Notes under the pieces: generated by a model
Told to the model about the DNA's origin: nothing
What the model saw: only the letters and a program-made list of their open reading frames with translations
The model's database searches: none
Position numbers and translations under genes: made by a program
Virus record (IMG/VR): IMGVR_UViG_2721755710_000007
Coordinates: 1 to 64,000 of that record
DNA length: 64,000 nucleotides
Reading direction: 5' to 3' (one strand)
Origin: a virus
Taxonomy: Duplodnaviria > Heunggongvirae > Uroviricota > Caudoviricetes
Part shown: in pieces, positions 1 through 64,000 of the stretch
How positions within the stretch are numbered: position 1 is the first letter of the stretch
How the letters are laid out: the number at the start of each line of letters is the position of its first letter

Positions 1-220
1 ATGTGGCCATTCCGACGGAAATATCACTACTGGCTGATCGCCTTTGTTACGCCGACCGGCGGTATCAGGCATGTCATCACCAGGTATCGCAACAAGAGAC
101 TCACCTTAGCCAGAATTTTACAGGCTGCCATAGGTGAGGGACTGGATACAAATTGCGTAGTCCTTCCTCCTTCATACTTAGGAAAAATGACCGAAGCACA
201 AGCTAATACGGAACTTTGAA

Positions 221-1108
221 ATGATCACTTCAGCACAAAACCAATCAATCGAAAATGTATCTATCCCTGACGTCCTGAATGCCGGTATCCCGGCCATTAT
301 CCAGAACATCCGGGCCGCGCAACGCCGCGTTAGTTGTGATGACCTCACAGCGCGTTTTTTTGATAATGCGGTTCAGTCAGCGGAGATGCTTCACGCACAG
401 CTTATTGATGTTTATAACGCAGAAGCTGATAGCCATAACTCCCTGGTAGATGCAGCTGAAAATATGCAGTTGGATCTCGGTCTGAAGGGTAAAGAAATTG
501 AAGAGCTTCAGCTGGAAATTGAACATTTGAAACGCCAGCAACAGGACGCGATCGACGATGCGACGCATGACGCCAACCAGCGTGCTGATAATGCCGAACG
601 TATAAGCATTGAGCTGGAAACAAAACTCAATGAAATGACCGCGATGGTTGAACTGCGGAACTCACAGATTTCAACGCTAAAATCTCAATATAAAGAGATC
701 ATGAAACTTGATCCTTTTAACCTTGAGAAACGCTATAACAAAGCTAAAAGCGAGCGACAGGAACTGCGTAAGCAGGTCGCCGACCTTAACCAACAGCTCA
801 AAAAAACTATTAAAGATGCAAGCGAAGCGCGCGTGGCATTTGCTAATAAAAAAGCAGAGGTTACCGCGCTGGTTAATGAGAATGCCAAATTTGCGACGCT
901 CAAGAAGGAAATGTATGGCATTACTGAGCGCCGTTTCCCTGCAAGCAAACTTCATCCGACGTTAGGGCAAATCTCCTTCTTCCCGCGCCTCCTGGCTTAT
1001 GGGATCTCATCGCCTAAAGAGTTCAATAACGAGCGTCCTTATATCGTTTCTAAGCTGGACTTTGCTTATCAGTTCTGCTGCGACATGGGCTATGCCATTG
1101 ATATCTGA
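221..1108 (+). CDS. hypothetical coiled-coil protein (295 aa)
   Basis: Long ORF with heptad-like charged repeats; no recognisable catalytic motif. Confidence 0.4.
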   Translation: MITSAQNQSIENVSIPDVLNAGIPAIIQNIRAAQRRVSCDDLTARFFDNAVQSAEMLHAQLIDVYNAEADSHNSLVDAAENMQLDLGLKGKEIEELQLEIEHLKRQQQDAIDDATHDANQRADNAERISIELETKLNEMTAMVELRNSQISTLKSQYKEIMKLDPFNLEKRYNKAKSERQELRKQVADLNQQLKKTIKDASEARVAFANKKAEVTALVNENAKFATLKKEMYGITERRFPASKLHPTLGQISFFPRLLAYGISSPKEFNNERPYIVSKLDFAYQFCCDMGYAIDI

Positions 1109-1120
1109 ATCAACGAATGG

Positions 1121-1483
1121 TTGATGCCAAACTTCCAGCCGCTGGCCATTTTCCGCGAGTTCCAGCCGGAAGGTTGGGTAGAGTTCTTCCATGAATTGAT
1201 CTGTAAAGAGATGGAAAGCCGCCGCCCGGAACTGGTCCGCCGTGTCGAGTGGGCGCAAGAGGTTATGTTGGCAGATGCAGAGCTGCCGTTCGAACCGGAA
1301 TTTATTGATGATCTGGCAGCTAAAGGGCTGCATACCCTGTTTGATGTGGTTACCCGCCGTCATGAGCAGTTGGTTGTCGAATTGGGTTTAGAGGAAACAG
1401 CGGCAAGAAGACTTCTCGATGTTTGCTATGCACGTAGCGATGCATGGGAAAAAGAGAACGGCGGCACTATTTACGTTCGCTGA
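1121..1483 (+). CDS. hypothetical protein (120 aa)
   Basis: ORF 13 bp after the previous gene, followed by a terminator hairpin. Confidence 0.4.
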   Translation: MMPNFQPLAIFREFQPEGWVEFFHELICKEMESRRPELVRRVEWAQEVMLADAELPFEPEFIDDLAAKGLHTLFDVVTRRHEQLVVELGLEETAARRLLDVCYARSDAWEKENGGTIYVR

Positions 1484-1503
1484 CAGTTACAGTGTCACTT
1501 TTA

Positions 1504-1536
1504 ATGCTGGTGGAGTGCGCCCACCAGCATTTTTTT
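1504..1536 (+). terminator. rho-independent terminator
   Basis: Inverted repeat atgctggtgg / ccaccagcat followed by a T6 run. Confidence 0.55.
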
Positions 1537-1555
1537 CGTCCAATGAGGAGGGCAT

Positions 1556-2062
1556 TTGAGTATTTTCAATAAACACGCACACCAGGAACGTCCGTATATC
1601 GTCATAGTTGATATTGATGGAACAATATCAGAGGCAACTGAAGACAGACTGCATTTGCTTCCGCCACCAGGTAAAGGTGCATTAACAAAGGACTGGAACG
1701 AGTTTAATCTCGCCTGTGACACCGATACTCCCATCACTCCAGTTATTGATATGGTGCGCCAGTTATTTAACGTTTACACGGTCTGGTTTGTAACCGGGCG
1801 CTGTGAGATCGCAAGGGATAAAACACGAGCCTGGCTGCGGAAGTACGTAACAAACGGGGCTGAGCCTTTGCTATCTATGCGTCCTGCCACCGATGACAGA
1901 AATGACGGCCCAGCAAAGATTGATCTCCTTAAGAAAATTGGTCTAAGTAAAATCGCGTTCGCGCTGGAAGATAAGATTGAAGTGGCGCGTGTTTTCAGGA
2001 GGCACGGCGTGCTTACGTTAATGGTCAGGGAGTATGAAAATGCGCTTCTTCATCAACAATGA
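1556..2062 (+). CDS. HAD-superfamily phosphatase-like protein (168 aa, probable TTG start)
   Basis: N-terminal VIVDIDGT motif typical of HAD phosphatases; GAGGAGG ribosome-binding site upstream. Confidence 0.4.
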   Translation: MSIFNKHAHQERPYIVIVDIDGTISEATEDRLHLLPPPGKGALTKDWNEFNLACDTDTPITPVIDMVRQLFNVYTVWFVTGRCEIARDKTRAWLRKYVTNGAEPLLSMRPATDDRNDGPAKIDLLKKIGLSKIAFALEDKIEVARVFRRHGVLTLMVREYENALLHQQ

Positions 2063-2078
2063 TTGCTCTAATAAATAT
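2062..2078 (+). promoter_or_regulatory. C1 operator-like site
   Basis: attgctctaataaatat, near-match to the P1 C1 operator consensus. Confidence 0.5.
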
Positions 2079-2326
2079 TGATTTTTAAAACGGAGAAAGT
2101 GAAAATAAAAACATGCCGCAAGGCGCGGCATGTATCCAATCAATCACAGGAGCTGAAAATATGAACACGGCATTCAAAATCATTATGGCCGCGATCTATT
2201 TCTGGCTGTTCTCTATCACTTTTGGCGGCATCGTCGCTCATGGGTAAGGGGAGTATATTAGCCATTTGGGACCCCACGGTCTCTTGCGGGTTTAATTAAG
2301 AACCCGCAAGAAAAATACGAATTGGG

Positions 2327-5300
2327 CTATATTTTTCCGCCTACGCCTTTAAACTTCTCAATAAACGAGACGATTTTCTGGAAAACTGCCTGTTTTTTCG
2401 TTTTATATTGCGGATTTAACGGACTAAGTTTTGGTAATGTTTCGTTTAATTCTGTGCCATTTTCGGTGGCATATTCGCGTTTTAAAGACGTGCGAATATA
2501 GCGTTTTGCTGCATCTTCATTGAGATTTTCTTCTTTTATCAATGCTTCTGCTTCACGTTGCTGTTCGCGTTGAGCAAACGTAAAGAATGCGTCAATGATG
2601 CTGGCTTTGTCCGGTAAATCATCCAGGTTCGTTTGCTGAATAAAATCGACCACCAGGCCCTCTTTAGCACGGTTCCCTAGGCTTGAACGAATTAAGCGTT
2701 TGACCTCTTCGATCATTTCGCCCTTGCCTTTATTTTGTCTGTTGTGTTCGAAAATCAGTCCAAGGATATAATCCAGGTTTATTTCCTGAGACTTCAGCAA
2801 ATCGACCTCAAAAACTACGTCATCCCAGTCAGTGGTTGATTTCTCTTTTTTCTCAGCTTCTTTCTCACGGCGCTGCCAGTCGCGAATATCGTTATAGGCA
2901 GAACGATAATCCTGAATCTTGCGATCAGCAGGGAGACGAATTGTTTGCAATTTAGCGAACTTTTCATCATCCACATAATGCTCTGCTTTGAATTTTTCTA
3001 CCGCAACAGGATCGCTAAGATCGATTTGTTGCAGGGCTTTTAGCGTGGCAAATTCATCATAGTTTTGCAGGATGTTCTCGGCACGCAGGTATTCGCCAAA
3101 CAGTTTAACGAAGTCTTTCTTCTCTTTTTCACTTTCAATACTGGTAGGGTCAGGGAACCGTTGTTCCAGTTCTGAAACTACTGTCATAAAGCCGCGTTTA
3201 GCTTCACCAGTAGCAGCATCAGTAAAGCCTTCCATATACTCTGTATAACTCTTTTCTAACACCACATTTTTGGTGTTTTTGTCACCAAACAGCGTTATGG
3301 CATCAATAGTTGAGCGTTCCAGATCCCGGAAAGTGACGATATTACCGAAGGTTTTAGTAGCGTCATAAATGCGGTTGGTGCGGGAAAATGCCTGCATCAG
3401 GCCGTGAAAACGCAAGTTTTTATCGACGAATAGCGTGTTCAATGTTGGAGCATCGAAGCCGGTTAAAAACATCCCCACGACGATTAACAAGTCAACATCC
3501 TGATTTTTAACCCGCTGAGCCAGGTCCCGATAGTAGTTCTGAAAACCCTTGCTATCAGTACTGAAATTCATTTGAAAATGGTCGTTATATTCACGAATTG
3601 CAGCATCCAGAAACTCTTTAGCACTGCTGTCCATTGCGCTGGTATCAAAAGTTTCATCGGAAATTTCACCAATGGCATTTTGTTCTTCATTAGCGGCAAA
3701 GGAGAAGATTGTCGCAACACGCAGCGGTTTATAGGTAGCCGATTTATTAGCGGCTTCTTCTTGTAACCGTTTAAACGTCGCATAATAGGCTTTCGCGGCA
3801 TCCACGCTGCTCACTGCCAGCATGGCATTAAAGCCTTTGGAGCCTGGGAAGGTACGGTGGGTTTTCTGGCGGAAGTTGTTCAGGATATATTGCGTGATTT
3901 CCTGAATACGCATGGGATGAAGAAACGCCTGCTGATTTTCAGCCGCACTCAGTTTTTTCTCGTCAGTTTCTGTCTCTAAAGACTTAAACTGTGGCCGCAC
4001 ATCGTTGTAGTCCACCTTGAATTTGAGCACTTTTTCGTCACGAATCGCATCGGTAATTACATACGAATGCAATTCACGACCAAATACGCTGGCGGTTGTT
4101 TCTGAGCCTAAGGCGTTTTCCGGGAAAATAGGGGTGCCGGTAAAACCAAACTGATAATAGCGTTTGAATTTCTTCTTCAGGTTTTTCTGCGCTTCTCCAA
4201 ACTGGCTGCGGTGGCATTCATCAAATATAAACACCACTTGCTGATTATATACAGGCAGGTCGCTTTCTGCTTTCATCAGATTATTGAGTTTCTGAATAGT
4301 AGTGACGATAATTTTGTTATCGTCCTTATCCAGATTTCGTTTAAGGCCTGCGGTATTTTCCGAGCCGTTGACGCTGTCTGGCGAAAAACGCTGATATTCC
4401 TTCATGGTCTGGTAATCGAGGTCTTTCCTGTCGACCACAAAGAAGACTTTATCAATAAAGTCCAGCTCTGTTGCCAGACGCGCGGCTTTAAAGCTGGTGA
4501 GGGTTTTACCAGAACCGGTAGTGTGCCAGATATACCCACCGCTTTCCGGTTTTGACCAGTTCTTCGCTGTAAAGGAACTCTTAATTTTCCACAGAATGCG
4601 CTCGGTGGCGGCAATCTGGTACGGTCGCATCACCAGTAGCGTCTGACTACTGTCAAAAACGCTGTAGTTCACCAGAACATTCAGCAGAGTATGTTTCTGG
4701 AAAAAGGTAGCGGTAAAGTCTTTGAGGTCTTTAATCAGCGTGTTGTCTGATTTCGCCCAATTCATGGTGAAGTCAAAACTGTTTTTATCGCGCTTTGTCG
4801 TGTTGGCAAAATAACGGGTATCGGTGCCGTTAGAAATGACAAACAGTTGCAGATACTTAAACAGGGAATTTTCGCTGTTAAAACTCTCTTTACTGTAACG
4901 ATGTATCTGGTTGAAAGCCTCACGAATCGCCACCCCGCGTTTTTTTAGTTCGATTTGCACCAGCGGTAAACCATTAACCAGGATCGTGACGTCATAACGA
5001 TTAGCATGAGAACCCGTCTGTTCAAACTGCTGGATAATCTGCACCTTATTGCGCATGAGATTCTTTTTATCTATCAAATAGATGTTCTCAAGTCGCTCGT
5101 CATCAAAAATAAAGTCGCAAATATAGTCGATATGGATTTTACGGGTCTTATCCAGAATGCCATCGCTCGGGTTGTCCAGATACTGCTCCGTGAAACGCCG
5201 CCACTCGCTGTCATTAAACACCACACCATTGAGGCTCTGAAGCTGTTGTCGAACATTGGCCAGCATCGCCGACTGAGATTTTACGGATATAAATTCATAG

Positions 5301-5443
5301 CCCTGATTTCGCAGGTCCTGAATCAGTTCACGTTCCAGGTCCGATTCGCTCTGGTAGCTGTCGCCTGTTGGCTCAGCTTTGATGTACTTATCAAGAACGA
5401 TAAAGTTATTGGATTCAGCAATGGTGTGTGTCTGATGAGTCAT
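2327..5443 (-). CDS. hsdR: Type I restriction enzyme R subunit (1038 aa)
   Basis: Helicase motifs (TTGSGKT, DECH box); size matches Type IC HsdR; downstream of hsdM-hsdS. Confidence 0.85.
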
Positions 5444-5564
5444 AGCGCATCCTTTGTGCCGTCTGGCAAGGGCCGGAAGGGGGGTAATGGTGACTTCCGG
5501 CGCGTAAAAAATAGTCTATATACTGACCGGGTGTTAAGGTGGTCCGATCGGTAGCAATGATCAA

Positions 5565-6164
5565 TTAATTACTGACAGTTTCAGGTTTCGGGAAACTGAA
5601 CAGTAAATCACGGTAGTATTCGTATTGTTTCTGGCGCAACTCGATTTCACGCGGAAGACCTTCGGTGATGGAGTTAGTCAGGGTGTCGAAATTATCCAGA
5701 ATCCGAACGATTTCAGACTGGATGGCAAGGGATTTTTCCGGATTATCCGGGCAGGGGATTGGGATTTTTTTTTGAGAATAATTACTAATCCATTGGCGTT
5801 TATGGTCTCCCTCTGCGAATTCACTTGGTAATGTATTGAGCCAATAGTAAACATATTTCAGTAAGGTTTTATTATCATCACATGATGTAACCATTTTCAT
5901 AGCCGATGATTTTGCCTTAAAGTCAAAATCCACCCATTTATTAGCGGTGGTGAAATCATCAAAAATTATTACAGGTGCCTTTGATGCCTGATAAATACCA
6001 TGAGTCTCATTTGTGTATCCAAGAATAAATGTTTTTCCGGCAGTAAGAACCGGGATGGTATATGTGTCGTGATAATCTTTTGCTTTTACCAAATACTTTG
6101 TTGGCTGTTCATATTTGGTTATTTCCCCCAATGGCAACCACTCAACCTCAACCCCATCCAGCAA
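5565..6164 (-). CDS. hsdS: Type I specificity subunit, half-size with one target-recognition domain (199 aa)
   Basis: 24 bp downstream of hsdM; C-terminal conserved HsdS helix (...ILDNFDTLTNSITEGLPREIELRQKQYEYYRDLLF); only one TRD fits. Confidence 0.7.
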   Translation of the reverse strand: MLDGVEVEWLPLGEITKYEQPTKYLVKAKDYHDTYTIPVLTAGKTFILGYTNETHGIYQASKAPVIIFDDFTTANKWVDFDFKAKSSAMKMVTSCDDNKTLLKYVYYWLNTLPSEFAEGDHKRQWISNYSQKKIPIPCPDNPEKSLAIQSEIVRILDNFDTLTNSITEGLPREIELRQKQYEYYRDLLFSFPKPETVSN

Positions 6165-6188
6165 TTTTTCCAGATAAACTTAACTCGC

Positions 6189-7751
6189 TCATTTTTGCAC
6201 CTCGCAGCCTTCAATTTCAGCCACAATCGCATCAATATCTTTACGCAACTGGTCGATTTTGCTGACCGTGGTTTTCAGCTCAGCATTCAGCTCAGCAATA
6301 TCGATAATTTCGCGGTTATCTTTCGCTTCCACATAGCTGCTCACCGACAGGTTATAGTCATTAGCAACAACGGTCTCAAACGCGACAGATTTCGCCAGAT
6401 GAGCAACATCTTCCTTGCTGGCAAATACCTGCATAATCTGTTCGATATGGGTATCGGTCAGGATATTGTTGTTAGTCTCTTTTTTGAACAGTTCGCTGGC
6501 GTCAATAAACTGAACGTTGGTATCCGTTTTATGTTTGGACAGAACCAGAATGTTTACTGCAATGGTGGTGCCAAAGAACAGGTTCGGTGCCAGTGAAATT
6601 ACGGTTTCGACATAGTTATTGTCAATCAGATACTGACGGATTTTCTGCTCCGCGCCGCCACGGTAAAAAATACCCGGGAAGCAAACAATCGCAGCACGAC
6701 CTTTGGCAGAAAGATAGTTCAGCGCATGTAGTACAAAGGCGAAGTCAGCTTTTGATTTGGGGGCCAGAACGCCAGCCGGGGCAAAACGCTCATCGTTAAT
6801 CAGTGTCGGGTCATCGCTGCCAATCCATTTCACCGAATACGGCGGGTTAGAAACGATGGCATCAAACGGTTTTTCATCTCTGAAGTGCGGCTCAGTCAGT
6901 GTATTACCCAGCCTGATATCAAACTTGTCGTAGTTGATGTTGTGCAAAAACATGTTCATACGCGCCAGATTATAGGTCGTATGGTTGATTTCCTGACCGA
7001 AAAAGCCTTCTTCGATGATATGGTTATCAAACTGCTTTTTAGCCTGCAACAACAGTGAGCCGGAACCCGCTGCCGGGTCGTAGATTTTGTTAACGTTGGT
7101 CTGCCCGTGCATAGCCAGTTGTGCAATCAGCCTGGAGACGTGCTGCGGTGTAAAGAACTCACCGCCTGACTTACCAGCATTCGCCGCATAGTTAGAAATC
7201 AGGAACTCATAGGCATCGCCGAACAGGTCAATCTGATGTTCGTTAAAGTCGCCAAGCTTTAAGCCTTCAACCCCTTTCAGGACCGCAGCCAGGCGGGCAT
7301 TTTTATCCTTAACGGTGTTACCCAGGCGGTTACTGGTGGTATCGAAATCAGCAAACAGACCTTTGATGTCTGCTTCTGAAGGATAACCGTAAGCAGAACT
7401 TTCGATAGCAACGAAGATGCTGTTTAAATCTGCATTCAGTCTGTCATTGGTATTTGCTTTCGCCGCTACGTTGCAGAAAAGCTGACTGGGGTAGATGAAG
7501 TAGCCTTTAGTTTTGATGGCATCGTCTTTAATATCATCAGTAATTACGCTGTCATCCAGTTTCGCATAACAGATACTGTCATCACCGGCTTCAATATAGC
7601 TGGAAAAATTTTCGCTGATAAAACGGTAGAAAAGTGCGCCCAGAACGTATTGCTTAAAATCCCATCCATCGACCGAACCCCTGACATCGTTAGCAATTTG
7701 CCAGATTTGACGATGAAGCTCTGCACGTTGTTGAATACTTGTCATTTTCAT
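6189..7751 (-). CDS. hsdM: Type I N6-adenine DNA methyltransferase M subunit (520 aa)
   Basis: NPPY catalytic motif ([10 protein letters not shown]), AdoMet-binding region, conserved HsdM N-terminus. Confidence 0.85.
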
Positions 7752-7927
7752 CCACTTATTTCAGGCTTATGTAATTGGATGTGATTCTACAGCAACTTGG
7801 ATGCTTTAGCAGTTCGGATATTAGGCTACGAATGACCTGCCTAGAGGTTTGTTAAGCCGCAAAGTGCTGGTGCTTTATGTCTGTGAAGTTTATAATTGCG
7901 TACACATAACGAGTACACGAGGTATTT

Positions 7928-8149
7928 ATGCAATCCATTAACTTCCGTACCGCGCGCGGCAACCTTTCTGAAGTGCTCAACAATGTTGAAGCCGGGGAAG
8001 AGGTTGAAATCACCCGCAGAGGCCGTGAGCCAGCAGTAATTGTCAGCAAGGCTACTTTCGAAGCCTACAAAAAAGCGGCGCTGGATGCTGAATTTGCATC
8101 CCTGTTTGACACCCTGGACTCCACCAACAAGGAACTGGTTAACCGATAA
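7928..8149 (+). CDS. phd: Phd antitoxin (73 aa)
   Basis: Sequence matches P1 Phd as I recall it ([41 protein letters not shown]...); overlaps doc start. Confidence 0.9.
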
Positions 8150-8529
8150 TGAGGCATATATCACCGGAAGAACTTATTGCGCTTCATGATGCGAATATAA
8201 GCCGCTACGGCGGCCTGCCGGGAATGTCAGATCCGGGTAGGGCAGAGGCCATTATCGGGAGAGTTCAGGCCAGAGTTGCCTACGAAGAGATCACCGACCT
8301 TTTCGAAGTCTCCGCCACCTACCTGGTGGCTACAGCGAGAGGGCATATATTCAATGATGCCAATAAGCGTACCGCGCTAAACAGCGCGCTGCTATTTCTA
8401 CGCCGTAACGGGGTGCAGGTATTTGATTCACCTGAACTGGCAGACCTTACCGTAGGGGCTGCGACCGGAGAGATATCTGTATCTTCTGTCGCCGACACGT
8501 TACGTAGATTGTATGGTTCTGCGGAGTAG
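8149..8529 (+). CDS. doc: Doc toxin (126 aa)
   Basis: Fic/Doc family sequence immediately after phd with ATGA start/stop overlap. Confidence 0.9.
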
Positions 8530-8713
8530 ATTAATGGCACGTAAATACAACAAGTTGTCCCGTGAAGCGTTAAAGATGCTTCTTGATGGCGTGAGCCGCC
8601 GCAAGGTAAAGCAATACCTGGTTGGTAAGCAAATTGGAGTCAGGACCGCTATTGCTGTGTTATGCCGTCAGGAAATGGTTGTGCTTAAACAGAGAATGCC
8701 GGGCAGCAGATAA
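8513..8713 (+). CDS. small hypothetical protein (position of P1 pdcB)
   Basis: Short basic ORF directly after doc. Confidence 0.3.
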
Positions 8714-8740
8714 AGCCCAATCAGTGATTAAAGGTGTGAT

Positions 8741-9784
8741 GTGAAAGCCATAATTACTCCCTTTGTACAGAAAGAGCTTGGCCTCGCCACGTTCAAAGTG
8801 GATCAGGAGGTCAGAAAGCTGGTGGAGGCTGGCCGTAAATTTATTATGGAGCCGGTGCCGCGTGAGTTAATCGAGCACATGGAAGACGGCCTCGTTGTTA
8901 CCGAGCAAACCATGGCAACAAATGAGGCGTTGCAGCCGTTTTTTAACAGCGATGAACTGTTTCGCCGTATTGGTGGAATTGACGCGCTGGTGGCGTGGTT
9001 GCGTAAGAAAGAGGGTCAATGCCAGGCCGCAGATCGTAGTTGGTGTGACAACCATATTGTCCACGCTGAACGAGACAATAGCGCGGTGTTGTTGTGCTGG
9101 CATCACGATAACCATTATCGGATGCGTGGTTTTAATGAGCTGAAAGAAACGCTGCACAATAATCGCGTTAACTGGATACTGGATGTCGCCCGTCAGGAAA
9201 TGGGCCTTTCAAATAGCCATGATTTAAGTATTCAGGAGCTGTGCTGGTGGGCTTTCATGCGCAACATGATGCACCTGATGCCGGAAGAAGTCTGCCGCAT
9301 ATCAATAAATAAGATGAAGGCTACTCCGCAGGATAGCGGACCTCTGAAAGAGGCGGATATTCGCCCGTATGACGATCGCGCTACAGCATATGTTCAGATG
9401 ATGGAAGAACGCGCCGCGCCGATGCGTGCAAAAGTATGCCCTGTGGATGTTGACTCCGACCCTGGCATGGCGCATTTCAAAATACCAAAACTGCAATCGC
9501 TAAAATTACCTGAGTACATGGACTTTGTTGCTTCCCGTCCATGCTGTGGGTGTGGAGCTGCGGGAGCTGGCGCTCACATTACGCCTCATATCGTTCGTCA
9601 TAGTCGATTATGCGCGCATGACATTTACGCAATTCCTCTGTGCCAGTCATGCCAGCGTGATATTGAGCGTGACCGCGATAATTGGGAGAAGACGCACGGT
9701 AGGTTGGCGATGCATCAACGATTGTTCTTTGATTACGCGCTTGGAGTCGGCGCTATCACAAGTCACTCGTCGAACGTTAGGTAA
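8741..9784 (+). CDS. hypothetical protein, 347 aa (position of P1 pdcA)
   Basis: Long ORF between doc and the late-activator gene; Cys/His-rich C-terminal region. Confidence 0.5.
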
Positions 9785-9785
9785 A

Positions 9786-9802
9786 ATTGCTCTAATGTAT
9801 TG
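9786..9802 (+). promoter_or_regulatory. C1 operator-like site
   Basis: attgctctaatgtattg. Confidence 0.5.
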
Positions 9803-9872
9803 ATATTTATTTAATCTATGGTATTATATTCCACGTTGATTAGTTGACATGGGCTAATCAGTAGGTGACAGG

Positions 9873-10325
9873 ATGTTACTTAACTGGCAGGGACGCCACT
9901 TCATGGAAATAAATCACTTACGAATAACATCGTATGAGATTGCGGATTACATGATCCGCACCAAATCTCTTCTATCAGCGAAAGAACTCGCAGCAATCCT
10001 TGAAAAGGAATACCCGCATCTGGATGTCGATAAGCGCGACGTTTATCTGCGCTTAAAGGCTATCGCTGTGTCTAAGTATTCGTCTGTTTTGATTGATGAC
10101 AGTACACGCCCACGTAGATTTCAGATCCACTCTCTGAATCCTGAATTCTTTCGCCGCAGCCGCGCTCCGCGCCGGTTTGATGAAAAACTCCAGAACGAAC
10201 TCTATATGACGCAGGACGAAAAGGAACGCCGGGAGCACCAGCCTTGGGTGATGGCGCGTCAACTTTTCAATAAGGTGGTCCGTCAGCACCGTCATTACGG
10301 TAATGCCACATCCGCACGTATCTGA
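9873..10325 (+). CDS. lpa: late promoter activator Lpa-like protein (150 aa; alternative start at 9903)
   Basis: Position immediately upstream of pacA and downstream of a C1 operator, as in P1; size fits. Confidence 0.5.
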   Translation: MLLNWQGRHFMEINHLRITSYEIADYMIRTKSLLSAKELAAILEKEYPHLDVDKRDVYLRLKAIAVSKYSSVLIDDSTRPRRFQIHSLNPEFFRRSRAPRRFDEKLQNELYMTQDEKERREHQPWVMARQLFNKVVRQHRHYGNATSARI

Positions 10326-10411
10326 TTGATTGCTTGCCCGTTCCGGGCCTTTTGACATGTGACTTTCGTTACCCTCGCGTCAAAAAGAGTTTTATACGAA
10401 AGGAAGCATAA

Positions 10412-10970
10412 GTGACCTGGGACGATCACAAGAAGAATTTTGCTCGCCTGGCGCGAGATGGTGGTTACACCATCGCACAGTATGCCGCCGAGTTTAATCT
10501 TAACCCTAATACCGCACGTCGTTATCTCCGTGCCTTCAAAGAAGACACCAGGACAGCGGACAGCCGCAAGCCAAATAAGCCAGTCAGGAAGCCTCTAAAA
10601 AGCATGATCATTGATCACGCTAATGATCAACGTGCAGGTGATCACATTGTGGCTGAAATGGCTGAAAAACAAAGAGTTAATGCTGTTGTCAGTGCCGCAG
10701 TTGAGAACGCTAAGCGCCAAAATAAGCGCATAAATGATCGTTCTGATGATCATGACGTGATCACCCGCGCCCAGCCGCCGCGCTGATGCCGCATTGTGGA
10801 TTGAGCATCGTAGAGAAGAAATTGCCGATATCGTCGATACAGGTGGTTATGGTGATGTCGATGCGGAAGGCATATCAAACGAAGCATGGCTTGAACAGGA
10901 TCTGGACGAAGACGAGGAGGAAGACGAAGAAGTTACCCGCAAACTGTACGGGGATGATGATTAATGGCCA
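10412..10970 (+). pseudogene. pacA: pacA, terminase small subunit, shortened and frameshifted
   Basis: N-terminal 124-codon ORF (10412-10786) with HTH-like start; acidic C-terminal tail (...[15 protein letters not shown]) is in another frame from about 10761; total about 180 codons. Confidence 0.6.
10605..10763 (+). other. pac packaging site (hexamer repeats with Dam GATC sites)
   Basis: Four TGATCA hexamers at 10605-10644 and three TGATC(A/G) at 10735-10763, the 4+3 arrangement of the P1 pac site. Confidence 0.8.
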
Positions 10971-12448
10971 GAAGTTGCGTAACGGACCCACGTTGGCGCG
11001 AGCTGGTGGCGCTATATCGTTATGACTGGATTGCGGCCGCTGATGTGTTGTTTGGGAAGACACCAACCTGGCAGCAGGATGAGATCATTGAGTCCACGCA
11101 GCAGGACGGCAGTTGGACAAGTGTGACCTCCGGCCATGGTACTGGTAAATCGGATATGACGAGTATCATTGCAATACTCTTCATCATGTTTTTCCCCGGC
11201 GCTCGCGTCATTCTGGTCGCTAACAAAAGACAGCAAGTCCTTGATGGTATTTTCAAATACATAAAGAGCAATTGGGCTACTGCTGTTAGCAGATTCCCGT
11301 GGTTGTCAAAGTATTTCATTCTTACAGAAACGTCTTTTTTTGAGGTGACTGGCAAGGGTGTTTGGACAATATTGATAAAGTCCTGTCGCCCCGGGAATGA
11401 GGAGGCGTTGGCTGGTGAACACGCCGATCATCTCTTGTATATCATCGACGAAGCGTCGGGTGTGAGTGATAAAGCATTCAGTGTGATAACAGGTGCGCTG
11501 ACCGGTAAGGATAACCGTATTCTGCTTCTTTCCCAGCCTACGCGACCTTCAGGCTATTTCTACGATTCACACCACAGACTAGCTATTCGCCCGGGAAATC
11601 CTGATGGATTGTTTACTGCGATAATACTGAATAGTGAAGAATCTCCGCTTGTAGATGCAAAATTTATACGAGCAAAACTTGCGGAGTATGGCGGTCGTGA
11701 TAACCCCATGTACATGATCAAAGTACGTGGTGAATTTCCCAAATCTCAAGATGGCTTTCTTCTTGGTCGTGATGAGGTTGAGCGGGCGACGCGGCGAAAG
11801 GTCAAGATTGCCAAAGGATGGGGCTGGGTTGCATGTGTTGACGTTGCTGGTGGCACAGGACGAGATAAGTCCGTTATTAATATCATGATGGTGTCCGGCC
11901 AGCGAAATAAACGCCGTGTAATCAACTATCGTATGCTGGAATACACAGACGTTACAGAAACGCAGTTAGCCGCCAAGATTTTCGCAGAATGTAACCCAGA
12001 ACGGTTCCCGAACATAACCATAGCTATTGATGGCGATGGCTTGGGGAAATCGACGGCTGATCTAATGTACGAACGCTATGGCATTACCGTCCAGCGTATC
12101 CGCTGGGGTAAAAAGATGCACAGCCGTGAAGATAAAAGCCTTTATTTCGATATGCGCGCTTTCGCGAATATTCAGGCGGCAGAAGCTGTAAAATCAGGGC
12201 GTATGAGGCTTGATAAGGGGGCTGCGACTATAGAGGAAGCATCAAAGATACCGGTAGGGATAAATTCCGCAGGTCAATGGAAGGTGATGTCAAAGGAAGA
12301 TATGAAGAAAAAACTCAACCTGCACTCACCGGACCATTGGGATACATATTGTTTCGCTATGTTGGCGAACTATGTTCCCCAGGATGAAGTGCTTAGCGTC
12401 GAAGACGAAGCGCAGGTTGATGAAGCTCTGGCATGGCTTAATGAATAA
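10964..12448 (+). CDS. pacB: terminase large subunit PacB (494 aa)
   Basis: 494-aa ORF overlapping the pacA tail; Walker A-like GHGTGKS; length matches P1 PacB. Confidence 0.85.
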
Positions 12449-12472
12449 CTCATTAACCATGCCGGATAGAAA

Positions 12473-13324
12473 CTATTGCGCGCTTTCGGGGTTGTCGTTT
12501 ACTGGCTGCCCCTTCTTAGTTTTACGGCTGCGCGTAACTGATGCGGCTGATTTGACCTTTTTCTCTTCGCGAGTGATGGCAATTTGTTTTTTTACATTTT
12601 CAATATCTGCCAGGCGATATATTTTTGCCTGCGGCCAGCGGTCGCAGATGATCGGTTCTATAGAGTCATAAAGGCTAAATTTTGCTTTCTCGAATTCACC
12701 GTTGATGATGATTCCATCACGGAGAGTTTCATCGCAGATAAACACACCACACAGCGGCACATGGTAACTAACTGATTTACCATCATTGTAGTTAGGGCTA
12801 CTGGAAATGTAATGGACGCGCAGCATTGTTTCGCTAAAGCCGTGTACACGCATACGGAATTTTTCATCCTCCGGGTACTGCTTCATTAGCTCTTTTGTTG
12901 CTTCCAGGTTCTCTATGTATTTCGCACTGTGCTCATTGATCCCCGCGCTTTTCTGGATGCGAATGTCCTTATCAATCAGATGAATAATGCGGCCAGCGGT
13001 CATGTTGACGCTGTTCACAGCTTCTGTCTGATAAGTTGTAACCTTACGCACACCGCGAAGGATGTTAGGCACTGGATATAAAATAGTCTTTGGGATATTG
13101 AGGTCTGGGTACTGTTCCAGTTCTCGCGCCATTAAAGTCCATTTATCAATTTCAGCCTGAATGCTGTCCGTTTCTTTGAACGGCAGAACGACAACCGGGC
13201 GTACAGGACGACCGTCGCTGGCGGCATCAACGTGTTGGGCGCGTGCAACAGCTTTTTTTAGAAAGAGATCCCTGAAGCTGACGAACTCCTGGTACAGTTG
13301 TTCGCCGTAGACATAATTTATCAT
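12473..13324 (-). CDS. c1: C1 master repressor of lysogeny (283 aa)
   Basis: Sequence matches P1 C1 as I recall it (MINYVYGEQLYQEFVSFRDLFLKKAV...); 283 aa. Confidence 0.9.
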   Translation of the reverse strand: MINYVYGEQLYQEFVSFRDLFLKKAVARAQHVDAASDGRPVRPVVVLPFKETDSIQAEIDKWTLMARELEQYPDLNIPKTILYPVPNILRGVRKVTTYQTEAVNSVNMTAGRIIHLIDKDIRIQKSAGINEHSAKYIENLEATKELMKQYPEDEKFRMRVHGFSETMLRVHYISSSPNYNDGKSVSYHVPLCGVFICDETLRDGIIINGEFEKAKFSLYDSIEPIICDRWPQAKIYRLADIENVKKQIAITREEKKVKSAASVTRSRKTKKGQPVNDNPESAQ

Positions 13325-13434
13325 TGATCCTCCTCCAGAATTGACATGGTCAATAACGCCCGGCTGAGAAAACCGGTCATTACTGACCTATATTATAGAG
13401 GGATCAAACGAAAATAATAGATTTATTAGTGCAT

Positions 13435-13644
13435 TTATTGTGAGTCTAACTGGTTAGTTGCCATGAGATATTCGATTGTGTCAGTGAGGTCATCCAGGTC
13501 GTCTTGGGTGATGCGGTACTCCTGATTGGATATCTTTGAGTAGTGTTCAGCAATGGCGCGGGCTGCGTCGGTTTCGGCAGGGTCTACAGATAAAGCGTTA
13601 GAGCAATGTCTAACGTCGTCGATGGTTGGTTGAATGAAAGCCAT
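13435..13644 (-). CDS. coi: Coi, C1 inactivator (69 aa)
   Basis: 69-aa ORF directly upstream of c1 on the same strand. Confidence 0.8.
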   Translation of the reverse strand: MAFIQPTIDDVRHCSNALSVDPAETDAARAIAEHYSKISNQEYRITQDDLDDLTDTIEYLMATNQLDSQ

Positions 13645-14008
13645 AATTATGCCTCACTGTATTGACAACACAGAGCCTGAAGCTCTGACCTACTGTTTCA
13701 CCCATGATCCATGCTGGGGTAATCTAACAACATTGCGCTGTGTGTAAGATGAGCAATGCGGTGATGCTGCCAACTTACTGATTTAGTGTATGATGGTGTT
13801 TTTGAGGTGCTCCAGTGGCTTCTGTTTCTATCAGCTGTCCCTCCTGTTCAGCTACTGACGGGGTGGTGCGTAACGGCAAAAGCACCGCCGGACATCAGCG
13901 CTATCTCTGCTCTCACTGCCGTAAAACATGGCAACTGCAGTTCACTTACACCGCTTCTCAACCCGGTACGCACCAGAAAATCATTGATATGGCCATGAAT
14001 GGCGTTGG

Positions 14009-15461
<1,453 letters not shown>

Positions 15462-15586
15462 ATAGCTGTAATGCCGTTGTATAAGGTTTCCCTGTTTGCT
15501 CATTTCCTTCTGAGCCGCTCTACAACGCTGAAGACACATTAAATAGTGAATCCAAAGTCGTATTACGTAACGGCGGCAAAACTATA

Positions 15587-15603
15587 ATTTATTAGAGCAA
15601 TTG
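15587..15603 (-). promoter_or_regulatory. C1 operator-like site
   Basis: aatttattagagcaat (reverse complement of the consensus). Confidence 0.5.
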
Positions 15604-15667
15604 TCAAACAACTATGAAAAACAATCCAGTTTTTGGCTGGTGGAGTGGGATTTTTCTCTCAAAATTT

Positions 15668-15684
15668 ATTGCTCTAATAATTAT
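15668..15684 (+). promoter_or_regulatory. C1 operator-like site
   Basis: attgctctaataattat. Confidence 0.5.
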
Positions 15685-15727
15685 TGATTTTTATGCGCAG
15701 CTGGACGTAAACTCCTCTTCAGACCTA

Positions 15728-15761
15728 ATAACTTCGTATAGCATACATTATACGAAGTTAT
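15728..15761 (+). other. loxP site-specific recombination site
   Basis: Exact 34-bp ATAACTTCGTATAGCATACATTATACGAAGTTAT. Confidence 0.97.
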
Positions 15762-16179
15762 CTTAGGGGTTATTGAACATGATCAATTTACCTGTAAATC
15801 TATACAGTTCAATACCTTATCAGGTCAAATAGTGATCACTTGATCATTTGATCAAGGTTGCGCTACGTAAAATCTGCGAAATGTTGGCAGTGTTAGTGCT
15901 CCAGATTTCGCGTAGCGCACTTAGCACCACCAATCAATCAGAGGTGAAAAATGGGATATTCAGCTGCTAAAGTGTCCACTCATCTTGAGCTTGAGAAAAA
16001 TCGTGGTTACTGGCGGGCAAAAGGGTTTGATCGTGATAGTTGTCAACTGTCATTATCGCGCGGTGAAGAAAAGATAGAACGCAGTCGCGGTCGTTGGCGT
16101 TTCTATGACGAGAACCATAAACAGGTAAAGGCAGAGCCGATCCTGTACACTTTACTTAAAACCATTATCTGAGTGTCAA

Positions 16180-17211
16180 ATGTCCAATTTACTGACCGTA
16201 CACCAAAATTTTCCTGCATTGCCGGTCGATGCAACGAGTGATGAGGTTCGCAAGAACCTGATGGACATGTTCAGGGATCGCCAGGCGTTTTCTGAGCATA
16301 CCTGGAAAATGCTTCTGTCCGTTTGCCGGTCATGGGCGGCATGGTGCAAGTTGAATAACCGGAAATGGTTTCCCGCAGAACCTGAAGATGTTCGCGATTA
16401 TCTTCTATATCTTCAGGCGCGCGGTCTGGCAGTAAAAACTATCCAGCAACATTTGGGCCAGCTAAACATGCTTCATCGTCGGTCCGGGCTGCCGCGACCA
16501 AGTGACAGCAATGCTGTTTCACTGGTTATGCGGCGGATCCGAAAAGAAAACGTTGATGCCGGTGAACGTGCAAAACAGGCACTAGCGTTCGAACGCACTG
16601 ATTTCGACCAGGTTCGTTCACTCATGGAAAATAGCGATCGCTGCCAGGATATACGTAATCTGGCATTTCTGGGGATTGCTTATAACACCCTGTTACGTAT
16701 AGCCGAAATTGCCAGGATCAGGGTTAAAGATATCTCACGTACTGACGGTGGGAGAATGTTAATCCATATTGGCAGAACGAAAACGCTGGTTAGCACCGCA
16801 GGTGTAGAGAAGGCACTTAGCCTAGGGGTAACTAAACTGGTCGAGCGATGGATTTCTGTCTCTGGTGTGGCTGATGATCCGAATAACTACTTGTTTTGCC
16901 GGGTCAGAAAAAATGGTGTTGCCTCGCCATCACCCACCAGCCAGCTATCAACTCGCGCCCTGGAAGGGATTTTTGAAGCAACTCACCGATTGATTTACGG
17001 GGCTAAGGATGACTCTGGCCAGAGGTACCTGGCCTGGTCTGGACACAGTGCCCGTGTCGGAGCCGCGCGAGATATGGCCCGTGCCGGAGTTTCAATACCG
17101 GAGATCATGCAAGCTGGTGGCTGGACCAACGTAAATATTGTCATGAACTATATCCGTAACCTGGATAGTGAAACAGGGGCAATGGTGCGCCTGCTGGAAG
17201 ATGGCGATTAG
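16180..17211 (+). CDS. cre: Cre tyrosine recombinase (343 aa)
   Basis: Sequence recognised as Cre (MSNLLTVHQN...LEDGD); about 420 bp downstream of loxP. Confidence 0.97.
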   Translation: MSNLLTVHQNFPALPVDATSDEVRKNLMDMFRDRQAFSEHTWKMLLSVCRSWAAWCKLNNRKWFPAEPEDVRDYLLYLQARGLAVKTIQQHLGQLNMLHRRSGLPRPSDSNAVSLVMRRIRKENVDAGERAKQALAFERTDFDQVRSLMENSDRCQDIRNLAFLGIAYNTLLRIAEIARIRVKDISRTDGGRMLIHIGRTKTLVSTAGVEKALSLGVTKLVERWISVSGVADDPNNYLFCRVRKNGVASPSPTSQLSTRALEGIFEATHRLIYGAKDDSGQRYLAWSGHSARVGAARDMARAGVSIPEIMQAGGWTNVNIVMNYIRNLDSETGAMVRLLEDGD

Positions 17212-17228
17212 CCATTAACGCGTAAATG

Positions 17229-17245
17229 ATTGCTCTAATTCTTTG
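17229..17245 (+). promoter_or_regulatory. C1 operator-like site
   Basis: attgctctaattctttg. Confidence 0.5.
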
Positions 17246-17261
17246 ATATTTATGGTGACAT

Positions 17262-17573
17262 ATGAGAAAGGATTTCAACATCGACGGAAAATATGTAGTG
17301 CTGTCTGTAAGCACTAATATTCAGTCGCCAGCCGTCATTGTCACTGTAAAGCTGAGCGATAGAATGCCTGATATTGATTCAATATCCGTTGCGTTCCCTG
17401 TCAAAAGTATGCGTGGTGCTGAACATTTCGTGATGAATGCCACCGAGGAAGAAGCACGGCGCGGTTTTGCTAAAGTGATGTCTGAGTTTGGCGAATTTTT
17501 GGGGCACGTTGACAAAGCCCTCTCAATCAGTTCAGCAAGGTCCAAAGCGTTAACAGCTTCCATGATGAAATAA
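17262..17573 (+). CDS. hypothetical protein, 103 aa (cre-associated position)
   Basis: ORF between cre and ref, preceded by an operator-like site. Confidence 0.45.
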   Translation: MRKDFNIDGKYVVLSVSTNIQSPAVIVTVKLSDRMPDIDSISVAFPVKSMRGAEHFVMNATEEEARRGFAKVMSEFGEFLGHVDKALSISSARSKALTASMMK

Positions 17574-17704
17574 AAAAAAGCCTGGCAAGGAGCCAGGCTG
17601 CACAAAAGAGCGGGTTTGTATTCCGCATCCAATCAATCAAGAAGGAGTATAGCACACAGGTACTGAAGTGAAAAAATGTGATTCGCGATAAATAAACAAC
17701 TTTA

Positions 17705-17721
17705 ATTGCTCTAATTGGTTG
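17705..17721 (+). promoter_or_regulatory. C1 operator-like site
   Basis: attgctctaattggttg. Confidence 0.5.
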
Positions 17722-17787
17722 ATATAATTGAGTCGCAGTTTTTGTCAACTACGAAGACGTTGCCATTACTTCACTCCTTGACATCAT

Positions 17788-17815
17788 AGGCGGCCATTAG
17801 GCCGCCTTTTTTTTG
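17788..17815 (+). terminator. rho-independent terminator
   Basis: aggcggcc-atta-ggccgcct followed by a T8 run. Confidence 0.6.
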
Positions 17816-17820
17816 ACCAT

Positions 17821-18381
17821 ATGAAAACAATCGAACAAAAAATTGAACAGTGCCGCAAGTGGCAGAAGGCAGCCAGAGAACGAGCGATCGCTCGGCAACG
17901 GGAGAAGTTGGCTGATCCGGTCTGGCGAGAATCTCAATATCAGAAAATGCGGGATACTATCGACCGCCGTATCGCTAAACAGAAAGAACGCCCACTAACC
18001 AGCAAAACGCGGAAAATCGCGGTAAAAATAAAATCTCGTGGCTTGAAGGGACGAACACCGACGGCAGAGGAACGGCGCATAGCCAATGCTCTTGGCGCTC
18101 TCCCCTGCATTGCCTGCTATATGCATGGAGTAATATCTGAAGAGGTGTCTCTGCACCATATCTCCGGTCGTACCGCGCCTGGTTGTCACAATAAGCAATT
18201 GCCCCTTTGTAGATGGCACCACCAGCATGCAGCACCGGCTGAAGTAAGAGAAAAATACCCCTGGCTGGTCCCTGTTCATGCCGATGGTGTGGTTGGAGGC
18301 AAGAAAGAATTCACCCTGCTGAACAAGTCAGAGATGGAGTTGCTGGCTGACGCCTATGAGATGGCAAATATCATGCACTAA
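17821..18381 (+). CDS. ref: Ref recombination enhancement function, HNH endonuclease (186 aa)
   Basis: 186-aa ORF with Cys/His HNH-like motifs (CIACYMHG...HHISGR...CRWHH); position after cre as in P1. Confidence 0.8.
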   Translation: MKTIEQKIEQCRKWQKAARERAIARQREKLADPVWRESQYQKMRDTIDRRIAKQKERPLTSKTRKIAVKIKSRGLKGRTPTAEERRIANALGALPCIACYMHGVISEEVSLHHISGRTAPGCHNKQLPLCRWHHQHAAPAEVREKYPWLVPVHADGVVGGKKEFTLLNKSEMELLADAYEMANIMH

Positions 18382-18427
18382 TATATTTATTATTTTTAAA
18401 ATATTGGGGCGCGTATGCCCCTGTTTG

Positions 18428-18982
18428 TTAATGTTTTTTGTCCTCTTCCAGACGAGCAACTTTTAATTGTTTGTCCGTGATAGTAAGCAATGCAACCCCT
18501 TCTTTTTCGTACAAATAACCAGCTCCATTAATCAATAATACAAACCGATCCTTTCCTCGGAATACTTCATAATACTTACCAGCACCACAGGTTTTAGTTT
18601 CAATGCAGTCCAAACCAGAGATTGCAGCCTTATCAAAGATATGGTCCTTCGTCGCAACAGGTTTCCCATACTCTTTTGTAAGCATTTCATCTAATTGCAT
18701 AAAGGTATATTTGCCAACTTTTGTTGTCATGCTCAACTCAACCTTGCCATTAATCAACATTCCTGTGGTATGTGGTTCCTGAGCGTCAGGTGACGATTTA
18801 TCGTATAATGCAAAAAGTTCTATGTCTGGAGTCCGTTTTTCAAAAGTGGCTTCGTCCTGTTCTTCAAGATAACTCTTGTCTTCACCGATAAGTGAGAGTT
18901 TATCAATCTCTGACTGGTTACACCCTGTTAACATTAGAGCCATAGCAATAGAAGCGATGATGTTGAAACTACGATTTTTCAT
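18428..18982 (-). CDS. lipoprotein, 184 aa (position of P1 mat)
   Basis: Signal peptide with lipobox LTGC. Confidence 0.5.
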   Translation of the reverse strand: MKNRSFNIIASIAMALMLTGCNQSEIDKLSLIGEDKSYLEEQDEATFEKRTPDIELFALYDKSSPDAQEPHTTGMLINGKVELSMTTKVGKYTFMQLDEMLTKEYGKPVATKDHIFDKAAISGLDCIETKTCGAGKYYEVFRGKDRFVLLINGAGYLYEKEGVALLTITDKQLKVARLEEDKKH

Positions 18983-19237
18983 TAATCAATCTCCGTGATT
19001 TGTGGTCATCAAGACCGGACGCAGGAATAGCCCAGACTCTACTACTGCAACCATATAAAAAATAATAGAAATATTGGTTTATAGCATTTTTACAGATAAA
19101 AAAATTGACATCTGACAAATTACTTCTGCCAAAATCACATCAAGCCCGGTACGGATGGATCCCTTTTCAAATATTCCATGGACGGCACAGTCTGAGTACC
19201 GGGCGCTACCTTCAGTTGTATTGCTAAGCCGCCGCTG

Positions 19238-19909
19238 GTGGCTTTTCTTTTTTGTAGGGGCGCTATGGATAAGAAAATATGCGTTGTTTCGATGAGCGTC
19301 GGCAAACCGGCGTCAATGACTGCTGCATGGATCAACAACGAGCTGATAATGGCTGATCGGACCAGCTACCCTGAACGCCGCCGCGATATGGAACTCCAGC
19401 TGCTGCGCGAATTGCGAGAAAAAGAGGAAAAGGGTTTTATCGTGCTGGTGGAAGAGGAAAACAGCTTTATTACCGGTCGAGTTGGCCAGCGTGTAAGGTT
19501 GCGCGATCCCTTCATGAACGGCAGGCCGGTACTAATTGAAGCAATGCAGATTTACAAGGAGTTGGAACGCCAGAAAGCGATCAAGTTACCGCGCAAGGAA
19601 TCCGGCAAATACATCCTCCACCAAAGCATCTTCGATTCCGAACACGATAAAAAAGGCGATGAGTTTTTCAACATCAACTGGAGCGAGATAACGACAGAGC
19701 ATGTTCTAACGTTGTTATGCTGCTTCGCAACAGAATACAACAACGTGGTAAGCGCAGACTACATCAGGACAATGACAAACACCGTTACTAAACAAGACAA
19801 CGAATATTCACCATATGAGCTATTTGTAAATATGATAAAAGCATTTTATCGGATGGAGCTCGCTAAAGTTCCTCAAGGTAAATTAACAGGTAAGGATAAC
19901 ATCTTTTAA
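19238..19909 (+). CDS. hypothetical protein (223 aa)
   Basis: ORF at the start of AT-rich cargo; no recognisable motif. Confidence 0.35.
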   Translation: MAFLFCRGAMDKKICVVSMSVGKPASMTAAWINNELIMADRTSYPERRRDMELQLLRELREKEEKGFIVLVEEENSFITGRVGQRVRLRDPFMNGRPVLIEAMQIYKELERQKAIKLPRKESGKYILHQSIFDSEHDKKGDEFFNINWSEITTEHVLTLLCCFATEYNNVVSADYIRTMTNTVTKQDNEYSPYELFVNMIKAFYRMELAKVPQGKLTGKDNIF

Positions 19910-19962
19910 GCACAGTAATAAGGTGCTTAGATGTTCATATCAATATCCTAACTCTCTGCATC

Positions 19963-20652
19963 TCATAAATCTGATAGCCACTTACTATCTATGGACTCAA
20001 TCTCCGTCAGCGGAATTGATGGGAAAAAATATCCCTGAGCGCCCCATAGCCCTATCCCTTTTGATAACTTATGACAATCAATGTTTTCGACGCCTTCAGC
20101 GATGATATTCGGACATAACTTTTTTAAATTGCTAATAATGACATCAAAATGAGGCTTAATCATATGCTCTTGAAAAAATGACTTATCAAGTTTTATTGCA
20201 TGATATTTATTTTTAATTAATGCTTTCATGGTGGCGTTACCACTTCCAAAATCATCAAGCCAAACATTATCTGTCAAAGTCAGTAGAAAGGATATGACGT
20301 AATCCTCATCGCTTAAATCAGGATAGTTTTCTGATATCTCAATCGCTATAAATTTATTGTTTATTAGTAGTTCTTGAATTTGTTTATTGCCATATATATA
20401 TAAACAGGTATCATAATCTACATTGATAGAGCATAATATATTATGGCATTCAAAAAAACACTTATATTTGATTATTGTGTTAAGTTGAGATTTTAGCAAG
20501 TTAATCTTCATCTTGCTTGTAAATATACCTAATACTTTCTGAGTAGAAAGAATAGCCCCCTCGTTGGAATAAAATCTGCTCAACACTTCCACTGCTATCA
20601 ACTTGTTAGTGCTTGTGGAAATGATTGGTTCTACTATGTAGATAACTTCCAT
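19963..20652 (-). CDS. stand-alone EAL-domain protein, putative c-di-GMP phosphodiesterase (229 aa)
   Basis: EAL signature residues: EVLSR, IEISE, DDFGSG, KLDKSF, AEGVE, QGYFF. Confidence 0.7.
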   Translation of the reverse strand: MEVIYIVEPIISTSTNKLIAVEVLSRFYSNEGAILSTQKVLGIFTSKMKINLLKSQLNTIIKYKCFFECHNILCSINVDYDTCLYIYGNKQIQELLINNKFIAIEISENYPDLSDEDYVISFLLTLTDNVWLDDFGSGNATMKALIKNKYHAIKLDKSFFQEHMIKPHFDVIISNLKKLCPNIIAEGVENIDCHKLSKGIGLWGAQGYFFPSIPLTEIESIDSKWLSDL

Positions 20653-20873
20653 GCTCCCACCCTCTATTTTTAAATTGGTTGGCTTTAGCAGATAAAGTGC
20701 CCTTTATATTTACAGGGGTTACACACTATGTCAATTTATTTATCTGTAGTGAAATTGATAAAAATTCAATAATAAAAGCAGCAACTGTGACACAAATCAA
20801 TATTTTTATTTTTTGCACAACTTCTTGATTTCAGTGCTGCTGTATCTCTATTCTTGTTCAAAGCCTCTTTAGA

Positions 20874-21600
20874 ATGGTGGTAGCTATGTCAGGAGTCTGT
20901 TACTTCATCCTAATAAAGAAACCGATAAATTTTCAATTTCTTAAGGATTTCTTAATATTAAATTATGGTGATGTGCTGTTGCTTAAACATTCTGAACGCG
21001 AATTCTTACAAACCTATTCAGATAAATATATCGAATTCGAACTTAATGATAGTGCCGTAAGAAACTATTTATCTTGTCACAATCACCAAGGGAAGCAACT
21101 TCTGGATAAATGCCCACATTTGCTAAAAAAGTCTTTTGCTTATCCTGATTTATTAATCAGGATGATCGATAATATAAGTGACCAGAATCATATACATCCT
21201 GATTTTAAGGATGCTTTAACTTTTTCATTACTTTCAATTTTTAGTGATGTTGACAACCTTAGAGCTTTTCTTAAATCTGGTATGCCTACTTTCTCAGGGA
21301 AAGTACGCAGCATATTTCTTTCAGATGTATCTAAACATTGGAAACTAAGAGACTTAACTGATTATCTATACATAGTGAGAGTTTAATAAAGAAAAAACTC
21401 TTATTAGAAAACACCTCCTTCAGTAAGTTATTACTTGATACACAAATGGCTTTTGCTATTAAATTACTAAAGCAAAACCGCCCCCTCAAACAAGTATCAG
21501 AAAGTTGTGGTTTTAGTAGCATATCGTACTTTGTGTGCCTATTTAGGCAGTATTATAATTGTACACCATGTGAATATGTAAAACATCAGTTATCATCTGG
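20874..21600 (+). pseudogene. AraC-family regulator, disrupted (170-aa ORF plus out-of-frame C-terminal HTH)
   Basis: ORF 20874-21386 ends in TAA TAA; AraC-type HTH (...LLDTQMAFAIKLLKQNRPLKQVSESCGFSSISYFVCLFRQYYNCTPCEYVK) follows in another frame next to an A-run. Confidence 0.5.
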
Positions 21601-21645
21601 GAAATAAGATGCATTTATCTCCCAGATAATATTGTAATATTAAAC

Positions 21646-21894
21646 TCAGTCAGCATTTAGTAGCAGAGCATTATCTATGATGATCTGCTCCCATTCTTCG
21701 AATGCCCGGTCGCGGACGCCCTGGGGAACGCTGTTTGTTTTGAAATCGACGACCGTCCGCCATTTCCCGTCCGGACGGTACATGCGCAGAGCTTTACTTC
21801 CCCCTTCCCTGCGCACCTCAACGTTATGCTTGTCAGCAAACTCTTGTAATGCTCGTAGCGTCCCATGCTTTACTGTGTAGTATCGCTTTTTCAA
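21646..21894 (-). CDS. hypothetical protein (82 aa)
   Basis: Last gene of a three-gene minus-strand cluster; overlaps the upstream gene by 4 bp. Confidence 0.4.
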   Translation of the reverse strand: MKKRYYTVKHGTLRALQEFADKHNVEVRREGGSKALRMYRPDGKWRTVVDFKTNSVPQGVRDRAFEEWEQIIIDNALLLNAD

Positions 21895-22331
21895 GTTTTC
21901 TCTCCAGCCTGTGCCAAGGCTTCAACTTCCAAATCGTAAGACTCAAACTCATAGTCCTGGTCGTCAACTTCTTCAGGGACTGGCAGTAAATGCCAGGCTG
22001 AGTATATCTGACCATTATCAAAACGCTCCTGGCTGTAGAGCGTCGCGGCTATGAGTGTTAGCGCCGGGCGGTCATAACGGTAAAATTTGCGAACGTCACG
22101 GTCAACGAGACGACCGAAATTACCATAACCGCGCTCCAGTAATAATTTTTTAATTTCCGGCCAGTATGGGCCATAGCTGCGGTACAGGCGGGGATTTTTC
22201 AGTAATCGCCCGCGTAGCCCTGACAGGAAGAAATCAACGTATTCGTCTTCTGTCTTTCCTAACAACGCTGTACGGAGTACCGCCTCAAGATATGTTTTAT
22301 TCGGTTTTATTGTATCAGATAGTGTGGCCAT
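21891..22331 (-). CDS. hypothetical protein (146 aa)
   Basis: Middle gene of the cluster. Confidence 0.45.
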   Translation of the reverse strand: MATLSDTIKPNKTYLEAVLRTALLGKTEDEYVDFFLSGLRGRLLKNPRLYRSYGPYWPEIKKLLLERGYGNFGRLVDRDVRKFYRYDRPALTLIAATLYSQERFDNGQIYSAWHLLPVPEEVDDQDYEFESYDLEVEALAQAGEKT

Positions 22332-22364
22332 ATTATGCGACGCCCGGCGAACCGGGCGCTCCTG

Positions 22365-33177: not shown

Positions 33178-33455
33178 GTGACCTCCTGATGTGAAATCAC
33201 TATACCGAAGTGGTTTTTATTTTTTTTCACAAACAGGACTTTTTTCAGTGATTTTTTTCTGAGAATTATGAGGGGCGTGTCGTTGGTGCGATGCATACCG
33301 ATAGTGAATAACACCAGATGAGCTCGGGAACGGCATAGCGGGGTGTACTTATGTTCGGCAGAAAAGTAGCTTTTTCTGCAATGGGTATTCCTGATCCGGT
33401 GATTTGAAAAGTGCTGTTTTACTTACTAAGTTATACATATATCTAGTGCCACTTT

Positions 33456-33612
33456 TTAATCAAAAGTGACCCTAGGTTTTTTGCGCATAGTGCCACTTTT
33501 TAAAAAAGTGACCCTATGTCCTGTCTACATAGGGTCACTTTTCACAAAGAAGTGACCCTATGTCGAGGCTCCATAGGGCCACTTTTCAGCAAAAAGTGAC
33601 CCTATGTAATAG
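33456..33612. repeat. array of four tandem palindromic units (core AAAAGTGACCCTATGT / ACATAGGGTCACTTTT)
   Basis: Units begin near 33456, 33489, 33527, 33571; each has 12-14 bp inverted arms around a short spacer. Confidence 0.8.
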
Positions 33613-34189
33613 CCATTGTTAATCAATCGGAAAAATATTCATGCTAGCTCGCTCTTATCGCTAAGGTTATTGCTGCTTTCTGCCGATAACAGTGCAAGTT
33701 TTGCGATTTTTTTAAGCGCTTCACAGTTCGTTAGCAAGCTCAGTTTTTTTTGATAAAATTCTGGTCAGTTTGTTTAAAAAGTGTTACAAGTAAGGCGAAT
33801 GGTTGAATGGTTAGTTTTAAGACTCAAATCGGCAGTATTAAAATTCCAAAAGTAGCTTTTCATACTTCAAAAAACCAAACTTTAATTTCATGTAGAAGAG
33901 TTGTACTATTGTATTGACTCAAGGACAATCCGACATGTCAGAATCAGATAACATAACGCGTAACTATTACGTACCGAGGTTTCGATTATTCGTAGTTACC
34001 GTGCATTCCTAATGTTATTGCCTATCCATGATCTTCTTCGTATCAATCAGGGTCTCCACTCTTGCAACGCCGTCTATTTGGAGACGGATTTGGGACAATG
34101 ACTGATAATGCATTTGAAGTTGAAACTCGTCCGGGAAGTTTCCTCGTTCCACGTTCTTTAGGCAAAGAGATTTCCTGGGATAATTTTTT

Positions 34190-34720
34190 ATGGCTGTTGT
34201 CGATGGTGACACTAACGTTATTCGAGAATATGACAGTGACGATGCTGACTTCGGTATTTACAATGCTGGGGAAAAAGTTACTTTACTGTGTGGCCGGGAA
34301 GACTTTTATAATCCGACAAAAATTCAGCAGTTACGCTCTAAGTGTGTAGATATACAAAATGATTACTTTATTCAAATCTTCTTTATGTCAATGCTTGCAC
34401 CTGAGTTTGTCAGCATATTTTTTGGATTAAAGCCTGCCACCGCAGATGCAATAAAAGATGTTGGCGTTTCATCACTTAAAGCAATTAACGATGTTGTTCT
34501 CTTTCCGCGAACAATTGCCTTTACGCCAGGACTGGGGGATGATAGCACTACGTTAAAATCTAAAGTATTCGCCAGGGCATACGAATTATCTGCCGACATT
34601 CGTTTGGGTAAAGTTAGTGATGACTTAATGGAACTACTGCGTTACGACACTATGTTTACGTGTCACCGTCAGGATGTGTTTAACTCATTAGCAAATAAAG
34701 TGCTCTTGAAGGATTATTGA
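34190..34720 (+). CDS. hypothetical protein, 176 aa (an upstream out-of-frame ORF 34062-34349 may be a frameshifted N-terminus)
   Basis: ORF divergent from the two-gene operon; ends 7 bp before IS1 copy 3. Confidence 0.4.
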   Translation: MAVVDGDTNVIREYDSDDADFGIYNAGEKVTLLCGREDFYNPTKIQQLRSKCVDIQNDYFIQIFFMSMLAPEFVSIFFGLKPATADAIKDVGVSSLKAINDVVLFPRTIAFTPGLGDDSTTLKSKVFARAYELSADIRLGKVSDDLMELLRYDTMFTCHRQDVFNSLANKVLLKDY

Positions 34721-34726
34721 ATATGG

Positions 34727-35494
34727 GGTAATGACTCCAACTTATTGATAGTGTTTTATGTTCAGATAATGCCCGATGACTTTGTCATGCAGCTCCACCG
34801 ATTTTGAGAACGACAGCGACTTCCGTCCCAGCCGTGCCAGGTGCTGCCTCAGATTCAGGTTATGCCGCTCAATTCGCTGCGTATATCGCTTGCTGATTAC
34901 GTGCAGCTTTCCCTTCAGGCGGGATTCATACAGCGGCCAGCCATCCGTCATCCATATCACCACGTCAAAGGGTGACAGCAGGCTCATAAGACGCCCCAGC
35001 GTCGCCATAGTGCGTTCACCGAATACGTGCGCAACAACCGTCTTCCGGAGACTGTCATACGCGTAAAACAGCCAGCGCTGGCGCGATTTAGCCCCGACAT
35101 AGCCCCACTGTTCGTCCATTTCCGCGCAGACGATGACGTCACTGCCCGGCTGTATGCGCGAGGTTACCGACTGCGGCCTGAGTTTTTTAAGTGACGTAAA
35201 ATCGTGTTGAGGCCAACGCCCATAATGCGGGCAGTTGCCCGGCATCCAACGCCATTCATGGCCATATCAATGATTTTCTGGTGCGTACCGGGTTGAGAAG
35301 CGGTGTAAGTGAACTGCAGTTGCCATGTTTTACGGCAGTGAGAGCAGAGATAGCGCTGATGTCCGGCGGTGCTTTTGCCGTTACGCACCACCCCGTCAGT
35401 AGCTGAACAGGAGGGACAGCTGATAGAAACAGAAGCCACTGGAGCACCTCAAAAACACCATCATACACTAAATCAGTAAGTTGGCAGCATCACC
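34727..35494 (-). mobile_element. IS1, copy 3
   Basis: Identical to copy 2, same orientation, with insA/insB ORFs (35164-35439, 34742-35245). Confidence 0.95.
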
Positions 35495-36968
35495 TATCAA
35501 TGGCCTGGGCAATACTTTCCGTCGAAAATGATTGCAACATATTGCCGATATCCTCAAATCCAAGTGATTTGAGAGCCTCACCAATGGCGCTGCTAATACC
35601 AGATACCAGTCCCCCCATATCAAGAACATTAGCTAACGTATAAGCGGCTTTTTGCTGGAATGATGGATCTTGTCCTGATTTAAGCCCAAACGCTCGACGT
35701 TGCGCTTCTGTATCATTCCAACCGGTTACCGCATCATAAATACCTCCAGCCACTGTGCCGACTAGGGGAATTGCGCGTAACGCCCCTTTACCAACTGCCT
35801 TTAATCCAAGTTTACCTGCTGCCCGGGCAGCCAAATCTCCGCCTTCATGGGCGAGAGTCTTCTTGCCACCACCGCGTAGCATTCCTACAAGTTTCTTTGC
35901 CCCCAGAGCGCCAAAAGCGAGTGCTCCAGCTTTTTTCAGCATGCCACGCCCCATTAACAACGACGCGACGCCACCGGCCCCCTTCCCTAACAGGCTAAAT
36001 AGTTTGGACAGCAAGCCGCCCTTCTTTTTCCCGGTGTTTTTGGCTATCTGATCAAGGGCACGGAGAATCTTGTCATTGCCCTCTTTAATTTCGCTGGTCT
36101 GCTCCTGAAGTTCCTGAACCGTCCGTTTTTGGGTGTTAACCTGAACGACATCGGCACTATTTTGCGATTTACGCCTAAAAAAACCTTTTCTACGGCTGTT
36201 ATCGTCGTTGCCACGAATCACATCGGCAATAGACTTTCTGGCACCATTAAGCGATCCACCAACTTCTTTTGATATCCCGCCAAGCTCCTTCCCTGCTGCC
36301 CACAATGGACCAGCAACGGCATAACCTAACGCATCGACGGCACGAGTCTCTGAAGGGTTACCTATGCCTTCAGCTACTTTTGACAGTTTTTTTAATAAAC
36401 CTGATTCAGCATTTAGACGCTCATCATCCTCTTTGCGCCTGGCCTTTTCAGCACGTTCAGCACGGGCATCTTCCGCTGCGGCCTTACTCCCTGACTTTCC
36501 AATAAAACGACCACGCGCATCGCGTTGGTTTTGGCTTTTTTGCGCACCGCCTTTTTGACCGAACATTTCGCGAGCGTGTTCGGCTGCTTCGGTCCGTTGC
36601 GCCTTTACATCTTCTGTTATAGCCTTCTTGCGTCGTTTTTTACCCTTTCGCGTAGTTGATTTGGCCTGCGGTTCCTGTAGAGCAACATCCTCCTGAACTA
36701 CACGAGAAACGTCCCCTAAATTAAGCCGTTTCATTGCCTCAACAATAGGGTCCACTGATGGCGCATTGGCCACAAAGTCTGGCCGGGAATTTTCGATTGT
36801 GCGATTTAATGCCGACACACTGCGAGAGACAGGATCAACTGTAGCAACTCGCCCACCTTTCAAATCTTCAACGGCTTCCCGAATACCTGCAAGCTCTTCC
36901 AGCTCTTTTGCGCTGGCGGTTTCAACCGTCCTTATCACATCGTCAATGTTGGCGTTTTTTCTTTCCAT
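35490..36968 (-). pseudogene. phage structural protein (tape-measure/Sit-like), C-terminally truncated by IS1
   Basis: 492-codon ORF whose last sense codon and stop lie in the IS1 terminal repeat; Gly/Lys/Ala-rich tape-measure-like composition. Confidence 0.5.
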
Positions 36969-37049
36969 GATCTTATCGCCTACCGCTTCGGTTTAAGTTT
37001 TTCTTCCAGTTTCTCCAACAGGAAAAACGCATAGGATTCAGTGAGCCTT

Positions 37050-37931
37050 TCAGCGTCCTGAATCGGTATACCCCCATACAAAACCAGGTTGGACACTAAG
37101 GTCTGATAGCTTTTCAATCCCCACCTGTGGAATGAAGTCGGTAGCCCGAAAGGGCACCCACAGACGGGTATACGCACCCTCTGTGGACTCCTTTGTATCC
37201 TGGTTTGGGCATTTGTGCGGCGGGAGACGAAGACGCATTTCGCCTTTATCGATGTAGCACGGTAAACCATGTTCGAGCTTTTCATGAGCCAGCCGGATGT
37301 GTGCCGCCAGCTTCATAAATTCAGTATCAATGGCCATCCGTTTGATCGTTTCATAACGACGCTCAGCCTGCTCTTCACGAGTACCGCTAACATCGTTATA
37401 AAGTTCACACTGATAAGCGAATTCCCAAAAACGCAAATCAACGATCGCTTCTTTGAATTCCGCGTCGTCTTCAGGTGGCAATGCTGCACGGCGCATCTCC
37501 AGCATTTCCATTGCCCAACCATCAAGCGGCACGATACGCCATTGATAAGGCACGCCCTCTACAGACACCTCAATATCGTCAATGAACGGTTCCACTTCCA
37601 GGACCTGGATATCTTCAGCCAGAGCATTCATATCGCAATCGTAATAATGCTCTTTACCGCAATGTTTACAGGTGTAGGTGAATGTCTCGACCGGTGTTTC
37701 ACGGGAGCCGGTAAATATCCACCATAACGCGGTAATCCGGTCCTGCGCCGTCCATGTCAGGGGATCATGTTTCGCGGGTTCAGCCAGCAAGGCTTTTAAA
37801 TACGCCGTTGTCTGTTGTTCTTGTTCCTCCGGTGTTATCGAGTTGAAACGCATCGCATCAGCAATATTTGGCTGACGGAACTGGATCAATTCAGTTGGCC
37901 GCGATGGTAGCGGGAAAAGGGGTAAAAGCAT
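37050..37931 (-). CDS. hypothetical phage protein (293 aa)
   Basis: ORF in a co-oriented cluster; CxxC...CxxxxxC motif. Confidence 0.45.
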   Translation of the reverse strand: MLLPLFPLPSRPTELIQFRQPNIADAMRFNSITPEEQEQQTTAYLKALLAEPAKHDPLTWTAQDRITALWWIFTGSRETPVETFTYTCKHCGKEHYYDCDMNALAEDIQVLEVEPFIDDIEVSVEGVPYQWRIVPLDGWAMEMLEMRRAALPPEDDAEFKEAIVDLRFWEFAYQCELYNDVSGTREEQAERRYETIKRMAIDTEFMKLAAHIRLAHEKLEHGLPCYIDKGEMRLRLPPHKCPNQDTKESTEGAYTRLWVPFRATDFIPQVGIEKLSDLSVQPGFVWGYTDSGR

Positions 37932-37945
37932 CCTTGCTCCTTAAT

Positions 37946-38557
37946 TCAAAGAGAAAAACTAAAGCCCAGAAGGGAAGCCAAAGAACTTGAGGATTGGTTA
38001 AACGTGCTGTGCAATGCGAAGGTCATTGGGAATGACTTAAATTCCGTAACCTGATCCCGCGCATAGGTGACATCGCCGGTAGTGACCGGGAATACCGTCA
38101 TCTCATTTTCCAGTTTGGTTAAGCCGGAAGACAGCAACCGATAAATACGCACATTGAGCAAATATTTAGACGGTATATTCCCGGTACCGTCCGGATTGAT
38201 CACCCGACTTTTTGCCGTCTTAAACCAGTCTAAAACGAGGCCATCAACGGTATCCCTGACCATCATTGTTATCTGCCCAGGCGAACGCTCCGTTGGTTGA
38301 AGGATATTCCCTCCGCCGATTTTAATCGTTTCATATTCGATGCTGTAATCGTGGTAGGTAATGTCTTTGGCAAAGAAGTCTGCCCCCTCCAGTCCATCAA
38401 CTTCGACAGAGAACTGCCATCCTTGCGCGAACAGCATTTTGTTCATGATGATTGACGTCAGCTTACCAACTTCCCGCTCACCAACGCCGGAGCCAAATAA
38501 TGTCGTCGTTAATGCCGAAGATACATAAGACTTTACTGAAGCAACATTAAGCCCCAT
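37946..38557 (-). CDS. hypothetical phage structural protein (203 aa)
   Basis: Tightly spaced ORF in the same cluster. Confidence 0.45.
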   Translation of the reverse strand: MGLNVASVKSYVSSALTTTLFGSGVGEREVGKLTSIIMNKMLFAQGWQFSVEVDGLEGADFFAKDITYHDYSIEYETIKIGGGNILQPTERSPGQITMMVRDTVDGLVLDWFKTAKSRVINPDGTGNIPSKYLLNVRIYRLLSSGLTKLENEMTVFPVTTGDVTYARDQVTEFKSFPMTFALHSTFNQSSSSLASLLGFSFSL

Positions 38558-38567
38558 ATCAGCCCCC

Positions 38568-39158
<591 letters not shown>

Positions 39159-39214
39159 TTAACAGATTCTACGAGTTGTCATTTGTGACAGTATGCTCGC
39201 AATCGTAGTGATTA

Positions 39215-39754
39215 CTACCACCAACTGCTAGCTTTCTTCTCTCTAGCTTTTCCTTCGCTTTGCAGTAAATCTTTACTTCCTGTAGAAATATTTCTATTTG
39301 CATCAGCCTCAGACTGAATTACATCTGTCTTAGCTGCTCTCTCCTTCAACTCCTGCTCTATAAAATCGTTTTCTCGCTGGACACGAGCCGCTTTTGCTTG
39401 CAGTTCGAGTTTCATGCTTTCGAGTTGCAGCTTGCGAAGCTCATCCTCATAAGCTTGATCTCGCTTCTTGTCATTTGCTAGCTCGGCTTCTCGTTTCGCT
39501 CTACGTTCATTTTCTGCAGCAACACGCTGTTTTTCGCGTGCAGCAGCGGCAGATGCTGCTTTTTCTCTTCTAATACGTTCAGCTTGTGCTTGTTGGCGAA
39601 TAAGTTCTTTTCTGGCATCCTCAGCTTGCTGCTCTTTAGCTCGCCCTTCATTTTCCGCTTGAGCAATAGCAGCAATTTGACTTTGCAACGAGTTAGCCAA
39701 GGCAGTGCCTACACTAAACGTAGAAAAGATTAGAAATAAAATAATTTTATTCAT
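39215..39754 (-). CDS. secreted coiled-coil protein (179 aa)
   Basis: N-terminal signal peptide, then Ala/Glu/Arg/Lys-rich coiled coil. Confidence 0.45.
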   Translation of the reverse strand: MNKIILFLIFSTFSVGTALANSLQSQIAAIAQAENEGRAKEQQAEDARKELIRQQAQAERIRREKAASAAAAREKQRVAAENERRAKREAELANDKKRDQAYEDELRKLQLESMKLELQAKAARVQRENDFIEQELKERAAKTDVIQSEADANRNISTGSKDLLQSEGKAREKKASSWW

Positions 39755-39757
39755 AAA

Positions 39758-40279
39758 TTATTTCTTTTCTGGACAAGTAGCATTTGGCTGAATTCGAGTT
39801 TCATTATCTTTAGTTGAAATAAGCACAGCAAGCCCCGTTGTAAACTGGCATGCTTTACCAACTTGAGTTGAAGTGAACACCTTAGTTCCTTCTTTATAAG
39901 TCAGTGAAACACCTTCAACAATTGTTTTATCACTAACCAAAGAACCAGCCGCTGCACCAAGAGCCGCACCACCAGTACCGCCAGCTACAGCACCCAGTGT
40001 CGATGTGCCTTTAACATTATAACCGGCAACGCCCCCAGCAACAGCTCCCAGTACCGCACCAAATGTCTGTGCCGCTTCTTTATTAGCTTTATTATCAACT
40101 TTCACTTTAGCTGGAAGCACAGAGATAATATTGACTGTCTTTGTTTCCTGCTTCGAATTCAATTGAGCGGTATCATAAACATCGGCAGCATAATCAGCAC
40201 CGCTAGATTGACACCCAGAAAGAAGAATTGCAGATACAACAAGAGCGCATAAAGTATACTTTTTAGACATAAGAATCAT
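39758..40279 (-). CDS. lipoprotein with glycine-zipper region (173 aa)
   Basis: Lipobox LSGC; GAVAGGxxG repeats. Confidence 0.5.
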   Translation of the reverse strand: MILMSKKYTLCALVVSAILLSGCQSSGADYAADVYDTAQLNSKQETKTVNIISVLPAKVKVDNKANKEAAQTFGAVLGAVAGGVAGYNVKGTSTLGAVAGGTGGAALGAAAGSLVSDKTIVEGVSLTYKEGTKVFTSTQVGKACQFTTGLAVLISTKDNETRIQPNATCPEKK

Positions 40280-40560
40280 CCCAGAAAAACAAAAACCGGC
40301 GAGAAGTTACCACGAGAACGGAAAGTAAACAAGAATACTCCCATTGACTTATATCAAATAATCAACTTTTTATAAGCTATCCCTAACTTATTGTGTATAG
40401 CTGAAAAGTCAGAGATAAGTTCACCATCTGCATTATTTCTTAAGTTAATAGTTTATTGCTAACTTAATTTATGTATCGACTATTGATATCCATCTTAAAG
40501 TAACAATATCCCTCTGCATTATTTTTCATCACAAATAATACATCTATTGCACTACGCTCA

Positions 40561-40577
40561 CCTGCTCTAATAAATTT
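40561..40577 (+). promoter_or_regulatory. C1 operator-like site upstream of c4-icd-ant
   Basis: cctgctctaataaattt in AT-rich promoter region. Confidence 0.45.
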
Positions 40578-40769
40578 GTATTTTTAAGTCGCGAATGCTA
40601 TCTTTTCGCATCATATTGACCTTTTAATCGTTCAGGCTTATAGTTTCGCCGTCGTAGCAAATTCTGCGACCAGGTTTGACAGCCTGAATGATTGTGCGGA
40701 CAACCGCAGATTTCCGATATTGCGGTATTTTTGTGTCCGTTAAACCGCGTTACGCCCAAATTATGGTGG

Positions 40770-40855
40770 GGCGTGATGGGGAGGCTTCGGCCTGCTGGTT
40801 TCACAATCGCCAGTCTGTCAACCCTGTCACGTCCTGCCACCTGTTTGACAGCGGG
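40770..40855 (+). ncRNA. c4: candidate c4 antisense immunity RNA
   Basis: Segment containing tcacaatc and ctgtcaa, complementary to paired targets ttgacag/gattgtg at 40668-40688 and 40845-40880; boundaries approximate. Confidence 0.4.
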
Positions 40856-40891
40856 TAGCAGGTTGTTAAACCTGATTGTGAGGCCGTAACT

Positions 40892-41113
40892 ATGGTTAAT
40901 GCCAATCCTTGCGCACGCCCAGAATTCATCTGGCGTTTCTATTCCTGTAAAAAACACCACTATCACTTCGTTATCGCAGCAACTGAAGACGAAGCACGCT
41001 CTCAATTGCCTGATGGCCCCTGCATTTTTACTGCCCGTTTTTCAACTAACTCGCGCAATTCACTTAGTTACTGGAGCCTCCCCTTCTCTGCCGACGTTCA
41101 GGGGGGTTTATGA
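40892..41113 (+). CDS. icd: Icd, interference with cell division (73 aa)
   Basis: 73-aa ORF overlapping the start of ant, downstream of the candidate c4 region. Confidence 0.65.
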   Translation: MVNANPCARPEFIWRFYSCKKHHYHFVIAATEDEARSQLPDGPCIFTARFSTNSRNSLSYWSLPFSADVQGGL

Positions 41114-42144
41114 AAACACCTCTCGTCACCCGTAATGAAATAGCCGAAGCGATCGCCTTGCATACTGCCTGTATGCCGACACGGGAGATCCCCGGCGCAA
41201 TTGCTAACTATTTCATGATAACCAGACGTTTTTATACCCGAACAGATAAGGCTGTGATCAACAGGCTACTGATAGCCGAGATCAGGGATTATTTGATTGA
41301 ACAAGGACGTCTACGTTACGCAACAGTGGCAGCAGAAATGAGAAAGGAGGCACATAGAATGACCGGTAATAATTTAAATGTTGAAAAACCAGCACCTGTT
41401 GCTTCAGCTACGCCAGCACCAGCCCTGAATGTCATCCCCAACACCGGAGACACAATCGACAGCCAAACATTGTTGAAGATGGTCAATGAGGCACGGAAAT
41501 TATGTAGCGAAAAACCAGTTCGCAACAATGATTTCATTGCCAGAGTTAAGGATGAGCTTGAAGGAGAAACCTACGAAATTTTCGTAGGTCAAAAAAACGG
41601 CGCAGAAATAGATATTATAACCATGACCTACAAACAAGCCCTGCGAGTTGCCGCGCGCGAGTCAAAAGCGGTCCGCCGTTCGCTGATCGACAAACTGGAA
41701 GAATTGCAGCAGGCAAACTCCCCTACCCCATCGATCCCCCAAACATTACCAGAAGCTCTACGCCTGGCTGCCGAGTTGGCAGAACAGAAAATGCAGTTGG
41801 AACAACAGCTGGTGGCCGCAGCCCCTAAAGTCGATTTTGCCGACCGGGTATCAGCGGCTAATGGAATCCTGATCGGGGACTTTGCAAAGGTCGTTGGACT
41901 TAAGCAAAACGCCCTTTTCTCATGGTTGCGCCAGAACGGCATTCTCATGGCTTTTGGTGCGCGCAAAAACGTACCGCGCCAGCAGTACATTAACGCCGGG
42001 TATTTCACGGTGAAAGAAGTGGTGCTGGATGATGAAAATGGCTACCAGATACGGCTGACGCCCCAATTAACGGGTAAAGGCCAGCAGTGGTTAACTCGCA
42101 AGCTACTTGATGCTGGTTTGTTAAAACCAGTAGCAATAGGTTAA
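41110..42144 (+). CDS. ant: antirepressor Ant (344 aa)
   Basis: C-terminal region shares a motif with the next gene (LPEALRLAAELAEQK...); position after icd as in P1. Confidence 0.65.
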   Translation: MKTPLVTRNEIAEAIALHTACMPTREIPGAIANYFMITRRFYTRTDKAVINRLLIAEIRDYLIEQGRLRYATVAAEMRKEAHRMTGNNLNVEKPAPVASATPAPALNVIPNTGDTIDSQTLLKMVNEARKLCSEKPVRNNDFIARVKDELEGETYEIFVGQKNGAEIDIITMTYKQALRVAARESKAVRRSLIDKLEELQQANSPTPSIPQTLPEALRLAAELAEQKMQLEQQLVAAAPKVDFADRVSAANGILIGDFAKVVGLKQNALFSWLRQNGILMAFGARKNVPRQQYINAGYFTVKEVVLDDENGYQIRLTPQLTGKGQQWLTRKLLDAGLLKPVAIG

Positions 42145-42221
42145 CAAAAGAAAAAACCTGCCAGCTAACTGGCAGGTTTCTGAGCAGATCGTCCAACCCG
42201 ATCTGGATCGAGTCAGAAAAA

Positions 42222-42238
42222 TTTGCTCTAATAAATTT
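42222..42238 (+). promoter_or_regulatory. C1 operator-like site
   Basis: tttgctctaataaattt upstream of the kilA-like gene. Confidence 0.5.
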
Positions 42239-42307
42239 CGTTTTCTAAGTGCAAAGAATCACCATTTCGAGCTGGTGATTGAAGGTTGATGCAAATTTGG
42301 AGAAAAA

Positions 42308-43108
42308 ATGCAACAAACATTCAATGCGGATATGAATATATCAAACCTTCATCAAAATGTCGATCCTTCCACCACTCTGCCCGTTATTTGTGGTGTTGAA
42401 ATTACGACCGACCGCGCTGGCCGTTACAACCTTAATGCTCTACACAGAGCGAGCGGACTCGGTGCCCATAAAGCGCCAGCTCAATGGCTAAGAACGCTGT
42501 CAGCCAAACAGCTCATCGAAGAGCTGGAAAAAGAAACTATGCAGAATTGCATAGTTTCGTTCGAAGGCCGTGGCGGCGGCACTTTTGCCCATGAATTGCT
42601 CGCAGTGGAGTACGCTGGTTGGATTTCTCCCGCGTTTCGGCTGAAGGTAAACCAGACATTTATCGACTATCGCGCTGGAAGATTACAACCTGCTATTCCG
42701 AAGAGCCTCCCAGAAGCTCTCCGTTTGGCTGCTGACCTGGCAGAGCAAAAGCAACGGCTGGAGCAAAAAATGCTGATGGATGCACCTAAAGTCGAATTCG
42801 CCGAACGCGTTGCTACCGCCAGCGGGGTTCTAATCGGCAACTATGCCAAAGTGCTCGGCCTGGGCCAAAACTATCTCTTCACCTGGTTGCGTGATAACGG
42901 AATTCTGATCGCAACCGGTGAACGCAGGAACGTCCCCAAACAAGAATACATATCCCGTGGGTATTTCACCCTTAAAGAAACCGTGATCGATACAAGCAAT
43001 GGAAGCAGGATTTCTTTCACGACTCGTATAACCGGCAAAGGTCAGCAGTGGCTGATGAAGCGATTGCTTGATGCTGGTGTGCTGGTACCTGTCGCGGCAA
43101 CGCGCTAA
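42308..43108 (+). CDS. kilA: KilA-like protein (266 aa)
   Basis: Position between ant and repL; C-terminal domain paralogous to Ant. Confidence 0.55.
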   Translation: MQQTFNADMNISNLHQNVDPSTTLPVICGVEITTDRAGRYNLNALHRASGLGAHKAPAQWLRTLSAKQLIEELEKETMQNCIVSFEGRGGGTFAHELLAVEYAGWISPAFRLKVNQTFIDYRAGRLQPAIPKSLPEALRLAADLAEQKQRLEQKMLMDAPKVEFAERVATASGVLIGNYAKVLGLGQNYLFTWLRDNGILIATGERRNVPKQEYISRGYFTLKETVIDTSNGSRISFTTRITGKGQQWLMKRLLDAGVLVPVAATR

Positions 43109-43137
43109 CAGACGTAGTAAGAACCACCAGCATTGTA

Positions 43138-43983
43138 ATGCTGGCTAAAGTCACTTTCCTGAGCTGTATAACGATGAGCGATTTTACTTTTTCTGGCTAT
43201 GAATTGGCCTTCTTTGTAACACACTCCGGTCTATCCCGTAGCGCCGGGCATATCCTGTCGCAATGTGCAAATCTCGCGGCAACAACCAGTGAATACTTCA
43301 TTCACAAGCCCCACCGCCTGATCGCGGCAGAAACTGGTTATAGCCAATCAACCGTCGTTCGTGCATTCCGTGAAGCTGTAAACAAAGGAATTCTATCTGT
43401 AGAGATTGTTATCGGCGATCACCGTGAACGTCGCGCTAACCTGTACCGGTTTACACCATCCTTTTTGGCCTTCGCACAACAAACCAAAAATGCGCTGATT
43501 GAAAGCAAATTAAAGATCTCTTCAGCGGCAACCAAGGTTAAAGCTGTTCTCGCTAAGACATTGGCTTTATTTGATTTTTTATCCACACCCCCATGTCAAA
43601 ATGATACCCCCTCCCCCTGTCAGGATGACGTGGCAATAAAGAATAAGAAGTCACAAGTTAAAAAAACAAAAAGATCAGTTTCCGGCGGTGCCGGAACGAC
43701 CAGACTCAAAAAATTGACTTCATGGATCGCTGAGGCAAAAGCAAAGGCTGACAATCTGCGGTTATCCAAAAAACGCGCTCAAAAACATGAGTTCAAGCAG
43801 AAAGTAGAGGCGGCTGCGCGGAAATATGCTTACCTGAAGAACAAGCGTTCGCCTGATATTGGCGGGATATCAAACTTCGATAATCTACCGCATTGCATGA
43901 CGGTAAACGAAGCTCTTAATGCGGTTTTAGCCAAAAATAAAGATAACGAAAAATGGGGTATACCGGCAGGATTCAGGGGGTGA
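43138..43983 (+). CDS. repL: RepL lytic replication protein (281 aa)
   Basis: 281-aa ORF (MLAKVTFLSCITMSDFTFSGYELAFFVTHSGLSRSAG...) recognised as RepL. Confidence 0.8.
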   Translation: MLAKVTFLSCITMSDFTFSGYELAFFVTHSGLSRSAGHILSQCANLAATTSEYFIHKPHRLIAAETGYSQSTVVRAFREAVNKGILSVEIVIGDHRERRANLYRFTPSFLAFAQQTKNALIESKLKISSAATKVKAVLAKTLALFDFLSTPPCQNDTPSPCQDDVAIKNKKSQVKKTKRSVSGGAGTTRLKKLTSWIAEAKAKADNLRLSKKRAQKHEFKQKVEAAARKYAYLKNKRSPDIGGISNFDNLPHCMTVNEALNAVLAKNKDNEKWGIPAGFRG

Positions 43984-43986
43984 TAG

Positions 43987-44003
43987 ATTGCTCTAATCTG
44001 GAG
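43987..44003 (+). promoter_or_regulatory. C1 operator-like site
   Basis: attgctctaatctggag. Confidence 0.45.
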
Positions 44004-44034
44004 TCACCTGGCGTTTTCAGTTTGAGGTCGGAGA

Positions 44035-44279
44035 TGCAATCTGATTTTTTACAGTTAGCGATCGCTTTTGCAGGATATGTTTGTATTGGCTTCTGTGTAT
44101 ACATGATCAGCCGAAAAATGCTTGTCGATATCTACCGCAAAGAACGAGCAGAGGAGATCTTAGTATGGATTTTCTTTGGCGCGGTCTGGCCATTAGGGAT
44201 CATGTTTGCTGCAACATTTCTTCTGATGTGGATATTCACCCTTCCAGGTGATTTCTATAGAAAAAAAGCCAGACATTGA
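44035..44279 (+). CDS. small membrane protein (81 aa from internal Met)
   Basis: Two hydrophobic helices; ORF-track entry 43953-44279 probably over-extended. Confidence 0.4.
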
Positions 44280-44402
44280 TACAATCGTTGCGGGTGCTTG
44301 AGGCTATCTGCTTCAGGCATGACCCGAAAAGCAGATAGAAGAAAGCCCCAGATAACATTACGCGTCCTGCAAGACGCTTAACATTAATCTGAGGCCATAT
44401 CT

Positions 44403-44609
44403 ATGCTTAGCATACGTAGATTAGCCTCTTACCGACCAAAAGGTCAAGGAGAAGCAGGCTATGAAGCAGCAAAAAGCGATGTTAATCGCTCTGATCGTCA
44501 TCTGTCTAACCGTCATTGTGACGGCACTGGTAACGAGGAAAGACCTCTGCGAGGTACGAATCCGAACCGGCCAGACGGAGGTCACTGTCTTCACAGCCTA
44601 CGAATCTGA
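44403..44609 (+). CDS. mok-like overlapping reading frame
   Basis: 68-codon ORF overlapping the hok-like gene in another frame. Confidence 0.4.
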   Translation: MLSIRRLASYRPKGQGEAGYEAAKSDVNRSDRHLSNRHCDGTGNEERPLRGTNPNRPDGGHCLHSLRI

Positions 44610-44616
44610 AAGGTAA
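44461..44616 (+). CDS. hok: Hok/Gef-family membrane toxin (51 aa)
   Basis: MKQQKAMLIALIVICLTVIVTALVTRKDLCEVRIRTGQTEVTVFTAYESER resembles Hok; GC hairpin ggcggggagtgatccccgcc just downstream. Confidence 0.8.
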   Translation: MKQQKAMLIALIVICLTVIVTALVTRKDLCEVRIRTGQTEVTVFTAYESER

Positions 44617-44970
44617 GAGACCTGGCGGGGAGTGATCCCCGCCACTCTTCGTGTGTCTGGTAACCTCAATGCACCCTTTTCTCCCCAATAGTGTAAAACA
44701 CAATGAAGTAGAAGGAGTTATTTCACATCATGCAAAGATTCAGACCATATCTCCCAATAGCCTTCGCGACATGATGACTTTCAGAAATATCTAGCTGTTA
44801 ACAAAATTCCATACTTGCTTTGCTAATACCACCTAGATTATATATGGAAAAATACACCTAAAACTTAAACAAATTATATCCACAACAAACATCCATCTAT
44901 TAGGATTAAAATTAATTTAATAATAAATAATACAACACCGGTTCATTTTCTAACAAACCGGTGGGCACCA

Positions 44971-46041
44971 TTATTGGAATAACTTACTGATTACATTAAA
45001 AACATTAAGGGCGTTACTTGCCACACTAGACATCTTGGCTGAATTTTTTTCGATTGAGTCAAGAACACTTTCGACTTCCGATAAAGTTCTTCTGCTATCT
45101 GCATCTTTTCCTGAGTCTATCGCATCTTTAATTGCAGATATAGCAGACTCTAAATTCTCCTTAAACTCACCTGTCGTCTCATCCTTCAAGAGAAGTTCTA
45201 ACTCTTGTTTAAGTTTTTCCAATGATGCTCTTTTCTCATCAGTTTTACTAATCTTCCCTGAATAACTGACACAAACACATTCTCTTTTATTGCAGACAGG
45301 ACAACCATTTAGATAATAACTTTCAAACGCCTCGCCAAGATCATCATCTTTAAAAATAATCCCCCATAAAGAAAACAACCAAGCATATATATCAGCACAC
45401 TCTTCATGAAGATTTTCTTTGTTGTAATTTTTATCTTCAATTGATTTAGCATAAGCCTCTTGCAACTCACCCAACTCTTCGAATAACCTGGATGAATGAT
45501 AAAACCCACCAAAAGTAGACCAAATGGTTCTATTCGACGGATAGATGTCATTAATCATTCGTGGCGCATAAGGCGGAAATTGCATAGGTTTAATAGCGTT
45601 ATATTTATTGAAAAGCTCATCTTTAATTCCTTTTGCGCTTCTTATTTTCTCTGGCTTTCTGTGTGTTTGAGAACAGGAACAAGGCGCCCCTAAGCAATAA
45701 GGACAGCAACTAGGAAATTTTTTATAAAATGCTTCCTGTGGTTGTATTTCAAGTTTATCACAGATTGCAAAAAGCCAAGACAATGCTTCTATATAGGTAT
45801 TTTTTAATAATTCTTTATCCTGATTACCATCACGAATAAACTCACGTGTTAAATAAGCTGTTTTCCTTGTCAGATAAGAGTACATATACTCAAATGATTT
45901 TTCTTCATTTTTTTTGCTGTAAATACCTACAATAATATTGCTCATATCATTGATACGTAACATGACATTCCTCTTAAATAAGCCAATACTTCCTAGAACC
46001 ATATATGTTTCGACAAAGATTAACGGACATCTTGCCTTCAC
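44971..46041 (-). CDS. hypothetical protein with MazG-like pyrophosphohydrolase motif and two Cys clusters (up to 356 aa)
   Basis: EELGELQEAY...EECADIYAWL (E-x2-E...E-x2-D); CCPYCLGAPCSCS and CPVCNKRECVCV; AT-rich. Confidence 0.4.
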   Translation of the reverse strand: MKARCPLIFVETYMVLGSIGLFKRNVMLRINDMSNIIVGIYSKKNEEKSFEYMYSYLTRKTAYLTREFIRDGNQDKELLKNTYIEALSWLFAICDKLEIQPQEAFYKKFPSCCPYCLGAPCSCSQTHRKPEKIRSAKGIKDELFNKYNAIKPMQFPPYAPRMINDIYPSNRTIWSTFGGFYHSSRLFEELGELQEAYAKSIEDKNYNKENLHEECADIYAWLFSLWGIIFKDDDLGEAFESYYLNGCPVCNKRECVCVSYSGKISKTDEKRASLEKLKQELELLLKDETTGEFKENLESAISAIKDAIDSGKDADSRRTLSEVESVLDSIEKNSAKMSSVASNALNVFNVISKLFQ

Positions 46042-46260
46042 AAACTTTGACGCTACATAAATTTAACCATGTGCATACTAAATATTTAAGGTAGAAAAGT
46101 ATAGGAGTATTTATTAATAGGTAACTGTTAGTTTACACTCACTTCATACCAGAGTATTTACAAGATGTTATTTTACTCTATTCGCTAGGCGGTGGAATGC
46201 GGTTGTATCAAGGGGAGGTAAACCTCCCCCGAAGAAGATTAAAAGTACAAGGGATAACAC

Positions 46261-46770
46261 TTAATCCCACTCAATCCAGTTGTAGACGATACGAAGTGAC
46301 GGGCGCACAGCGGCAGTCACATCTTCGGTACTAAAGTCGATTGCATCACTGTAGATTTTGCAGTCCAACATTTCAATTGTTGTAGCAGCTTTTGTCACAG
46401 CGTTAACCCCGGAAGATTTGGATTCAGGGGTAGCAGCCATCGTGATATCAACATAGTCCTTCGCCGCAATGCGATCTTTAATGAACTGAAGAATATCGCC
46501 TTCGATAGTCTCCACGCACTGGACCTGGATTTCCCCAGAGTTTCGAATTGGACCGTGCTGGTTGAACTTCACACCATTCGGACCATAGTCCTCCACATCC
46601 TCGCGGGTCATTTCAGGAATTTGCGACGTGCGAACCAGTACGCTGATATCTTCATGGCCTGCAAAAGTGAGCTGGAATTCAGAAGATACCAGTCGTTCGC
46701 CTTTGGCCGCGTTGGCAGTATAGCGGCCCTTAATAAATTTACGGTTTCCCTTAGTGTTATTGTGCCCCAT
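46261..46770 (-). CDS. phage structural protein, hypothetical (169 aa)
   Basis: ORF in co-oriented late-gene cluster. Confidence 0.45.
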   Translation of the reverse strand: MGHNNTKGNRKFIKGRYTANAAKGERLVSSEFQLTFAGHEDISVLVRTSQIPEMTREDVEDYGPNGVKFNQHGPIRNSGEIQVQCVETIEGDILQFIKDRIAAKDYVDITMAATPESKSSGVNAVTKAATTIEMLDCKIYSDAIDFSTEDVTAAVRPSLRIVYNWIEWD

Positions 46771-46781
46771 ATAAAATCCTT

Positions 46782-47363
46782 TTACTGGAACGCCCGAACA
46801 ATATCGGAGCTGTTATATATCGAAGAACCGGTCAACTGGAGGTTGACGGTGTTTTTCAGGAAATGCCCATTGCTGTCCCTGGGTGCATCGAGATCGAAAC
46901 TTATGTCCTGGATAGCGACATCAATGATGTTGATCCGGCGACCAATGTTTAGCGTCACACGCTCCGGGATTCGACCACCAATACTGGCATCTTTAAGTTC
47001 CGGGCTAATCATCGCTGACAATGCGGCGATAGCTCCTGAAACCTCCGTGAATGGGTCAAACAAAGCGATGAAAGTTACTGGCAGCGTGAAAGTCGGCGGT
47101 GTTCCCCCCTCCCAAACCATTAAGCTATTCCAACGGGCCACCGACGTTGTTTCAGTACCAACCTGCGCAAAACCACTGAAAGCACCAGCAACAGACCCCA
47201 TGGACATACCGGTAAACGGCGCTTCCCAATTCTGGGCCATGTTCATTGCTGCCCCCTGGCTGATATATCCGGTAACCTGGTACTGAGAGTTCGTTAAAGT
47301 AACTTTCAGAAATGGCGATACACCATCAGCCTGGCTGTAAACCCCATAAGGTATAGGTGCCAT
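46782..47363 (-). CDS. phage structural protein, hypothetical (193 aa)
   Basis: ORF in late-gene cluster. Confidence 0.45.
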   Translation of the reverse strand: MAPIPYGVYSQADGVSPFLKVTLTNSQYQVTGYISQGAAMNMAQNWEAPFTGMSMGSVAGAFSGFAQVGTETTSVARWNSLMVWEGGTPPTFTLPVTFIALFDPFTEVSGAIAALSAMISPELKDASIGGRIPERVTLNIGRRINIIDVAIQDISFDLDAPRDSNGHFLKNTVNLQLTGSSIYNSSDIVRAFQ

Positions 47364-47398
47364 TCAAGTTAAAGGCCGGAGTTCTCCGGCCTCCTCCT

Positions 47399-48214
47399 TT
47401 AGCCAAGGCGCTTACGGCGCAGTTTCATTGACTTTTTGCGGGCAAGTTTTGCCGCGCCGGTCTGGGCTTTTCGACGCGCTTTTTTCAGCGCCGATTTTTG
47501 AGCCGCAGTCAGACGTTTTTTCCGCAGGCGTTTACGGATGAGTTTGATCTCACCGTTACGAACAACCTTCTTAAATGCTTCAGTCAGCATTTCATCAGAA
47601 GTGCCAGCAACAACAAACGCCGCTTCCAGTTCGTCGCGGTCGTCGCTATCTAAACCAGCGATAGAGGCACCAACATCAGCAGCAGCGTCGTCGTCTTCAT
47701 CGTCAGCCAGTGCTTCGATCATGTCATCATCTACACCGCATGCTGCGAGGAAGTCAGCAACATTTGCCCATGCTTCGTTATAGGCATCGTCCTGTTCTTC
47801 TGTAACTTCGGAGTCGTCGTCATCAGAGATACCAGCGATAGCCTGAACGAAACCATCAAGGGAGTCGAAAGTCAGATCACCGCTATCAGCCCAGGCGAAA
47901 ACGGCGTCGGCCGCATCACTCAACGCATTCTGCATCGCACTTCGATTTGCAGCTTCCAGAATCATCTGGTGCGCCTGTTCAACGGTCCATTCTTTACCGT
48001 CTTTCTCTTCCAGGATTTGCTCAGGAGCCGGATCAGATGGAACGTTATCGTTAGTCTGTGCCGCCGGTTCCGGATTATTATTAATAACCGGATCTGTTGG
48101 CGGTTCGGCGCTTGCTCGGGCAGACTCCATCAGCTGCACAGGATCAGAGTTCAAAGCGAAACGGGACAGTCCATTCCCCAAAAATGCCCCGGATTGAAAA
48201 AAGTTTTTGCTCAT
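47399..48214 (-). CDS. acidic phage protein (271 aa)
   Basis: Asp/Glu-rich with basic C-terminal tail. Confidence 0.45.
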   Translation of the reverse strand: MSKNFFQSGAFLGNGLSRFALNSDPVQLMESARASAEPPTDPVINNNPEPAAQTNDNVPSDPAPEQILEEKDGKEWTVEQAHQMILEAANRSAMQNALSDAADAVFAWADSGDLTFDSLDGFVQAIAGISDDDDSEVTEEQDDAYNEAWANVADFLAACGVDDDMIEALADDEDDDAAADVGASIAGLDSDDRDELEAAFVVAGTSDEMLTEAFKKVVRNGEIKLIRKRLRKKRLTAAQKSALKKARRKAQTGAAKLARKKSMKLRRKRLG

Positions 48215-48223
48215 TGTATTCCC

Positions 48224-49813
48224 TTACTTAATAAGCAGCGGTACGCCCTGGATACGACGGGCTACGCCAGTCGGGCAGCAGGCCCAGACTACTTCCCATT
48301 TATCGAATTCCGCCTGCGTAACTTTCAGCACATACGGTTCTGTACCGTCAGCATCAGGATCACGAGGAGCCACCAGAGCGCCGGAGGCGACAAAGCGATC
48401 TAAAAGTTTGGTCATCCCTTTAGTCAGGCCAGCCGCAGTAATACCGTCCGGGCTATGCTTCATCTGTCGGGCTAACTGGACAAAGAAACGGCTGATTGCA
48501 TTCATCAGGGATGGGACGTGCTGGAAGTGCAGATAGTTATCCTGCGTGCAGCAAGTTAAAGCATCGTCGATGATCATCTGGCCAGAGGTGCCAACAGATA
48601 CTTTATTGAGACGGCCCTTGACCATTGCTTCTTCGTCCGGGGTATCTTCCGGATACAGCGGTTGAATTGACGCACGAGCAATGACGGCACGTTCTTCACC
48701 AGCCGGTGAGTAATGCCAACCGCCGACATCAGAGTTTTTCTTGACGCCACGAGCTTTCGCCGCATACGCCGAGCCAGACAGACCGAAGACCACACGGGAT
48801 TGGGTCCATTTGTCTTTGCAGGAGAACGGGAAGTGATAGACAGCACAGCTTACATAATCGGTACCAAGTAAACCGGTATCTTCAACAGCAGAGATCGCTT
48901 CCGTGTACGTCAATGTCGGTTTGACATCAAAGAAGCCATCAATCAGGCGATCTGCACAGATTTTACCTAATGCGGTGATAGCCGCATTGTCATAGCAGCC
49001 CAAGCCAAGAACAGCGGTGTACATGTACGGCGCATTATTCAGCACTTTAACCGCACGCAGGTAAGCAGCGGTTGAGATTTTCGACTGATCGCCATTGGTA
49101 CCGCCAGTGAATGCCACCGATTTTTTATTTGTTACTTTCGCTGTCGAAATCAGCTCTTCATTAACAACCGCACGCAGATATTTAGAACGGGCTTCCAGAG
49201 CCGTAGGCAGATAACACAAGCGGCCCATGTCATCTTTCGCTTCTTCCGCCAAAGACACAGTGTGTGTCTCCAGGGTCGTTACCACACCGAGCGAAGTCGT
49301 CTGGGTCAGTTTTAAGAGGAAGCGTTCATTACCCGCGCTGTCCGCTGTTGCCGTTTCGATGGTTAACTCACGGGTAGGTGAAATACACGGATCACCATCA
49401 TCAACGTAGATAGCAAAGGCTTCGCCGCTATCAAGTTCAATTTCAGAACCGTATGGCAACGCACTGTAAGCCGGTTCGCCTGATTCATCGAACATAATAA
49501 TCGGGAACTTCGCATCATCCGGAACAGCACGGACAACATAACCAGACGTTTGCTGAATAGCTTCGTACACATGGCGAATTGGTTCGAACTGTGAGCCGGA
49601 AGACGGCTTCAGCGGTTCGCCGAGAACATCTTCGTAATTGGACTCAGTAACCGCAAGAACAGTAAACGGCTTGCCACGCGCAAATACGCCAATACCAGCC
49701 CACAAGCTGCTATTTAATGCAACACCGGTAGATAACGTCGCATCGGCATTGATCGGGCTAACCGCGACGCCGGATGCATTACCTAATGACTGTTGAATTG
49801 AATATTGAGACAT
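48224..49813 (-). CDS. contractile tail sheath-like protein (529 aa)
   Basis: Size and position match P1 gene 22 upstream of the capsid-like gene. Confidence 0.55.
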   Translation of the reverse strand: MSQYSIQQSLGNASGVAVSPINADATLSTGVALNSSLWAGIGVFARGKPFTVLAVTESNYEDVLGEPLKPSSGSQFEPIRHVYEAIQQTSGYVVRAVPDDAKFPIIMFDESGEPAYSALPYGSEIELDSGEAFAIYVDDGDPCISPTRELTIETATADSAGNERFLLKLTQTTSLGVVTTLETHTVSLAEEAKDDMGRLCYLPTALEARSKYLRAVVNEELISTAKVTNKKSVAFTGGTNGDQSKISTAAYLRAVKVLNNAPYMYTAVLGLGCYDNAAITALGKICADRLIDGFFDVKPTLTYTEAISAVEDTGLLGTDYVSCAVYHFPFSCKDKWTQSRVVFGLSGSAYAAKARGVKKNSDVGGWHYSPAGEERAVIARASIQPLYPEDTPDEEAMVKGRLNKVSVGTSGQMIIDDALTCCTQDNYLHFQHVPSLMNAISRFFVQLARQMKHSPDGITAAGLTKGMTKLLDRFVASGALVAPRDPDADGTEPYVLKVTQAEFDKWEVVWACCPTGVARRIQGVPLLIK

Positions 49814-49873
49814 AACTTTCCCTGTTATGCGCCCCGCACGGGGGCGCTATGTTAAACGGAGAACTTCCCCTGA

Positions 49874-51601
49874 TTACTCAGAGTCACCGGCATCAATCGT
49901 GTCGCCGCTAATGAAGTTAAGCCCGCCTTTTTTGGCCATTGTCAGCGTTACACGAGTGAAGTAATCAGCGCCGTTGCGTGGGTGCATATCGTTGATAGCC
50001 GAACCCCACAGCGTGGTACGGTTGACCAGCGCCGGAGTGGTCGGATGCTGGAACGGGATGGCCGGGACAGCATCACCAGTCACGAAGCCTGCTTTACCCG
50101 GATTTTCATCACGGACGTAGCACAGCACATCCATCGAGCTGAACTGAATGTTCTCTGTCGTTAAGTTCTTACAAATACCAGCAGGTACTTCGTACACTTT
50201 CACGTTACCGAACAGGGTACCGATGTAGTGAACATACGGAGTCTGGATATAGTCTTCGGCTGGCTGGAAGAAATCCTTCGGCAACTGTTTGAAGAAAGAT
50301 GCTGCATCAGCACCAGCAAACATCCCCATCGCACCAGAAGATTTAACGCGCTCAATAATGTCGCGATATACAGTCTGGAATTTGCCACGAATGATGGTTG
50401 CCCATACATCAAAGGACTGGTTAACCGGCAGAGCGATGTCAAAGGTATCGGTCGCAAGAGTACGCCAGATCATGATGCGGAGACGCAACATATCCTGTTC
50501 ATGGGACAGGTATTCTTTCAGGGTGCGGAACTGTAGGGAACCCAGGTCCAGACCAAATTCACGCTGTGCTTCATACGCCGCCTGTACCGTGTGCTCAGCC
50601 GCGATAACGAACTGGCTTGGGAACAGGGTGTATTTCTTCATTTCGTGGTTGATCAGCGGGATCAGCTCAGGAGCGGCTTCAATATTGATTTCCGTCTCAA
50701 TTGCGATCTCAGTGCCTTTATCCGGCGCTTTGGAGAACGACAGGGCAATCTGACCAATGTTGTAGTTCAGAGAGCAGGTAACAGTGATTTGCTCACCAGC
50801 AGCATTAGTAAACGAGTGAAGTAGGCTGCCGGAACCGTTATCAACAACAGACTTAATACGGTTAACGTAGATGTTAGTACGACCTTTTCGGATTGGTACA
50901 TTCTGGCCTTCGAAGTCTTCCATCTTGAAGGTTGCGGTTTTGCTGGTGCCATCGGAGCTTGCCACCAGCACATAGCGGCGACGTAACTGGCTGTACACAC
51001 CGACGGATTGCATGTCCAGAACATCACCAGCAGCATAAGAACCAAAAGAGGAACCTGCCACGTTAAAGACTTCATAGATGTCGGACTGGTCACGCGTAAC
51101 CGGAATGAAGGTACACGCATCAGCGGTAGCTGCCCCCAACTGAACCGGCAGGATCATCGCGAGGAATAAAGGCAGACGCATAACACCGTCAGAAACGCTC
51201 ATCATCTCTGCTGCGACGGATTCCAGCATCGCTTTATTAGTGGCATCCATGCTATTGCGGGTGGACTCAATCAGGCAGTTTTCCAGCGTCTGGTGGCAGG
51301 AGGCCAGAATTTCCGGACGCGGCATAGATTTATGTGCTGCGGCGTAGTCAGCCAGTGCACTTGCCCACGCTGTAGCGATTTGAGCGGTGGCATTATCAGA
51401 GATACCCGCAAAAACCGGGTCTTTACGTGCAGCTTCAAGGATAGATGCGGCACGCGCGGCATCATCTTTAATGAATTGGTTATCAGTACCGAACTGCGCA
51501 GTGCTTGCCCAGCCAAGCACAGCTTTAGAGCGTTTTGCGATATCTGCAATACGATTCTGGTATTCGCGTAAGTTACTCAATTTACTCTTCCTTAAACACA
51601 A
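49874..51601 (-). CDS. major head protein-like (up to 575 aa)
   Basis: Large ORF immediately before parB, as P1 gene 23. Confidence 0.5.
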   Translation of the reverse strand: MCLRKSKLSNLREYQNRIADIAKRSKAVLGWASTAQFGTDNQFIKDDAARAASILEAARKDPVFAGISDNATAQIATAWASALADYAAAHKSMPRPEILASCHQTLENCLIESTRNSMDATNKAMLESVAAEMMSVSDGVMRLPLFLAMILPVQLGAATADACTFIPVTRDQSDIYEVFNVAGSSFGSYAAGDVLDMQSVGVYSQLRRRYVLVASSDGTSKTATFKMEDFEGQNVPIRKGRTNIYVNRIKSVVDNGSGSLLHSFTNAAGEQITVTCSLNYNIGQIALSFSKAPDKGTEIAIETEINIEAAPELIPLINHEMKKYTLFPSQFVIAAEHTVQAAYEAQREFGLDLGSLQFRTLKEYLSHEQDMLRLRIMIWRTLATDTFDIALPVNQSFDVWATIIRGKFQTVYRDIIERVKSSGAMGMFAGADAASFFKQLPKDFFQPAEDYIQTPYVHYIGTLFGNVKVYEVPAGICKNLTTENIQFSSMDVLCYVRDENPGKAGFVTGDAVPAIPFQHPTTPALVNRTTLWGSAINDMHPRNGADYFTRVTLTMAKKGGLNFISGDTIDAGDSE

Positions 51602-51719
51602 GGCACTTGTGTGAATCCCTTTTCGGAAGAGATTTTATTGAAAGTCACTTGTTGACTTTCTCGCTAAAAGTAATTTTTTAAATTTTTTGTGCGGGGGAGG
51701 GGGGCAAGTAAAACAGGCG

Positions 51720-51800
51720 TGAAACCGTGGGAATTTCAGTCTGAAATTTTTCATGAATATCTATATATATCATATATTTATACATGAAATAGACGCGGGA
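51720..51800. promoter_or_regulatory. candidate partition site parS
   Basis: Inverted ATTTCA heptamer-like boxes (aatttcagtctgaaattt) downstream of parB in AT-rich DNA. Confidence 0.3.
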
Positions 51801-51846
51801 CATTTTAGACAGGGGAGGGGGCTAAAGCCGCCTCCCACCAGCGGGA

Positions 51847-52812
51847 TTATTCCCCAGCAGACATTTTCCCAATGATTTTTTTTATTGCTTCGTCAATTTC
51901 AGTTTGCACTTCAGACGGGAGTCTGGAGAACTCGTAGGCGACAACCCGTTTTTTCGGATCGGACTTCTTTCGGGCATATTGGCGACGGTCAGAGAAGTCT
52001 CGCAGCTTCTCAACCACCACAGATTTAACCGGCGCGGGCTTCAGGCTTTTGCTTTCCGCTTTGAAGATAGCCAGTATCTTCGCTTTATCCTCTTTCGCGC
52101 CCTCAGTCTCTGCAATTCGTTCGCGCACCGTATCAACCAGCTCTTCAATCGGCACGCTTTTAGCGTTAGCATCCTCGGCGATCTGGAGCAGTAACTGGTA
52201 ATCTGGAAGGGCGAGCTCGCTGGCTACGGGGAAGACAGCAATCATCTCATCCGGCACCGCGGCAGCCTGGAAAGCTCGCGTCACTTTAGCCTTTGAGATG
52301 TTCTCAGCTCGGGCGATCTCTTCTTTGGTCATATTCTTACCGTACATAACCTCGAAGCGTTTACCCAGCTCGCGCAGAGTGTGTTCGCGGGCTGTCTGGA
52401 TATCAATGGCCAGCTGGCGGGCATCCGCCAGGCTGATCTCATCTTTCGTCACCAGAATCTCAAATTTCGTTTCATTGAAGATACACGCAGCACGGCGACG
52501 CGATCCGTCCAATACCTCAATGCGCTCCCCAACCATACGACCGATAGCCGGGAAGAACTGTTGCAATTTAATGGTGCGGGAAATATCGCTTACCGACTCA
52601 GGGGTGAGCAGAGACTGATCGCGGCCGTTAACTGCCGGGTCAACGAACGTGCGCGACTCAATCTCACCACTCAGCACGACGGTAAGCAAGAATTTAGCCT
52701 GGCGGCCAGATTTTAGGGTAAAGGTTTTGGTGCCTTCACTGCCTTCAAGCATGCGAGCAAACTCGGAGCTATTCTTGCCCAGCACTCGTCCACGGGAAAC
52801 TATTTTTTTCAT
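51847..52812 (-). CDS. parB: ParB partition protein (321 aa)
   Basis: ParB motifs (ILDGSRRR, KVTRA); overlaps parA stop. Confidence 0.85.
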   Translation of the reverse strand: MKKIVSRGRVLGKNSSEFARMLEGSEGTKTFTLKSGRQAKFLLTVVLSGEIESRTFVDPAVNGRDQSLLTPESVSDISRTIKLQQFFPAIGRMVGERIEVLDGSRRRAACIFNETKFEILVTKDEISLADARQLAIDIQTAREHTLRELGKRFEVMYGKNMTKEEIARAENISKAKVTRAFQAAAVPDEMIAVFPVASELALPDYQLLLQIAEDANAKSVPIEELVDTVRERIAETEGAKEDKAKILAIFKAESKSLKPAPVKSVVVEKLRDFSDRRQYARKKSDPKKRVVAYEFSRLPSEVQTEIDEAIKKIIGKMSAGE

Positions 52813-54020
52813 GCCGCCTCACCCCTAACAAACTCAATTCGATCAAACACAGCCTTAGTGAAACGCTCGGCCTCGGTTCGTGCCTTCTTCAGCGCCTCTG
52901 CACTGCCTGGATACGATTGCGGGTTGGCACTGATTACGGTGTCGAAAGACTCGCCGCATCGCTCAAATCCATCCAGACGAGGCAGAGAAGAGTCCAGAAT
53001 GTTGCTGGCGTAAACCTCACGCGCAAGGCTGTGTGATGTCTCGTGATCGCGCTTGCCGGTCATCTTCGACATAAAACCAATGCTGGCGCTTAAACGCGGT
53101 TCTACGCCTTCCTCCTCCAGTTGCTCCAGCATTTCTGGCAGACGGGTGAGATATTTCAGTGTTGAGTGGAAGTCAACCTGGGCTGGTGGGGTAGGGGTAA
53201 GCAGCAAATCGCTGGCCGCCAGACCGTTGAGCAGGAACGGATCCAGGTGTGGACCGGTATCAATAAAGATAAAGTCATAATCATCCGCAACACGATCAAT
53301 GATATTGCGTCGAAGGATTTCGTACTGATTTTGTCCGGGAAGATGCTCTTCAACCAGCTCTTTCCATTGGCTGGCAACAAAGCCATCGTCGATAGAGGCT
53401 GGAATCACGTCTACGCCAGGAACGATGGTCGGACGAATCACCTCTTTGCGTAGCGTCTCCGCGTCCAGGTCGTTCAGCATCGCCTGCGCGGCGGTTTCCA
53501 GGATGGAACCAATACTGTGAGTATGGTCGAGGAACATTGTGCTGGATGCCTGAGGGTCAAGGTCAATTACCAGAATGCGCAGATCGTGACGCAGTAAATC
53601 CTGATGCACACGCAGAGCGTGCGCCAACGTGACTGTGGAAACCGTTTTGGATACGCCACCCTTCAGGTTTACGACAAAAATAACGTAAGGCGATTTGTGA
53701 ATGTCGCGATATTTTGGGATCTTACGGTGGGCATAGATATCAATGACGTTCTGGATGGTCAGCGCGTACTGTTCAACGTTACCGACCTGTTTCTTGTTGA
53801 ACTGGTACCCATCATCTTCCATCTCTTTGATGGCCTGCTCCACAATGCGGCGGCTCAGCTTCGGCAACTTTGCCACAGCGTTACGAGTGAACGTCTGATA
53901 ATACTCGGTCTGATTGAACTCTTTGCGCTGATCTTCAATATCCTGGCTCATGGCCTTAAGTAATGCGCTTGCACGAAGAGCTATGGTGCCGACACCGCCG
54001 TAATCGCGTTTCATCATCAT
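52809..54020 (-). CDS. parA: ParA partition ATPase (403 aa)
   Basis: Deviant Walker A (NLKGGVSKT) and strong resemblance to P1 ParA. Confidence 0.9.
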   Translation of the reverse strand: MMMKRDYGGVGTIALRASALLKAMSQDIEDQRKEFNQTEYYQTFTRNAVAKLPKLSRRIVEQAIKEMEDDGYQFNKKQVGNVEQYALTIQNVIDIYAHRKIPKYRDIHKSPYVIFVVNLKGGVSKTVSTVTLAHALRVHQDLLRHDLRILVIDLDPQASSTMFLDHTHSIGSILETAAQAMLNDLDAETLRKEVIRPTIVPGVDVIPASIDDGFVASQWKELVEEHLPGQNQYEILRRNIIDRVADDYDFIFIDTGPHLDPFLLNGLAASDLLLTPTPPAQVDFHSTLKYLTRLPEMLEQLEEEGVEPRLSASIGFMSKMTGKRDHETSHSLAREVYASNILDSSLPRLDGFERCGESFDTVISANPQSYPGSAEALKKARTEAERFTKAVFDRIEFVRGEAA

Positions 54021-54129
54021 CTCCTTATCATTTCGTATGAGTGAATTGTACGTTTGATTCTGCTACGTGCAACTTTTTTTGATTCGTGCGTCAATTATTG
54101 CACGTAAAGAAATGGCGATGAGGCTATTA

Positions 54130-54413
54130 GATGTGTGCTGGAGGGATGATGCAGGACCAGAATGTGCGAGAGAGGGAAGTCGCATTGAATTATGTGCTGT
54201 GGAGGGATCGCTGGTATCAAATATGTGTGCTGGAGGGAAAGGCAGAGAATTACATGTGCACTGGAGGGAAAAACGGATGGACAGATGTGTGCTGGAGGGA
54301 AAGTCTGGGCAAACTGCGGGGCGTCCCCCTCCAGCGCACATCAAAAACAGGAAATTGGACAAGCCTTCCCGGCAGCACACATTTTTTTAATGCAGCTTCC
54401 CTCCAGCACACAC
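54130..54413. repeat. incA iteron array (RepA binding sites)
   Basis: About nine copies of GATGTGTGCTGGAGGGAAA-type 19-bp iterons in both orientations. Confidence 0.85.
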
Positions 54414-55274
54414 TTATTCTGGGAGTTTCAGCTTTGGATTGCGAGAATGGACGATTACAAAACTTTCCCGGCCTTTCTTCTCAATTGAACAGTCGAGATA
54501 GCCGATTGTTTTAAGCTGTTCTATCGCTTTCTTAATGATACGGTTTTGCTCGCCAACAGCTGACTGCAAAGCCAGGCGCTCACGGATTCGGGCGAAAGAT
54601 AGCGGCAACGGATTCTGCGGAAGGCTTTCGATGAAAGTGTAAATGGCTTGTGCAGCTTCTTTCTTCGGAAGGGCACGCAAGGCGTGGTGTTGCAACAGAA
54701 CGCGATAATCAAGCTGGAACAGCTCCCACAGCTTCGAATCAGCCTCCAGCTCTATCAGATCAAGGTCAGCATCAAAACGACCGACCTTTAGCAGACCAGT
54801 CTGATAGCCGCCTTTAGCATCTTTTCCGCGCTTAAAAGCGATACCCTTGTTACGTAAGCGTCCAAGTGATTCATGAATGGTTAAACGCAGTTTCGCATCC
54901 AGACGTTTTGAGGGGAAACCACAGGCTTTAGCGAATTCCTGAAACGATAACTGGATGGTGTTTGAGGACAAGCCGTATTTGCTGAACGCGTAGATGACAC
55001 CGATCCACGTTTTGAAATCAGTATCCATATCGAGTCGAGGACCGGTGATTTTAATATCATCGTAACCCTCGGCTTTAGCTATCTCCAGCTGGGAAAACGC
55101 TTTGGTGGCATCAATCTCTTTACTTTCTCCTTTGCTCTTTGATGGCTTCGGCACGAATACCCCCAAGCGCATCAACGCTACAGGCTGCACAGTGTTGTTT
55201 GAATTAACTGTTAGTTCTTTTGCCTTACTTTCAATGTCTGCGTAAAGAATATCGGAGATAAATGATTGATTCAT
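54414..55274 (-). CDS. repA: RepA plasmid replication initiator (286 aa)
   Basis: 286-aa ORF flanked by iteron arrays; resembles P1 RepA. Confidence 0.9.
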   Translation of the reverse strand: MNQSFISDILYADIESKAKELTVNSNNTVQPVALMRLGVFVPKPSKSKGESKEIDATKAFSQLEIAKAEGYDDIKITGPRLDMDTDFKTWIGVIYAFSKYGLSSNTIQLSFQEFAKACGFPSKRLDAKLRLTIHESLGRLRNKGIAFKRGKDAKGGYQTGLLKVGRFDADLDLIELEADSKLWELFQLDYRVLLQHHALRALPKKEAAQAIYTFIESLPQNPLPLSFARIRERLALQSAVGEQNRIIKKAIEQLKTIGYLDCSIEKKGRESFVIVHSRNPKLKLPE

Positions 55275-55331
55275 ATTACTTTTTCCGAATTATGTAGATA
55301 GTTTTTATAAGTGATGATAACTACCCAGGCT

Positions 55332-55560
55332 TTCCCGTCAGCACACATCCTATATCCCGCCAGCACACATTAGCAACCCGTCAGCACACATTTTTATCCC
55401 GCCAGCACACATCGTTTTCCCGCCAGCACACATCGCGATACACTTCTAGGCCAGACGTGGCGCGGCCTGCAACGATCAGGGATCTATATGGATCTAATTG
55501 GGATCTGTATGGACCTAATTATTGGATCTATCCAGTGGATAATGTGGATAAGTGAAAAAC
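55332..55560. repeat. incC iterons and oriR (plasmid replication origin)
   Basis: Five iterons (cc[cg]tcagcacacat), then five GATC-containing heptamers and DnaA boxes (tgtggataa). Confidence 0.85.
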
Positions 55561-55592
55561 CGGCCAACAAAGCCGGTTGGAAGGAAGCTGTA

Positions 55593-55985
55593 TTATTCTA
55601 TGCTTTCGATGAGAAGACCATGTTCATAACATTTAAGCTCATCGCCTTCGTACAGGAATTGGTATCCAATACCACCATCTTCATGGACATTAGGGAATAA
55701 CTCATAACTCACTGAAGAGCAAATCACACCAATACAGCGATCAACGCCTTCTCGTTCTTCAGTGCTGAAAAAATCCTCTTCGGTAAGAACATGAGTACAT
55801 TGCTCATCAGCATAGGTCGGAAATACATGCTCAATGCAATCCGGGTGTTTTAAACCAAGCTGATCGGCAAGCTCGAAAGCACGACGGTATTGTTCAGATC
55901 CTGGCTTGCCAACAGTGATTTGCTCAATTTTGTAGATTGAAGTCGCTTTGTTGATAGTTTGCTTTACTGTTACTTTATCAGACAT
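55593..55985 (-). CDS. hypothetical protein (130 aa)
   Basis: ORF downstream of the spanin-like pair. Confidence 0.4.
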   Translation of the reverse strand: MSDKVTVKQTINKATSIYKIEQITVGKPGSEQYRRAFELADQLGLKHPDCIEHVFPTYADEQCTHVLTEEDFFSTEEREGVDRCIGVICSSVSYELFPNVHEDGGIGYQFLYEGDELKCYEHGLLIESIE

Positions 55986-55996
55986 AAAAATCCCTT

Positions 55997-56329
55997 TTAG
56001 TTACCGCTAATAGCTCGGTTGTAATCATTAACGTTGCGATTCTTCCTGTTAATCCCCATCAGCATCGTTTCTGTATCGAGGATATACGCTGGCAGATCAT
56101 CAAAATATTCACTGCTAAACTCTGGCATCCTGCACATAAATGCACTTTTTGGGTCAGGGTGGTTAACCTTTGTCGGCGTCGGCGTTAAATTCGCTGATCG
56201 ACTCCCGGAGCAACCGCTGAGTGTCAGCAGGAATACGCTGGCGAACATTACCCGCCGCAACCAGTTGTTTCTGAACTTCAGCTTTTCGTTCCATTTGCCT
56301 GTCAGCATATTTGGCTTGTTCTGATTCAT
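55997..56329 (-). CDS. candidate outer-membrane spanin (Rz1-like lipoprotein, 110 aa)
   Basis: Lipobox LSGC, Pro-rich (TPTPTKVNHPDP); overlaps the upstream gene out of frame. Confidence 0.5.
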   Translation of the reverse strand: MNQNKPNMLTGKWNEKLKFRNNWLRRVMFASVFLLTLSGCSGSRSANLTPTPTKVNHPDPKSAFMCRMPEFSSEYFDDLPAYILDTETMLMGINRKNRNVNDYNRAISGN

Positions 56330-56612
56330 TTTTCACTTCCTGGCTGTGAAAATGTTGCTCTGCTTTGTTCATCGTCTCAATGGTCTGGTTAAGATCCATT
56401 ATTGACTTATCACGTTCCTTAACAGCCTGATCAAGACTGCCAATTTTCTCCATGGCTTGCTTTAGCTGATGACGTTCCCATGCAAACCCAGCACCAACAA
56501 GTGCGCAAATCAGAACAAGAACACCAGTAGCAGCAAGTTTCTCCTTCAAAGACAAAGCTGTTTTTAACGTAGAAAAGAATGACATGTCTTCCTCCTGAAG
56601 AAAAATTATCAA
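56163..56612 (-). CDS. candidate inner-membrane spanin (Rz-like, 149 aa)
   Basis: N-terminal transmembrane helix then coiled coil; 167-bp overlap with the lipoprotein gene. Confidence 0.5.
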   Translation of the reverse strand: MIIFLQEEDMSFFSTLKTALSLKEKLAATGVLVLICALVGAGFAWERHQLKQAMEKIGSLDQAVKERDKSIMDLNQTIETMNKAEQHFHSQEVKNESEQAKYADRQMERKAEVQKQLVAAGNVRQRIPADTQRLLRESISEFNADADKG

Positions 56613-56624
56613 TGAAGTCCTTTG

Positions 56625-57413
56625 TTACTGTGCCGCTTTGTTTAATTCATCAAGAACTGAATCAGGAACCAAAGCGGCAACTGCGCTGGCTGTGCTGGCC
56701 TTATTTGCTGATGCTTCCGCAAGCGCGGTACCGATAGCATGGTTATAAGCAGTTATGGCTACGTTGGCGCTTTCATTCGCTCGTTCATACTGCTGTTGTA
56801 ACGCAGTTGTGGGCGCTGTTGTCTGGTTGAAAACAACCCCAAACTGTTCAGTTGCTACTTTCAGAGATTCAATTTGCTCTTCTGTTAGTGCTGGTGGGGG
56901 AGTGGCAGTGCCGCCGCCTGAACCAGAGCCTGACGAGCTTCCTGAGCCAGTGTTAAGGGTCTGGTTAATCTCCCCCATAGCAGCGACTAAACTTGATGTA
57001 TTAAGCGCGTTAACAGCGTCCTCAAGCGATTTAGTAATATTCACATTACCAATGGCAATAGAGATCGGCAGTTCTGAAACTTCTCGCTCATTAGCACGGC
57101 AGTAAACATCCCAACCAATATCGAGTTGAAGCAGCATTGACAGATCTGCATAACCAGCCAACAGGTCCGCGTGCTTAGTTGCCAGTTCTCCAATGTTCGT
57201 TAAGCCGGTTGTGGTTGTTCTGATCGTTGAAACATAGCTGGTAATAGTGTCGGGATAGACAATGGTATCCAGAATTAATCCGGTCAATTCTTCTGCAAGC
57301 AGTTTTGCTGTGTTAGCACTGTTTCGTGCCGATGTTATGGCACCAGGTGTTTTCATCCCACCGGCGGCGGCCAATTTTTTATATGCGGATAACTGGTAGT
57401 CTTTTTCCAGCAT
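56625..57413 (-). CDS. hypothetical protein (about 262 aa from internal Met; ORF-track entry extends to 57470)
   Basis: Ser/Gly/Thr-rich linker; no clear motif. Confidence 0.4.
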   Translation of the reverse strand: MLEKDYQLSAYKKLAAAGGMKTPGAITSARNSANTAKLLAEELTGLILDTIVYPDTITSYVSTIRTTTTGLTNIGELATKHADLLAGYADLSMLLQLDIGWDVYCRANEREVSELPISIAIGNVNITKSLEDAVNALNTSSLVAAMGEINQTLNTGSGSSSGSGSGGGTATPPPALTEEQIESLKVATEQFGVVFNQTTAPTTALQQQYERANESANVAITAYNHAIGTALAEASANKASTASAVAALVPDSVLDELNKAAQ

Positions 57414-57421
57414 GATATCTC

Positions 57422-57706
57422 CTAACTTACCTGAACCAGGCCGTCTCCGGACGCTACGGTAGATCCGCATGAAACAGGGTCACCAACGCATACGATCCCT
57501 TTACCATTGACGGTAAACCATGCCCTGGTTGATATAGCTTGCCCACCGTGCGTACTGTTTCCATCGGTATGCTGTGCATATTGCTTACCATCAACTAACA
57601 CTTCGACTCCGTTGACTTTAAGTAGTGGTTCACTCTCTACAGGAGGCCTGGATGGGAATCCTCCGTGCCCCGAACAAATGCTGTCTTTTGTTGCAATACT
57701 TGCCAC
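57422..57706 (-). CDS. PAAR-like small protein (94 aa)
   Basis: Gly/Cys/His pattern (CSGHGG, VNGKGIVCVGDPVSCG) reminiscent of PAAR spike-tip domains. Confidence 0.4.
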   Translation of the reverse strand: MASIATKDSICSGHGGFPSRPPVESEPLLKVNGVEVLVDGKQYAQHTDGNSTHGGQAISTRAWFTVNGKGIVCVGDPVSCGSTVASGDGLVQVS

Positions 57707-57787
57707 GCCATCACCAATTATTTGCTCTGATTTTCGTTATTTTAACTTAGGTTATTTGTGGTCTGTATGGCGTTTACTTATTACAAA

Positions 57788-57804
57788 ATTGCTCTAATAA
57801 ATAT
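57788..57804 (+). promoter_or_regulatory. C1 operator-like site
   Basis: attgctctaataaatat upstream of the rdgC-like/dmt operon. Confidence 0.5.
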
Positions 57805-57875
57805 TGTTTTTTATGTCGTATTTTCGGTACCATTCAGCCATCGCCCTTCAATGGGCATTTGTTTGGAGTCGTCAG

Positions 57876-58160
57876 ATGCAGATGGAGCTAATAAGCCGCA
57901 AAGAGTTCGATAGCCGTGTAACCAGCGGTGAACTCGACAACTTGCAGGCTATCAAGGTGAAAGAAGGCTTTTGCCTCATTGGGAATCAGAGCGGAACAAA
58001 TCGCGTTTTTATGCTTCGCCGTACGGATTTGAAGCCATTTGTCTGGAAGAACGAAATTGGTCCCAGCTCATACGCTCAAACGAGGGGGTGCCACAACCTG
58101 GCCTTTTTCTACAAAGACGAGCTTTCTGTGGTTGATATTCAAGGGTTACAACATGTTTAA
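57876..58160 (+). CDS. hypothetical protein upstream of the rdgC homologue (94 aa from internal Met)
   Basis: ORF between the operator-like site and the rdgC-like gene. Confidence 0.35.
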
Positions 58161-59058
58161 GCACTGGAAAAACATTACTATTTATAAACTTTCTCGTGAG
58201 GCGGATCTGACCGACTTAGAAGATAAAAAGAAAATGATCCTTTTCACGCCATGCGGTAGTCAGGATATGGCCAAGTTCGGTTTTGTATCTCCATTTGGTG
58301 ATAATTCCGAAGTTATCGCTATGCATGGAAATGGTTTTATCCTTGTTGAAGCAAAGCGCGAAACAAAAATTCTTCCCCCGCCGGTTATCCAGCGAGCTAT
58401 TCAAGAAAAAATTGAAAAACTTGAGCAAGAACAAGCGTGTAAACTGAAGAAAACAGAGAAGGACTCCCTGAAAGACGAAGTTCTGCATTCTCTTCTGCCA
58501 CGGGCTTTTTCAAAGTTTTCTGTTATCCAGGCGATCTACGACGGTTCAACTAAACGTATCTATATCAATGCCAGCGCGCGGCAGGCAGAGGATATGCTCG
58601 CGCTTATGCGTAAGTCTCTGGGTTCTCTTCCTGTTGTTCCCCTGAGTGTTGAAAATCCCATTGAATTAACGCTGACCGACTGGGTACGTGATGGTAGTGC
58701 TCCACAGGGATTTCAAATGGGGGATGCGGCAGAACTTAAGGCAGTGCTTGAGGATGGCGGTATTGCCCGAGTGAAAAAGCAGGATTTGGGAAGCGATGAA
58801 ATTTCCACACACCTGGAAGCTGGCAAGCTCGTCACTAAGTTGGCACTCGACTGGCAGAACCGCATTAAATTTACACTGGACCATAACTTCAGCCTTACCA
58901 GCGTCAAATTTGCGGATGAATTGCTTGAGCAGAACTCTGATATTGATAGTGAAGATGTAGCGCAGCGACTGGACGCAGATTTCTTCCTGTTGACCAGTGA
59001 AATTTCGTGCCTGGTTGATGCTCTGGTAAATGCCCTTGGTGGAGAGGCTAAGCAGTGA
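58153..59058 (+). CDS. hrdC: RdgC-family recombination-associated protein (302 aa)
   Basis: Strong resemblance to E. coli RdgC ([11 protein letters not shown]...[23 protein letters not shown]...SLPVVPL); start at the Met at 58153. Confidence 0.85.
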
Positions 59059-62000
59059 AAGAGCTGTGCTATGGATCTGTTTGCAGTGGAATTGAAGCCG
59101 CGAGTATTGCCTGGGAACCGTTGGGTATGCGTCCGGTTTGGTTTGCTGAAATCGAGCCTTTTCCATCGGCCGTTCTTGCGCTCCGCTGGCCCCATGTCGC
59201 CAACCTTGGCGACATGACAAAACTTGCCAAAAAAGTCTAGGCTGGGGAAATCGAATCCCCTGACGTGCTCGTCGGGGGAACACCATGTTTTACCGCGGGG
59301 CATATGGTTCTTTGTAAAAATGGTTATAAACCAATAGAAGATATTTGCCCTGGCGATTACGTAGTCAGTCATCTCGGGCGGTTACAACAAGTAAAAAGAG
59401 TTGGTTCAAAAATAGCTAATACGGGGTTACTTAATGCCGTTGGGCAGCCTTTAGGTATAAGAACAACCAATGACCATCCCTTCCTGGCGGTTCGGTGGAA
59501 AGCCCAAAACACCCGGAAAAATGGCACATATTTTAAGAGAGAGTTGTTGTCTGAACCGGAATGGCGAGCAGCATGTGATATGCCGGGATATCAATGGTGC
59601 GCTCTAACTAATTTCAATATTGCATCTCCAGATATTTGTTCTCGGTTCTTGTCTGAAGAACAGGCTATGTATCTTGCGGGCGCTTATGTTGGCGATGGAT
59701 ATATTAGGAGATGGAGAGGTAAATCTAAGAAGGCGGTTGTTTTTGGCATAAATTGCCAGAAATTGAGAAAGTTTCATTGCCGCATACCAGAAAACATATT
59801 TTCCGTGGCAAGCGAAATCCGAGGGAGCATCAAAGTAACCTTGAATGATACGTGTTATGCCAATTGGCTTAATGAACATTTTGGCGAGTTAAGCCATGCT
59901 AAGCGTATCCCTGCATGGGTGATGTCGCATCCATTGCGTCATGTGTTTTTACAAGGCTATCTTGATACTGATGGGACACCAAGTGGTAAAGCGGGATTTA
60001 GAATTAATAGTGTTAGTCCTGCGCTTGCTTGGGGCGTTGCGGGGTTGTCACAGACTTGTGGTTATGTTTCTTCGGTCAGCTTTATTGAAGTTGAGCCCAA
60101 AAAAGTGATCGAGGATCGCGTGGTAAATCAACGGAATTATTATCAGGTAACAATCTGCCCGCAGAAATTGTCACGTAAATCAAGATTGGCTCATGGAATG
60201 CTTTTACGAACAGTCAAAGAGTTTAAATCGGTAGGCCTAGATACTGTATACAACATAGAAGTCGAAGGTGATCATTCCTATATCCTCAATGGTGCGGTGG
60301 TCCATAACTGTCAGGCATTCAGTATCGCGGGATTACGTGGTGGGCTTGATGATGAGCGTGGCGCGCTAACTTTAAAGTATGTGGAGCTTGCAAATGCAAT
60401 TGACGACAAACGGGCTGAGTCATTTCTCAAACCAGCCGTTATCGTCTGGGAAAATGTCCCAGGAGTCTTGTCATCGGCAGATAACGCCTTCGGATGTTTC
60501 CTTGCCGGATTGGCTGGAGAAGATGCGCCATTTGAACCAGGTGATCGACCTGAATCAGGAAAAAGTAACGCGTTCTGGCGGTGGGATGGCAAAACCGGTT
60601 GCCATGCTCCAAAGTGGCCGCAGTGTGGTTGTATTTATGGGCCGCAGCGAAAGGTGGCCTGGAGAATCCTTGATGCCCAATACTTCGGAGTGGCACAACG
60701 ACGCCGACGCGTGTTTGTTGTCGCAAGTGCTCGAACAGACCTCGATCCCGCAACGGTACTTTTTGAGTTCGAAGGCGTGCGCCGGAATATTGCGCCGAGC
60801 CGAAAAAAGAAGGAAATCGCTTCCGCCATTACTGCAAATGGCGCTGCAATCAGTGGCGAAAGCCTAAATCCATGCCTACACGCTGGCATGTCCCCCGGTA
60901 TGAAATCGACGAAAGCCGTAAACGGTTTCAGGATGGCGGCATTTGGGGAATATATTGACGATGAAACCGCATCGACAGTAAAGGCAAGAGACTTTAAAGA
61001 TGCCACTGACCTTGCTGTTTTTAGCAGCACAGGAGCAGGTTTTTGGTCAGAAGGGCATGGTACATTGCGGGCTCGTGAGCAAGAAAGCCATGAGCATCTT
61101 GTTACATTGGCTTTTCCTGAGCGTATGAGCGGTACACAACATGCTGCAACTAAGAATACTTCACCATCTCTAATGGCTAAAAATCCAACAGCTGTTTGCT
61201 ATGAAGTAAGAAACGCAGAAGTAGCTGTCCGCCGTCTTACCCCTGTCGAATGTGAAAGGCTGCAAGGTTTTCCTGATGGGCATACGTTGATCCCGACGGA
61301 AAAGCGTAAAAAAGTTAATTCAGATGAACTGGCATATCTTCGCAATCACTATCCAGATTTAAGCGAAGAAGAGGCCGCGATGCTTGCAGCTGACGGACCG
61401 CGTTACAAAGCGATCGGCAATAGTATGGCAATACCAGTAATGCGCTGGATTGGCGATCGGATTACTAAGGCCGTATGTCGGCAGAAAGAAGGAAGTGAAA
61501 CAAAAGAGCGAAAAGTTAAACCAGCGGCAGAATTCGAACGGTCCATATTCAAATGGGCTGGTGGAAAATTTGGTGTTCTGGAACAAATCTTTCGCTATTT
61601 GCCAGAAGGGAAGCGCCTGATTGAACCTTTCGTCGGTGGTGGAGCTGTCTTCATGAATGCCGGATACCAGGAAAATCTGCTAAATGATGTGAATGCTGAC
61701 CTGATTAACTTTTACAAGACTCTGCAACGCGAGGCGCATTCACTTATCACTCTGGCTCATCGTTTCTTCTTGGACTACAACACCCAGGAGGGATTCCTGG
61801 CAGTACGGAATGCGTTTAACAAACAAGTCTATGATGATTTACATCGCGCAGCGGCGTTTTTGTTCCTGAACCGACATTGTTTTAACGGATTGACGCGTTA
61901 CAACCAGGCCGGTGAGTTCAATGTCGGTTATGGGAAGTATAAAACTCCGTATTTCCCATTACAGGAGATGGAAGCCTTCCTCGGTGCGGAAGGTCGTTCT

Positions 62001-62342
62001 GAGTTTGTATGTGGTGATTTTGCTGCGGTGATTGAAGCTGCCGGAGAAGGAGATGTCATTTTTTGCGATCCGCCATATGAACCGCTTCCAAATACAGAGG
62101 GATTCACGAACTATTCCGGTCATGACTTTAAGTTTGAAGAGCAACAACGCCTGGTGTCTCTGTTGACGGATGCTCATCGCCGAGGTGCAAAGGTTCTCAT
62201 TACTAACAGTGGCGCGCCAAACATCAGAGAGCTTTATCATGACAATGGTTTCAGAGTGGAACCTCTTTTTGCCAGACGTTCTGTGTCTTGTAAGGGGGAC
62301 ACTCGAGGTGTTGCTCATGACGTTTTAGGTATATTGCTCTAA
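59055..62342 (+). CDS. dmt: two-domain DNA methyltransferase Dmt (C5-cytosine N-terminal, Dam-like C-terminal), interrupted by an intein and an in-frame TAG
   Basis: C5 motif I ([10 protein letters not shown]), split PCQ motif (GGTPC / QAFSIAG), [15 protein letters not shown]; Dam motifs (KWAGGK, DPPY); GTG start overlapping the upstream stop. Confidence 0.75.
59286..60308 (+). other. intein with LAGLIDADG homing-endonuclease domain (341 aa) in dmt
   Basis: Starts [13 protein letters not shown] (block A), TNDHPF (block B), [11 protein letters not shown] and [11 protein letters not shown] (LAGLIDADG), ends ...[10 protein letters not shown], followed by extein Cys of PCQ. Confidence 0.75.
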
Positions 62343-62349
62343 TAAATTT
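62333..62349 (+). promoter_or_regulatory. C1 operator-like site
   Basis: attgctctaataaattt overlapping the dmt stop. Confidence 0.5.
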
Positions 62350-62526
62350 ATTAGTGTAATATCGCCTCAATGAATCGTGATTTATAGAGCGATTTAGCTG
62401 TTAGCCGCGACAGGCGCGGCGGCAAGTATGGCGGGGTAGTGACTCCTTCCCCATCATGACGCCGAGTTGCCAGGTTGACCATACGCCTAAGTGGCAACAC
62501 CGAAGTGCGTTACGAGCTTCCAGTTT

Positions 62527-62551
62527 GCCCATCTTCGGGTGGGCGTTTTTT
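62527..62551 (+). terminator. rho-independent terminator
   Basis: gcccatc-ttcg-ggtgggc hairpin followed by a T6 run. Confidence 0.6.
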
Positions 62552-63016
62552 CAGGGTTTTCGTCATGGTTAGCGACTTTGCGGCGGTTTAGAAACTGACC
62601 ATTAAAGTAAATGCAAACGATGATCTGATGATGGCAGCGGCCTAAGAAGCCTGATGCCACGGGGTATGAGTCGTCCCCCGTCAAAAAAATCGACCGCAGA
62701 GTGTCCCCGTCTGTGTATTAGGGAACGGGGAGGCACAACAGGTAAGGGCGCTGGTGTGATTAACCAGATGAACGAGAAGGGGCCATCTGTTGGTCAGCGT
62801 CCTTTCCTGTTGCGTCTTCTTTTCAGCGTAACAGCGGTGCTTAACAGCACTTTGGGTACAGTTCCACGAATTTACGGGTATATCCCGTCATGCTGAAAGC
62901 GCTAATCACGCTGGAAGCCAGGGTTATGCATCCCCTGTTACCGAATTGCAGCCAGGGCGCGGTGCGCCGAAAAGCATACGGAGGTGGAAGCCCTCGCCGG
63001 AGACGTACCCGGCAAG

Positions 63017-63089
63017 TGATGGTGTAGCTCAGCGGTTAGAGCGGTTGACTGTTAATCAACGGGTCGATGGTTCAAATCCATCCACCATC
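63017..63089 (+). tRNA. tRNA-Asn (anticodon GTT)
   Basis: Cloverleaf folded by hand: acceptor GATGGTG/CACCATC, anticodon loop CTGTTAA, T-arm GATGG-TTCAAAT-CCATC, then CCA. Confidence 0.85.
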
Positions 63090-63094
63090 GCCAA

Positions 63095-63167
63095 TGCCGG
63101 TTTAGCTCAGTTGGTAGAGCGCCTGCTTTGTAAGCAGGATGTCAGCGGTTCGAGTCCGTTAATCGGC
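63095..63167 (+). tRNA. tRNA-Thr (anticodon TGT)
   Basis: Acceptor GCCGGTT/AATCGGC, anticodon stem-loop CCTGC-TTTGTAA-GCAGG, T-loop TTCGAGT, then CCA. Confidence 0.85.
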
Positions 63168-63171
63168 ACCA

Positions 63172-63260
63172 GCACAACAGGTAAGGGTATTTTGCGACGT
63201 CGGAGATCGCCGAGCTTGGCAGAGGGTTCGAATCCCTACGAAGTACCCTTACCGTTGTGA
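63172..63260 (+). ncRNA. tRNA-like structured element, not a canonical cloverleaf
   Basis: T-arm-like GAGGGTTCGAATCCCTA enclosed by a 16-bp inverted repeat; no canonical acceptor/anticodon arms could be folded. Confidence 0.3.
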
Positions 63261-63902
63261 GGAAGTGCAGCTCTTTGAAGCAACCAGAAGATAAGCATCT
63301 GGCTTCACAACATAAACCGCAGGAACGACCAATAAACGGTAGTCCGTATGGAGAACACCCCGTTGAGGAAGAGGCCTGGCCGGAACCGTAACCGGCACTA
63401 CAACGTTGAGAACACTGGCGTAACGGGGTCATATCCCAATCTACGAATAAATGTTGCGTTGCAGCGTGACAACCAGTGTTCTCAACATTGTGGTGAATGC
63501 ACAGGCTGATGTGCCGCAACTACAGTAGTGCGCGCTTTGCGGGGCTTGCTACAACCCTGTGTCGGAGTTCAGCACCGACCATCACAGTTTGATTCTCTGG
63601 CATGAGCATAACGCTGAAATAAGTCCAGTCTGGTGCGGCCCGATCACCCGCCGTTAGCTCCACGAAACGGAGCACGTAACAGGTAAGAGCATTCTCCTGT
63701 AACGGGTTCATATCCCAATCTACAGGTCCACCAGGAATGCTCTTTCCGTTGCGGTGAATGCGGCTAAGCGCACGCGGAACAGTTAAAACAATCCTCCTTA
63801 ATGGTTAAACATTCCGGCGTTAATTGTTAACTGGTTAACGTCACCGGGAGGCACTCGGCACCGCAATCTAATAAATATGTCACTTTTATTGAGGGATAAC
63901 CA

Positions 63903-64000
63903 ATGTTCGGTAAATTGTTCGGCAAGAAAGTCGCTTCTGCAAAAGTAGAGCTGAAAAAAGTTGAGAATCGCGATCTGATGGAGGCCATCATCGGTGGCTG
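63903..64000 (+). CDS. partial ORF of unknown function running off the window
   Basis: ATG at 63903 with upstream purine-rich ribosome-binding site; only 32 codons visible. Confidence 0.3.
   Translation, partial: MFGKLFGKKVASAKVELKKVENRDLMEAIIGG

Follow-up and report, generated by a model that had tools for sequence, protein, structure and literature searches.

The question raised by this locus is whether a Type I restriction-modification operon on a P1-like element encodes a natural half-size HsdS that reads a palindrome, and whether the copy analysed here still functions. The sequence is a stretch of 64,000 nucleotides, termed the window. The explanation that probably accounts for the whole is an hsdS gene of the EcoR124 type that has lost one repeat unit, would read a palindrome in its intact form, and is impaired in the window by one extra T.

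The operon and its surroundings

The window is P1-like, with matches to P1, P7, SJ46, RCS47 and many IncY plasmids. The features of the locus are as follows.

2111..2133, minus strand: terminator-like hairpin and T-run 3′ of hsdR (pattern match only)
2327..5443, minus strand: hsdR, 1038 aa, nuclease and SF2 translocase subunit
5444..5564, minus strand: hsdS-hsdR spacer, 121 bp, with a weak sigma-70-like site, TTAACA-18-TATTTT, at 5537-5508 (consensus match only)
5565..6164, minus strand: remnant hsdS open reading frame, 199 aa, TTG start at 6164, TAA stop at 5567-5565
5568..5696, minus strand: D2, the C-terminal conserved helix region, DNFDTLTNSITEGLPREIELRQKQYEYYRDLLFSFPKPETVSN, which aligns with EcoR124 HsdS at ~358-404
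5697..6177, minus strand: 481-nt unit, YLEKLLDGVEVEW...SEIVRIL, comprising the N-terminal conserved stretch and the GAA target-recognition domain
6148..6192, minus strand: short open reading frame opened by the native hsdS ATG, 14 codons, TGA at 6150-6148
6176..6178, minus strand: TTT run with the extra T, from alignments (relatives have TT)
6189..7751, minus strand: hsdM, 520 aa, N6-adenine methyltransferase subunit, TGA stop at 6191-6189
6192-6190, minus strand: native hsdS start ATG, in an ATGA overlap with the hsdM stop
7928..8529, plus strand: phd-doc addiction module (phd 7928-8149, doc 8149-8529; Pfam PhdYeFM_antitox and Fic/DOC)

The open reading frame list gives the order hsdM-hsdS-hsdR, all on the minus strand, with chain lengths of 520, 199 and 1038 aa. 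The coordinates, strand, sizes, gene order and 121-bp gap between hsdS and hsdR given in the initial annotation are all correct. Its phd-doc neighbor is also present; the module adjoins hsdM in divergent orientation, and these neighbors are kept in all related plasmids. No open reading frame of at least 600 aa in the window has Type III Res/Mod domains, in agreement with the reported absence of a Type III res-mod system. The P1 backbone is found around the locus (phd-doc, pacA/B, cre and c1), with a Cre-like integrase at positions 16180-17211.

In family IC, hsdR has its own promoter. The layout of this family is found here, i.e. the M-S-R order, the ATGA overlap of hsdS with hsdM, and a promoter-like site before hsdR, with the caveat that in the window a frameshift follows the overlap ATG. 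The spacer between hsdS and hsdR is of the same length in full-length hsdS alleles. Judged by its sequence, this is a Type I operon of the EcoR124I type (family IC), carried as cargo beside phd-doc on a P1-like phage-plasmid.

Relationship to EcoR124

The assignment to Type IC can be made more exact than was first supposed. HsdM displays the Pfam domains N6_Mtase (6.5e-121) and HsdM_N, and HsdR displays HSDR_N, SWI2_SNF2, T1R_D3 and EcoR124_C. HsdM aligns over residues 1-520 with the EcoR124II M chain (7bst_D, 1159.2 bits; self-score 1167.2), and HsdR over residues 1-1038 with the EcoR124I HsdR chain (2w00_A, 2290.5 bits; self-score 2312.2). Both proteins thus reach 99% of their own self-scores end to end against the EcoR124I/II chains.

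The hsdS open reading frame corresponds to EcoR124 HsdS residues 10-166, with 100% identity, fused directly to residues ~358-404. All of its residues fall within the solved EcoR124 HsdS. The C-terminal part is identical to EcoR124 HsdS from FDTLTNS to the end, and the termini typical of IC HsdS proteins (LLDGVEVEW... and ...FDTLTNSITEGLPREIELRQKQYEYYRDLLFSFPKPETVSN) are likewise identical to those of EcoR124 HsdS. The single target-recognition domain, for which a comparison with known domains had been proposed, is 100% identical to the N-terminal (GAA) domain of EcoR124. The two recognition domains of family IC are not present in this open reading frame, which has one Methylase_S domain (Pfam), no central region and no TAEL repeat; the full two-domain form is seen in a related 411-aa allele. 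One complete recognition domain is followed by one coiled-coil helix (D2, not D1), as expected of a half HsdS, and the description of the protein as one domain plus a C-terminal helix is borne out by the EcoR124 alignment.

An extra T in the window's hsdS

The 199-aa open reading frame described initially is real, but the native gene encodes 208 aa and is frameshifted here, and the TTG start had been overlooked. The extra T at positions 6176-6178, where all relatives have TT, produces a +1 frameshift after hsdS codon 5 and coincides with the 5′ boundary of the 481-nt repeat unit. It puts the native ATG out of frame and leaves the internal TTG at 6164 as the sole start, and the 199-aa chain is without the first 9 residues of the native half-size HsdS. 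An intact, expressible half-hsdS open reading frame is absent from the window but is found in four related plasmids, pYLPI7b and three others, where the native ATG opens the 208-aa gene.

The closest relative of the window is p02B17002_B. The extra T is the sole difference between the two over 6.9 kb and the only internal indel in ~42 kb. The exact 199-aa sequence is present in nr (WP_249531162.1), and a look-up of contigs encoding this protein gave none. The TTT pattern was found in none of the plasmids, E. coli complete genomes, phages, viral/metagenome contigs or species-representative genomes searched.

With the extra T, hsdS is cut off from its native ATG and loses its translational overlap with hsdM. 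The window copy would then most likely yield little or no HsdS, with modification and restriction lost or much reduced. Reinitiation at the TTG at 6164, 25 nt past the hsdM stop, could give some HsdS minus 9 residues. The 199-aa protein appears to be the product of a remnant open reading frame, its expression and activity are doubtful, and the window copy is probably weakened or dead.

The extra T may instead be a single-base sequencing or assembly error, in which case the element would have an intact 208-aa half HsdS and a fully active palindrome-reading system. This reading is unlikely. It is favored by the difference from p02B17002_B being confined to one base over the 6.9 kb, by the finding of TTT in no other record searched, and by hsdM and hsdR both being intact. 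However, a single internal indel in ~42 kb shows that the assembly is not prone to indels; a 9-A run at 5765-5773, a far likelier error site, is correct, and errors are unusual at a two-base run. In addition, the window and p02B17002_B have an inherited pseudogene in common, which indicates that the assembly is clean and that the lineage accumulates real lesions. Knock-out of hsdS is also the classic harmless way of losing a Type I system.

Two other origins of the extra T were considered and rejected. A programmed frameshift or a phase-variable T run does not fit, since 2-3 nt make too short a run and the site is invariant in the other records. An imprecise deletion of 608 nt (the base before copy 2 is also a T) is less parsimonious, given that in all other respects the window matches an intact one-unit plasmid exactly.

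Origin of the half gene

The 411-aa HsdS allele has two identical GAA domains, encoded by a perfect 481-nt direct repeat with a 609-nt period. In the locus termed L002 the repeat copies are at gene nt positions 15-495 and 624-1104. Removal of one unit in silico converts L002 to the half genes of L001 and L005 (lineage A), and L007 to that of L004 (lineage B), with 0 differences in each case. The half genes of lineages A and B differ at 17 nt, and this divergence points to at least two independent deletion events. There is also a three-unit allele of 614 aa, in a plasmid that is exactly 609 bp longer than its siblings.

These relationships suggest that the parental hsdS encoded 411 aa with two identical GAA-reading domains, and that recombination between the 481-nt copies led to the loss of one unit in frame. 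The deletion product would be a 208-aa protein made up of the N-terminal stretch, the GAA domain and the C-terminal helix. Four complete P1-like plasmids have a half gene of 208 aa with an intact ATG at this site, and exact copies of the 208-aa proteins are encoded on 74+60+31 (~165) public contigs, although a collapsed two-unit gene may underlie some of the "208-aa" genes of draft assemblies. Both hsdM and hsdR are intact at the five one-unit loci, which represent two lineages. Strains with the one-unit allele are PI7, Survcare321, H15 and 02B17CRGN002; the two-unit allele is carried by O177:H21 (CP016549) and MB50, and the three-unit allele by RHB13-SO-C03.

The 609-nt unit may also act as a copy-number switch on the phage-plasmid, with recombination moving hsdS among one, two and three GAA-domain units. 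This is a tentative and unlikely proposal. If true, the subunits would assemble in another ratio (M2S2 versus M2S1), and the spacer might change as well (GAAN7TTC versus GAAN8TTC), so that one element could alternate two specificities without a new domain; escape from restriction by the element's own relatives would be another outcome.

Comparison with known half-HsdS systems

The nearest counterparts of the deletion product are laboratory constructs. EcoR124I S(NT), residues 1-215 (EcoR124I-NT), and EcoR124I HsdS(delta50) each give an active methyltransferase and nuclease on GAAN7TTC; the initial annotation likewise noted that half-size HsdS proteins made in the laboratory can dimerize. The natural allele has the identical target-recognition domain (residues 10-166), near-identical HsdM and HsdR, and the same plan of one domain and one helix, and by analogy a homodimer would be expected for the natural half as well. 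The last element of the laboratory halves is the central helix D1 and its TAEL repeats, whereas in the natural allele the domain is joined to D2 with no remnant of the second domain. The natural form also arose by repeat recombination rather than truncation, and its window copy is without the native start.

NgoAV HsdS200 of Neisseria gonorrhoeae (M2S2, target GCAN8TGC) is likewise a natural one-domain HsdS of family IC, and its target is palindromic. An early T insertion in NgoAV, giving the inactive HsdS62, parallels the lesion in the window. The two systems differ in origin: in NgoAV a poly-G tract switch truncates the protein after D1, with a dead second half still lying downstream, while here the second half has been removed cleanly by an in-frame deletion of 609 nt between the duplicated domains. 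NgoAV is a chromosomal core gene whose half protein uses D1; the present locus is phage-plasmid cargo and its half protein uses D2.

EcoDXXI-deltaN consists of the C-terminal domain and D2 and reads GAAYN5RTTC, with a 7-nt spacing between the methylated adenines. It is the only half reported to dimerize via D2, as the natural allele must; it differs in having another domain and in being engineered. Truncated S subunits of lactococcal plasmids and the engineered CC398 "M 1/2 S" are single-domain proteins that methylate palindromes and confer phage resistance, but their Type I families and their domains are different. The CC398 case indicates that the spacer is not simply predictable from helix length.

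The closest sequences are the 208-aa HsdS proteins of P1-like plasmids, WP_016231377.1, WP_199613773.1 and WP_001568001.1, which have the same locus and gene as the window; WP_016231377.1 is identical to the window HsdS apart from the extra T. Unlike the window gene they retain the intact ATG that overlaps the hsdM stop. They are annotated generically as "restriction endonuclease subunit S", and a literature search found no paper describing them.

Predicted recognition of a palindrome

Two half subunits should pair through their helices, by analogy with the EcoR124I halves, the EcoDXXI truncations and NgoAV HsdS200. The pair would form an M2S2 methyltransferase or an R2M2S2 nuclease that reads an interrupted palindrome, with GAAN7TTC, or possibly GAAN8TTC, as the predicted target. 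The intact 208-aa allele is thus very likely a palindrome-reading enzyme with one of these targets. For the allele family, the suggestion that nature has such a palindrome reader has good support, from intact genes in the four plasmids and on the ~165 contigs and from an engineered equivalent that works on GAAN7TTC; it is doubtful for the window gene, which is frameshifted, and the enzyme is not novel in kind, as NgoAV and the lactococcal examples exist. A literature search for a natural GAAN6/7/8TTC motif or hsdS on P1-like plasmids gave only papers on engineered enzymes and reviews. In a count made to look for site avoidance, the window contains 21 GAA-Nk-TTC sites with k=7 and 17 with k=8, both within shuffle expectation.

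It is decidedly unlikely that the one-domain allele is dead in all carriers, having decayed neutrally from the two-domain gene to a form with no restriction or modification activity. The deletion is mechanically easy and recurrent, a further lesion followed it in the window, and D2-D2 pairing of a natural half protein is deduced by analogy. Nevertheless, hsdM and hsdR have stayed intact at each of the five one-unit loci in both lineages, the exact 208-aa proteins are widespread among public contigs, and engineered halves with the identical domain are active.

Mixed pairing is very unlikely to be the explanation, either of the half HsdS with a host-encoded HsdS (giving an asymmetric target) or through use of the plasmid HsdM and HsdR by a chromosomal HsdS. 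E. coli chromosomes often have family IC sequences (~1000 places), and EcoDXXI HsdS is reported to regain its wild-type specificity when its N- and C-terminal halves are expressed together. The initial annotation had named a second hsdS fragment elsewhere as evidence against a natural half subunit; tblastn with the 411-aa protein and blastn with the hsdS region gave none in the 64 kb, and in complete one-unit plasmids there is only one place per record. Each half HsdS tested in published work homodimerizes readily, and mixed pairing would add to a palindromic activity, not replace it.

Misassembly of the half-size gene, in which one 609-nt unit of a true 411-aa two-domain gene would have been collapsed, is most improbable: the perfect 481-nt repeat does exceed short-read length, and many "partial" HsdS proteins of the cluster lie at contig ends, a sign that assemblers struggle here, but the one-unit form occurs in five independent sequences from differing hosts and countries (four of them complete plasmids, in two lineages), two- and three-unit forms are resolved in other assemblies, sibling plasmids included, and unresolved repeats normally break contigs rather than give clean in-frame genes.

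Implications

The preferred explanation, a repeat-deleted EcoR124-type gene with a further lesion in the window, bears on annotation: the 199-aa "HsdS" of this element is best labeled a frameshifted gene, and carriers of the window copy may be restriction- and modification-negative. Deletion between duplicated domains provides a simple mechanism for the origin of a half hsdS, and the one-, two- and three-unit alleles form a natural series in which the effect of helix pairing on the Type I target spacer can be examined. The analysis indicates that the half-subunit EcoR124I enzyme, a laboratory product of 1993 whose structure was studied in 2010-2012, has a natural counterpart that recurs on P1-like phage-plasmids of E. 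coli.

Anatomy and setting of the operon

The EcoR124-type (family IC) operon displays the three-gene layout proposed in the initial annotation: consecutive minus-strand open reading frames of 520, 199 and 1038 aa, with a gap of 121 bp between the hsdS open reading frame and hsdR. The phd and doc genes adjoin it on the hsdM side, as had also been proposed.

6189–7751, minus strand: ORF 1 (hsdM), 520 aa; Pfam N6_Mtase and HsdM_N
5565–6164, minus strand: ORF 2 (hsdS), 199 aa, TTG start; single Pfam Methylase_S domain
2327–5443, minus strand: ORF 3 (hsdR), 1038 aa; Pfam HSDR_N, SWI2_SNF2, T1R_D3-like and EcoR124_C
7928–8149, divergent from hsdM and adjoining it: phd
8149–8529, divergent from hsdM and adjoining phd: doc

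Sequence matches to P1, P7, SJ46, RCS47 and many E. coli IncY plasmids identify the entire window as a P1-like phage-plasmid. The window contains no Type III res-mod, in agreement with the earlier reading. IS1 is found three times (13760–14527, 31169–31936 and 34727–35494), and a cargo block at 26190–30640 carries an IS3-family transposase next to a 1165-aa autotransporter, where P1 has other genes.

The match of HsdR to the EcoR124I HsdR chain of known structure (2w00_A) spans residues 1–1038 (2290.5 bits; self-score 2312.2), and that of HsdM to 7bst_D, a chain labelled EcoR124II M protein, spans residues 1–520 (1159.2 bits; self-score 1167.2). Since the match scores approach the self-scores, both proteins are near-identical to the prototype of family IC. 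The HsdS open reading frame aligns with the 404-aa EcoR124 HsdS (7bst_A) in two blocks. Its residues 1–157 are identical to EcoR124 residues 10–166, i.e. the end of the N-terminal conserved stretch and the entire GAA-reading N-terminal recognition domain; the remainder corresponds to residues ~358–404 (the conserved C-terminal helix), with full identity from FDTLTNS onward. In this alignment the window open reading frame lacks both the second domain and the central conserved region, TAEL repeats included, which bears out the description of one domain plus the C-terminal helix. It is possible that the half HsdS also pairs with another HsdS of the host, family IC genes being frequent on E. coli chromosomes, but a partner hsdS is absent from the window; a search there for a second hsdS fragment gave none.

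Gene start and an extra T

Family IC operons have an hsdS ATG that overlaps the stop codon of hsdM (ATGA). The overlapping ATG exists in the window at 6192–6190, where the frame reads ATG AGC GAG TTA AGT TTA TCT ... and, 14 codons on, meets a stop at 6150–6148. The same locus in pYLPI7b has one T fewer (AGT TAT CTG), and here the ATG opens a 208-aa protein, MSELSYLEKLLDGVEVEW.... The originally reported 199 aa is thus correct as an open reading frame size, but the native gene start was missed, as the ATG of the relatives encodes 208 aa. The 199-aa open reading frame is the leftover correct frame downstream of a TAA at 6182–6180, and its TTG at 6164 has, as read from the sequence, only a GGA ~7 nt upstream as a ribosome-binding site.

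Window positions 2400–9300 are identical to plasmid p02B17002_B except for the extra T, and an alignment of ~42 kb with this plasmid shows ~16 substitutions and the extra T as the only internal indel. A run of nine A residues at 5765–5773 (minus strand), in the recognition-domain coding sequence (SQKKIP), is correct; the frame is kept across it in the window and in every relative examined, and slippage would be more plausible there than at the TT run that changed. The window assembly is therefore not indel-prone. In a 10-kb comparison with pYLPI7b, the sole further indel is one of 2 nt (GG) in the loop and stem of a hairpin downstream of hsdR (2111–2133).

A neighbouring 420-aa gene of unknown function (221–1483, plus strand) has an internal TGA at 1106–1108, where relatives encode Arg. 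The same stop is found in p02B17002_B, where it is annotated as "internal stop", so this lesion is inherited and not an error. Positions 59055–62342 (plus strand) encode a P1 Dmt-like double DNA methyltransferase with C5 and Dam domains, interrupted by an intein with Hint and LAGLIDADG domains, which is inserted at the catalytic motif between GGTP and C. The N-extein has an in-frame stop at 59238–59240 that is common to p22Q34-2 and absent from the HB-Coli0 plasmid. A query spanning the dmt extein-intein junction is covered to at least 80% by 127 PLSDB plasmids. The shared stops in these two genes indicate that real lesions accumulate in the window lineage.

A search of plasmids, E. coli complete genomes, phages, viral contigs, metagenome contigs and species-representative genomes gave no other record with TTT; the exact 199-aa product is on record in nr (WP_249531162.1). 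The extra T is probably real. A sequencing error, with which the system would be fully active, is the less favored explanation, with a modest chance of being correct.

Expected state of the window copy

The window carries a damaged hsdS copy. With the extra T, ribosomes starting at the native ATG would yield a 14-residue peptide, and HsdS would be made only from the TTG at 6164, 25 nt past the hsdM stop, or from more internal TTG codons. Such a product would be missing nine or more N-terminal residues, YLEK among them. The YLEK-containing stretch is kept even where the GAA domain takes the second position (the 411-aa allele), and thus it probably belongs to the structural unit. Because methylation and restriction both need HsdS, both are likely to be lost or strongly reduced, with the host unharmed.

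Gain and loss of repeat units

A 411-aa HsdS with two copies of the GAA domain is found at the same site in twelve PLSDB plasmids, e.g. NZ_CP016549.1. Its N-terminal stretch and first GAA domain are followed by the central region, which has three TAEL repeats, and by a linker; the stretch YLEKLLDGVEVEW and the GAA domain then recur, and the C-terminal helix ends the protein. The gene displays a perfect 481-nt direct repeat at nt positions 15–495 and 624–1104, with a period of 609 nt. In silico removal of one 609-nt unit yields a sequence without a single difference from the 627-nt half gene that pYLPI7b and p02B17002_B carry.

The same pair recurs in a second lineage of the locus, which is ~3% diverged and has other alleles of HsdM, HsdR and Doc: a two-unit gene in p1585m1_C and a one-unit gene in H15 plasmid A. 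Here too the product of the in silico deletion agrees with the natural half gene at every position. The repeat copies differ at four positions in this lineage, so the crossover lies between nt 46 and 464. The natural half genes of the two lineages are 17 nt apart and each agrees with its own parent; thus the deletion happened at least twice. That the half gene is an assembly collapse of the two-unit gene is unlikely, given five independent one-unit sequences across the two lineages.

CP099227.1, a plasmid from a UK farm survey, has a three-unit hsdS (locus L006, 1487–3331) of 614 aa with three identical GAA units, and is exactly 609 bp longer than its two-unit siblings CP099233 and CP099239. 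Units are expected to be added or removed by recombination between long direct repeats, and the existence of one-, two- and three-unit genes shows that copy number changes both ways. No description of this series, or of an origin by deletion between duplicated domains, was found in the searchable literature.

It should be noted that the extra T (window 6176–6179) falls right on the 5′ boundary of the 481-nt repeat. The base before copy 2 in the two-unit gene (locus L002, 5993–6002) is also T, so the window junction can be read as copy-1 flank plus copy-2 edge; this is probably a coincidence.

In three natural family IC HsdS proteins (P0006, P0013 and P0003), the GAA domain of EcoR124, preceded by its own leader YLEKLLDGVEVEW, stands second, behind an unrelated first domain. 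Judged from these sequences, the domain has moved between positions in nature, and such alleles suggest how the two-GAA allele first assembled.

Occurrence of the intact half gene

Four complete plasmids have an intact half gene: pYLPI7b, p321-pO111, H15 plasmid A and p02B17002_B. Their sources are a pig in Cuba, human hosts in Germany and Canada, and one strain whose origin is not stated. Each of the four loci adjoins phd-doc and has intact hsdM and hsdR. Three variants of the 208-aa protein are recorded on 74, 60 and 31 contigs, some of which, as drafts, could hold a collapsed repeat. The same protein cluster has many "partial" HsdS products, which points to a broken contig and not collapse as the usual assembly outcome. 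General inactivity of the one-unit allele is unlikely in view of its intact partner genes and wide occurrence. The 208-aa proteins carry a generic name in RefSeq, and a search of the literature yielded no description of a natural half allele on P1-like plasmids.

Probable mode of action and predicted target

A half HsdS that forms a homodimer and reads a palindromic target is already known in family IC, and this exact domain has been studied in the laboratory. Fragment 1–215 of EcoR124I HsdS (the same GAA domain plus the central helix) is soluble, forms an active methyltransferase with HsdM and, with HsdR, an active ATP-dependent nuclease; its target is the symmetric GAAN7TTC, and small-angle neutron scattering (SANS) models show a wild-type-like architecture (PMC2877798, PMC3320862). 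According to PMC3874165, the earlier in vivo mutant HsdS(delta50) has the same specificity, and EcoDXXI truncations behave similarly; the N-terminal deletion, which must dimerise via the C-terminal helix, recognizes GAAYN5RTTC. The natural family IC system NgoAV of the gonococcus has HsdS200, which reads GCAN8TGC with an M2S2 stoichiometry, and an early T insertion there results in an inactive HsdS62. Lactococcus and an engineered staphylococcal enzyme provide further examples of functional single-domain S subunits. By these precedents, the intact 208-aa protein most likely works in the same way.

Unlike the EcoR124I and NgoAV halves, which use the central helix (D1), the natural 208-aa protein uses the C-terminal helix (D2). 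By our count, D2 has the length of a D1 with three TAEL repeats. With the D2-based EcoDXXI-deltaN the methylated adenines are 7 nt apart, a spacing that predicts GAAN7TTC for the natural half, whereas helix length alone predicts GAAN8TTC; staphylococcal work shows that the relation of helix length to spacer is not simple. The predicted target of the 208-aa HsdS is thus one or the other. The window has 21 GAAN7TTC and 17 GAAN8TTC sites, which is chance level. An active system would have to methylate its own element, and such counts carry no information on activity. For the two-unit allele GAAN8TTC is predicted. The 609-nt deletion may either be silent or shift the target spacer by one base.

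Follow-up and report, generated by a model that had tools for sequence, protein, structure and literature searches.

Does the short pacA gene found in a P1-like element represent a natural variant, an error, or a lesion, and what would a lesion mean for the element that carries it? The gene lies in a stretch of 64,000 nucleotides (the window; positions 1 to 64,000 of IMG/VR virus record IMGVR_UViG_2721755710_000007), where the region 9800-12800 follows the order of phage P1: lpa, a short pacA-like region, pacB, and c1 on the opposite strand. An initial annotation, made from the sequence alone, held that pacA had lost internal sequence and its reading frame while the pac site and pacB remained whole. 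Comparison with P1, with close plasmid relatives and with public genome collections makes it very probable that pacA in the window is a pseudogene, carried by an IncY plasmid of P1 descent that had by then ceased to be a phage.

The pacA lesion and its junction

The pacA gene of P1 (AF234172) is 1,194 nt long and encodes 397 aa, in keeping with the figure of about 400 aa given in the initial annotation. Alignment with this gene, which the annotation had proposed as a check, confirms an internal deletion with a frameshift: there is one internal gap in 10412-10964, of 641 bp, corresponding to pacA nt 363-1003, where the annotation had estimated about 600 bp missing. Pairwise alignment with P1 places the break at approximately 10771-10777. 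The same single 641-bp deletion appears in an ungapped comparison with p22Q34-2 (NZ_ON934557.1), a complete, circular E. coli IncY plasmid of 113,939 bp; the match runs through pacA nt 362 (…CCGCGCCCA) and resumes at nt 1004 (GCCGCCGCG…), which sets the junction between 10773 and 10774. In p22Q34-2, the left parental site reads CCGCGCCCA before the breakpoint and CCGTACC after it, and the right parental site reads GGGCCGCCA before the breakpoint and GCCGCCGCG after it. The two sites have only CCA in common, within the imperfect GC-rich repeats GCGCCCA and GCCGCCA, and the G+C content across 10760-10790 is 77%. A size of 640 bp and a microhomology of 7 bp, taken from overlapping BLAST pieces, were corrected to 641 bp and 3 bp by the ungapped comparison; the smaller size arose because P1 lacks one A that the window has in the 5' leader at approximately 10394. 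This extra A, downstream of LPpac, is present in p22Q34-2 and is not connected with the lesion.

Because 641 (3 x 213 + 2) is not a multiple of three, the reading frame shifts, and a single deletion event accounts for both the shortening of pacA and the +1 frame change that had been noticed near 10761-10786. Alignments with P1 and p22Q34-2 contain no further indel in pacA or pacB. On the right side of the junction, the stretch 10771-13900 matches p22Q34-2 at 100% identity, and on the left side the sole difference is a synonymous T/C at 10702. Neither the deleted segment nor a second copy of pacA was found elsewhere in the 64-kb window. Identity to P1 is only 97% in the left arm and 99.7-100% in the right arm, a divergence that had suggested recombination between two diverged P1 lineages as the route of deletion; this was ruled out because p22Q34-2, whose pacA is intact, shows the same mosaic.

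What remains of PacA is split between two frames, with P1 PacA residues 1-120 aligning by tblastn at 10412-10771 and residues 333-397 at 10767-10961, and with no homology along the whole length in a single frame. The open reading frames and the alignment thus bear out the description of a 124-codon N-terminal frame followed by a frame change into the acidic tail that overlaps pacB. At the junction, codon 121 reads CAG, and the 5' frame ends in Q-P-P-R-stop. The 3' remnant keeps 63 codons out of frame with 100% nucleotide identity to P1 and p22Q34-2; its frame is open from 10761 to the stop codon at 10962-10964, where the TAA overlaps the pacB ATG as TAATG (10962-10966), an overlap kept only in this out-of-frame remnant.

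The 124-aa fragment matches PHROG family phrog_1711 over profile positions 1-118 of 417. Its residues 7-45 match HTH_23, HTH_24 and HTH_28, all under the Pfam gathering scores and just as in the full-length relative, and the weak HTH_23 match, together with that to phrog_1711, indicates that the N-terminal helix-turn-helix (residues 10-44) is retained. Searches of Pfam, NCBIfam and PDB sequences for the lost PacA domains returned only the sub-threshold N-terminal helix-turn-helix matches, and no solved PacA homologue was found in the PDB sequence search. On the general model of small terminase subunits, the lost residues 121-397 may include the regions for oligomerisation and large-subunit contact. 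PacA of P1 acts in pac cleavage together with PacB, IHF and HU. Both pacA and pacB are essential in P1, in which CRISPRi against pacA gave an efficiency of plating below 1.2e-7 (PMC10695390, whose table also lists amber mutants); with approximately 70% of the protein truncated, PacA function has presumably been lost, in line with the defective small subunit that the initial annotation had predicted.

The pac site, promoters and neighbouring genes

The pac site, which had been read as complete (4 + 3 hexamers) inside the 124-codon frame, is so: all seven hexamers were found, one of them as TGATCG. Seven TGATCR sequences occur within 166 bp, compared with approximately 0.15 expected from the rest of the window (Poisson P = 2.4e-10), and all seven contain GATC, cleavage of P1 pac in vivo being dependent on Dam methylation. 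They have the HEX4/HEX3 layout of the 161-bp pac site of P1 (PMC10028697). The deletion starts 10 bp past the last hexamer, so that pac is complete and lies within the 5' fragment. A synonymous C-to-T substitution at 10702, inside pac and approximately 6 bp to the right of the mapped cuts, is absent from p22Q34-2, P1 and two other assemblies that bear the deletion.

The packaging locus of P1 (AF234172 / NC_005856, 90529-93206) shares with the window the order lpa, LPpac, pacA containing pac, pacB, c1, a nucleotide identity of 97-100%, the 4+3 TGATCA/G hexamers, the IHF site, the cut region and the TAATG overlap, but encodes a PacA of 397 aa, whereas the product in the window, with nt 363-1003 lost and the frame shifted, is 124 aa. 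The initial view of pacB as intact holds, the ORF being 494 aa long and 100% identical to P1 PacB in amino acid sequence. A promoter of pacB (PpacB) is predicted only in the P1 annotation, and its sequence is retained in the window; a consensus scan of 10250-11100 detected no sigma-70-like site, PpacB included. The coordinates of these and other features are given in Table 1.

Table 1. Features of the packaging locus and of the wider element, in window coordinates
Feature	Position	Strand	Description and basis
hsdS	5565-6192	-	Single target-recognition domain; adjoins hsdM (6189-7751) and hsdR (2327-5443)
lpa, late-promoter activator, intact	9873..10325	+	150 aa; 98.7% aa identity to P1 Lpa, full length
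LPpac late promoter	10357..10375	+	Homology to P1 annotation (P1 90475-90493)
pacA 5' fragment	10412..10786	+	GTG start, 124 aa: 120 native codons + QPPR + TGA (10784-10786); ORF list and alignments
pac site	10605..10763	.	Pattern search and P1 annotation mapped via alignment
pac HEX4 hexamers	10605, 10612, 10624, 10639	+	TGATCR pattern search
pac IHF site	10667-10679		P1 annotation mapped through alignment
pac cut positions (four)	10687-10696		P1 annotation mapped through alignment
pac HEX3 hexamers	10735 (TGATCG), 10747, 10758	+	TGATCR pattern search
Deletion junction	10771..10776	.	CCA at 10771-10773 is the 3-bp microhomology; 641 bp absent between 10773 and 10774
pacA 3' remnant (codons 335-397, acidic tail)	10774..10964	+	Out of frame with the 5' fragment
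PpacB, predicted sigma-70 promoter	10825..10853	+	P1 91583-91611 mapped; prediction in P1 annotation only
pacB, large pacase/terminase subunit, intact	10964..12448	+	494 aa; 100% aa identity to P1 PacB; phrog_2 terminase large subunit
c1 repressor, intact	12473..13324	-	283 aa; 99.6% aa identity to P1 C1
darB remnant	22365..24182	-	aa 1651-2255 of 2255 (last 605 residues); left edge of the ~30-kb loss; blastn and tblastn against P1
Autotransporter	26190-29687	-	1,165 aa; in IS1-bounded cargo
IS3-family element	29735-31008		In IS1-bounded cargo
mobI (A/C-type) and neighbouring gene	31973-33177		In IS1-bounded cargo
IS1 (34726-35495) abutting truncated sit	34726..36968	-	sit truncated to aa 1-501 of 1140; right edge of the ~30-kb loss

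Gene content of the wider element

Compared with P1 over its whole length by blastn, the window is a P1 backbone with large gaps. The segment P1 12285-42920 (approximately 30 kb) is absent, and with it the genes for the portal, head processing, lysis, tail fibres and baseplate as well as half of sit; window 24182-35495 stands in its place. P1 res/mod is also replaced, and the pmgT-humD block is replaced by a type I hsd locus. When 60 P1 proteins were compared with the window by tblastn, prt (portal), pro, lyz, ssb, darA, lydA, lydB, cin, S, U, R, 16, bplA and pmgA were not found in it, and gp23, 22, 21, tub, repL, kilA, cre and repA were present at full length. The window therefore does not contain the full set of virion, packaging and lysis genes of a functional P1-like phage-plasmid, to which the tail-fibre genes S/U/R, the baseplate genes 16/bplA and the lysis genes lyz/lydAB belong along with prt, pro, sit and pacAB. 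Modules for maintenance and immunity are present (RepA, Phd and Doc 100%, C1 99.6% and Cre 99.1% identical to P1), as are repL, kilA, cre and the lox region (97-99% identical). The par module is of another type than that of P1, with ParA 58% and ParB 43% identical (51865-54005) alongside a RepA that is 100% identical. The major capsid protein gp23 (49877-51580) and PacB (10964-12445) both have 100% protein identity to P1 in an element that cannot form particles, which suggests that the loss of phage function was recent.

The segment 24182-35495 is cargo bounded by IS1 that includes toxin-antitoxin genes in addition to those listed in Table 1. Three identical copies of IS1 are present in the window (13760, 31169 and 34726). 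The first of these positions begins a complete IS1 with a directly adjoining IS5-like fragment (13760-15464; 92.5% identical to IS5) in the imcB/imcA region between coi and lox, an insertion that p22Q34-2 and LR883966 plasmid 2 have in common with the window. The region that replaces P1 res/mod contains an EAL-domain gene (19963-20652). The dmt gene (Dam-family methyltransferase) has approximately 1 kb more than in P1, at 59288-60309; in p22Q34-2, a single protein of 1,025 aa is annotated there, compared with 754 aa in P1.

Closest relatives and distribution of the allele

The plasmid p22Q34-2 is more than 99.9% identical to the window along all 64 kb, with both edges of the P1 12285-42920 loss, the IS1/IS5 insertion next to coi, the autotransporter cargo and the hsd locus. 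Unlike the window, it has an intact 1194-nt pacA even though the whole P1 12285-42920 block is absent, and LR883966 plasmid 2, with the same cargo and the same 30-kb loss, likewise has an intact 1194-nt pacA. In addition, p22Q34-2 has an extra IS1-flanked segment of 7.6 kb (GGDEF/EAL genes, a phytase-like esterase and an extra IS1) that is lacking in the window (window 31937, 34726), and the window lacks almost all of its MobH/TraI relaxase remnant, keeping mobI and no relaxase; both differences are IS1-mediated rearrangements between very close relatives. The hsdS gene of p22Q34-2 has two target-recognition domains (TRDs), which are identical and encoded by two near-identical 489-bp repeats, with a TAEL-repeat spacer typical of the EcoR124/EcoDXXI family. 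That of the window differs by 608 bp rather than 609, which results in a frameshift after codon 5. The remaining ORF starts at TTG and encodes 199 aa, and the gene may specify an HsdS of half the usual size or be a pseudogene.

With a 251-bp probe across the pacA junction, matches were obtained in 558 E. coli genome records and in 569 plasmids, every one of them split into two halves, and the junction was not found in 5,426 complete E. coli genomes, in PLSDB, or in one genome per GTDB species. This absence had first suggested a unique or artefactual allele, an idea rejected when an exact-protein look-up found the exact 124-aa product on 18 public contigs. Two of the 18 were fetched, the 85.6-kb contig JACVWO010000003.1 of NCBI assembly GCA_016820335.1 and a Logan assembly of SRR20950784, and both have the identical junction. 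At 10702, both have C, the ancestral base, where the window has T, the only difference over 6.4 kb. With the junction in two independent assemblies and the truncated protein on 18 contigs, the pacA deletion is a real allele inherited in a small lineage rather than an assembly error, and the window is a further member of this lineage with one later substitution.

Order of events and predicted consequences

The most probable course is that one illegitimate deletion, mediated by the CCA microhomology within GC-rich imperfect repeats, removed pacA nt 363-1003, probably through replication slippage or an end-joining-like process. Translation shifts at codon 121 and stops four codons later, leaving a fragment of 124 aa that keeps only the N-terminal helix-turn-helix region. 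Without PacA, PacB would be unable to recognise or cut pac, and self-started headful packaging would not be expected. Ribosomes now stop 178 nt short of the pacB ATG; any translational coupling at the native TAATG overlap would thus be lost, and the expression of pacB may also be reduced by polarity. Intact in sequence are still pac and pacB, lpa and c1, cre/lox, and the C1-controlled lytic replicon kilA-repL.

The deletion probably followed the loss of the portal, head-processing, lysis, tail-fibre and baseplate genes. Both p22Q34-2 and LR883966 plasmid 2 share the 30-kb loss and keep pacA, and by parsimony the block was lost first and part of pacA later. The complete sequence of p22Q34-2 suggests that the morphogenesis block is absent outside the 64-kb window as well. 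As genes for morphogenesis and lysis had already been lost, the pacA lesion would leave the phage phenotype of the element unchanged: the element would be unpackageable and uninducible as a phage whatever the state of pacA, and the lesion would not be the cause of its defectiveness. The lesion is best read as the neutral decay of a gene without further use. That the allele persists in no fewer than 18 assemblies may be due to clonal spread or to mild selection, and the other phage genes are strikingly intact, placing pacA among few point-of-function lesions and leaving some room for a selective reading.

Alternative explanations

Loss of pacA may have been selected, since a plasmid without particles would then no longer cut itself at pac upon derepression. 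In such a circuit, loss of C1 would lead through Lpa and LPpac to PacA and PacB, which would cut the plasmid's own pac, with plasmid loss and Doc-mediated killing as the outcome. Apart from pacA, the circuit is complete, since the window has intact copies of lpa, LPpac, pac, pacB and phd/doc; the deletion, 10 bp past the last hexamer, struck one of the few late functions still active; and the allele has persisted, gained a later single-nucleotide substitution and reached 18 contigs. However, p22Q34-2 and LR883966 plasmid 2 keep the full 1194-nt pacA despite the same 30-kb loss. Among PLSDB records, approximately 570 have a P1-type PacA (at least 90% identity) compared with approximately 488 that have a P1-type portal; approximately 80 records thus retain a P1-type PacA in the absence of a P1-type portal, and PacA matches of P1 type cover the full length in nearly all cases, which argues against recurrent loss of pacA in such derivatives. 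A single lineage is no evidence of selection, and adaptive inactivation is considered unlikely.

The element may instead be a natural phagemid that depends on a helper, with a superinfecting or co-resident phage of P1/P7 type supplying PacA, PacB and particles, and pac being kept for hitch-hiking. The pac site is complete, one synonymous substitution away from the closest relative; the element has kept repL, kilA, cre and the lox region, with the high identity to P1 given above; and a resident P1 is able to package engineered plasmids that bear pac (PMC10028697). On the other hand, pac lies within retained coding sequence, and its survival requires no selection; a homoimmune helper would be impeded by the C1 immunity of the resident element and by IncY incompatibility; and relatives with intact pacA would do likewise, which leaves the deletion unexplained. 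Helper dependence is therefore judged quite unlikely. In a very unlikely extension of this idea, the pacA-null, pac-positive plasmid would be a natural P1 phagemid or satellite that avoids cutting itself upon derepression and is efficiently amplified, packaged and transduced by a superinfecting P1/P7-type helper; once the helper had activated the late promoter, the 124-aa helix-turn-helix fragment made from it might attach to pac and either modulate the pacase of the helper or interfere with it.

A functional short PacA, whether a natural short isoform or the product of a +1 ribosomal frameshift (10761-10784) fusing the helix-turn-helix fragment to the acidic tail, is extremely improbable. In favour of such a product, the tail frame, open from 10761 onwards, shares 24 nt with the end of the 5' ORF, and the tail is 100% conserved. 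Yet the deletion, absent from a 99.9%-identical relative, fully accounts for the frame change, and the fusion would still miss approximately 214 residues, or approximately 54% of the protein. Conservation of the tail is expected from the recency of the event and from the position of the tail directly upstream of pacB, whose start codon it overlaps. Relatives have one uninterrupted pacA ORF rather than a conserved shift, and no slippery motif is recognisable. The initial annotation had allowed that P1-like pacA genes might naturally be this short and in one frame; instead, 572 of 600 PLSDB records encode at least 80% of the 397-aa PacA by tblastn, all 16 full phage records that cover the locus have the extra ~640 bp, and there is no class of short PacA among the approximately 600 records. 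In a megablast comparison with the phage collection, window 9800-12500 (2,701 bp) corresponded to approximately 3,340 bp in P1, P7, SJ46, RCS47 and other full punavirus records, always as two pieces.

A sequencing or assembly artefact, with a full-length pacA in the source molecule, would agree with the absence of the junction from all the complete E. coli genomes, PLSDB records and GTDB representatives searched, but there is hardly any chance of it given the identical junction in the independent NCBI and Logan short-read assemblies, the truncated protein on 18 contigs, the absence of the deleted segment from the rest of the window, and a loss of 641 bp with 3-bp microhomology and no flanking repeat, which is atypical of assembler or long-read errors. 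An engineered deletion was rejected, there being no marker or scar and the allele occurring in several public assemblies of unrelated origin. Engineered P1 pacA/pac phagemid mutants (PMC10028697) resemble the window in that pac function is separated from PacA function, but those alleles destroy the hexamers and keep PacA, whereas the natural allele, free of any marker or scar, does the reverse.

Implications for P1-derived plasmids

The decay of P1-like phage-plasmids into plasmids with resistance and mob genes has been documented (PMC10879196). Like the window, those derivatives have a P1 backbone without lysis, tail and other virion genes, carry IS-borne cargo and conjugation-related genes (in the lineage of the window, mobI and MobH remnants), and are kept as plasmids. 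The losses reported there are at the level of gene repertoire, and the pacA microdeletion allele is not described among them. The locus itself, with the P1 pacase and pac site, is known; the deletion that turns pacA into a pseudogene is undescribed but ordinary.

For annotation, to which most of the weight of the finding is confined, pacA should be marked as a pseudogene, with pac and pacB intact, and its carrier as a P1-derived IncY plasmid that has ceased to be a phage. The element should not be counted among the phage-plasmids that are able to transduce. Since GATCACCCGCGCCCAGCCGCCGCGCTGATGCC, the sequence of the junction, occurs in none of the complete E. coli genomes and PLSDB plasmids that were searched, it is a handy lineage marker. 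Only if the element were in fact a helper-dependent phagemid would the allele bear on the spread of defective P1 plasmids with accessory cargo. The pacA lesion is a later step on the known path from P1 phage-plasmid to plasmid (PMC10879196), and it offers a clean, datable case of stepwise decay, in which, by parsimony, an IS1-associated loss of 30 kb came first and a microhomology deletion in a packaging gene followed.

Follow-up and report, generated by a model that had tools for sequence, protein, structure and literature searches.

A P1-like phage-plasmid cassette encoding a predicted stand-alone EAL phosphodiesterase and a frameshifted AraC-family regulator

The window analyzed here, the first 64,000 nt of viral record IMGVR_UViG_2721755710_000007, carries two adjacent AT-rich genes, one for an EAL-domain protein and one for a broken AraC-family regulator, which raises the question of what such a pair does on this element and for its host. 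Our preferred explanation, to which we assign a probability of roughly 60%, is that the pair constitutes a cassette of P1-like elements encoding a c-di-GMP-hydrolysing EAL enzyme and its dedicated regulator, the latter being inactivated in this copy.

The backbone surrounding the pair is that of a P1-like phage-plasmid (Punavirus), as confirmed by synteny, high identity and annotated relatives. The gene order of P1 is kept around the module, with cre, c8, ref, mat, lxc, ulx and darB as flanks, blastn comparison of the window with P1 (NC_005856) revealed 94–98% nucleotide identity on both sides of the cargo, and repA and parAB are found further along in a nearly identical plasmid; the phage-plasmid context assumed in the original prediction is thus confirmed. 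Homology to P1 stops at window position 19,774 (P1 3336) and restarts at 21,650 (P1 9754), the replaced P1 stretch being 3337–9753. Position 19,238, at which the original prediction began the cargo, is an upstream GTG of the mat ORF and hence backbone. The cargo of 1.9 kb consists of a mosaic 3' end of mat, the EAL gene, a divergent intergenic region and the AraC-family pseudogene, and it is as AT-rich as had been noted, with 32.3% GC (19,910–21,645) against 46.3% for the whole window. Its slot between mat and lxc is the place of the EcoP1I res-mod genes in P1, a known variable, low-GC region of P1-like elements (PMC9603915). The cargo shares with res-mod this location and the low GC content, but its genes and function are different and it contains no restriction/modification domain. 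A transposon-like insertion was rejected, since flanking direct or inverted repeats are absent.

Table 1. Positions of the cassette, its signals and its flanking genes in the window
Feature	Position	Strand	Basis
mat (P1 maturation control), left flank	19265..19909	+	ORF, annotated relatives, P1 comparison
Cargo segment replacing P1 res-mod	19775..21649		blastn against NC_005856; GC; P1 annotation
Stand-alone EAL protein, 229 aa, predicted c-di-GMP phosphodiesterase	19963..20652	-	ORF, Pfam, residues, AF2 model, dN/dS
Divergent intergenic region, 33% GC	20653..20885		Alignment of six alleles
AraC/XylS-family regulator pseudogene (YdeO/GadX/Rns-like; intact = 240 aa)	20886..21607	+	ORFs, HTH matches, intact homologues
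1-bp deletion site (G lost)	21373..21374	+	Alignment with OP279344 and Ro157c2YLVW
17-bp-stem inverted repeat, terminator-like (putative), between the convergent AraC-family gene and lxc	21591..21631		Terminator scan
lxc (modulator of C1 repressor), right flank	21646..21894	-	ORF, annotated relatives, P1 comparison

The EAL protein matches the Pfam EAL family (PF00563) with 65.3 bits (gathering threshold 31.3), a weak score for an EAL domain against this general profile; residues 8–210 cover profile positions 18–233 of 236, and Pfam detected no domain other than EAL. All of the motifs expected of a catalytic EAL domain are present (E22-V-L-S-R26, N77, E105-I-S-E108, D133-D134-F-G-S-G, K154-L-D156, E186-G-V-E189 and Q206-G-Y), which bears out the original description of a stand-alone protein with a full set of signatures. 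Proper alignment leaves the active site complete: the protein retains 12 of the 12 catalytic and metal positions (E22, R26, N77, E105, E108, D133, D134, K154, D156, E186, E189 and Q206). Every member of its clade does likewise, and across 13 family members, which reach down to 26% identity, these residues show little or no variation. By the same count the proven enzyme PdeH has 10 of 12, while the FlhD-binding relatives have between five (YdiV) and eight (STM1697). E108 is the equivalent of E136 in PdeH, where the E136A mutant is inactive.

Between P1-borne alleles, the EAL gene shows a dN/dS of 0.12–0.16 at a dS of 0.3–0.6, indicating purifying selection. The closest pair of alleles, the window and L005, is separated by five non-synonymous changes and one synonymous change, too few to interpret; constraint in the recent lineage is not visible from these six changes. 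The AF2 model (pLDDT 91.7) is TIM-barrel-like and fits EAL structures. In a full HMMER scan, 76 of the 78 best matches (E below ~3e-12) were shorter than 300 aa, and a distance-based neighbour-joining tree, which carries no support values, places the protein among EAL-only proteins, that is, in the stand-alone enterobacterial subclass (YhjH/YdiV/STM1697 group). Because all catalytic residues are kept throughout the clade and purifying selection acts on the gene, the best reading of the EAL protein is a probable active stand-alone c-di-GMP phosphodiesterase.

This part of the original prediction needs a qualification: the nearest characterized relatives by sequence and predicted fold, STM1697 and YdiV, are non-enzymatic antagonists of FlhD4C2, so that an effect on motility could run by another route. 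Among sequences of solved structures, STM1697 (E 1.5e-27) and YdiV (E 4.6e-18) ranked above the active EAL proteins (from 3e-8), a ranking that leans toward these two since PdeH has no solved structure among those compared. The order was the same in blastp, with 110 bits for STM1697, 79 for YdiV and 72 for PdeH. The predicted fold is also closest to YdiV (TM 0.88, rmsd 1.8 Å) and STM1697 (TM 0.84–0.91), compared with a TM of ~0.77–0.82 and an rmsd above 3 Å for active EALs, and in the distance tree the clade of the window protein sits in the radiation that also yielded STM1697 and YdiV. STM1697 (PDB 5HXG), a Salmonella EAL-like anti-FlhD4C2 factor, neither binds nor cleaves c-di-GMP (PMC5622320). 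It is 29% identical to the window protein and shares with it the same compact single-domain fold and a GxGNAT-type loop 6; in contrast to the window protein it lacks R26, E105, D133 and E186, and it is chromosomally encoded in Salmonella, not on a phage-plasmid. YdiV (RflP/STM1344; PDB 3TLQ, 4ES4), the anti-FlhDC factor, is likewise a stand-alone EAL-like protein of the same size (24.5% identity), but with its reduced set of catalytic positions. In the window protein loop 6 reads DDFGSGNATMKAL, with DFG retained and GYSS changed to GNAT as in STM1697 and YdiV. A canonical loop 6 (DFG-T/A-GYSS) is required for dimerization and activity. The stretch GSGNATMKAL is closer to the STM1697/YdiV version than to canonical GTGYSS; SfaY, reportedly an active enzyme, has GSGNAG.

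Given these relatives, the EAL protein might bind FlhD of the FlhD4C2 complex and shut off flagellar genes, besides or instead of hydrolysing c-di-GMP, and a lysogen would then be less motile or less flagellated. We consider this decidedly unlikely. Eleven STM1697 residues that contact FlhD were examined (V115, L116, L136, V147, F160, K167, L172, L173, K175, H176 and Y180), and in the window protein two of these are identical, about five conservative and four lost. The two central contacts are kept or conservative (F160 corresponds to F159 and L173 to I172), and K166 preserves the lysine of K167; V115 and L116 are lost, K175 is replaced by S and H176 by N, and positions 171, 174 and 175 vary within the clade (V/E/G/D and so on). 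F159 carries little information, as this residue is conserved across EAL domains generally. In a hand-read alignment, the YdiV contacts F155, F168, F181 and A184 correspond to I146, F159, an alignment gap and V171. Catalytic residues are missing from all proven FlhD binders, whereas a complete active site maintained by purifying selection, as in this clade, would not be needed for FlhD binding. The genomic surroundings of more distant homologues, which lie at the ends of fimbrial operons, are more favourable to FlhD binding, since motility repression would fit such a context, as with PapX and SfaX. Related stand-alone EAL proteins of Yersinia reportedly comprise both an active enzyme (YE2225) and an FlhD-interacting protein (YE1324). 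The EAL gene is also labelled ydiV in one phage record.

Two other relatives, one a proven and one a reported enzyme, offer parallels to the phosphodiesterase that we prefer. The E. coli stand-alone c-di-GMP phosphodiesterase PdeH (YhjH) has, like the window protein, a single EAL domain with catalytic residues and would be its functional analogue under the preferred explanation. The window protein is only 25% identical to PdeH, and PRK11596, its highest-scoring NCBIfam model, gave 93 bits, under the cut-off of 190, so that the two are not orthologues. They also occupy different branches of the tree, and the pdeH gene belongs to the core chromosome and to the flagellar regulon. SfaY, whose gene closes the S-fimbrial operon in ExPEC, is a horizontally acquired stand-alone EAL protein of similar size that shares the N-terminal 'FEP' and the loop-6 'LDDFGSGNA' motif variants, and has been reported as an active stand-alone phosphodiesterase (PMC6385356). 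It differs in its low identity (24%), in retaining 10 of the 12 positions (R26 and D156 are missing) and in the absence of an AraC-family partner; homologues nearer than SfaY are also attached to fimbrial operons.

The second gene belongs, in its intact form, to the YdeO/GadX/Rns/CsvR type of regulators as judged from profile and structure matches. An intact allele matched the NCBIfam YdeO model (NF007407) with 153.3 bits (E 8e-45, residues 1–233 of 240), below the cut-off of 348, and the GadX model with 99 bits; among PDB sequences the best matches were the GadX DNA-binding domain (E 1e-20) and, over both domains, Rns and CsvR (E 1e-18). The sequence thus points to a relative of YdeO and not to YdeO itself, although some sources call the fragment YdeO. 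Similarity to the YdeO model extends over the full length, in an AT-rich gene of ~240 aa on mobile DNA, but in the window copy the frameshift has cost the gene its DNA-binding domain. Intact alleles carry a double HTH (PF12833 and PF00165) and between divergent alleles the gene has a dN/dS of 0.06–0.11.

The disruption reported in the original prediction is real, yet it consists of one 1-bp deletion and a single premature stop, not of several stop codons. The lost base is the G of CTATACAT[G]AGTGAG, and the frame breaks at codon 164, ahead of the first HTH, running into a TAA at 21,384–21,386, so that 166–170 N-terminal amino acids remain. The downstream frame, open from 21,362, carries HTH_AraC and HTH_18 matches; no further stop codons are present, and the second HTH survives only as a separate 53-aa ORF (21,446–21,607). 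The frame change had been noted as lying near an A-run; the deletion is 14 nt upstream of the AAAGAAAAAA run and outside it. Related elements, checked as had been proposed, have the frame intact at 240 aa. Programmed frameshifting or transcriptional slippage was rejected: the two frames overlap only at 21,362–21,386 (TTATCTATACATAGTGAGAGTTTAA), a stretch that offers neither a slippery heptamer nor a homopolymer, and the A-run comes only after the stop codon.

Our comparison with sequenced plasmids revealed that the frameshift is the majority allele and not a lesion private to the window. The frameshift allele occurs in 81 PLSDB plasmids (identical 71-mer), at least 1000 contigs encode the exact truncated product, and intact alleles, counted with the L005 allele as query, are present in ~40 plasmids (20 exact and ~20 variant). 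A sequencing error was rejected on the grounds that the 71-mer is identical in 81 independent plasmid records and that the truncated product is this widespread. The gene is also marked as 'frameshifted' by the NCBI pipeline in a plasmid that is 100% identical to the window over 19,900–21,650. The window sequence with the missing G restored has no exact match in plasmids; intact alleles differ from it by nearby SNPs.

Both promoters of the pair presumably lie in the divergent intergenic region, where an alignment of six alleles revealed a block at ~20,783–20,830 (AACTGTGACACAAATCAATATTTTTATTTTTTGCACAACTTCTTGATTTC) that is conserved even in an IncFII-borne variant. A promoter scan found 8 sites compared with 9.5 expected from shuffled sequence, and no promoter is claimed. 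A search of 18,300–22,400 against Rfam at E up to 1 gave no matches, the c-di-GMP riboswitch included.

With its activator broken and the AT-rich EAL gene silent, for instance through repression by H-NS, the cassette could be dead cargo with no effect on host or phage, which is a possible but unlikely reading. The regulator pseudogene carries three lineage-specific replacements (T130K, R187Q and A232V), each at a site where four intact alleles agree, as would be expected of decay after inactivation, and the promoter signal is not above chance. Several lineages show the cassette in decay: an A6 run of the EAL gene carries a frameshift in the isolated phage Ro157c2YLVW, a second isolated phage with the cassette (OP279344) has a 21-bp deletion in the AraC-family gene, and in some plasmids IS1, IS3 or IS5 transposase genes lie inside the matched stretch and split or shorten the match. 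P1 itself and many of its relatives are without the cassette, which is therefore dispensable for the element. Against these signs of decay stands the state of the EAL gene, which keeps an unbroken ORF in essentially every plasmid copy that has the frameshifted regulator (a CDS lies under every listed match), whose long-term dN/dS is that of a constrained gene and whose 90% identity cluster has 1040 member sequences, with full-length alleles on 656 and 51 contigs. The host paralogues YdeO and GadX could, moreover, stand in for the lost regulator.

A survey of 5426 complete E. coli genomes recovered the cassette in 145, and its carrier was nearly always a P1-like plasmid; many of these plasmids come from poultry, livestock and clinical isolates. 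The divergent arrangement of the EAL and AraC-family genes is retained in diverged P1-like alleles (L025 and L026), and IncFII plasmids carry the gene pair too, with proteins 67% identical (L006 and L007). More distant homologues of each gene adjoin fimbrial operons, and a regulator homologue of 58% identity adjoins K88-type fimbrial genes on IncFII plasmids. The genes are already annotated in databases, and the cassette is fairly ordinary accessory cargo. The literature searched contained no paper linking P1-like elements with an EAL protein and no biochemical or phenotypic work on this protein or a close relative.

The location of the cargo could point to a role in defence or counter-defence, in which altered c-di-GMP-dependent or flagellar phage receptors would exclude superinfecting phages or a cyclic-dinucleotide immune signal would be destroyed. 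The same slot is occupied by a type III restriction system (res-mod) in P1 and by RelA/SpoT-family genes in SJ46 and 673R5; next to it lie ulx and darB, both anti-restriction genes. Phage N4 infection requires a c-di-GMP-dependent exopolysaccharide, and some phages require flagella. Nevertheless, we regard this role as extremely improbable. Searches of PADLOC-DB with the EAL protein, the intact AraC-family allele and ORF184 gave no match, the PHROG families of the cassette proteins have no functional label, and the pair and its relatives occur on IncFII plasmids and by fimbrial or virulence genes, not in defence islands. So far as is known, the substrate of EAL enzymes is c-di-GMP alone, and an anti-phage signalling role of this nucleotide is not established in E. 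coli. The proposed interference with cyclic-nucleotide signalling, if read as a phage defence, finds no backing, and substrates beyond c-di-GMP are unsupported.

Under the preferred explanation, gene 1 encodes a cytoplasmic single-domain EAL enzyme that most likely converts c-di-GMP to pGpG. Its expression in a lysogen would lower c-di-GMP, leading to less curli and cellulose biofilm matrix and to release of the c-di-GMP brake on flagellar rotation; this would amount to lysogenic conversion acting on the motile/sessile switch. The divergent gene 2, a YdeO/GadX/Rns-type regulator, would most likely be a dedicated activator of the AT-rich cassette, a role that we assume from its family. The shared 1-bp deletion, carried by the window and about two thirds of the plasmid copies, removes the DNA-binding domain of this regulator, and the EAL gene, intact but without its own regulator, would be expressed at a low level or depend on host factors. 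A bolder and very unlikely variant is that the protein is an enzyme-to-binder intermediate in the STM1697/YdiV lineage, an active phosphodiesterase already binding FlhD, with which a P1-type prophage would reset flagellar expression as well as c-di-GMP-dependent surface structures and so shield its host from flagellotropic or exopolysaccharide-dependent superinfecting phages, the repeated loss of the regulator being adaptive rewiring of expression and not decay.

Should the enzyme be active, its host's decision between motile and biofilm life would be altered by a transmissible phage-plasmid, with a bearing on colonization and persistence. Descriptions of c-di-GMP genes on phages are few (PMC10333796). 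The EAL protein is the closest relative of STM1697 and YdiV found here that has a full active site, which makes it a test case for how these non-enzymatic proteins arose from enzymes. There is also a lesson for annotation in this locus, as the labels 'YdiV' and 'YdeO', copied from the nearest characterized relative, are wrong for both genes.

The window is a portion of a P1-like phage-plasmid and keeps the P1 gene order Cre, c8, ref, mat, lxc, ulx and a darB remnant. Both flanks of its cargo, a gene encoding an EAL-domain protein and a divergent AraC-family regulator gene, were 94–98% identical to P1 (NC_005856) by blastn, with the homology ending at window position 19774 in the 3' end of mat and restarting at the stop codon of lxc (21650). 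The corresponding 6.4-kb interval of P1 (3337–9753) carries res and mod, the latter split by IS5; in its place, the window holds 1.9 kb of unrelated DNA with a GC content of 32% vs 46% for the whole window. The res-mod interval is one of eight low-GC variable regions in a survey of P1-like elements (PMC9603915). The P1 homology of mat is lost 135 bp ahead of its stop codon, and this terminal portion (19775–19909) is shared with other cassette-bearing elements at 95–98%; the 3' end of mat is within the exchanged segment.

Coordinates of the cassette, of the surrounding genes and of distant homologs (window positions unless a locus is named)
Feature	Coordinates	Strand	Remarks
Cre recombinase	16180-17211		P1-order backbone gene
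ref	17821-18381		P1-order backbone gene
184-aa ORF	18428-18982	-	lipoprotein-type signal (…LMLTGCNQ); PHROG 15156, function unassigned
mat	19265-19909		left flank, P1-order backbone gene
EAL gene	19963-20652	-	229-aa ORF
Frameshift site, AraC-family gene	between 21373 and 21374		one G missing: CTATACAT[G]AGTGAG
lxc	21646-21894		right flank, P1-order backbone gene
ulx	21891-22331		P1-order backbone gene
Distant homolog of cassette gene, locus L008	6001-6711		fimbrial/virulence setting (plasmid or island)
Distant homolog of cassette gene, locus L009	6001-6798		fimbrial/virulence setting (plasmid or island)
Distant homolog of cassette gene, locus L017	6001-6711		fimbrial/virulence setting (plasmid or island)

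The observation from which we started, an EAL gene with the full motif set beside a broken AraC-family neighbor, was confirmed with small corrections. The Pfam search of the EAL protein revealed a single EAL domain (residues 8–210, 65.3 bits, gathering threshold 31.3) and no other domain. When 119 stand-alone EAL proteins were aligned and the catalytic and metal positions read off, the window protein had the canonical residue at all 12 (E22, R26, N77, E105, E108, D133, D134, K154, D156, E186, E189 and Q206), so the motif list of the original prediction was correct. At the same positions, the proven enzyme PdeH and SfaY keep 10 each, STM1697 8 and YdiV 5. E108 aligns with E136 of PdeH; the E136A variant of PdeH serves as the standard inactive control. 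Across 13 family members with identity down to 26%, none of the catalytic residues varies, and dN/dS was 0.12–0.16 between P1-borne alleles with dS of 0.3–0.6.

The best PDB sequence matches were STM1697 (E 1.5e-27) and YdiV/CdgR (4.6e-18), with active EAL enzymes well behind (YahA/PdeL, 3e-8), a ranking that tilts towards the first two since the structure set searched contains no solved PdeH structure. Using blastp, STM1697 was again first (29% identity, 110 bits), followed by YdiV (79), PdeH (72) and SfaY (67 bits). A confident AlphaFold2 model (pLDDT 91.7, pTM 0.89; built on 13 family members) had its closest folds in YdiV (TM 0.88, rmsd 1.8 Å) and STM1697 (TM 0.84–0.91), compared with TM ~0.77–0.82 and rmsd >3 Å for active EAL domains. 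Neither of these two EAL-like proteins, STM1697 and YdiV, binds or cleaves c-di-GMP; they attach to FlhD and thereby repress flagellar genes (PMC5622320; PMC10333796). When 1.84 billion representatives were scanned in full with HMMER, 90 relatives had an E value of 1e-10 or lower; among the 78 best matches (E < ~3e-12), 76 had fewer than 300 aa, a single-domain length. In a neighbor-joining tree, built without support values, the clade of the window protein is nested in a broad EAL-only radiation, STM1697 and YdiV form separate degenerate offshoots amid catalytically complete proteins, and PdeH and SfaY are more distant. Every member of this clade, which comprises P1-borne alleles, IncFII-borne alleles (65–69% identity) and two virulence-region proteins (46–49%), scores 12/12. 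The tree position agrees with El Mouali et al. 2017, who reportedly placed enterobacterial EAL-only proteins in a subclass of their own, where close relatives can be either an enzyme (YE2225) or an FlhD binder (YE1324).

Given this kinship, the one point of specialist interest, the protein could act purely as an FlhD antagonist in the manner of STM1697 and YdiV. We consider this unlikely: the FlhD-touching residues of STM1697 are only partly retained, with F160 and K167 identical, L136, V147, L172, L173 and Y180 conservatively replaced, and V115/L116, K175 and H176 lost. In addition, several contact positions are free to vary inside the clade, position 171 being V, E, G or D. The clade also has odd motif variants, 'EP' for 'QP' near the N-terminus and 'GSGNA' in loop 6, that are shared with SfaY, a reported active stand-alone phosphodiesterase (PMC6385356). 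Based on the invariant catalytic residues, the purifying dN/dS values, the partial loss of FlhD contacts and the variants shared with SfaY, the window protein is probably a c-di-GMP phosphodiesterase (probability about 0.6), although both functions may be combined in one protein. The proposal that the cassette carries such an enzyme is thus partly supported: it is the best-favored reading, but the nearest characterized relatives are non-enzymatic. Within the known subclass of stand-alone EAL proteins, it is a new and uncharacterized representative, and we infer the mechanism of the cassette from sequence.

Intact alleles of the AraC-family gene encode 240 aa in phage vB_EcoM-Ro157c2YLVW and in three other P1-like elements (L005, L025 and L026), which settles the suggested check that the frame be whole in related elements. 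In the window, the shifted frame meets a premature TAA at 21384–21386, while the original frame is open to 21607 with no further stops. The break falls at codon 164, immediately ahead of the first helix-turn-helix, and the window product therefore lacks the DNA-binding domain. In p02B17002_B, a nearly identical plasmid that matches window 19900–21650 at 100% identity, RefSeq tags the gene as 'frameshifted'. The original prediction had described stop codons and a frame change near an A-run; the gene is indeed disrupted, but by a single 1-bp deletion producing one stop, and the A-run starts 14 nt 3' of the deletion, past the stop, which rules out rescue by slippage. The intact regulator is closest to YdeO (153 bits over the full length, well under the equivalog cut-off of 348), followed by GadX, HilD, Rns and CsvR, an AT-rich subgroup consisting mostly of activators of horizontally acquired genes. 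The partner is a YdeO/Rns-type regulator, broken in the window and in most copies. Between divergent alleles, dN/dS was 0.06–0.11. The window pseudogene carries T130K, R187Q and A232V (21273, 21443 and 21578; codons numbered in the repaired frame) at sites invariant in four intact alleles, consistent with relaxed constraint after inactivation.

The same deletion is widespread. A total of 81 PLSDB plasmids match the 71-nt stretch spanning it at 100% identity, compared with 20 plasmids carrying the exact 72-mer of an intact allele and ~20 more carrying it with substitutions. In a collection of 15 billion proteins, the exact truncated 166-aa product occurs on at least 1000 contigs and a 170-aa variant on 607, against 38, 16 and 6 contigs for intact 240-aa alleles from this 90% cluster. 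Based on these counts, the broken regulator is the majority state. An assembly error is ruled out by its presence in 81 plasmids and at least 1000 contigs, and the frameshift is inherited by descent within a successful plasmid lineage. Plasmids with the broken regulator still have an intact EAL gene. The opposite decay was found in Ro157c2YLVW (L002, about 1790), where the regulator is intact and the EAL gene has lost one base from an A6 run (TTTAAAAAA-TTATG), its protein ending before EGVE and QG. In OP279344.1 ('Escherichia phage P1 isolate del res del mod'), where the cassette (3525–5150) occupies the place of res/mod, the regulator has a 21-bp in-frame deletion in the first helix-turn-helix region. 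Some plasmids have IS1, IS3 or IS5 transposase genes inside the matched region, with a split or shortened match at these places.

The 1.75-kb module was present in 148 PLSDB plasmids (145 from Escherichia) and in isolated phages. Of 5426 complete E. coli genomes, 145 contain it, at 147 plasmid and 6 chromosomal places, one of the latter inside an integrated P1-like element. Salmonella phage SJ1 (OQ595196.1, 5004–5693) has the same EAL gene (98.7% protein identity), named 'ydiV, putative anti-FlhC(2)FlhD(4) factor', a name that appears copied from the nearest characterized relative; IS1 and Tn21 mer genes occupy the expected place of its AraC-family gene.

The divergent pair is kept in diverged P1-like alleles and also occurs on IncFII plasmids (67% protein identity), adjoining repA and a ParE/RelB module; an intergenic block at about 20783–20830 is conserved even in this variant. 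Distant EAL homologs occur in three settings: one terminates a pap-like chaperone-usher operon and has a SPATE autotransporter and haemolysin genes as neighbors, another adjoins a SPATE autotransporter on a fragment of a plasmid, and the third flanks a fimbrial operon in Pantoea. A 58% regulator homolog adjoins K88-type fimbrial genes on IncFII plasmids. These neighborhoods suggest that the cassette is a regulatory pair drawn from the pool of fimbrial and virulence-plasmid genes. PADLOC defence-system models matched neither protein, and the PHROG families holding them have no assigned function. A 49% AraC-family homolog was also found at a chromosomal E. coli locus (L021-L024, 6001–6708), ~5 kb from a MotA-like gene and from a hybrid sensor kinase and GerE-type response regulator whose domain content resembles EvgS/EvgA.

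Elsewhere in the window, a 680-bp insert missing from P1 (18400–19079, GC 38.6%) lies between ref and mat; the product of its 184-aa ORF had no match in Pfam, NCBIfam or PADLOC. In the region of about 22365–34700, a darB remnant of 643 aa (the P1 protein has 2255 aa) is followed by an IS-rich insertion. Read by comparison with p02B17002_B, the insertion contains a RepA4 fragment, a toxin-antitoxin pair of Phd/YefM-RelE type, an autotransporter of 1165 aa, copies of IS3 and IS1, and MobI(A/C). It also truncates a lytic-transglycosylase gene, and the element may have lost full competence as a phage. Relative to the closest plasmid, NZ_JBVWFT010000002.1, the window lacks two segments, at 31936/31937 and 34726/34727: plasmid positions 24220–29614 (~5.4 kb; IS1 and IS66 genes and a phytase-like esterase gene) and 20549–21429. 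The remainder is 99.95–100% identical.

Follow-up and report, generated by a model that had tools for sequence, protein, structure and literature searches.

The DNA stretch analyzed here, hereafter the window, is 64,000 nucleotides long and is P1/P7-like on both sides of a module bordered by two copies of IS1 (31169–31936 and 34727–35494), which lie on the minus strand in the same orientation. The module is 100% identical to IncY plasmid A of E. coli D5 (NZ_CP010146.1). It comprises three features on the minus strand and one on the plus strand, with a repeat array between the two divergent groups. On the minus strand are the remnant of a MobH relaxase gene, traI (31937–31962), which by comparison with longer copies elsewhere retains its first 8 codons and is cut by the left IS1; a gene for a 240-residue protein (31973–32695), homologous to R0121 of plasmid R27; and traH/mobI (32692–33177), which encodes a 161-residue MobI-family relaxosome accessory protein, the homologue of R27 TraH (R0122). 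On the plus strand lies a trhR pseudogene (33936–34720). In R27, R0122 is named traH and described as a relaxosome protein, R0121 is part of the H operon, and R0123 is trhR (PMC7366339). The array begins 266 bp upstream from the 161-residue gene, whose start codon ends at 33177; its other end is 330 bp short of the position at which the trhR start codon originally lay (33936).

The assignment of the 161-residue protein to the MobI family is supported by a match to Pfam PF19456 (E = 1.4e-20, 74 bits against a cut-off of 26.6) that covers profile positions 1–115 of 116. The protein is 82% identical to R27 TraH and carries the PGAP name MobI(A/C). Its AlphaFold (AF2) model consists of a helix (residues 3–43), three strands and a second helix (residues 117–160), with the strands at low confidence (mean pLDDT 65). 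A fold search with this model was uninformative; the predicted succession of helix, three strands and helix is the layout reported for MobI of IncC plasmids (PMC13635750). The 240-residue protein is predicted to adopt the fold of AcaB, a ribbon-helix-helix-related activator of IncC conjugation (PMC8373056). It has no Pfam or NCBIfam match, and a profile search of PDB sequences misses AcaB (6n8b) even at E ≤ 10. Because sequence homology is undetectable, we describe the protein as AcaB-like in predicted fold only and do not file it as a member of the AcaB family.

Both an early stop (codon 7) and an insertion of 23 bp interrupt the trhR copy, which is for this reason a pseudogene. Its upstream 90 codons are still recognizable, and a 176-residue open reading frame (34190–34720), which begins 584 bp beyond the array, corresponds to TrhR residues 91–266, the C-terminal two thirds of the protein, with 88% identity to R27 TrhR. 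Many E. coli plasmids carry the same open reading frame under the label hypothetical protein. The right IS1 directly follows the trhR stop codon, and trhY, the next gene of full copies, is absent. In the whole window, no relaxase beyond the 8 codons, coupling protein, TrhY or pilus genes were found.

The left IS1 is 98.8% identical to the IS1 of P1 over 768 bp. The window holds three IS1 copies in total, the third being located at 13760–14527 and inverted relative to the other two. The module is not a P1/P7 feature, as a phage collection matches it only at the IS1 ends, nor does it occupy the IS1 locus of P1 itself. Because its flanks are unlike isaA/isaB and no target-site duplication is shared by the IS1 pair, we attribute its arrival to an IS1-mediated rearrangement rather than to simple composite transposition. 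Judged by its sequence and gene order, the module is a decayed segment of an IncHI Tra1 region.

The array is made up of eight 15-bp half-sites with the consensus AAAAGTGACCCTATG, spanning 33442–33606 in strictly alternating orientation: 33442–33456 (−), 33462–33476 (+), 33486–33500 (−), 33504–33518 (+), 33528–33542 (−), 33548–33562 (+), 33572–33586 (−) and 33592–33606 (+). Because the series opens with a minus and closes with a plus half-site, the natural palindromic unit is CATAGGGTCACTTTT-N3-5-AAAAGTGACCCTATG. Four such units of ~34 bp follow one another with center spacings of 43, 43 and 44 bp, about four helical turns. Unit 1, proximal to traH (33442–33476), combines TCTAGTGCCACTTTT and AAAAGTGACCCTAGG around an inner spacer of 5 bp; unit 2 (33486–33518) reads CATAGTGCCACTTTT-N3-AAAAGTGACCCTATG, unit 3 (33528–33562) CATAGGGTCACTTTT-N5-AGAAGTGACCCTATG and the distal unit 4 (33572–33606) CATAGGGCCACTTTT-N5-AAAAGTGACCCTATG. 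Unit 4 is the least conserved of the four and is missing in a Photorhabdus relative, which has three units only. The initial annotation had recognized four tandem palindromic units from the sequence, and the half-site scan and shuffles bear this out with a slightly shifted register. Its pairing of AGTGACCCTATGT with ACATAGGGTCACTTT around a short spacer used the same half-sites in an alternative register; written as AGTGACCCTATGT-N7-9-ACATAGGGTCACTTT, this pairing yields three full units and leaves two orphan half-sites.

The 15-mer occurs ten times in the window when as many as 3 mismatches are allowed, and seven of these matches fall inside the array cluster. Dinucleotide-shuffled sequences contain 1.72 matches on average and 5 at most, and none of the 100 shuffles reaches 10. 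The clustering of the half-sites is far beyond chance. No further copy of the motif was found in the window, its P1-like par and immunity parts included, in agreement with the remark in the initial annotation that the repeats do not resemble P1 sites. The array segment also folds strongly when treated as single-stranded DNA (z = −9.0 versus shuffles). A structured RNA was considered and rejected: an Rfam scan of 31500–35200 at a permissive threshold returned only sub-threshold chance matches of microRNA and sRNA families on the hairpins, there is no terminator, and the arm mismatches of units 1 and 2 (GGCAC versus GACCC) are conserved across clades and uncompensated.

The gene arrangement around the array recurs in transfer regions of the IncHI type. 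Less truncated E. coli plasmid copies have, on one side of the array and pointing away from it, mobI, the 240-residue gene and mobH, and on the other side trhR, the next gene (trhY) and trhF. IncHI1 plasmids (pB71 and R27), the IncHI2 plasmid pSA186_MCR1, related megaplasmids and pMB3888B_1 have the complete arrangement in the same order. There, the H operon consists of traH-R0121-traI-traG and the R operon of trhR-trhY; the array lies between them, directly upstream of traH/mobI. The closest relatives of the module (≥99% identity) are found in 155 PLSDB records, mostly E. coli plasmids of ~100 kb with an IncHI1B-type replicon and an IS1-truncated relaxase gene.

The intergenic region of R27 is base-for-base identical to that of pB71, and the array corresponds to R27 positions 108435–108579. 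The eight half-sites are in the same order in these plasmids and in the window, and 118 of the 120 half-site positions are identical. The half-sites of the window array are thus 98% identical to those of the R27-like plasmid and 92% identical to those of IncHI2. When window 32692–33935 was compared with PLSDB by megablast, about one thousand IncHI2 plasmids matched only 33428–33587 (query 737–896); R478 (NC_005211, IncHI2) is matched over this same segment. On pB71 (190,730 bp), the half-site with up to 2 mismatches occurs nowhere outside the array.

A four-way alignment compared this intergenic region with its counterparts in a K. oxytoca megaplasmid, an R27-like plasmid and an IncHI2 plasmid, whose TraH proteins are 92%, 82% and 76% identical, respectively, to the one encoded in the window. 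Invariant columns amount to 108 of 120 in the half-sites, 12 of 44 in the array spacers and 303 of 594 in the rest of the intergenic region, that is, 90% of half-site columns versus 27% of spacer columns (Fisher p about 1e-14 versus the spacers and 4e-17 versus the rest of the intergenic region). This contrast indicates, from the alignment, that the half-sites are under strong purifying selection while the spacers are free. Departures from the consensus are conserved as well: the GGCAC variant of the minus half-site in unit 1 is kept in IncHI1 and Photorhabdus, and IncHI2 plasmids keep GGCAC in unit 1 and GTCAC in unit 2. Constrained half-sites, free spacers, palindromy and a spacing of about four turns together form the signature of a multi-site target for a dimeric, sequence-specific DNA-binding protein whose gene is a neighbor of the array, and to this extent the initial annotation is upheld.

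The same annotation also proposed that such a target could be centromere-like. An array of evenly spaced repeats on one helical face does superficially resemble a site for partition, or the iterons of a replication or incompatibility region. However, the module contains no ParA/ParM, adaptor or rep gene, the neighboring genes are transfer genes, and on the R27-like pB71 the motif occurs neither at the two par loci nor in the replicons. We therefore abandon the centromere proposal and regard a partition or iteron function as very improbable.

A role in transcription deserves more weight. The array sits between two divergent operons, H (traH) and R (trhR), and could control them as an upstream activating site or a set of operators, read either by TrhR/TrhY or by TraH or R0121 in autoregulation. 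Relaxosome accessory proteins of other systems often autoregulate, which counts for such a function, as does the similarity of the 240-residue protein, in its predicted fold, to the transcription activator AcaB. TrhR/TrhY are known activators of the H operon, but they also activate the F, AC and Z operons (PMC7366339), yet the half-site is unique to the array on the 190-kb R27-like plasmid. In the window, moreover, trhR is a pseudogene and trhY is absent. A TrhR/TrhY activator site is thus unlikely. The distances also speak against a control site: at least 230 bp separate it from the likely traH −10 element, and no candidate trhR promoter is closer than 125 bp, so that a classic promoter operator is not indicated. 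A promoter consensus scan found none inside the array; the nearest candidates lie at 33731–33759 and 33817–33844, in a scan that gave no more hits than shuffled sequences, and a conserved TATAGT motif precedes the traH ATG by ~30 bp. Autoregulation by TraH or R0121 is possible and would be compatible with a role of the array in transfer. Taken as the main function of the array, transcriptional control seems to us rather unlikely.

What the conserved neighborhood points to instead is an origin of transfer. The oriT of R27 is placed directly next to the MobI-like gene traH in the accounts given by PMC10838148 and by PMC13635750, the latter citing Lawley 2002, and R27 TraH is referred to there as a MobI-like mobilization factor (PMC13635750). 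The window shares this neighborhood, with trhR facing the group of traH/mobI, R0121 and traI across the array. By homology, the array is a close counterpart of the known, experimentally mapped oriT region of R27, and the kind of element is already known. The repeats accordingly match a known family, in the sense that they are homologous to the traH-trhR interval of R27 and IncHI2 plasmids. We propose, with a probability of roughly three in four, that the array forms the conserved core, acting in cis, of a MOBH11 oriT region of the IncHI type, at which a relaxosome would assemble. Several differences from R27 should be kept in mind: R27 has full transfer genes, whereas the window lacks relaxase, coupling protein, TrhY and pilus genes and has a broken trhR; its host replicon is a P1-like IncY plasmid, whereas R27 is IncHI1; and the two TraH proteins are only 82% identical.

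The traH side of the array contains a further conserved element. A 19-bp block, AAGTTATACATATATCTAG (33428–33446), abuts unit 1 and is invariant in the alignments across the module, IncHI1, IncHI2 and Photorhabdus; it falls within the sole segment that megablast aligned to IncHI2 plasmids. A search for a MOBH11 nic consensus found none. From its conservation and position, the block is a candidate for nic or for another core oriT sequence.

MobI of IncC plasmids offers a guide to how such a region may work. [quoted passage not shown] The reported AlphaFold dimer of IncC MobI has two long helices per subunit and two three-stranded sheets on a positively charged face (PMC13635750). A two-fold symmetric, multimerizing dimer of this kind agrees with an arrangement of four palindromes along one side of the helix. 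By analogy, each ~34-bp palindrome of the window array could be bound by a dimer of TraH/MobI, of the AcaB-fold 240-residue protein, or of both. With four units about four helical turns apart, the dimers would be aligned on one DNA face and could build a higher-order relaxosome scaffold, which would in turn bring TraI, the MobH relaxase, to a nic site close by, possibly inside the invariant block 33428–33446. The homology of the array, its location, the constraint on its half-sites and its uniqueness on the plasmid come directly from the sequence comparisons; binding by TraH, recruitment of TraI and the location of nic we infer from these parallels. In every lineage examined, the array is accompanied by the genes for both TraH and the 240-residue protein; because these are always paired, co-occurrence does not separate the two as the binder. 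The traH gene adjoins the array, and the requirement for TraH in transfer is known from the literature for the R27 protein rather than for this copy.

The comparison with IncA/C plasmids and the SXT/R391 elements (MOBH12; PMC5587640; Ceccarelli 2008) bears on this model in both directions. There too, the oriT is AT-rich and laden with repeats and has a MobI-family gene as its immediate neighbor, and MobI is thought to recognize oriT and to recruit the MobH relaxase, much as suggested here for TraH. The oriT of IncC, however, is ~150 bp long, abuts mobI and contains short inverted repeats of 4–7 bp with overlapping 14-bp direct repeats (PMC5587640), whereas the window has four long 34-bp palindromes that lie more than 260 bp from the accessory gene. 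We count this distance against the oriT assignment, given that the essential IncC oriT abuts mobI. No AcaB-fold gene adjoins mobI in IncC, unlike in the window.

Phased arrays of sites for oligomeric accessory proteins are found next to nic in other transfer systems, such as the TraM sites sbmA-C and the TraY sites of F and the TrwA sba sites of R388, and these proteins are often autoregulatory. The proteins and sequences of F and R388 are unrelated to those of the window, and their relaxases belong to MOBF.

Counterparts of the array outside the IncHI plasmids show how far the association between array and genes extends. MobI homologues with 35–42% identity, encoded on Klebsiella IncFIB plasmids and in Pluralibacter, are accompanied by four analogous palindromic units, 44–56 bp apart, built on the altered half-site AAAAGTTACCAATG; the architecture has thus outlasted a change in its sequence, which we count as a sign of function. 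In K. pneumoniae pL5201 (IncFIB; 4515–4692) and in Pluralibacter gergoviae, the units occur together with mobI and a homologue of the 240-residue gene, and without a relaxase gene. The 240-residue gene accompanies mobI in IncHI plasmids, does so in the Klebsiella remnant as well (hhalign probability 96.6%) and, on weak evidence, probably also in a Vibrio locus. On this Vibrio hepatarius contig, eight 18-bp direct repeats with the core TCGGCACCGAACT (957–1447) lie upstream of a MobI with 32% identity and alternate between spacings of ~55 and ~88 bp, a different architecture at the equivalent position. A tblastn search returned ~1,180 PLSDB records with a MobI match below 60% identity, and the sampled ones were Klebsiella plasmids of the pL5201 type. 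The P0023 locus, with a MobI of 59% identity, is a frameshift-ridden assembly and gave no useful alignment. The recurrence of the same trio in an independent remnant suggests that array, mobI and the 240-residue gene are retained as a cassette after IncHI-like transfer regions decay.

The decay seen in the window itself could be read differently, namely that the array is an inactive fossil on the P1-like plasmid, left over from a decayed IncHI1B-type plasmid and carried along by an IS1 rearrangement. The state of the module lends this some credence: only 8 codons of the relaxase gene survive, trhR is disrupted, neither trhY nor the T4SS genes are present, the IS1 pair has no target duplication, and all copies with at least 99% identity are in similarly truncated contexts beside IS1. 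MOB-suite likewise types the plasmid identical to the window as non-mobilizable. Yet the open reading frames of traH and the 240-residue protein are intact, the half-sites are 97–98% identical to those of functional IncHI1 plasmids, and the independent Klebsiella remnant has kept array, mobI and the 240-residue homologue but lost the relaxase. An oriT, furthermore, needs only a helper supplied in trans. On balance, we consider it unlikely that the array is a mere fossil.

If the array is an oriT, the cassette cannot transfer alone, because relaxase, coupling protein and pilus genes are missing. By analogy with known mobilizable elements, it could make the P1-like plasmid mobilizable in trans by a co-resident IncHI plasmid. 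Islands of the MGIVchHai6 type (PMC7449626) likewise carry an oriT and a cognate mobI without relaxase or T4SS and depend on a helper of the same MOBH family. Those islands, however, are integrative and their mobilization by IncC is demonstrated, whereas here the carrier is a phage-derived plasmid and the IncHI helper is a presumed one. A more tentative extension, which we think possible but doubtful, is that array, traH and the AcaB-fold gene form a self-sufficient cassette of oriT plus specificity factor that is selectively retained after decay, as in the E. coli and Klebsiella remnants, and that would provide the P1-like replicon with a second transfer route through the relaxase and pilus of an IncHI plasmid.

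A related and equally tentative possibility concerns a second, dispersed motif. A 13-bp near-palindrome, AAAAGTAGCTTTT, lies on the traH side of the array (33362–33374) and is repeated on the trhR side (33848–33860); a third window copy, with 1 mismatch, is located at 34273–34285. Both belong to a motif that is scattered over IncHI backbones. On pB71 (190,730 bp), its palindromic form AAAAGTWACTTTT occurs in 24 exact copies and in 40 when up to one mismatch is allowed, whereas Markov models of order 1–5 predict fewer than 0.1. About half of the copies are intergenic and promoter-proximal, some lie just inside gene starts, and both IncHI2 and the K. oxytoca plasmid retain copies. A literal search of a paper library for the half-site and AAAAGTWACTTTT sequences found nothing relevant. 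AAAAGTWACTTTT may be the operator of a plasmid-wide regulator. It has the core AAAAGTnAC in common with the array half-site, and the two could share a reader; if so, this would tie the oriT into a plasmid-wide regulatory network.

About 1,400 PLSDB plasmids carry the array, and 62 of them, NZ_CP010146.1 included, are typed as non-mobilizable. NZ_CP010146.1 and the 61 other records carry traH as well as the array, and mobilizability through an oriT alone is not captured by their MOB-suite typing. The gain of oriT or mob functions by P1-derived plasmids has already been reported (Pfeifer and Rocha 2024; PMC10879196). The repeats of the window would be of a known kind, an IncHI transfer origin, and neither a new centromere nor a new operator. 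For the poorly characterized MOBH11 relaxosome, the array offers exact predictions in the form of eight 15-bp half-sites, two candidate binding proteins and one candidate nic block. For plasmids at large, those derived from P1 included, typing as non-mobilizable may underestimate their capacity to spread when an IncHI helper is present.

Follow-up and report, generated by a model that had tools for sequence, protein, structure and literature searches.

Pfeifer and Rocha (Nat Commun 2024, PMC10879196) described 38 plasmids that derive from P1-like phage-plasmids, most of which form one well-supported clade. These plasmids are depleted in lysis, tail and regulator genes. A relaxase or oriT is present in 30 of the 38, resistance genes in 29 and an IncY replicon in eight. 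The conclusion of that study is that gene loss and exchange turn phage-plasmids into mobilisable plasmids. In P1 itself (NC_005856), sit (40988..44410) encodes a structural injection transglycosylase and putative tail ruler, and the operon order is LPsit-pmgC-tub-pmgB-sit. The same order is found in the DNA analysed here, a stretch of 64 kb that is referred to as the window. In the window, the open reading frame at 35490..36968 is very probably a dead remnant of P1 sit (tail tape-measure, injection transglycosylase), carried by an IncY plasmid that descended from a P1-like phage-plasmid. The features around it are as follows.

34727..35494, minus strand: IS1 copy 3, IS1A-like, 768 bp, its IRL adjoining sit, with insA at 35164..35439 and insB at 34742..35245
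35490..36968, minus strand: sit' pseudogene, P1 Sit residues 1-491, then Arg and TGA from the IS1 IRL
37050..39184, minus strand: upstream genes of the LPsit late operon (pmgB, tub and pmgC), all intact
37050..37931, minus strand: pmgB, intact
37946..38557, minus strand: tub, intact
38568..39134, minus strand: pmgC, intact
about 39166-39184: LPsit promoter, retained with one substitution relative to P1

The earlier note described a 492-codon minus-strand ORF that runs into the terminal repeat of IS1 copy 3 and takes its final codon and stop from it. This is true to the base, with the refinement that the last codon is only two-thirds IS1. The junction is observed at single-base resolution, and chance does not enter into it. 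The P1 homology begins exactly at 35495, which corresponds to P1 42937, and IS1 sits at codon 492 of sit. The last codon is AGG, in which the A belongs to sit and the GG to the IS1 IRL, and the TGA stop lies entirely within the IRL. BLAST alignments of sit that extend 18 bp into IS1 (35477-35494) reflect 8 bp, TAAGTTGG, that the IS1 IRL happens to share with the P1 sequence that was deleted, and were given no weight. The translated ORF aligns without gaps to residues 1-491 of P1 Sit (1140 aa), and 479 of the 491 residues are identical (98%). The removal of the C-terminus, also claimed in the earlier note, amounts to 649 residues that are missing from the window. These include the SLT domain (Pfam PF01464), which lies at residues 748-867 of P1 Sit, and a Pfam search of the ORF gave no domain match. 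A full-length Sit of about 1140 aa followed by pmgA, bplA and 16 is not found; the ORF has 492 codons and those three genes have no tblastn match. The identical remnant in the plasmid p02B17002_B is labelled by PGAP as 'lytic transglycosylase domain-containing protein, incomplete, missing C-terminus'. The truncated Sit peptide is not expected to function.

In a local blastn alignment to P1, a comparison that the earlier note had proposed for the whole element, the window is colinear with P1 (NC_005856) and in the same orientation, except that P1 12286-42936 is absent. The P1 matches with an identity of 85% or higher add up to 37.3 kb of the window. The matching segments and the lesions within them are listed below.

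1-2251: P1 match with pmgR, pmgS and pap
221..1483, plus strand: pmgS with an internal stop, leaving an ORF at 221..1108 (295 of 420 codons)
7852-13758: P1 match with phd, doc, pdcA, pdcB, lpa, pacA', pacB, c1 and coi
10412..10786, plus strand: pacA', PacA residues 1-120, then a frameshift
13760..15464, plus strand: IS1 copy 1 (13760-14527) and a 938-bp ISKpn26/IS5-like remnant, inserted in imcA at P1 94516/94518
15462-18399: P1 match with lox, cra, cre, c8 and ref
19080-19774: P1 match with mat
about 19155-19909: mat homologue
21650-24181: P1 match with lxc, ulx and the darB 3' end
21646-22331: lxc and ulx
22368..24182, minus strand: darB' 3' remnant of about 1.8 kb, DarB residues 1651-2255
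35495-39186: P1 match with sit', pmgB, tub and pmgC
40563-43997: P1 match with c4, icd, ant, kilA and repL
46228-51750: P1 match with bplB, pmgG, 21, 22 and 23
54127-59288: P1 match from incA and repA to hrdC
60309-63777: P1 match from dmt to upl

The left breakpoint of the deletion lies at 24181/24182, which is P1 12285, within darB, and there is no IS at this junction. The absent 31 kb (P1 12286-42936) holds the 5' two-thirds of darB, the portal gene, pro, the lysis genes, ssb, the dar operon, cin, the tail fibres, R, 16, bplA, pmgA and the 3' part of sit. For 21 P1 proteins from this block, tblastn gave no match in the window at E<1e-5. These are prt, pro, lyz, ssb, isaA, isaB, hxr, ddrB, ddrA, darA and hdf (11 of the 21) and lydB, lydA, lydC, cin, U, S, R, 16, bplA and pmgA (the other 10). 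By the same tblastn search, no divergent copies of the missing P1 genes are present in the window.

Over sit'-pmgC and the neighbouring DUF5384 region, the window shares 99.7% identity with MH422554.1, an intact P1-like genome. This genome carries the complete, canonical darB-to-sit block, and the window lacks its positions 5767-37303, with the same two breakpoints. MH422554.1 is also without res-mod, with only 1.2 kb between mat and lxc. Since an intact genome lacks res-mod at this position, the missing res-mod is not part of the damage. The proposed absence of the P1 morphogenetic block therefore holds for the portal, protease, lysozyme, darA operon, cin and tail-fibre genes, holds only in part for darB, of which 1.8 kb at the 3' end is kept, and does not count as damage for res-mod. 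The proposal that unrelated cargo fills 18982-35494 is likewise correct for 24182-35494 and incorrect for the left part, where the mat homologue, lxc, ulx and the darB 3' end are found.

An 11.3-kb mosaic at 24182-35494 stands in place of P1 12286-42936. Its parts were assigned from ORF calls, NCBIfam matches and the PGAP annotation of p02B17002_B, a plasmid that is 99.97% identical to the window.

24182..31168: foreign cargo, part 1, with a repA4 fragment, a YefM/RelE pair, an autotransporter and an IS3-family element
about 24314-24565: repA4 fragment
24795..25330, plus strand: YefM/RelE-type toxin-antitoxin pair
26190..29687, minus strand: AIDA-I-type autotransporter, 1165 aa
about 29735-30963, minus strand: IS3-family element
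31169..31936, minus strand: IS1 copy 2, its IRL adjoining the last 26 bp of the mobH relaxase gene
adjoining the IRL of IS1 copy 2: mobH' relaxase remnant, 26 bp
31937..34726: foreign cargo, part 2, remnant of a MOBH-type transfer module
31973..32695, minus strand: hypothetical gene, 240 aa
32692..33177, minus strand: mobI, intact
33444-33604: candidate oriT repeat array, within a 757-bp intergenic region
33935..34720, plus strand: trhR-like gene, frameshifted

Modules with 84-89% identity to the mobI module lie on plasmids of 200-340 kb that carry full mobH and trh genes. The candidate oriT has a conserved, 160-bp non-coding core with eight copies of an 11-nt motif. A literature search for an IncHI/MOBH oriT next to mobI gave nothing directly usable as a definition, so the array is treated as a candidate. 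Because the relaxase of the window is cut to 26 bp, only mobilisation fully in trans would be possible.

A 300-bp junction probe was searched against PLSDB and the RefSeq E. coli plasmids. It is matched at 100% over its full length by one PLSDB plasmid and one further RefSeq E. coli plasmid, p22Q34-2 (NZ_ON934557.1, complete and circular, 113,939 bp, no origin recorded) and p02B17002_B (NZ_JBVWFT010000002.1, complete and circular, 102,734 bp, Ottawa, Canada). A literature search on p22Q34-2 found nothing. Both plasmids are 99.9% identical to the window over the shared sequence and have the identical IS1::sit junction and darB breakpoint. Apart from IS1, P1 12286-42919 is absent from the full circles of both, and the rest of these replicons, beyond the equivalent of the window, consists of a resistance region and P1 70.7-81.9 kb. 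The missing morphogenetic genes, which might have been expected elsewhere on the same replicon, are thus found neither in the 64-kb window nor in the whole replicons of its two nearest relatives; the statement applies to those sequences. The resistance genes sul2, aph(3'')-Ib, aph(6)-Id, dfrA14 and tet(A) are present in both relatives, beyond the part that corresponds to the window, and p22Q34-2 additionally carries floR and qnrS1. Both are typed by MOB-suite as IncY, MOBH and mobilizable. Compared with them, the window has additional deletions of about 640 bp in pacA, about 881 bp at the IRR of IS1 copy 3 and 7.6 kb from mobH to the IRL of IS1 copy 2; the latter two segments are present in p22Q34-2.

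The two junctions differ in how widely they are shared. Plasmid 2 of LR883966 (IncY, from a Norwegian fox isolate) has the same darB breakpoint as the window, and in it another IS1 variant, in the opposite orientation, truncates sit at P1 43023, 86 bp further upstream. The IS-free left junction between darB' and repA4' is common to 21 PLSDB plasmids and is present in 21 of 5426 complete E. coli genomes, in both cases at 99.3% identity or higher. The match also runs through the darB breakpoint (query positions 1-217) in a further 14 PLSDB records and 17 E. coli genomes. The records with the darB junction come from human, poultry, pig, fox, frog, lettuce, sediment and other sources. Some of these plasmids carry other replicons (IncHI1B or IncFIB by MOB-suite) with the same cargo order. 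Five plasmids with the darB junction and other replicons, pPK5074-91kb, pF1267-1, pEM10-18-28_1, pHZ13-2 and p573-4, were checked for longer sit remnants, which would reveal an ancestral right-hand junction. In the stretches fetched, no sit lies beside their cargo. The earlier note had held that degradation would be called into question if this lineage normally had this gene order. The order is indeed the normal one in the lineage, but degradation is not thereby refuted. Instead, the degradation reading is strengthened, since the canonical P1 order is preserved in those close relatives that are intact.

The retained P1 genes show little divergence from P1. RepA, Phd, Doc and the capsid protein gp23 are 100% identical to their P1 counterparts, followed by C1 (99.6%), Cre (99%), KilA (99%), Lpa (98.7%), the sheath protein gp22 (98.7%), RepL (97.5%) and Ant1 (90%). 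ParA (58%) and ParB (43%) are divergent alleles. The ORFs of gp21, Tub, PmgB, PmgC, BplB and PacB are intact. The functions of plasmid maintenance and immunity (RepA/oriR, ParAB, cre-lox, phd-doc and c1) are all represented. The portal, head-processing, lysis, tail-fibre and baseplate genes of a functional Punavirus are not, 21 proteins being unmatched in the window. The lost functions comprise the portal, Pro, all lysis genes, Ssb, the Dar proteins, Cin and the C segment, the tail fibres, R, 16, BplA, PmgA and the C-terminus of Sit.

Further lesions lie outside the replaced block. The frameshift after codon 120 of pacA results from the deletion of about 640 bp (P1 90891-91528) and is peculiar to the window, pacA being of full length in the two close relatives. 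An intact pacase (PacA and PacB) is therefore not encoded, PacA being frameshifted after residue 120 and PacB intact. The pmgS stop is also flagged by PGAP. In imcA, IS1 copy 1 and the ISKpn26 remnant part coi-c1 from the P1coi promoter and the LexA-controlled P2coi promoter. From this arrangement, SOS induction would be blocked, and the element has probably lost its inducibility. The ORFs of c1, coi, lpa, ant, kilA and repL are intact, so derepression and lytic replication might still occur. Judged by its gene content, the element would be unable to assemble, fill or release virions without a helper. The description of a degraded P1-derived plasmid is thus borne out; the portal, lysis, dar, tail-fibre and baseplate block is gone from the window and from the two nearest complete relatives, and pacA, pmgS and coi are affected besides.

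IS1 in the window is 98.8% identical to the IS1 borne by P1 and has its length of 768 bp, its 23-bp terminal inverted repeats and its insA and insB genes. In IS1 copy 3, both 23-bp terminal repeats are perfect and the insA and insB ORFs are intact. A target-site duplication of 8-9 bp was not found, in cis or between copies, for the three IS1 copies of the window or for the five in each of p22Q34-2 and p02B17002_B. For example, the flanks CCATTGATA and CCATATTCA have no match among the copies in cis or in trans. Since no copy has a target duplication, every copy sits at a rearrangement junction and not at a simple insertion.

The breakpoints next to IS1 form a nested series among near-identical plasmids. 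The mobH remnant is 1632, 1317, 555, 227 or 26 bp long across the relatives. Beside IS1 copy 1, the relatives typed as IncHI1B have the order IS1-dmsABC-ISKpn26, the window has only the 938-bp ISKpn26 remnant and has lost the dms operon, and in p02B17002_B even this remnant is lost. The differing IS1-adjacent breakpoints and the lack of target duplications point to repeated IS1-mediated adjacent deletion.

The anatomy, the breakpoints and the missing genes are direct observations, as is the sharing of the breakpoints with relatives, and from them the following course may be proposed. A segment of a foreign donor plasmid would have joined P1 at darB, an event that the non-IS left junction probably marks. 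IS1-mediated adjacent deletions (intramolecular transposition), together with IS1-IS1 recombination or inversion, would then have removed the P1 DNA up to sit, so that an IS1-bounded mosaic of plasmid-derived DNA took over from the 31-kb P1 block. IS1 activity may still be trimming the flanks of the mosaic. The element would persist as a plasmid, possibly mobilisable via the acquired mobI and candidate oriT. Simple adjacent deletion by IS1 cannot account for every step, because the junction of darB' and repA4' has no IS. The lack of target duplications around the IS1 copies means that the order of events is not derivable from them, and the order given here is one that we infer.

Two other explanations of the junction were weighed. 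The earlier note had raised a chimeric assembly, in which a repeat-induced misjoin at IS1 places sit beside unrelated DNA. IS1 is a classic cause of misassembly and the window has three copies, but the junction is base-identical in two independently assembled, complete circular plasmids, both of which are without the block on the whole replicon. The junctions specific to the window also lie at unique, non-IS1 breakpoints, and so are not repeat collapses. The probability of a chimera is considered negligible. A simple IS1 insertion or an IS1-mediated inversion could instead have moved an intact block, with the 3' half of sit, to a part of the replicon beyond the 64 kb. Inversions of IS1-flanked segments do occur among relatives, as shown by the opposite orientations of the mobI module in LR883966 and in the window, and in pEcQE11-421-2 (NZ_CP048823.1) a simple, non-deleting IS1B insertion in sit has left all downstream genes in place. 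However, apart from IS1, P1 12286-42919 is absent from both complete relatives that share the junction, and the resistance region and P1 70.7-81.9 kb make up what remains of their replicons. Relocation is accordingly regarded as exceedingly unlikely.

Other alternatives concern what the retained phage genes are for. The pac region and the capsid (23), sheath (22), tube and baseplate genes may be kept for packaging and transfer by a compatible P1-like phage-plasmid, for example one of the p0111-replicon type, that supplies the portal, fibres, lysis functions and PacA in trans. The genes 23, 22, 21, tub, pmgB, pmgC, bplB and pacB are without stops and 97-100% identical to P1, and the P1 sequence is kept to 90890, beyond the annotated pac cleavage sites at 90804-90813. 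However, with so little divergence from P1, a recent origin is enough to explain the intact ORFs, and two genes, pmgS and pacA, have already been disrupted. An incoming P1 with the same type of immunity would be repressed by the resident C1, and there is no sign of selection. Such helper dependence is thought very improbable. It is also very improbable that the element, having kept the pac region and some P1 structural genes and gained the mobI/oriT module, is a dual hitch-hiker and not simply decaying. If it were, it would be movable either by transduction with a heteroimmune helper P1-like phage-plasmid or by mobilisation with an IncHI/MOBH conjugative plasmid. The preferred reading is that of a decaying P1-derived plasmid in which sit is a dead remnant.

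The window provides a base-resolved example of the change from a phage-plasmid to a plain, possibly mobilisable resistance plasmid through IS1 activity. For annotation, 'sit pseudogene' is the appropriate label for the ORF at 35490..36968, and the replicon is better not described as a phage. The case bears on predictions of the spread of IncY/P1-like resistance plasmids by transduction. Since the element fits the published description of P1-derived plasmids (PMC10879196), and its complete relatives are typed as mobilizable IncY/MOBH plasmids with resistance genes, both the conversion of P1 phage-plasmids to plasmids and this exact junction are already public knowledge. No new question is opened, as the class was described in 2024 and the junction is already annotated as a pseudogene in public records.

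Adjacent deletion mediated by IS1 is classical behaviour of this element. The window likewise keeps IS1 at the junction, with one flank replaced, no target duplication and nested breakpoints in relatives. It differs in that its left junction, in darB, is without an IS, and homologous recombination between IS1 copies can give the same end products. The P1-like plasmid pEcQE11-421-2 has, like the window, an IS1 in sit. In that plasmid the insertion is at another site, and both halves of sit and the downstream tail, lysis and dar genes are kept; it is plausible that this represents a first-step state that occurs in nature. In comparison with P1 sit, the window keeps the same operon order, whereas its ORF ends in IS1 sequence without the C-terminal 649 residues and SLT domain, and is a pseudogene. 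The window also resembles the P1-derived plasmids of Pfeifer and Rocha (PMC10879196). Like them, it has many P1 homologues on a P1 backbone, lacks key phage genes such as those for lysis and the tail, with none of the lysis, portal or fibre classes left, and has gained conjugation-related sequence (mobI, a MOBH relaxase remnant and a candidate oriT). Resistance genes, frequent in that class without defining it, are present in the complete relatives of the window, as is the IncY replicon. Unlike in that class, where a relaxase may be present, only 26 bp of the relaxase gene is left in the window.

The remnant of the MOBH-type transfer module borders IS1 copy 2 and, on the opposite side of mobI, includes a repeat array.

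31937-31962: 26-bp mobH remnant, adjoining IS1 copy 2 at junction 31936/31937
33444-33604: AAGTGRCCCTA array, inside intergenic region 33178-33934, with mobI on one side and a trhR-like pseudogene on the other

The window retains 26 bp of the mobH relaxase gene, whereas near-identical relatives retain 227, 555, 1317 and 1632 bp. These differing remnants are a natural nested deletion series that starts at an IS1 end. The 11-nt motif AAGTGRCCCTA occurs eight times in 161 bp as four inverted pairs, a count matched in none of 100 shuffles. Across more than 1,200 large plasmids of Enterobacterales, the 160-bp non-coding core around the array (33428-33587) shows ~83% conservation, which does not extend to its flanks. 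The array is a candidate for the oriT of a MOBH/IncHI-like module, or for a relaxosome binding array of such a module.

At the IS1::sit junction, the IS1 left repeat and the deleted P1 sit sequence (NC_005856) share 8 identical bp (TAAGTTGG). Because of this identity, which is judged to be chance, BLAST alignments extend 18 bp into IS1 (window 35477-35494 versus P1 42920-42936).

The imcA gene holds IS1 copy 1 and a 938-bp ISKpn26/IS5-like remnant (window 13760-15464), with coi-c1 on one side and the LexA-controlled coi promoters on the other. The same imcA site contains IS1-dmsABC(D)-ISKpn26 in relatives with other replicons. The insertion may lock the element in a repressed state.

Two further genes carry lesions. 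In pacA (window 10412-10964), ~640 bp are deleted (P1 90891-91528), which produces a frameshift after codon 120; the pac cleavage sites annotated at P1 90804-90813 are kept. The gene is full-length in both close relatives, the complete circular plasmids p22Q34-2 (NZ_ON934557.1) and p02B17002_B (NZ_JBVWFT010000002.1). An internal stop codon ends the pmgS (window 221-1483) ORF at 1108, and PGAP likewise flags an internal stop in p02B17002_B.

Between pap and phd, P1 pmgT-humD is replaced by a type I restriction-modification locus (window 2252-7851).

2327..5443 (-): hsdR
5565..6191 (-): hsdS
6188..7744 (-): hsdM

The hsdS gene is half-length (627 bp) in the window and in p02B17002_B and is 1236 bp in p22Q34-2. 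A 490-bp double alignment points to a deletion between repeats internal to hsdS.

The partition genes (window 51865-54005) are a divergent allele, with ParA 58% and ParB 43% identical to P1, alongside a RepA that is 100% identical. The combination is a mosaic of P1 replication and non-P1 partition. Inside dmt there is ~1 kb more sequence than in P1 (window 59289-60308). At this locus, a Dam-family methyltransferase of 3.0-3.1 kb is annotated in relatives, one of which adds a cytosine-methyltransferase fragment. Elsewhere, hokD and a MazG-like gene replace rlfA, rlfB and pmgF (window 43998-46227), and a DUF5384 protein and a lipoprotein replace the P1 sim region (window 39187-40562), as they also do in the intact P1-like genome MH422554.1. 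Variation at both sites is ordinary among P1-like genomes.

Follow-up and report, generated by a model that had tools for sequence, protein, structure and literature searches.

The c4 locus in the 64,000-nt stretch of phage DNA analysed here (the window) is very probably the immI immunity switch of a P1/P7-like phage-plasmid, in which the c4 antisense RNA pairs with the a2/b2 target boxes to block expression of icd-ant. Its allele combines an a box of P1 type with a b box of P7 type in all three copies. Both the switch and the way it works have been described before; what is added, modestly, is the mixed P1-a/P7-b allele and the combinatorial pattern of boxes found among its relatives.

The c4-icd-ant Operon

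The operon in the window runs in the order C1 operator, two promoters, a1/b1, c4, a2/b2, icd and ant1/ant2, followed by kilA and repL. The layout is the same in P1, whose record lists the C1 operator, P2c4, P1c4, a1, b1, the 77-nt c4 misc_RNA, a2, b2, icd, ant1/ant2, PkilA, kilA and repL. The features are as follows.

40561-40577 (+): C1 repressor operator, CCTGCTCTAATAAATTT, equivalent to P1 Op51/Oc4; column-for-column alignment with the P1 (AF234172 48140-48156) and P7 operators
40575-40604 (+): promoter equivalent to P1 P2c4 (P51a), overlapped by the operator; P1 annotation via alignment, sequence identical to P1
40616-40644 (+): promoter equivalent to P1 P1c4 (P51b), TTGACC-17-TATAGT; 10 of 12 positions matched, coincides with the annotated P1 promoter
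40676-40682 (+): a1 target box TTGACAG (P1 type); direct reading, equals the annotated P1 a1 site
40690-40696 (+): b1 target box GATTGTG (P7 type); direct reading and P1/P7 alignment
40765-40841 (+): c4 antisense RNA, 77 nt; ends transferred from the P1 misc_RNA c4 (48343-48419) by alignment
40801-40808 (+): b' box UCACAAUC, in DNA TCACAATC (P7 type); c4 nt 37-44, in a 9-nt hairpin loop
40815-40821 (+): a' box CUGUCAA, in DNA CTGTCAA (P1 type); c4 nt 51-57, a 7-nt single-stranded junction
40845-40851 (+): a2 target box TTGACAG; direct reading and P1 annotation
40874-40881 (+): b2 target box GATTGTGA, GATTGTG(A), with its 7-nt core at 40874-40880; overlaps the icd Shine-Dalgarno sequence
40892-41113 (+): icd, 73 aa; open reading frame list, 71 of 73 residues identical to P1 Icd and likewise to P7 Icd
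41110-42144 (+): ant1 antirepressor, 344 aa; open reading frame list, Pfam ANT/KilAC with E 4.5e-31
41359 (+): in-frame internal start of ant2, with an AAGGAGG Shine-Dalgarno sequence; ant2 is annotated in P1

The C1 operator agrees with P1's AATGCTCTAATAAATTT at 15 of 17 positions, and the equivalent of P1c4 is the only sigma-70-like site that a promoter scan returned within 40300-41200. The Shine-Dalgarno sequence of icd, GAGG at 40880-40883, precedes the icd ATG by 8 nt and is overlapped by b2, and the icd stop codon overlaps the ant1 start in the ATGA at 41110-41113. Ant1 of the window shares 314 of 347 positions with P1 Ant1 and 326 of 348 with P7 Ant1.

A sequence-only reading of this DNA had proposed a c4 antisense RNA upstream of icd-ant, in the arrangement known from P1, within 40660-40885. 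The two segments that it regarded as complementary to the targets, tcacaatc and ctgtcaa, are found at 40801-40808 and 40815-40821, and its downstream target pair is present as described (ttgacag at 40845-40851, gattgtg at 40874-40880). The upstream pair exists as well and lies inside the proposed interval, but at 40676-40696; the position given for it, 40668-40688, was about 8 nt too far to the left.

Family Membership and Fold of the c4 RNA

The Rfam C4 model (RF01695) was matched over its full length (1-87) by 40759-40844 (+) with 68.4 bits, against a gathering score of 45, and the c4 region, in which all the annotated features can be aligned, shows 95-97% identity to the loci annotated as c4 in P1 and P7; the proposed c4 RNA is borne out by both. 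An Rfam scan of the whole 64-kb window found no second C4 locus. Alignment with P1 maps its annotated 77-nt c4 onto 40765-40841, and the only correction that it brings to the earlier reading is that the allele is neither that of P1 nor that of P7. By homology to P1, we infer that the mature RNA of this element ends at 40765 and 40841 and is processed.

RNA structure prediction, one of the checks named in the sequence-only reading, returned a stable fold in which a hairpin loop contains b' and a junction contains a'. The 77 nt fold with -42 kcal/mol (z = -4.58; none of 200 shuffled sequences was as good) into a long closing stem around two hairpins, one of them capped by UUCG. The other has a 9-nt loop that contains b' (nt 37-44), and the 7-nt single-stranded junction is exactly a' (nt 51-57), an architecture that matches the Rfam consensus. 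By every testable feature, namely the covariance score, the position in the C1-controlled leader of an icd-antirepressor operon, the unpaired boxes with b2 on the ribosome-binding site, and the a1/b1 leader, the window locus is a member of the C4 family.

A P1-Type a Box Combined with a P7-Type b Box

The c4 RNA of P1 is identical to that of the window at 75 of 77 nt and differs only at nt 41 and 43, within b'. The a box is the same in both (TTGACAG/CUGUCAA), whereas the b box of P1 reads GTTAGTG in place of GATTGTG in all three copies. P7 shares the layout and the b box (GATTGTG/CACAAUC) with the window, but its a box is TTAGCAG instead of TTGACAG in all three copies, with c4 nt 54 and 55 (a') differing; its c4 stem also has a G-C pair at nt 61, where the window has G-U. 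The complementarity noticed from the letters is thus conserved in P1 and P7, as the box sequences differ and each difference comes with matching changes in all three copies. Elements of the same immunity type would agree with P1 in both boxes or with P7 in both, and the window allele agrees with each in one.

The flanks can be compared in the same way. Megablast with 40300-41200 gave matches over the full 901 bp to JL22 (98.1%), RCS47 (97.2%) and P7 (96.9%), while the match to P1 (97.3%) begins only at query position 264, similarity starting at about 40563. Left of immI, P1 has the sim operon (simABC, superimmunity), whereas the window has two lipoprotein-like genes there; P7 has a left flank like that of the window, with upf50.0/upf50.5-like genes. 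The window genes on this side, at 39215-40279 (-), encode a DUF5384 protein and a weakly TraT-like lipoprotein.

The box combination of the window recurs in Escherichia phage JL22, which is 98.9% identical over the 250-nt c4 region and is the only record of the phage collection in which the P1-a/P7-b combination was found. It is also carried by about 60 P1-like plasmids of E. coli, E. albertii, E. fergusonii and Salmonella, in which the 250-nt region is 99-100% identical. Counted by database, identity of 99% or more over this region was seen for 59 of the 574 PLSDB plasmids with a match and for 60 of the 548 RefSeq E. coli records with one. Some c4 locus is present in 535 of 5426 complete E. 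coli genomes, nearly always plasmid-borne. With only one genome for each species in the set, a scan of representative genomes gave just 3 c4 loci. A 2.9-kb contig (JAFAFU010000019.1, our L126) in a metagenome-assembled genome labelled 'Bacillota bacterium' also contains an exact P1-type c4 core; the contig most likely comes from an enterobacterial phage-plasmid and contaminates this bin.

P1-like plasmids have in many cases undergone rearrangement or lost immI (PMC6906374), and the locus might accordingly be an inactive relic in a decaying phage-plasmid, its sequence kept by descent and its switch no longer working. We consider this very unlikely for the window, where the parts are intact throughout (operator, both promoters, all six boxes, c4 stem, icd, ant1/ant2, kilA and repL) and the boxes are perfectly matched; about 60 independent plasmids, moreover, have retained an identical 250-nt region.

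Box Covariation across Relatives

To the window and five phage reference records we added the loci found by an IMG/VR scan with the conserved c4 core, giving 125 c4 loci; in five of these, some boxes are cut off by a contig end and unreadable. The 125 loci have two types of a', CTGCTAA (P7; 77 loci) and CTGTCAA (P1; 48), and seven types of b': CACAATC (P7; 43), CACTAAC (P1; 25), CGTAAGT (24), CATGTAC (15), CATTCGT (15), CACAAGT (2) and CTTGAAC (1). The two a and seven b types occur in 12 combinations. The P1-a/P7-b combination accounts for 12 of the 125 loci (about 10%), including JL22, and sits on at least two flanking haplotypes, exemplified by the window and L030 on the one hand and L039 on the other. 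All readable boxes are exact complements of the a' and b' of their own locus, with b2 of L046 as the sole exception.

We counted pairs in an alignment of the 51 distinct 250-nt sequences. Between a1/b1 and c4, 100% of the cells hold standard pairs, 8 of 14 positions have changed on both sides (173 cells changed on both sides), and sliding the register by 1-3 columns leaves 27-39%. The figures for c4 and a2/b2 are 100%, 8 of 15 positions, 173 cells and 28-48%. Both a1 and a2 are complementary to a', and both b1 and b2 to b', in 51 of 51 distinct loci, and 6 of the 7 pair positions of b1 have changed on both sides. The bulk of the common variation of the transcribed region falls on two positions per a box and six per b box, with base counts mirrored in the three copies. 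The one G-U variant seen concerns a single locus and the U37 position, by which b' is extended.

Covariation of this kind is no proof of RNA-RNA pairing by itself, since three DNA sites bound by a protein would give the same pattern. The three a...b copies, two direct and one inverted, could be sites of a sequence-specific protein that the changes track, and it fits such sites that the covariation is pure Watson-Crick identity between copies, the one G-U variant aside. Against this, the operon has no candidate for a specificity protein, Icd being identical at 71 of 73 residues between elements with different boxes, and a single DNA-binding protein could hardly follow a and b boxes that assort independently into 12 combinations. 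The inverted copy, moreover, is located precisely where a very stable RNA fold is left unpaired, in its loop and junction, b2 lies on the ribosome-binding site, and action as RNA is established by P1/P7 genetics. In P1, c4 RNA made from a heterologous promoter reportedly represses without any phage protein. Protein sites are thus extremely improbable, and we read the boxes as RNA because of the match to a structured-RNA model, the placement of the boxes in loop and junction, the overlap with the Shine-Dalgarno sequence, and the experimental literature on P1 and P7.

The annotation of relatives raises another reading, in which the region encodes a small c4 repressor protein, from a 56-aa reading frame at 40688-40858 or a 65-aa frame at 40692-40889. 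Both frames are in the open reading frame list of the window, a 'c4' coding sequence is annotated in RCS47 and X15639, and JL22 has a hypothetical protein over the same stretch. However, both frames span position 40741, where a 1-nt indel is polymorphic (among 79 unique relatives, A in 46, a gap in 28 and T in 5), so that no reading frame is conserved over c4. The bulk of the common variation is in the mutually complementary boxes, a pattern that is not codon-like, the 65-aa frame has no Pfam match, and the stretch matches a structured-RNA model. With c4 repressors also described as RNAs in PMC8198154, a protein-coding c4 is effectively refuted. For the antisense RNA that we favour, chance as the origin of the box pattern can likewise be dismissed: a search of the 64-kb window for TTGACAG-N(5-30)-GATTGTG gave three matches and no more (two lie on the + strand and the third, in the c4 loop region, on the - strand) against 0.03 expected, at least three matches occurred in none of 100 shuffles, and the complements between the c4 boxes and a2/b2 are exact over 7 nt and 8 nt.

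Possible Reassortment of Boxes and Predicted Immunity Specificity

Deriving the window allele from P1 and P7 would take at least three exchanges, because the boxes follow each other as a1 (P1), b1 (P7), b' (P7), a' (P1), a2 (P1) and b2 (P7), and the count rises to about five because of neighbouring single-base differences. In this order, a1-b1...b'-a'-a2...b2, the gaps between an a box and the adjacent b box are only 6-22 nt. The box order and the exchange count point to extensive short-tract exchange, with selection keeping the sets matched. To reassort the boxes, several exchanges over very short tracts would be needed, possibly via mismatched, ant-constitutive intermediates such as L046.

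L046 (IMGVR_UViG_2565956613_000015) is the only mismatched locus among the 125: b1 and b' belong to the CATTCGT type, whereas b2 is GTTAGTG, the P1 type. A second c4 locus in the same genome, L077, has a b box of P1 type, the type of L046's b2. As L077 carries the matching type, L046 either arose by recombination between the co-resident loci or is a chimera of the assembly (its contig is 4.9 kb); if it is a natural recombinant, constitutive expression of ant would be predicted from its boxes.

Two c4 loci share a contig in three cases (L020/L055, L058/L066 and L017/L079), and in each their specificities differ; both boxes differ in two of the pairs and only the b box in the third. Some P1-like elements among the PLSDB records hold two or three c4 loci.

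We compared crude duplex energies of c4 with its targets. Cognate pairs have about -24 kcal/mol (-24.3 kcal/mol for the cognate pair); half-matched pairs, i.e., the window c4 on P1 or P7 targets and the reverse, have -17 to -22 kcal/mol, and the P1/P7 pairs known to be heteroimmune have -12 to -15 kcal/mol. The window allele is predicted to have an immunity specificity distinct from that of P1 and from that of P7. Tentatively, and with less confidence than even chances would warrant, we suggest a broader scheme in which the a and b boxes are independently assorting modules of a combinatorial RNA immunity code with at least 12 natural types (from 2 a and 7 b types), the window type being a common one, found in about 10% of loci, that is heteroimmune to P1 as well as to P7, and the leader serving as a decoy RNA or a c4-responsive attenuator. 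A full-text literature search found no paper describing the box combinations, and Gilcrease & Casjens 2018 may already catalogue them.

The a1/b1 Leader

Upstream of c4, two structured elements were recognised.

40638-40690 (+): c4-a1b1 leader motif with two hairpins; Rfam RF03163 'a1, b1 targets of C4', 55.2 bits against a gathering score of 46.7
40703-40732 (+): terminator-like hairpin ACCGCA/TGCGGT with a 12-nt loop (40703-40726), then TTTTT (40728-40732); from the leader fold

In the Rfam consensus, the second hairpin of the leader has an 8-nt loop that contains a1, and b1 comes immediately after it. The fold of the single sequence has both hairpins, the second stem being two pairs longer and reaching into the a1 box, which leaves a 4-nt loop. 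Since a1/b1 is under the same complementarity constraint as a2/b2, it is predicted to be a c4 binding site too. The terminator-like hairpin lies between b1 and c4; a terminator pattern scan did not report it, because its loop is longer than 8 nt. A small hairpin, GCGG-ACAA-CCGC at 40696-40707, has its first base in common with b1 and its 3' arm in common with the terminator stem, and one may speculate that c4 bound at b1 could by this route shift the balance towards termination. That the leader is a c4-responsive attenuator, or a source of decoy RNA, is equally speculation.

The isrK model (RF01394) matched the leader at 40651-40732, the terminator-like hairpin forming the 3' part of the match, with 43 bits (E 2.9e-7); this is below the gathering score of 50 and leaves the leader outside the family. 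The resemblance is probably one of distant homology. The matching part of the window leader consists of two hairpins and a terminator-like hairpin with a U run. IsrK, an Hfq-binding sRNA, belongs to the isrK-orf45-anrP region of the Salmonella prophage Gifsy-1; like the leader, it precedes a small open reading frame whose translation is coupled with that of an antirepressor gene (PMC4825925). The two also differ: IsrK activates translation of the antirepressor, whereas c4 represses it, and going by the published positions there is apparently no room for a c4 between isrK and orf45 (PMC4825925). A distant BLAST search against phages did not recover Gifsy-1, so that the link to IsrK is that given by the Rfam score.

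Proposed Mechanism

In the mechanism proposed for the window, the c4-icd-ant operon would be transcribed from its two promoters, one of them under the C1 operator, and the 77-nt c4 (40765-40841) would be cut from the leader of this transcript. Its long stem would display b', in the hairpin loop, and a', in the junction, as single-stranded boxes able to pair with a2 and b2, which follow shortly downstream in this transcript. Translation of icd would then be blocked, as b2 overlaps its ribosome-binding site, and because ant1/ant2 is translationally coupled to icd, no antirepressor would be made; the C1 repressor would then stay active, and lysogeny and immunity would be kept. Which c4 silences which operon would be set by the two variable positions of the a box and the six of the b box. 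Biere, Citron and Schuster are said to have found, in 1992, Rho-dependent premature termination when icd is untranslated.

A parallel is offered by the CI immunity RNA of the satellite phage-plasmid P4, which is of a different family and sequence. Like c4, it pairs with repeated complementary sites in its own transcript, but it acts by transcription termination, whereas c4 blocks a ribosome-binding site. The P4 CI RNA is, as c4 is, short and processed from the leader of the operon that it controls, and it is a hairpin-like substrate of RNase P (PMC5499578).

For P1 and P7, c4 RNA is known to act in trans as a repressor of Ant synthesis, and ant is fully repressed only with c4 besides C1 (PMC8198154, PMC8546580). 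Citron & Schuster 1992 (as cited in PMC8546580) describe c4 as an RNA of 77 bases that arises by processing, Hartmann 1995 (as cited in PMC5499578) its precursor as a substrate of RNase P, and Citron & Schuster 1990 (as cited in PMC8198154) the c4 repressors as RNAs. Expression of ant needs Icd (PMC8201110).

Annotation and Significance

With the switch itself being textbook P1 biology, the chief value of the window locus is correct annotation. The c4 RNA gene is absent from the annotation of the closest relatives that we inspected, JL22 and the PLSDB/RefSeq plasmids, which list icd only or a protein over c4 (in JL22 at L003:1390-1560).

Immunity specificity in the C4 family is written in two very short RNA boxes that come in many natural combinations, and about 1 in 10 complete E. 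coli genomes has a c4 locus. Given the box combinations, the differing types of co-resident loci and this prevalence, box type could predict superinfection and coexistence of P1-like phage-plasmids, including those with resistance genes. The natural c4 boxes are also ready-made orthogonal pairs of RNA repressor and target.

Further RNA genes were seen elsewhere in the window. Just downstream of repL, at 44292-44466 (+), the Rfam sok model (RF01794) matched with 113.9 bits against a gathering score of 59, which implies a hok/sok-type toxin-antitoxin module where P1 has rlfA/rlfB. Two adjacent tRNA genes lie at 63018-63090 and 63096-63168 (+), with Rfam tRNA scores of 74.5 and 72.3 bits.

What the first reader, a model, noticed from the sequence alone, without database searches (positions are those of the whole stretch)
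44380..44650. hok/mok-like toxin locus between repL and the late genes
The 51-aa ORF is a clear Hok/Gef-family toxin with an overlapping mok-like frame and a downstream GC hairpin. An antisense sok-like RNA would be expected around 44380-44460 on the minus strand but I cannot define it.
Basis: partly seen in the sequence, partly recalled or inferred. Interest (0 to 1): 0.35.

Follow-up and report, generated by a model that had tools for sequence, protein, structure and literature searches.

The report
Intact hok/mok/sok toxin-antitoxin cassette
This is an ordinary, complete hok/sok-type toxin-antitoxin module (a small membrane toxin kept silent by an antisense RNA) on a P1-like phage-plasmid; the same sequence is already annotated in hundreds of public plasmids.

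Summary
The 51-aa ORF (44461-44616, +) is a Hok/Gef toxin (Pfam 2.4e-22). It is overlapped by a 68-aa mok-like frame (44403-44609).

The hok mRNA runs from about 44292 to about 44684. It carries every regulatory element known from plasmid R1:
- a 5' tac box (44292-44303) that pairs with a 3' fbi box (44664-44676), with compensatory changes in relatives;
- an anti-Shine-Dalgarno box upstream of mok;
- a mok-start target hairpin with a YUNR loop;
- a GC hairpin that lies inside the transcript, upstream of fbi.

The antisense Sok-like RNA can now be placed, by homology to the annotated sokW (phage 933W) and sokC (K-12). It lies on the minus strand, from 44411 down to 44335-44341. Its promoter is TTGACC-18 nt-TAATCT (44447-44418).

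The cassette is 100% identical to plasmids where RefSeq annotates 'hokD'. It occurs at 95% identity or more in about 478 PLSDB plasmids, and is 87.5% identical to hokW-sokW, which has been shown experimentally to be a type I TA system. In canonical P1 the same site holds rlfA/rlfB.

Verdict: already known, low interest. Transcript and toxicity were not tested here.

The parts
44258..44285 (+). Predicted hok mRNA promoter: -35 TAGAAA (44258-44263), 16-nt spacer with a TG-extended -10, and -10 TACAAT (44280-44285). It lies inside the 3' end of the upstream 81-aa ORF.
   Evidence: Promoter scan, (9/12 match, TG before -10). The -10 aligns with TAGAAT of 933W and Rac. It sits 6 nt upstream of the conserved 5' end GGGUGC.
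44292..44684 (+). Full-length hok mRNA. The 5' end is inferred from family conservation. The 3' end is uncertain: it falls somewhere after fbi, near the UUUUCU run at 44677-44682.
   Evidence: Homology to other hok loci begins just upstream of 44292 and ends just after 44676. The MFE fold of 44292-44690 closes the molecule by 5'-3' pairing (z -7.7). The consensus structure of 26 loci is 98.8% paired with 12 compensatory pairs.
44292..44303 (+). tac box GGGUGCUUGAGG, the 5' translational activator element.
   Evidence: Invariant in relatives except position 4 (U or C) and position 12. It pairs with fbi in the full-length fold (duplex -21.6 kcal/mol). It pairs with the adjacent GCUUCAGGC..ACCC as a metastable 5' hairpin in the truncated fold. 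It pairs with ucb in the near-MFE open form.
44345..44349 (+). ucb / anti-SD box GCCCC, which sequesters the mok Shine-Dalgarno sequence in the closed form.
   Evidence: It is paired with 44391-44395 in the MFE. This helix (alignment columns 56-66 with 95-107) has 4 pairs with compensatory changes. The element name follows PMC9841398.
44335..44411 (-). Sok-like antisense RNA gene, 71-77 nt. The 5' end is at 44411 and the 3' end at 44341 (sokW mapping) or 44335 (sokC mapping). It has a 17-nt single-stranded 5' tail, a long hairpin and a UUUCUUCU tail.
   Evidence: Coordinates were transferred from the annotated sokW (AF125520) and sokC (NC_000913) through alignment. The fold is -32.9 kcal/mol, z -5.7, with 0 of 200 shuffles folding as well (77-nt version). 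The transcript itself was not observed.
44418..44447 (-). Predicted sok promoter: -35 TTGACC (44447-44442), 18-nt spacer, -10 TAATCT (44423-44418). The start site is 7 nt downstream of the -10, at 44411.
   Evidence: Read directly from the sequence. The hexamers are among the best-conserved leader columns across 26 loci (0.93 and 0.88). The consensus scan did not report it, because its -10 matches only 3 of 6 positions (T1, A2, T6).
44391..44428 (+). mok translation-initiation region folded as the Sok target hairpin. It comprises the mok SD GAGG(C) (44391-44395), the stem AUCUAUG/CGUAGAU holding the mok AUG (44403), a 9-nt loop CUUAGCAUA with a YUNR motif, and the dcb box GCCUC (44424-44428).
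   Evidence: Local fold -13.8 kcal/mol. An equivalent hairpin is predicted in most relatives, with different stem sequences. With SD/dcb enforced, the truncated RNA adopts the tac/ucb stem only 2.6 kcal/mol above the MFE.
44403..44609 (+). mok-like leader ORF, 68 codons. It starts 58 nt before hok, is out of frame with hok, and ends 7 nt before the hok stop.
   Evidence: A mok-like ORF with a GAGG SD is present in 23 of 26 related loci, at -58 (out of frame) or -57 (in frame).
44461..44616 (+). hok toxin gene (51 aa, MKQQKAMLIALIVICLTVIVTALVTRKDLCEVRIRTGQTEVTVFTAYESER), preceded by the SD AAGGAG at 44446-44451.
   Evidence: Pfam PF01848 E 2.4e-22. PHROG 251 E 4.9e-32. 42% identity to R1-type Hok. 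47/51 identical to HokW of 933W (sequences). Annotated hokD, WP_001313475.1, in an identical plasmid.
44624..44643 (+). GC-rich hairpin GGCGGGGA-GUGA-UCCCCGCC. This is the inferred 3' protective stem-loop of the processed hok mRNA.
   Evidence: Conserved helix 13 (columns 340-347 with 359-366) with one compensatory pair. It lies upstream of fbi. No T-run follows it, and the scan reported no terminator here. The role is inferred from R1.
44664..44676 (+). fbi box CCUCAAUGCACCC (fold-back inhibitory element), complementary to tac with one bulged U.
   Evidence: The pair tac4:fbi covaries: U-A in 16 loci, C-G in 8 Photorhabdus loci, one G-U and one mismatch.

Best explanation
The region 44258-44684 is an intact hok/mok/sok type I toxin-antitoxin cassette carried as cargo by a P1-like phage-plasmid.

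Proposed mechanism:

1. A weak promoter makes a stable ~390-nt hok mRNA.
2. The full-length RNA is locked shut. Its 5' tac box pairs with the 3' fbi box, and the mok Shine-Dalgarno sequence is paired with an upstream anti-SD box. It is therefore neither translated nor bound by Sok.
3. Slow 3' trimming back to the GC hairpin removes fbi.
4. tac then pairs with the anti-SD box. The mok start region refolds into a hairpin whose loop is recognised by the single-stranded 5' tail of Sok.
5. Sok is a short, unstable antisense RNA made from a strong promoter on the opposite strand. While Sok is present, the duplex is degraded.
6. If the plasmid is lost, Sok decays. mok is then translated, hok is translated by coupling, and the 51-aa Hok peptide damages the inner membrane and kills the plasmid-free cell.

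Shown here: all sequence and structure elements, their conservation and their covariation.

Inferred from R1 hok/sok and from hokW-sokW: transcription of both RNAs, 3' processing, RNase III cleavage, toxicity and the stabilising phenotype.
For: - **Toxin domain:** (E 2.4e-22).
- **Leader:** it matches Rfam RF01794 at 113.9 bits. The same model hits K-12 hokC/sokC, 933W hokW/sokW and an R1-type hok locus.
- **tac/fbi pairing:** seen in the MFE (z -7.7), with a U-A to C-G compensatory change across genera.
- **Whole-mRNA consensus structure:** 98.8% paired, against 37-46% when slid. It has 12 compensatory pairs, against 0-3 when slid.
- **Sok-like RNA:** it folds far better than shuffles (z -5.7). 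Its ends map consistently from two independently annotated sok genes.
- **Target hairpin:** it has a YUNR loop and is conserved in relatives.
- **Open conformation:** tac/ucb plus SD/dcb lies within 2.6 kcal/mol of the MFE.
- **mok ORF:** present in 23 of 26 relatives.
- **Conservation on plasmids:** identical or >=95% identical cassette in ~478 PLSDB plasmids, mostly ~95-kb and non-mobilizable. It is 100% identical on plasmids where RefSeq annotates hokD.
- **Closest studied homologue:** hokW-sokW (87.5% nt identity) was shown experimentally to be a toxin/antisense-antitoxin pair that depends on RNase III and Hfq (PMC8621323).
- **R1 mechanism:** as summarised in PMC9841398.
Against: - No transcript, processing or toxicity data exist for this exact locus.
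- The sok -10 (TAATCT) matches the consensus at only 3 of 6 positions, so the automatic promoter scan missed it.
- No clear intrinsic terminator follows fbi. R1-type and Rac loci have one. Here there is only a weak local hairpin plus UUUUCU, so the 3' end is uncertain.
- The unconstrained MFE of the truncated RNA keeps the closed SD/anti-SD helix.
- The element already has phd/doc, so a second addiction module is not strictly needed.
- Many chromosomal hok loci are known to be inactive.
Confidence: 0.9

Rival explanations
1. The cassette works as a hok/sok system, but its selected role in this phage-plasmid is to help the lytic cycle rather than post-segregational killing. On induction, Sok falls or hok-sense transcription rises. 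One possible route is read-through from the C1-controlled kilA-repL operon just upstream on the same strand. Hok then damages the membrane and speeds lysis and phage release, as shown for hokW-sokW in prophage Sp5.
For: - In Sp5, hokW-sokW advances growth arrest by about 40 min and doubles phage release after mitomycin C. sokW RNA disappears on induction (PMC8621323).
- The window's cassette is 87.5% identical to that locus.
- It lies 300 nt downstream of repL on the same strand. It occupies the place of P1's C1-controlled rlfA/rlfB.
- An 11-nt remnant of the C1 operator Orlf sits at 43987-43997.
- The element already has phd/doc for addiction.
Against: - There are no expression data.
- A terminator-like hairpin at 44236-44251 lies between the upstream genes and hok.
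- The full set of R1-type elements for delayed activation fits post-segregational killing equally well.
- The two roles are not mutually exclusive.
Confidence: 0.25
2. The locus is an inactive relic, like several chromosomal hok loci of E. coli K-12. It is carried passively and has no function.
For: - K-12 hokC lacks fbi because IS186 sits just downstream, which shows that such decay occurs.
- Some relatives lack tac, fbi or a mok start.
- The terminator seen after fbi in R1-type and Rac loci is missing here.
Against: - Every tested element is intact in the window: both promoters, tac, fbi, the anti-SD box, mok, hok and the GC hairpin.
- The cassette is kept at >=95% identity in ~478 plasmids.
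- The sok promoter hexamers are closer to consensus than those of the functional 933W locus.
Confidence: 0.06
3. The main benefit of the cassette is defence of the host against other phages by abortive infection. Host transcription shut-off by an infecting phage would deplete Sok and release Hok. From memory, this has been reported for R1 hok/sok against T4.
For: This rests on general knowledge of hok/sok biology, recalled rather than tested here. The cassette sits in a variable cargo site of P1-like elements. That site also holds other accessory genes: rlfA/rapA (DUF3800) in P1/P7, and a MazG-like gene here.
Against: There is no PADLOC match for Hok or its neighbours. No data exist for this locus.
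Confidence: 0.1

Closest known systems
hokW-mokW-sokW of Stx2 phages 933W / Sp5 (VT2-Sakai)
   Same: - 87.5% nucleotide identity over the whole cassette.
- Hok is 47/51 identical.
- The order of tac, anti-SD box, mok, hok, GC hairpin and fbi is the same.
- sokW is annotated at the homologous position.
- The system is phage-borne.
- It was shown experimentally to be a type I TA system.
   Different: - mokW is in frame with hokW (start at -57, 70 aa). Here mok starts at -58 and is out of frame (68 aa).
- The Sok 5' tail and target loop differ (GCUAAGCAUAGAUAU here against GUUCAGCAUGGAUUG), so cross-recognition is doubtful.
- The host element is a lambdoid integrated prophage, not a plasmid prophage.
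hok/sok (parB) of plasmid R1 and IncF relatives
   Same: - The architecture is the same, and all named elements align: tac, mok SD/AUG, dcb, the hok SD CAAGGAGAAG, GC hairpin and fbi.
- mok starts at -58 and is out of frame, as in the window.
- The Rfam model hits both.
- The plasmid-maintenance setting is the same.
   Different: - Hok identity is only 42%.
- R1-type loci have a clear terminator hairpin after fbi that is absent here.
- The Sok hairpin here carries an extra ~18 nt.
Chromosomal hokC(gef)/mokC/sokC of E. coli K-12
   Same: - Same subfamily (Hok about 82% identical).
- sokC is annotated at the homologous position, with its 5' end at the 9th nt of mok.
   Different: - The K-12 copy has lost fbi to an IS186 insertion and is regarded as inactive.
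- Its Sok hairpin is 18 nt shorter.
phd/doc addiction module of P1
   Same: It serves the same presumed purpose (killing cells that lose the plasmid prophage) and is present on the same element at 7928-8526.
   Different: It is a type II protein-protein system and is unrelated in sequence and mechanism.

Membership tests
hok/sok (Hok/Gef) type I toxin-antitoxin loci | Small (~50 aa) Hok/Gef-family membrane toxin | tested here: met
   Pfam PF01848 E 2.4e-22, 78.7 bits against a cut-off of 22, full model coverage. PHROG 251 E 4.9e-32.
hok/sok (Hok/Gef) type I toxin-antitoxin loci | Overlapping upstream mok reading frame with its own SD, ending near the hok stop | tested here: met
   68-codon ORF at 44403-44609, with GAGG 8 nt upstream. 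Present in 23 of 26 relatives. Translational coupling itself is not testable here.
hok/sok (Hok/Gef) type I toxin-antitoxin loci | cis-encoded antisense Sok RNA gene, with its own promoter, overlapping the mok translation-initiation region | tested here: met
   Met at sequence level only. Homologous to the annotated sokW and sokC. Promoter TTGACC-18-TAATCT. Fold z -5.7. The Rfam RF01794 region matches at 113.9 bits. Existence of the transcript is not testable with these tools.
hok/sok (Hok/Gef) type I toxin-antitoxin loci | Long-range 5'-3' pairing (tac/fbi) that locks the full-length mRNA | tested here: met
   12 bp with one bulge, -21.6 kcal/mol. Formed in the MFE. Compensatory U-A to C-G change in 8 loci.
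hok/sok (Hok/Gef) type I toxin-antitoxin loci | Alternative pairings (anti-SD/ucb, dcb, metastable 5' hairpin) and an antisense target hairpin with a U-turn (YUNR) loop | tested here: met
   SD/anti-SD helix with 4 compensatory pairs. Metastable 5' hairpin. Open form 2.6 kcal/mol above the MFE. Target loop CUUAGCAUA with YUNR.
hok/sok (Hok/Gef) type I toxin-antitoxin loci | 3' exonucleolytic processing of hok mRNA, and RNase III cleavage of the Sok-hok duplex | not testable with these tools
   Only the GC hairpin that would stop trimming (44624-44643) is visible. These steps were shown for R1 and, for RNase III dependence, for hokW-sokW.
hok/sok (Hok/Gef) type I toxin-antitoxin loci | Toxicity of Hok and neutralisation by Sok | not testable with these tools
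   Shown for HokW/sokW, whose toxin is 47/51 identical.
HokD (RelF) as named by RefSeq/PGAP | Protein reaches an NCBIfam equivalog or subfamily cut-off for a specific Hok paralogue | tested here: not met
   The best NCBIfam hits are the Hok subfamily NF007279 (49.5 bits against a cut-off of 73) and HokA NF007290 (38.1 against 89). The 'hokD' label on identical plasmids therefore reflects close protein similarity, not an HMM equivalog. The protein differs at 3 of 51 residues from the chromosomal MKQQ...AVFTAYEPEE form.

The most novel reading that the evidence does not exclude
In P1-like phage-plasmids the hok/sok cassette has replaced the C1-controlled rlfA/rlfB genes directly downstream of the lytic replicon (kilA-repL). 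It keeps the same orientation and half of the C1 operator. It could therefore be wired into the lysis-lysogeny switch. In lysogeny it would be silent and act as an addiction module. After induction, read-through or loss of Sok would release Hok, which would help time lysis and raise phage yield. One type I TA system would then serve both the plasmid and the phage lifestyle of the same element.
Probability: 0.15. Interest if true: 0.4.

Novelty: already known. Interest (0 to 1): 0.1.

Why it matters
This has little impact on discovery. It is a textbook system, its toxin gene is already annotated on identical plasmids, and a close homologue has been characterised.

The practical value lies in annotation:
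- The antisense Sok gene, the mok frame and the true extent of the hok mRNA are not annotated in the matching P1-like records I inspected.
- The Rfam 'sok' model reports the strand of the hok leader, not the strand of Sok, which can mislead automated annotation.

Most sequenced P1-like plasmids appear to carry this cassette in addition to phd/doc. That is relevant to how stably these elements persist, and many of them carry resistance genes.

Tried and rejected
- **Promoter/terminator scan.** It found the hok promoter but not the sok promoter, whose -10 matches only 3 of 6 positions. It also found no terminator after hok or fbi. The sok promoter was placed instead by homology and by direct reading.
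- **Rfam strand.** The 'sok' hit is on the plus strand. I first took this as a conflict. A check on K-12 showed that the model hits the hokC strand while the annotated sokC is on the other strand. The model is therefore sense to hok.
- **Other Rfam hits.** The ceN48 snoRNA hit (25.7 bits against a gathering score of 70) and the second, minus-strand 'sok' hit (20.3 bits) are chance matches.
- **Protein libraries.** PADLOC gave nothing for Hok, the 81-aa ORF or the MazG-like protein. NCBIfam hits to Hok are below cut-off. Pfam gave nothing for mok, RepL, the 108-aa ORF or the MazG-like ORF.
- **Truncated mRNA fold.** The unconstrained MFE did not give the 'open' form. A constrained fold showed that it is nearly iso-energetic.
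- **My own labelling error.** I first labelled AGCCUCUUACC as 'ucb'. Reading PMC9841398 showed that it corresponds to dcb, and that ucb is the anti-SD box upstream of mok.
- **Literature.** A search for hok in P1-like phage-plasmids turned up no paper dealing with this cassette. The two papers I opened mention hok only on other plasmids.
- **Alignment register.** MAFFT put the 5' half of the Photorhabdus fbi one column out of register. The second tac/fbi covariation (GAGG/CCUC against GAGA/UCUC) is therefore seen only in the motif listing, not in the pair counts.

Full report
**1. What is in the sequence**

The window around the finding holds these features:
- repL at 43138-43983 (+);
- a small ORF ending at 44279;
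- a 68-aa ORF at 44403-44609 (+);
- an overlapping 51-aa ORF at 44461-44616 (+);
- a GC-rich hairpin at 44624-44643;
- an AT-rich stretch carrying a 356-aa minus-strand ORF (44971-46041).

The 51-aa product matches Pfam HOK_GEF over the full model (E 2.4e-22) and PHROG 251 'MokW-like host killing' (E 4.9e-32).

**2. Extent of the locus**

Rfam RF01794 ('sok') matches 44292-44466 at 113.9 bits (gathering score 59). Alignment with the hok loci of phage 933W and of a Rac prophage shows that homology starts just upstream of 44292. It ends just after 44676.

**3. Strand of the Rfam hit**

The hit is on the plus strand, the strand of hok. In K-12 the same model hits the hokC strand, while the annotated sokC ncRNA lies on the opposite strand inside that hit. 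The model therefore describes the hok-mRNA leader, with the sok gene lying antisense within it. The hit shows that the leader/sok region is conserved. It does not show which strand encodes Sok.

**4. Placing Sok**

- GenBank AF125520 annotates sokW (71 nt) with its 5' end at the 9th nt of mokW.
- RefSeq annotates sokC (59 nt) with its 5' end at the 9th nt of mokC.
- Both map to 44411 in the window. The 3' ends map to 44341 and 44335.

Upstream on the minus strand lie TTGACC (44447-44442), 18 nt, then TAATCT (44423-44418), with the start 7 nt further on. These hexamers are among the best-conserved leader columns across 26 related loci.

The predicted 77-nt RNA has three parts: a single-stranded 5' tail of ~17 nt, a long hairpin, and a UUUCUUCU tail. 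It folds at -32.9 kcal/mol, with z -5.7 against shuffles. The generic promoter scan did not list this promoter, because its -10 matches only T1, A2 and T6.

**5. The hok mRNA has the R1-type folding elements**

I use the element names as summarised in PMC9841398.

- **tac/fbi.** The 5' box GGGUGCUUGAGG (44292-44303) is complementary to CCUCAAUGCACCC (44664-44676) with one bulge (-21.6 kcal/mol). The MFE of 44292-44690 closes the molecule with this helix (z -7.7). Among 26 loci from Escherichia, Shigella, Kluyvera, Photorhabdus and a MAG fetched, position 4 of tac and its fbi partner are U-A in 16 loci. They are C-G in 8, G-U in one and mismatched in one. A second pair changes in concert: GAGG/CCUC against GAGA/UCUC.
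- **Anti-SD (ucb).** GCCCC (44345-44349) pairs with the mok SD region (44391-44395) in the full-length fold. That helix has four pairs with compensatory changes.
- **Metastable 5' hairpin.** Without the 3' end, tac pairs with the sequence immediately downstream.
- **Open form.** If the mok SD is made to pair with GCCUC (44424-44428, dcb), the truncated RNA forms a tac/ucb stem. The mok start then sits in a hairpin whose 9-nt loop CUUAGCAUA carries a YUNR motif. This form is only 2.6 kcal/mol above the MFE. The loop and the 5' arm are complementary to the free 5' tail of the Sok-like RNA.
- **Whole-molecule consensus.** Across the 26 loci the structure is 98.8% paired, against 37-46% when partners are slid. 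It has 12 pairs with compensatory changes, against 0-3 when slid. The structure was derived from the same alignment, so the 'paired' figure is somewhat flattering. The count of compensatory pairs is less affected.

**6. The GC hairpin**

It lies inside the transcript, 20 nt upstream of fbi. No T-run follows it, and the scan reported no terminator here. By analogy with R1, it is the 3' stem-loop that protects the processed, active mRNA after about 40 nt including fbi are removed. This role is inferred.

R1-type and Rac loci have an obvious terminator after fbi, but the window does not. Only a weak local hairpin followed by UUUUCU (about 44650-44682) is available. The 3' end is therefore uncertain.

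**7. mok**

The window's mok starts 58 nt before hok and is out of frame with it, as in the R1-type locus. In 933W, hokC-type and Photorhabdus loci it starts at -57 and is in frame, giving an N-terminally extended Hok. A 1-nt indel flips the frame between close relatives while an open frame is kept in 23 of 26 loci. That fits the accepted view that translation through mok matters, not the Mok peptide. This is inference plus established knowledge.

**8. Relatives and context**

- The cassette is 100% identical on E. coli plasmids such as pUTME-12-1, where RefSeq annotates only the toxin, as hokD.
- It is at least 95% identical in about 478 PLSDB plasmids, mostly ~95 kb and non-mobilizable.
- P1-type repL is found in 514 PLSDB plasmids. 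Most P1-like plasmids therefore probably carry the cassette, but I did not intersect the two lists.
- Phage records labelled P1/Punavirus also have it (MH422554 annotates 'MokW').
- Canonical P1 (NC_005856) has the C1 operator Orlf, rlfA, rlfB and pmgF between repL and bplB instead. P7 and RCS47 have other cargo there. This is a variable cargo site.
- Matches at 80% identity or more occur in 4721 of 5426 complete E. coli genomes.

**9. Closest studied systems**

- **hokW-sokW of Sp5/933W** is 87.5% identical in DNA, and its toxin is 47/51 identical. Takada et al. (PMC8621323) showed several things. HokW arrests growth. sokW expressed from its own promoter neutralises it, partly dependent on RNase III and Hfq. 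Both RNAs are detectable. sokW disappears and HokW appears after prophage induction. Deleting the locus halves phage release.
- **R1-type Hok** is 42% identical, and all named RNA elements align.

**10. Mechanism and function**

The best-supported reading is a working hok/sok module operating as in R1 (confidence about 0.9 for the molecular mechanism). Its biological role on this element is less certain. Post-segregational killing of cells that lose the plasmid prophage is the default.

A role in lysis after induction, as in Sp5, is a live alternative or addition. The cassette sits just downstream of the C1-controlled lytic replicon and on the same strand. An 11-nt remnant of Orlf is present at 43987-43997. 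The element already carries phd/doc at 7928-8526.

An inactive relic is unlikely, because every element is intact and the cassette is widely conserved.

**11. Novelty**

This is already known in kind, and the toxin gene is already annotated. What is added here is the placement of the unannotated sok gene, mok and the mRNA ends for the P1-like version. Interest is low.

Noticed in passing
window 44690-46100 (ORF 44971-46041, minus strand): An AT-rich block (GC 0.30-0.39, against about 0.45-0.50 in the flanks) carries a 356-aa ORF that RefSeq calls 'MazG-like family protein'. It has only a weak PHROG hit to nucleoside triphosphate pyrophosphohydrolase (E 4.3e-6). There is no Pfam or PADLOC hit, and the single NCBIfam hit is a chance-level match. 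The block is inserted between the hok cassette and bplB in only 16 PLSDB plasmids. Other P1-like elements go from fbi almost straight to bplB.
   Followed up: partly
window 43987-43997: ATTGCTCTAAT, directly after the repL stop, is the first 11 nt of P1's 17-nt C1 operator Orlf/Op55 (ATTGCTCTAATTATAAC). Homology to P1 breaks inside the operator, so the cargo swap (rlfA/rlfB replaced by the 81-aa ORF plus hok) happened at this point. Whether the half-site still binds C1 is unknown.
   Followed up: partly
window 44034-44279 (+), listed as the 108-aa ORF 43953-44279: A small hydrophobic protein of unknown function (PHROG 3772, E 3.2e-52 over residues 28-108; no Pfam, NCBIfam or PADLOC hit). Its last ~20 codons contain the predicted hok promoter. 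It travels with the hok cassette in the P1-like plasmids examined.
   Followed up: partly
window 7928-8526 (+): phd (100% identical) and doc (99% identical) of P1 are present, so the element carries a type II and a type I addiction module.
   Followed up: no
Rfam RF01794 hits: window 44292-44466 (+); L004 502-654 (-); L001 604-778 (+); L054 182-353 (+): The Rfam family named 'sok antitoxin' scores the strand of the hok mRNA leader, not the strand of the annotated Sok RNA. Automated annotation from this model would put Sok on the wrong strand, with a length of ~157-175 nt instead of 59-77 nt.
   Followed up: yes
L015 (Acinetobacter idrijaensis, 275-bp contig) and L027 (Xanthomonas pisi, 431-bp contig): Tiny contigs in assemblies of unrelated genera encode Hok fragments 100% identical to the window's protein. 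They look like contamination by E. coli or P1-derived DNA rather than real occurrences.
   Followed up: no
L030-L046 (Photorhabdus species): Photorhabdus genomes carry many copies of complete hok-type loci per genome, each with tac, mok and fbi. Their tac/fbi pair has the compensatory C-G variant.
   Followed up: partly
window 44395-44417 against relatives (alignment A2 columns ~107-135): The stretch that forms the Sok 5' tail and target loop is among the most variable parts of the leader (majority fraction 0.70). The flanking boxes are nearly invariant (0.88-0.94). This fits diversification of Sok-target specificity among the several hok loci that coexist in one cell.
   Followed up: partly
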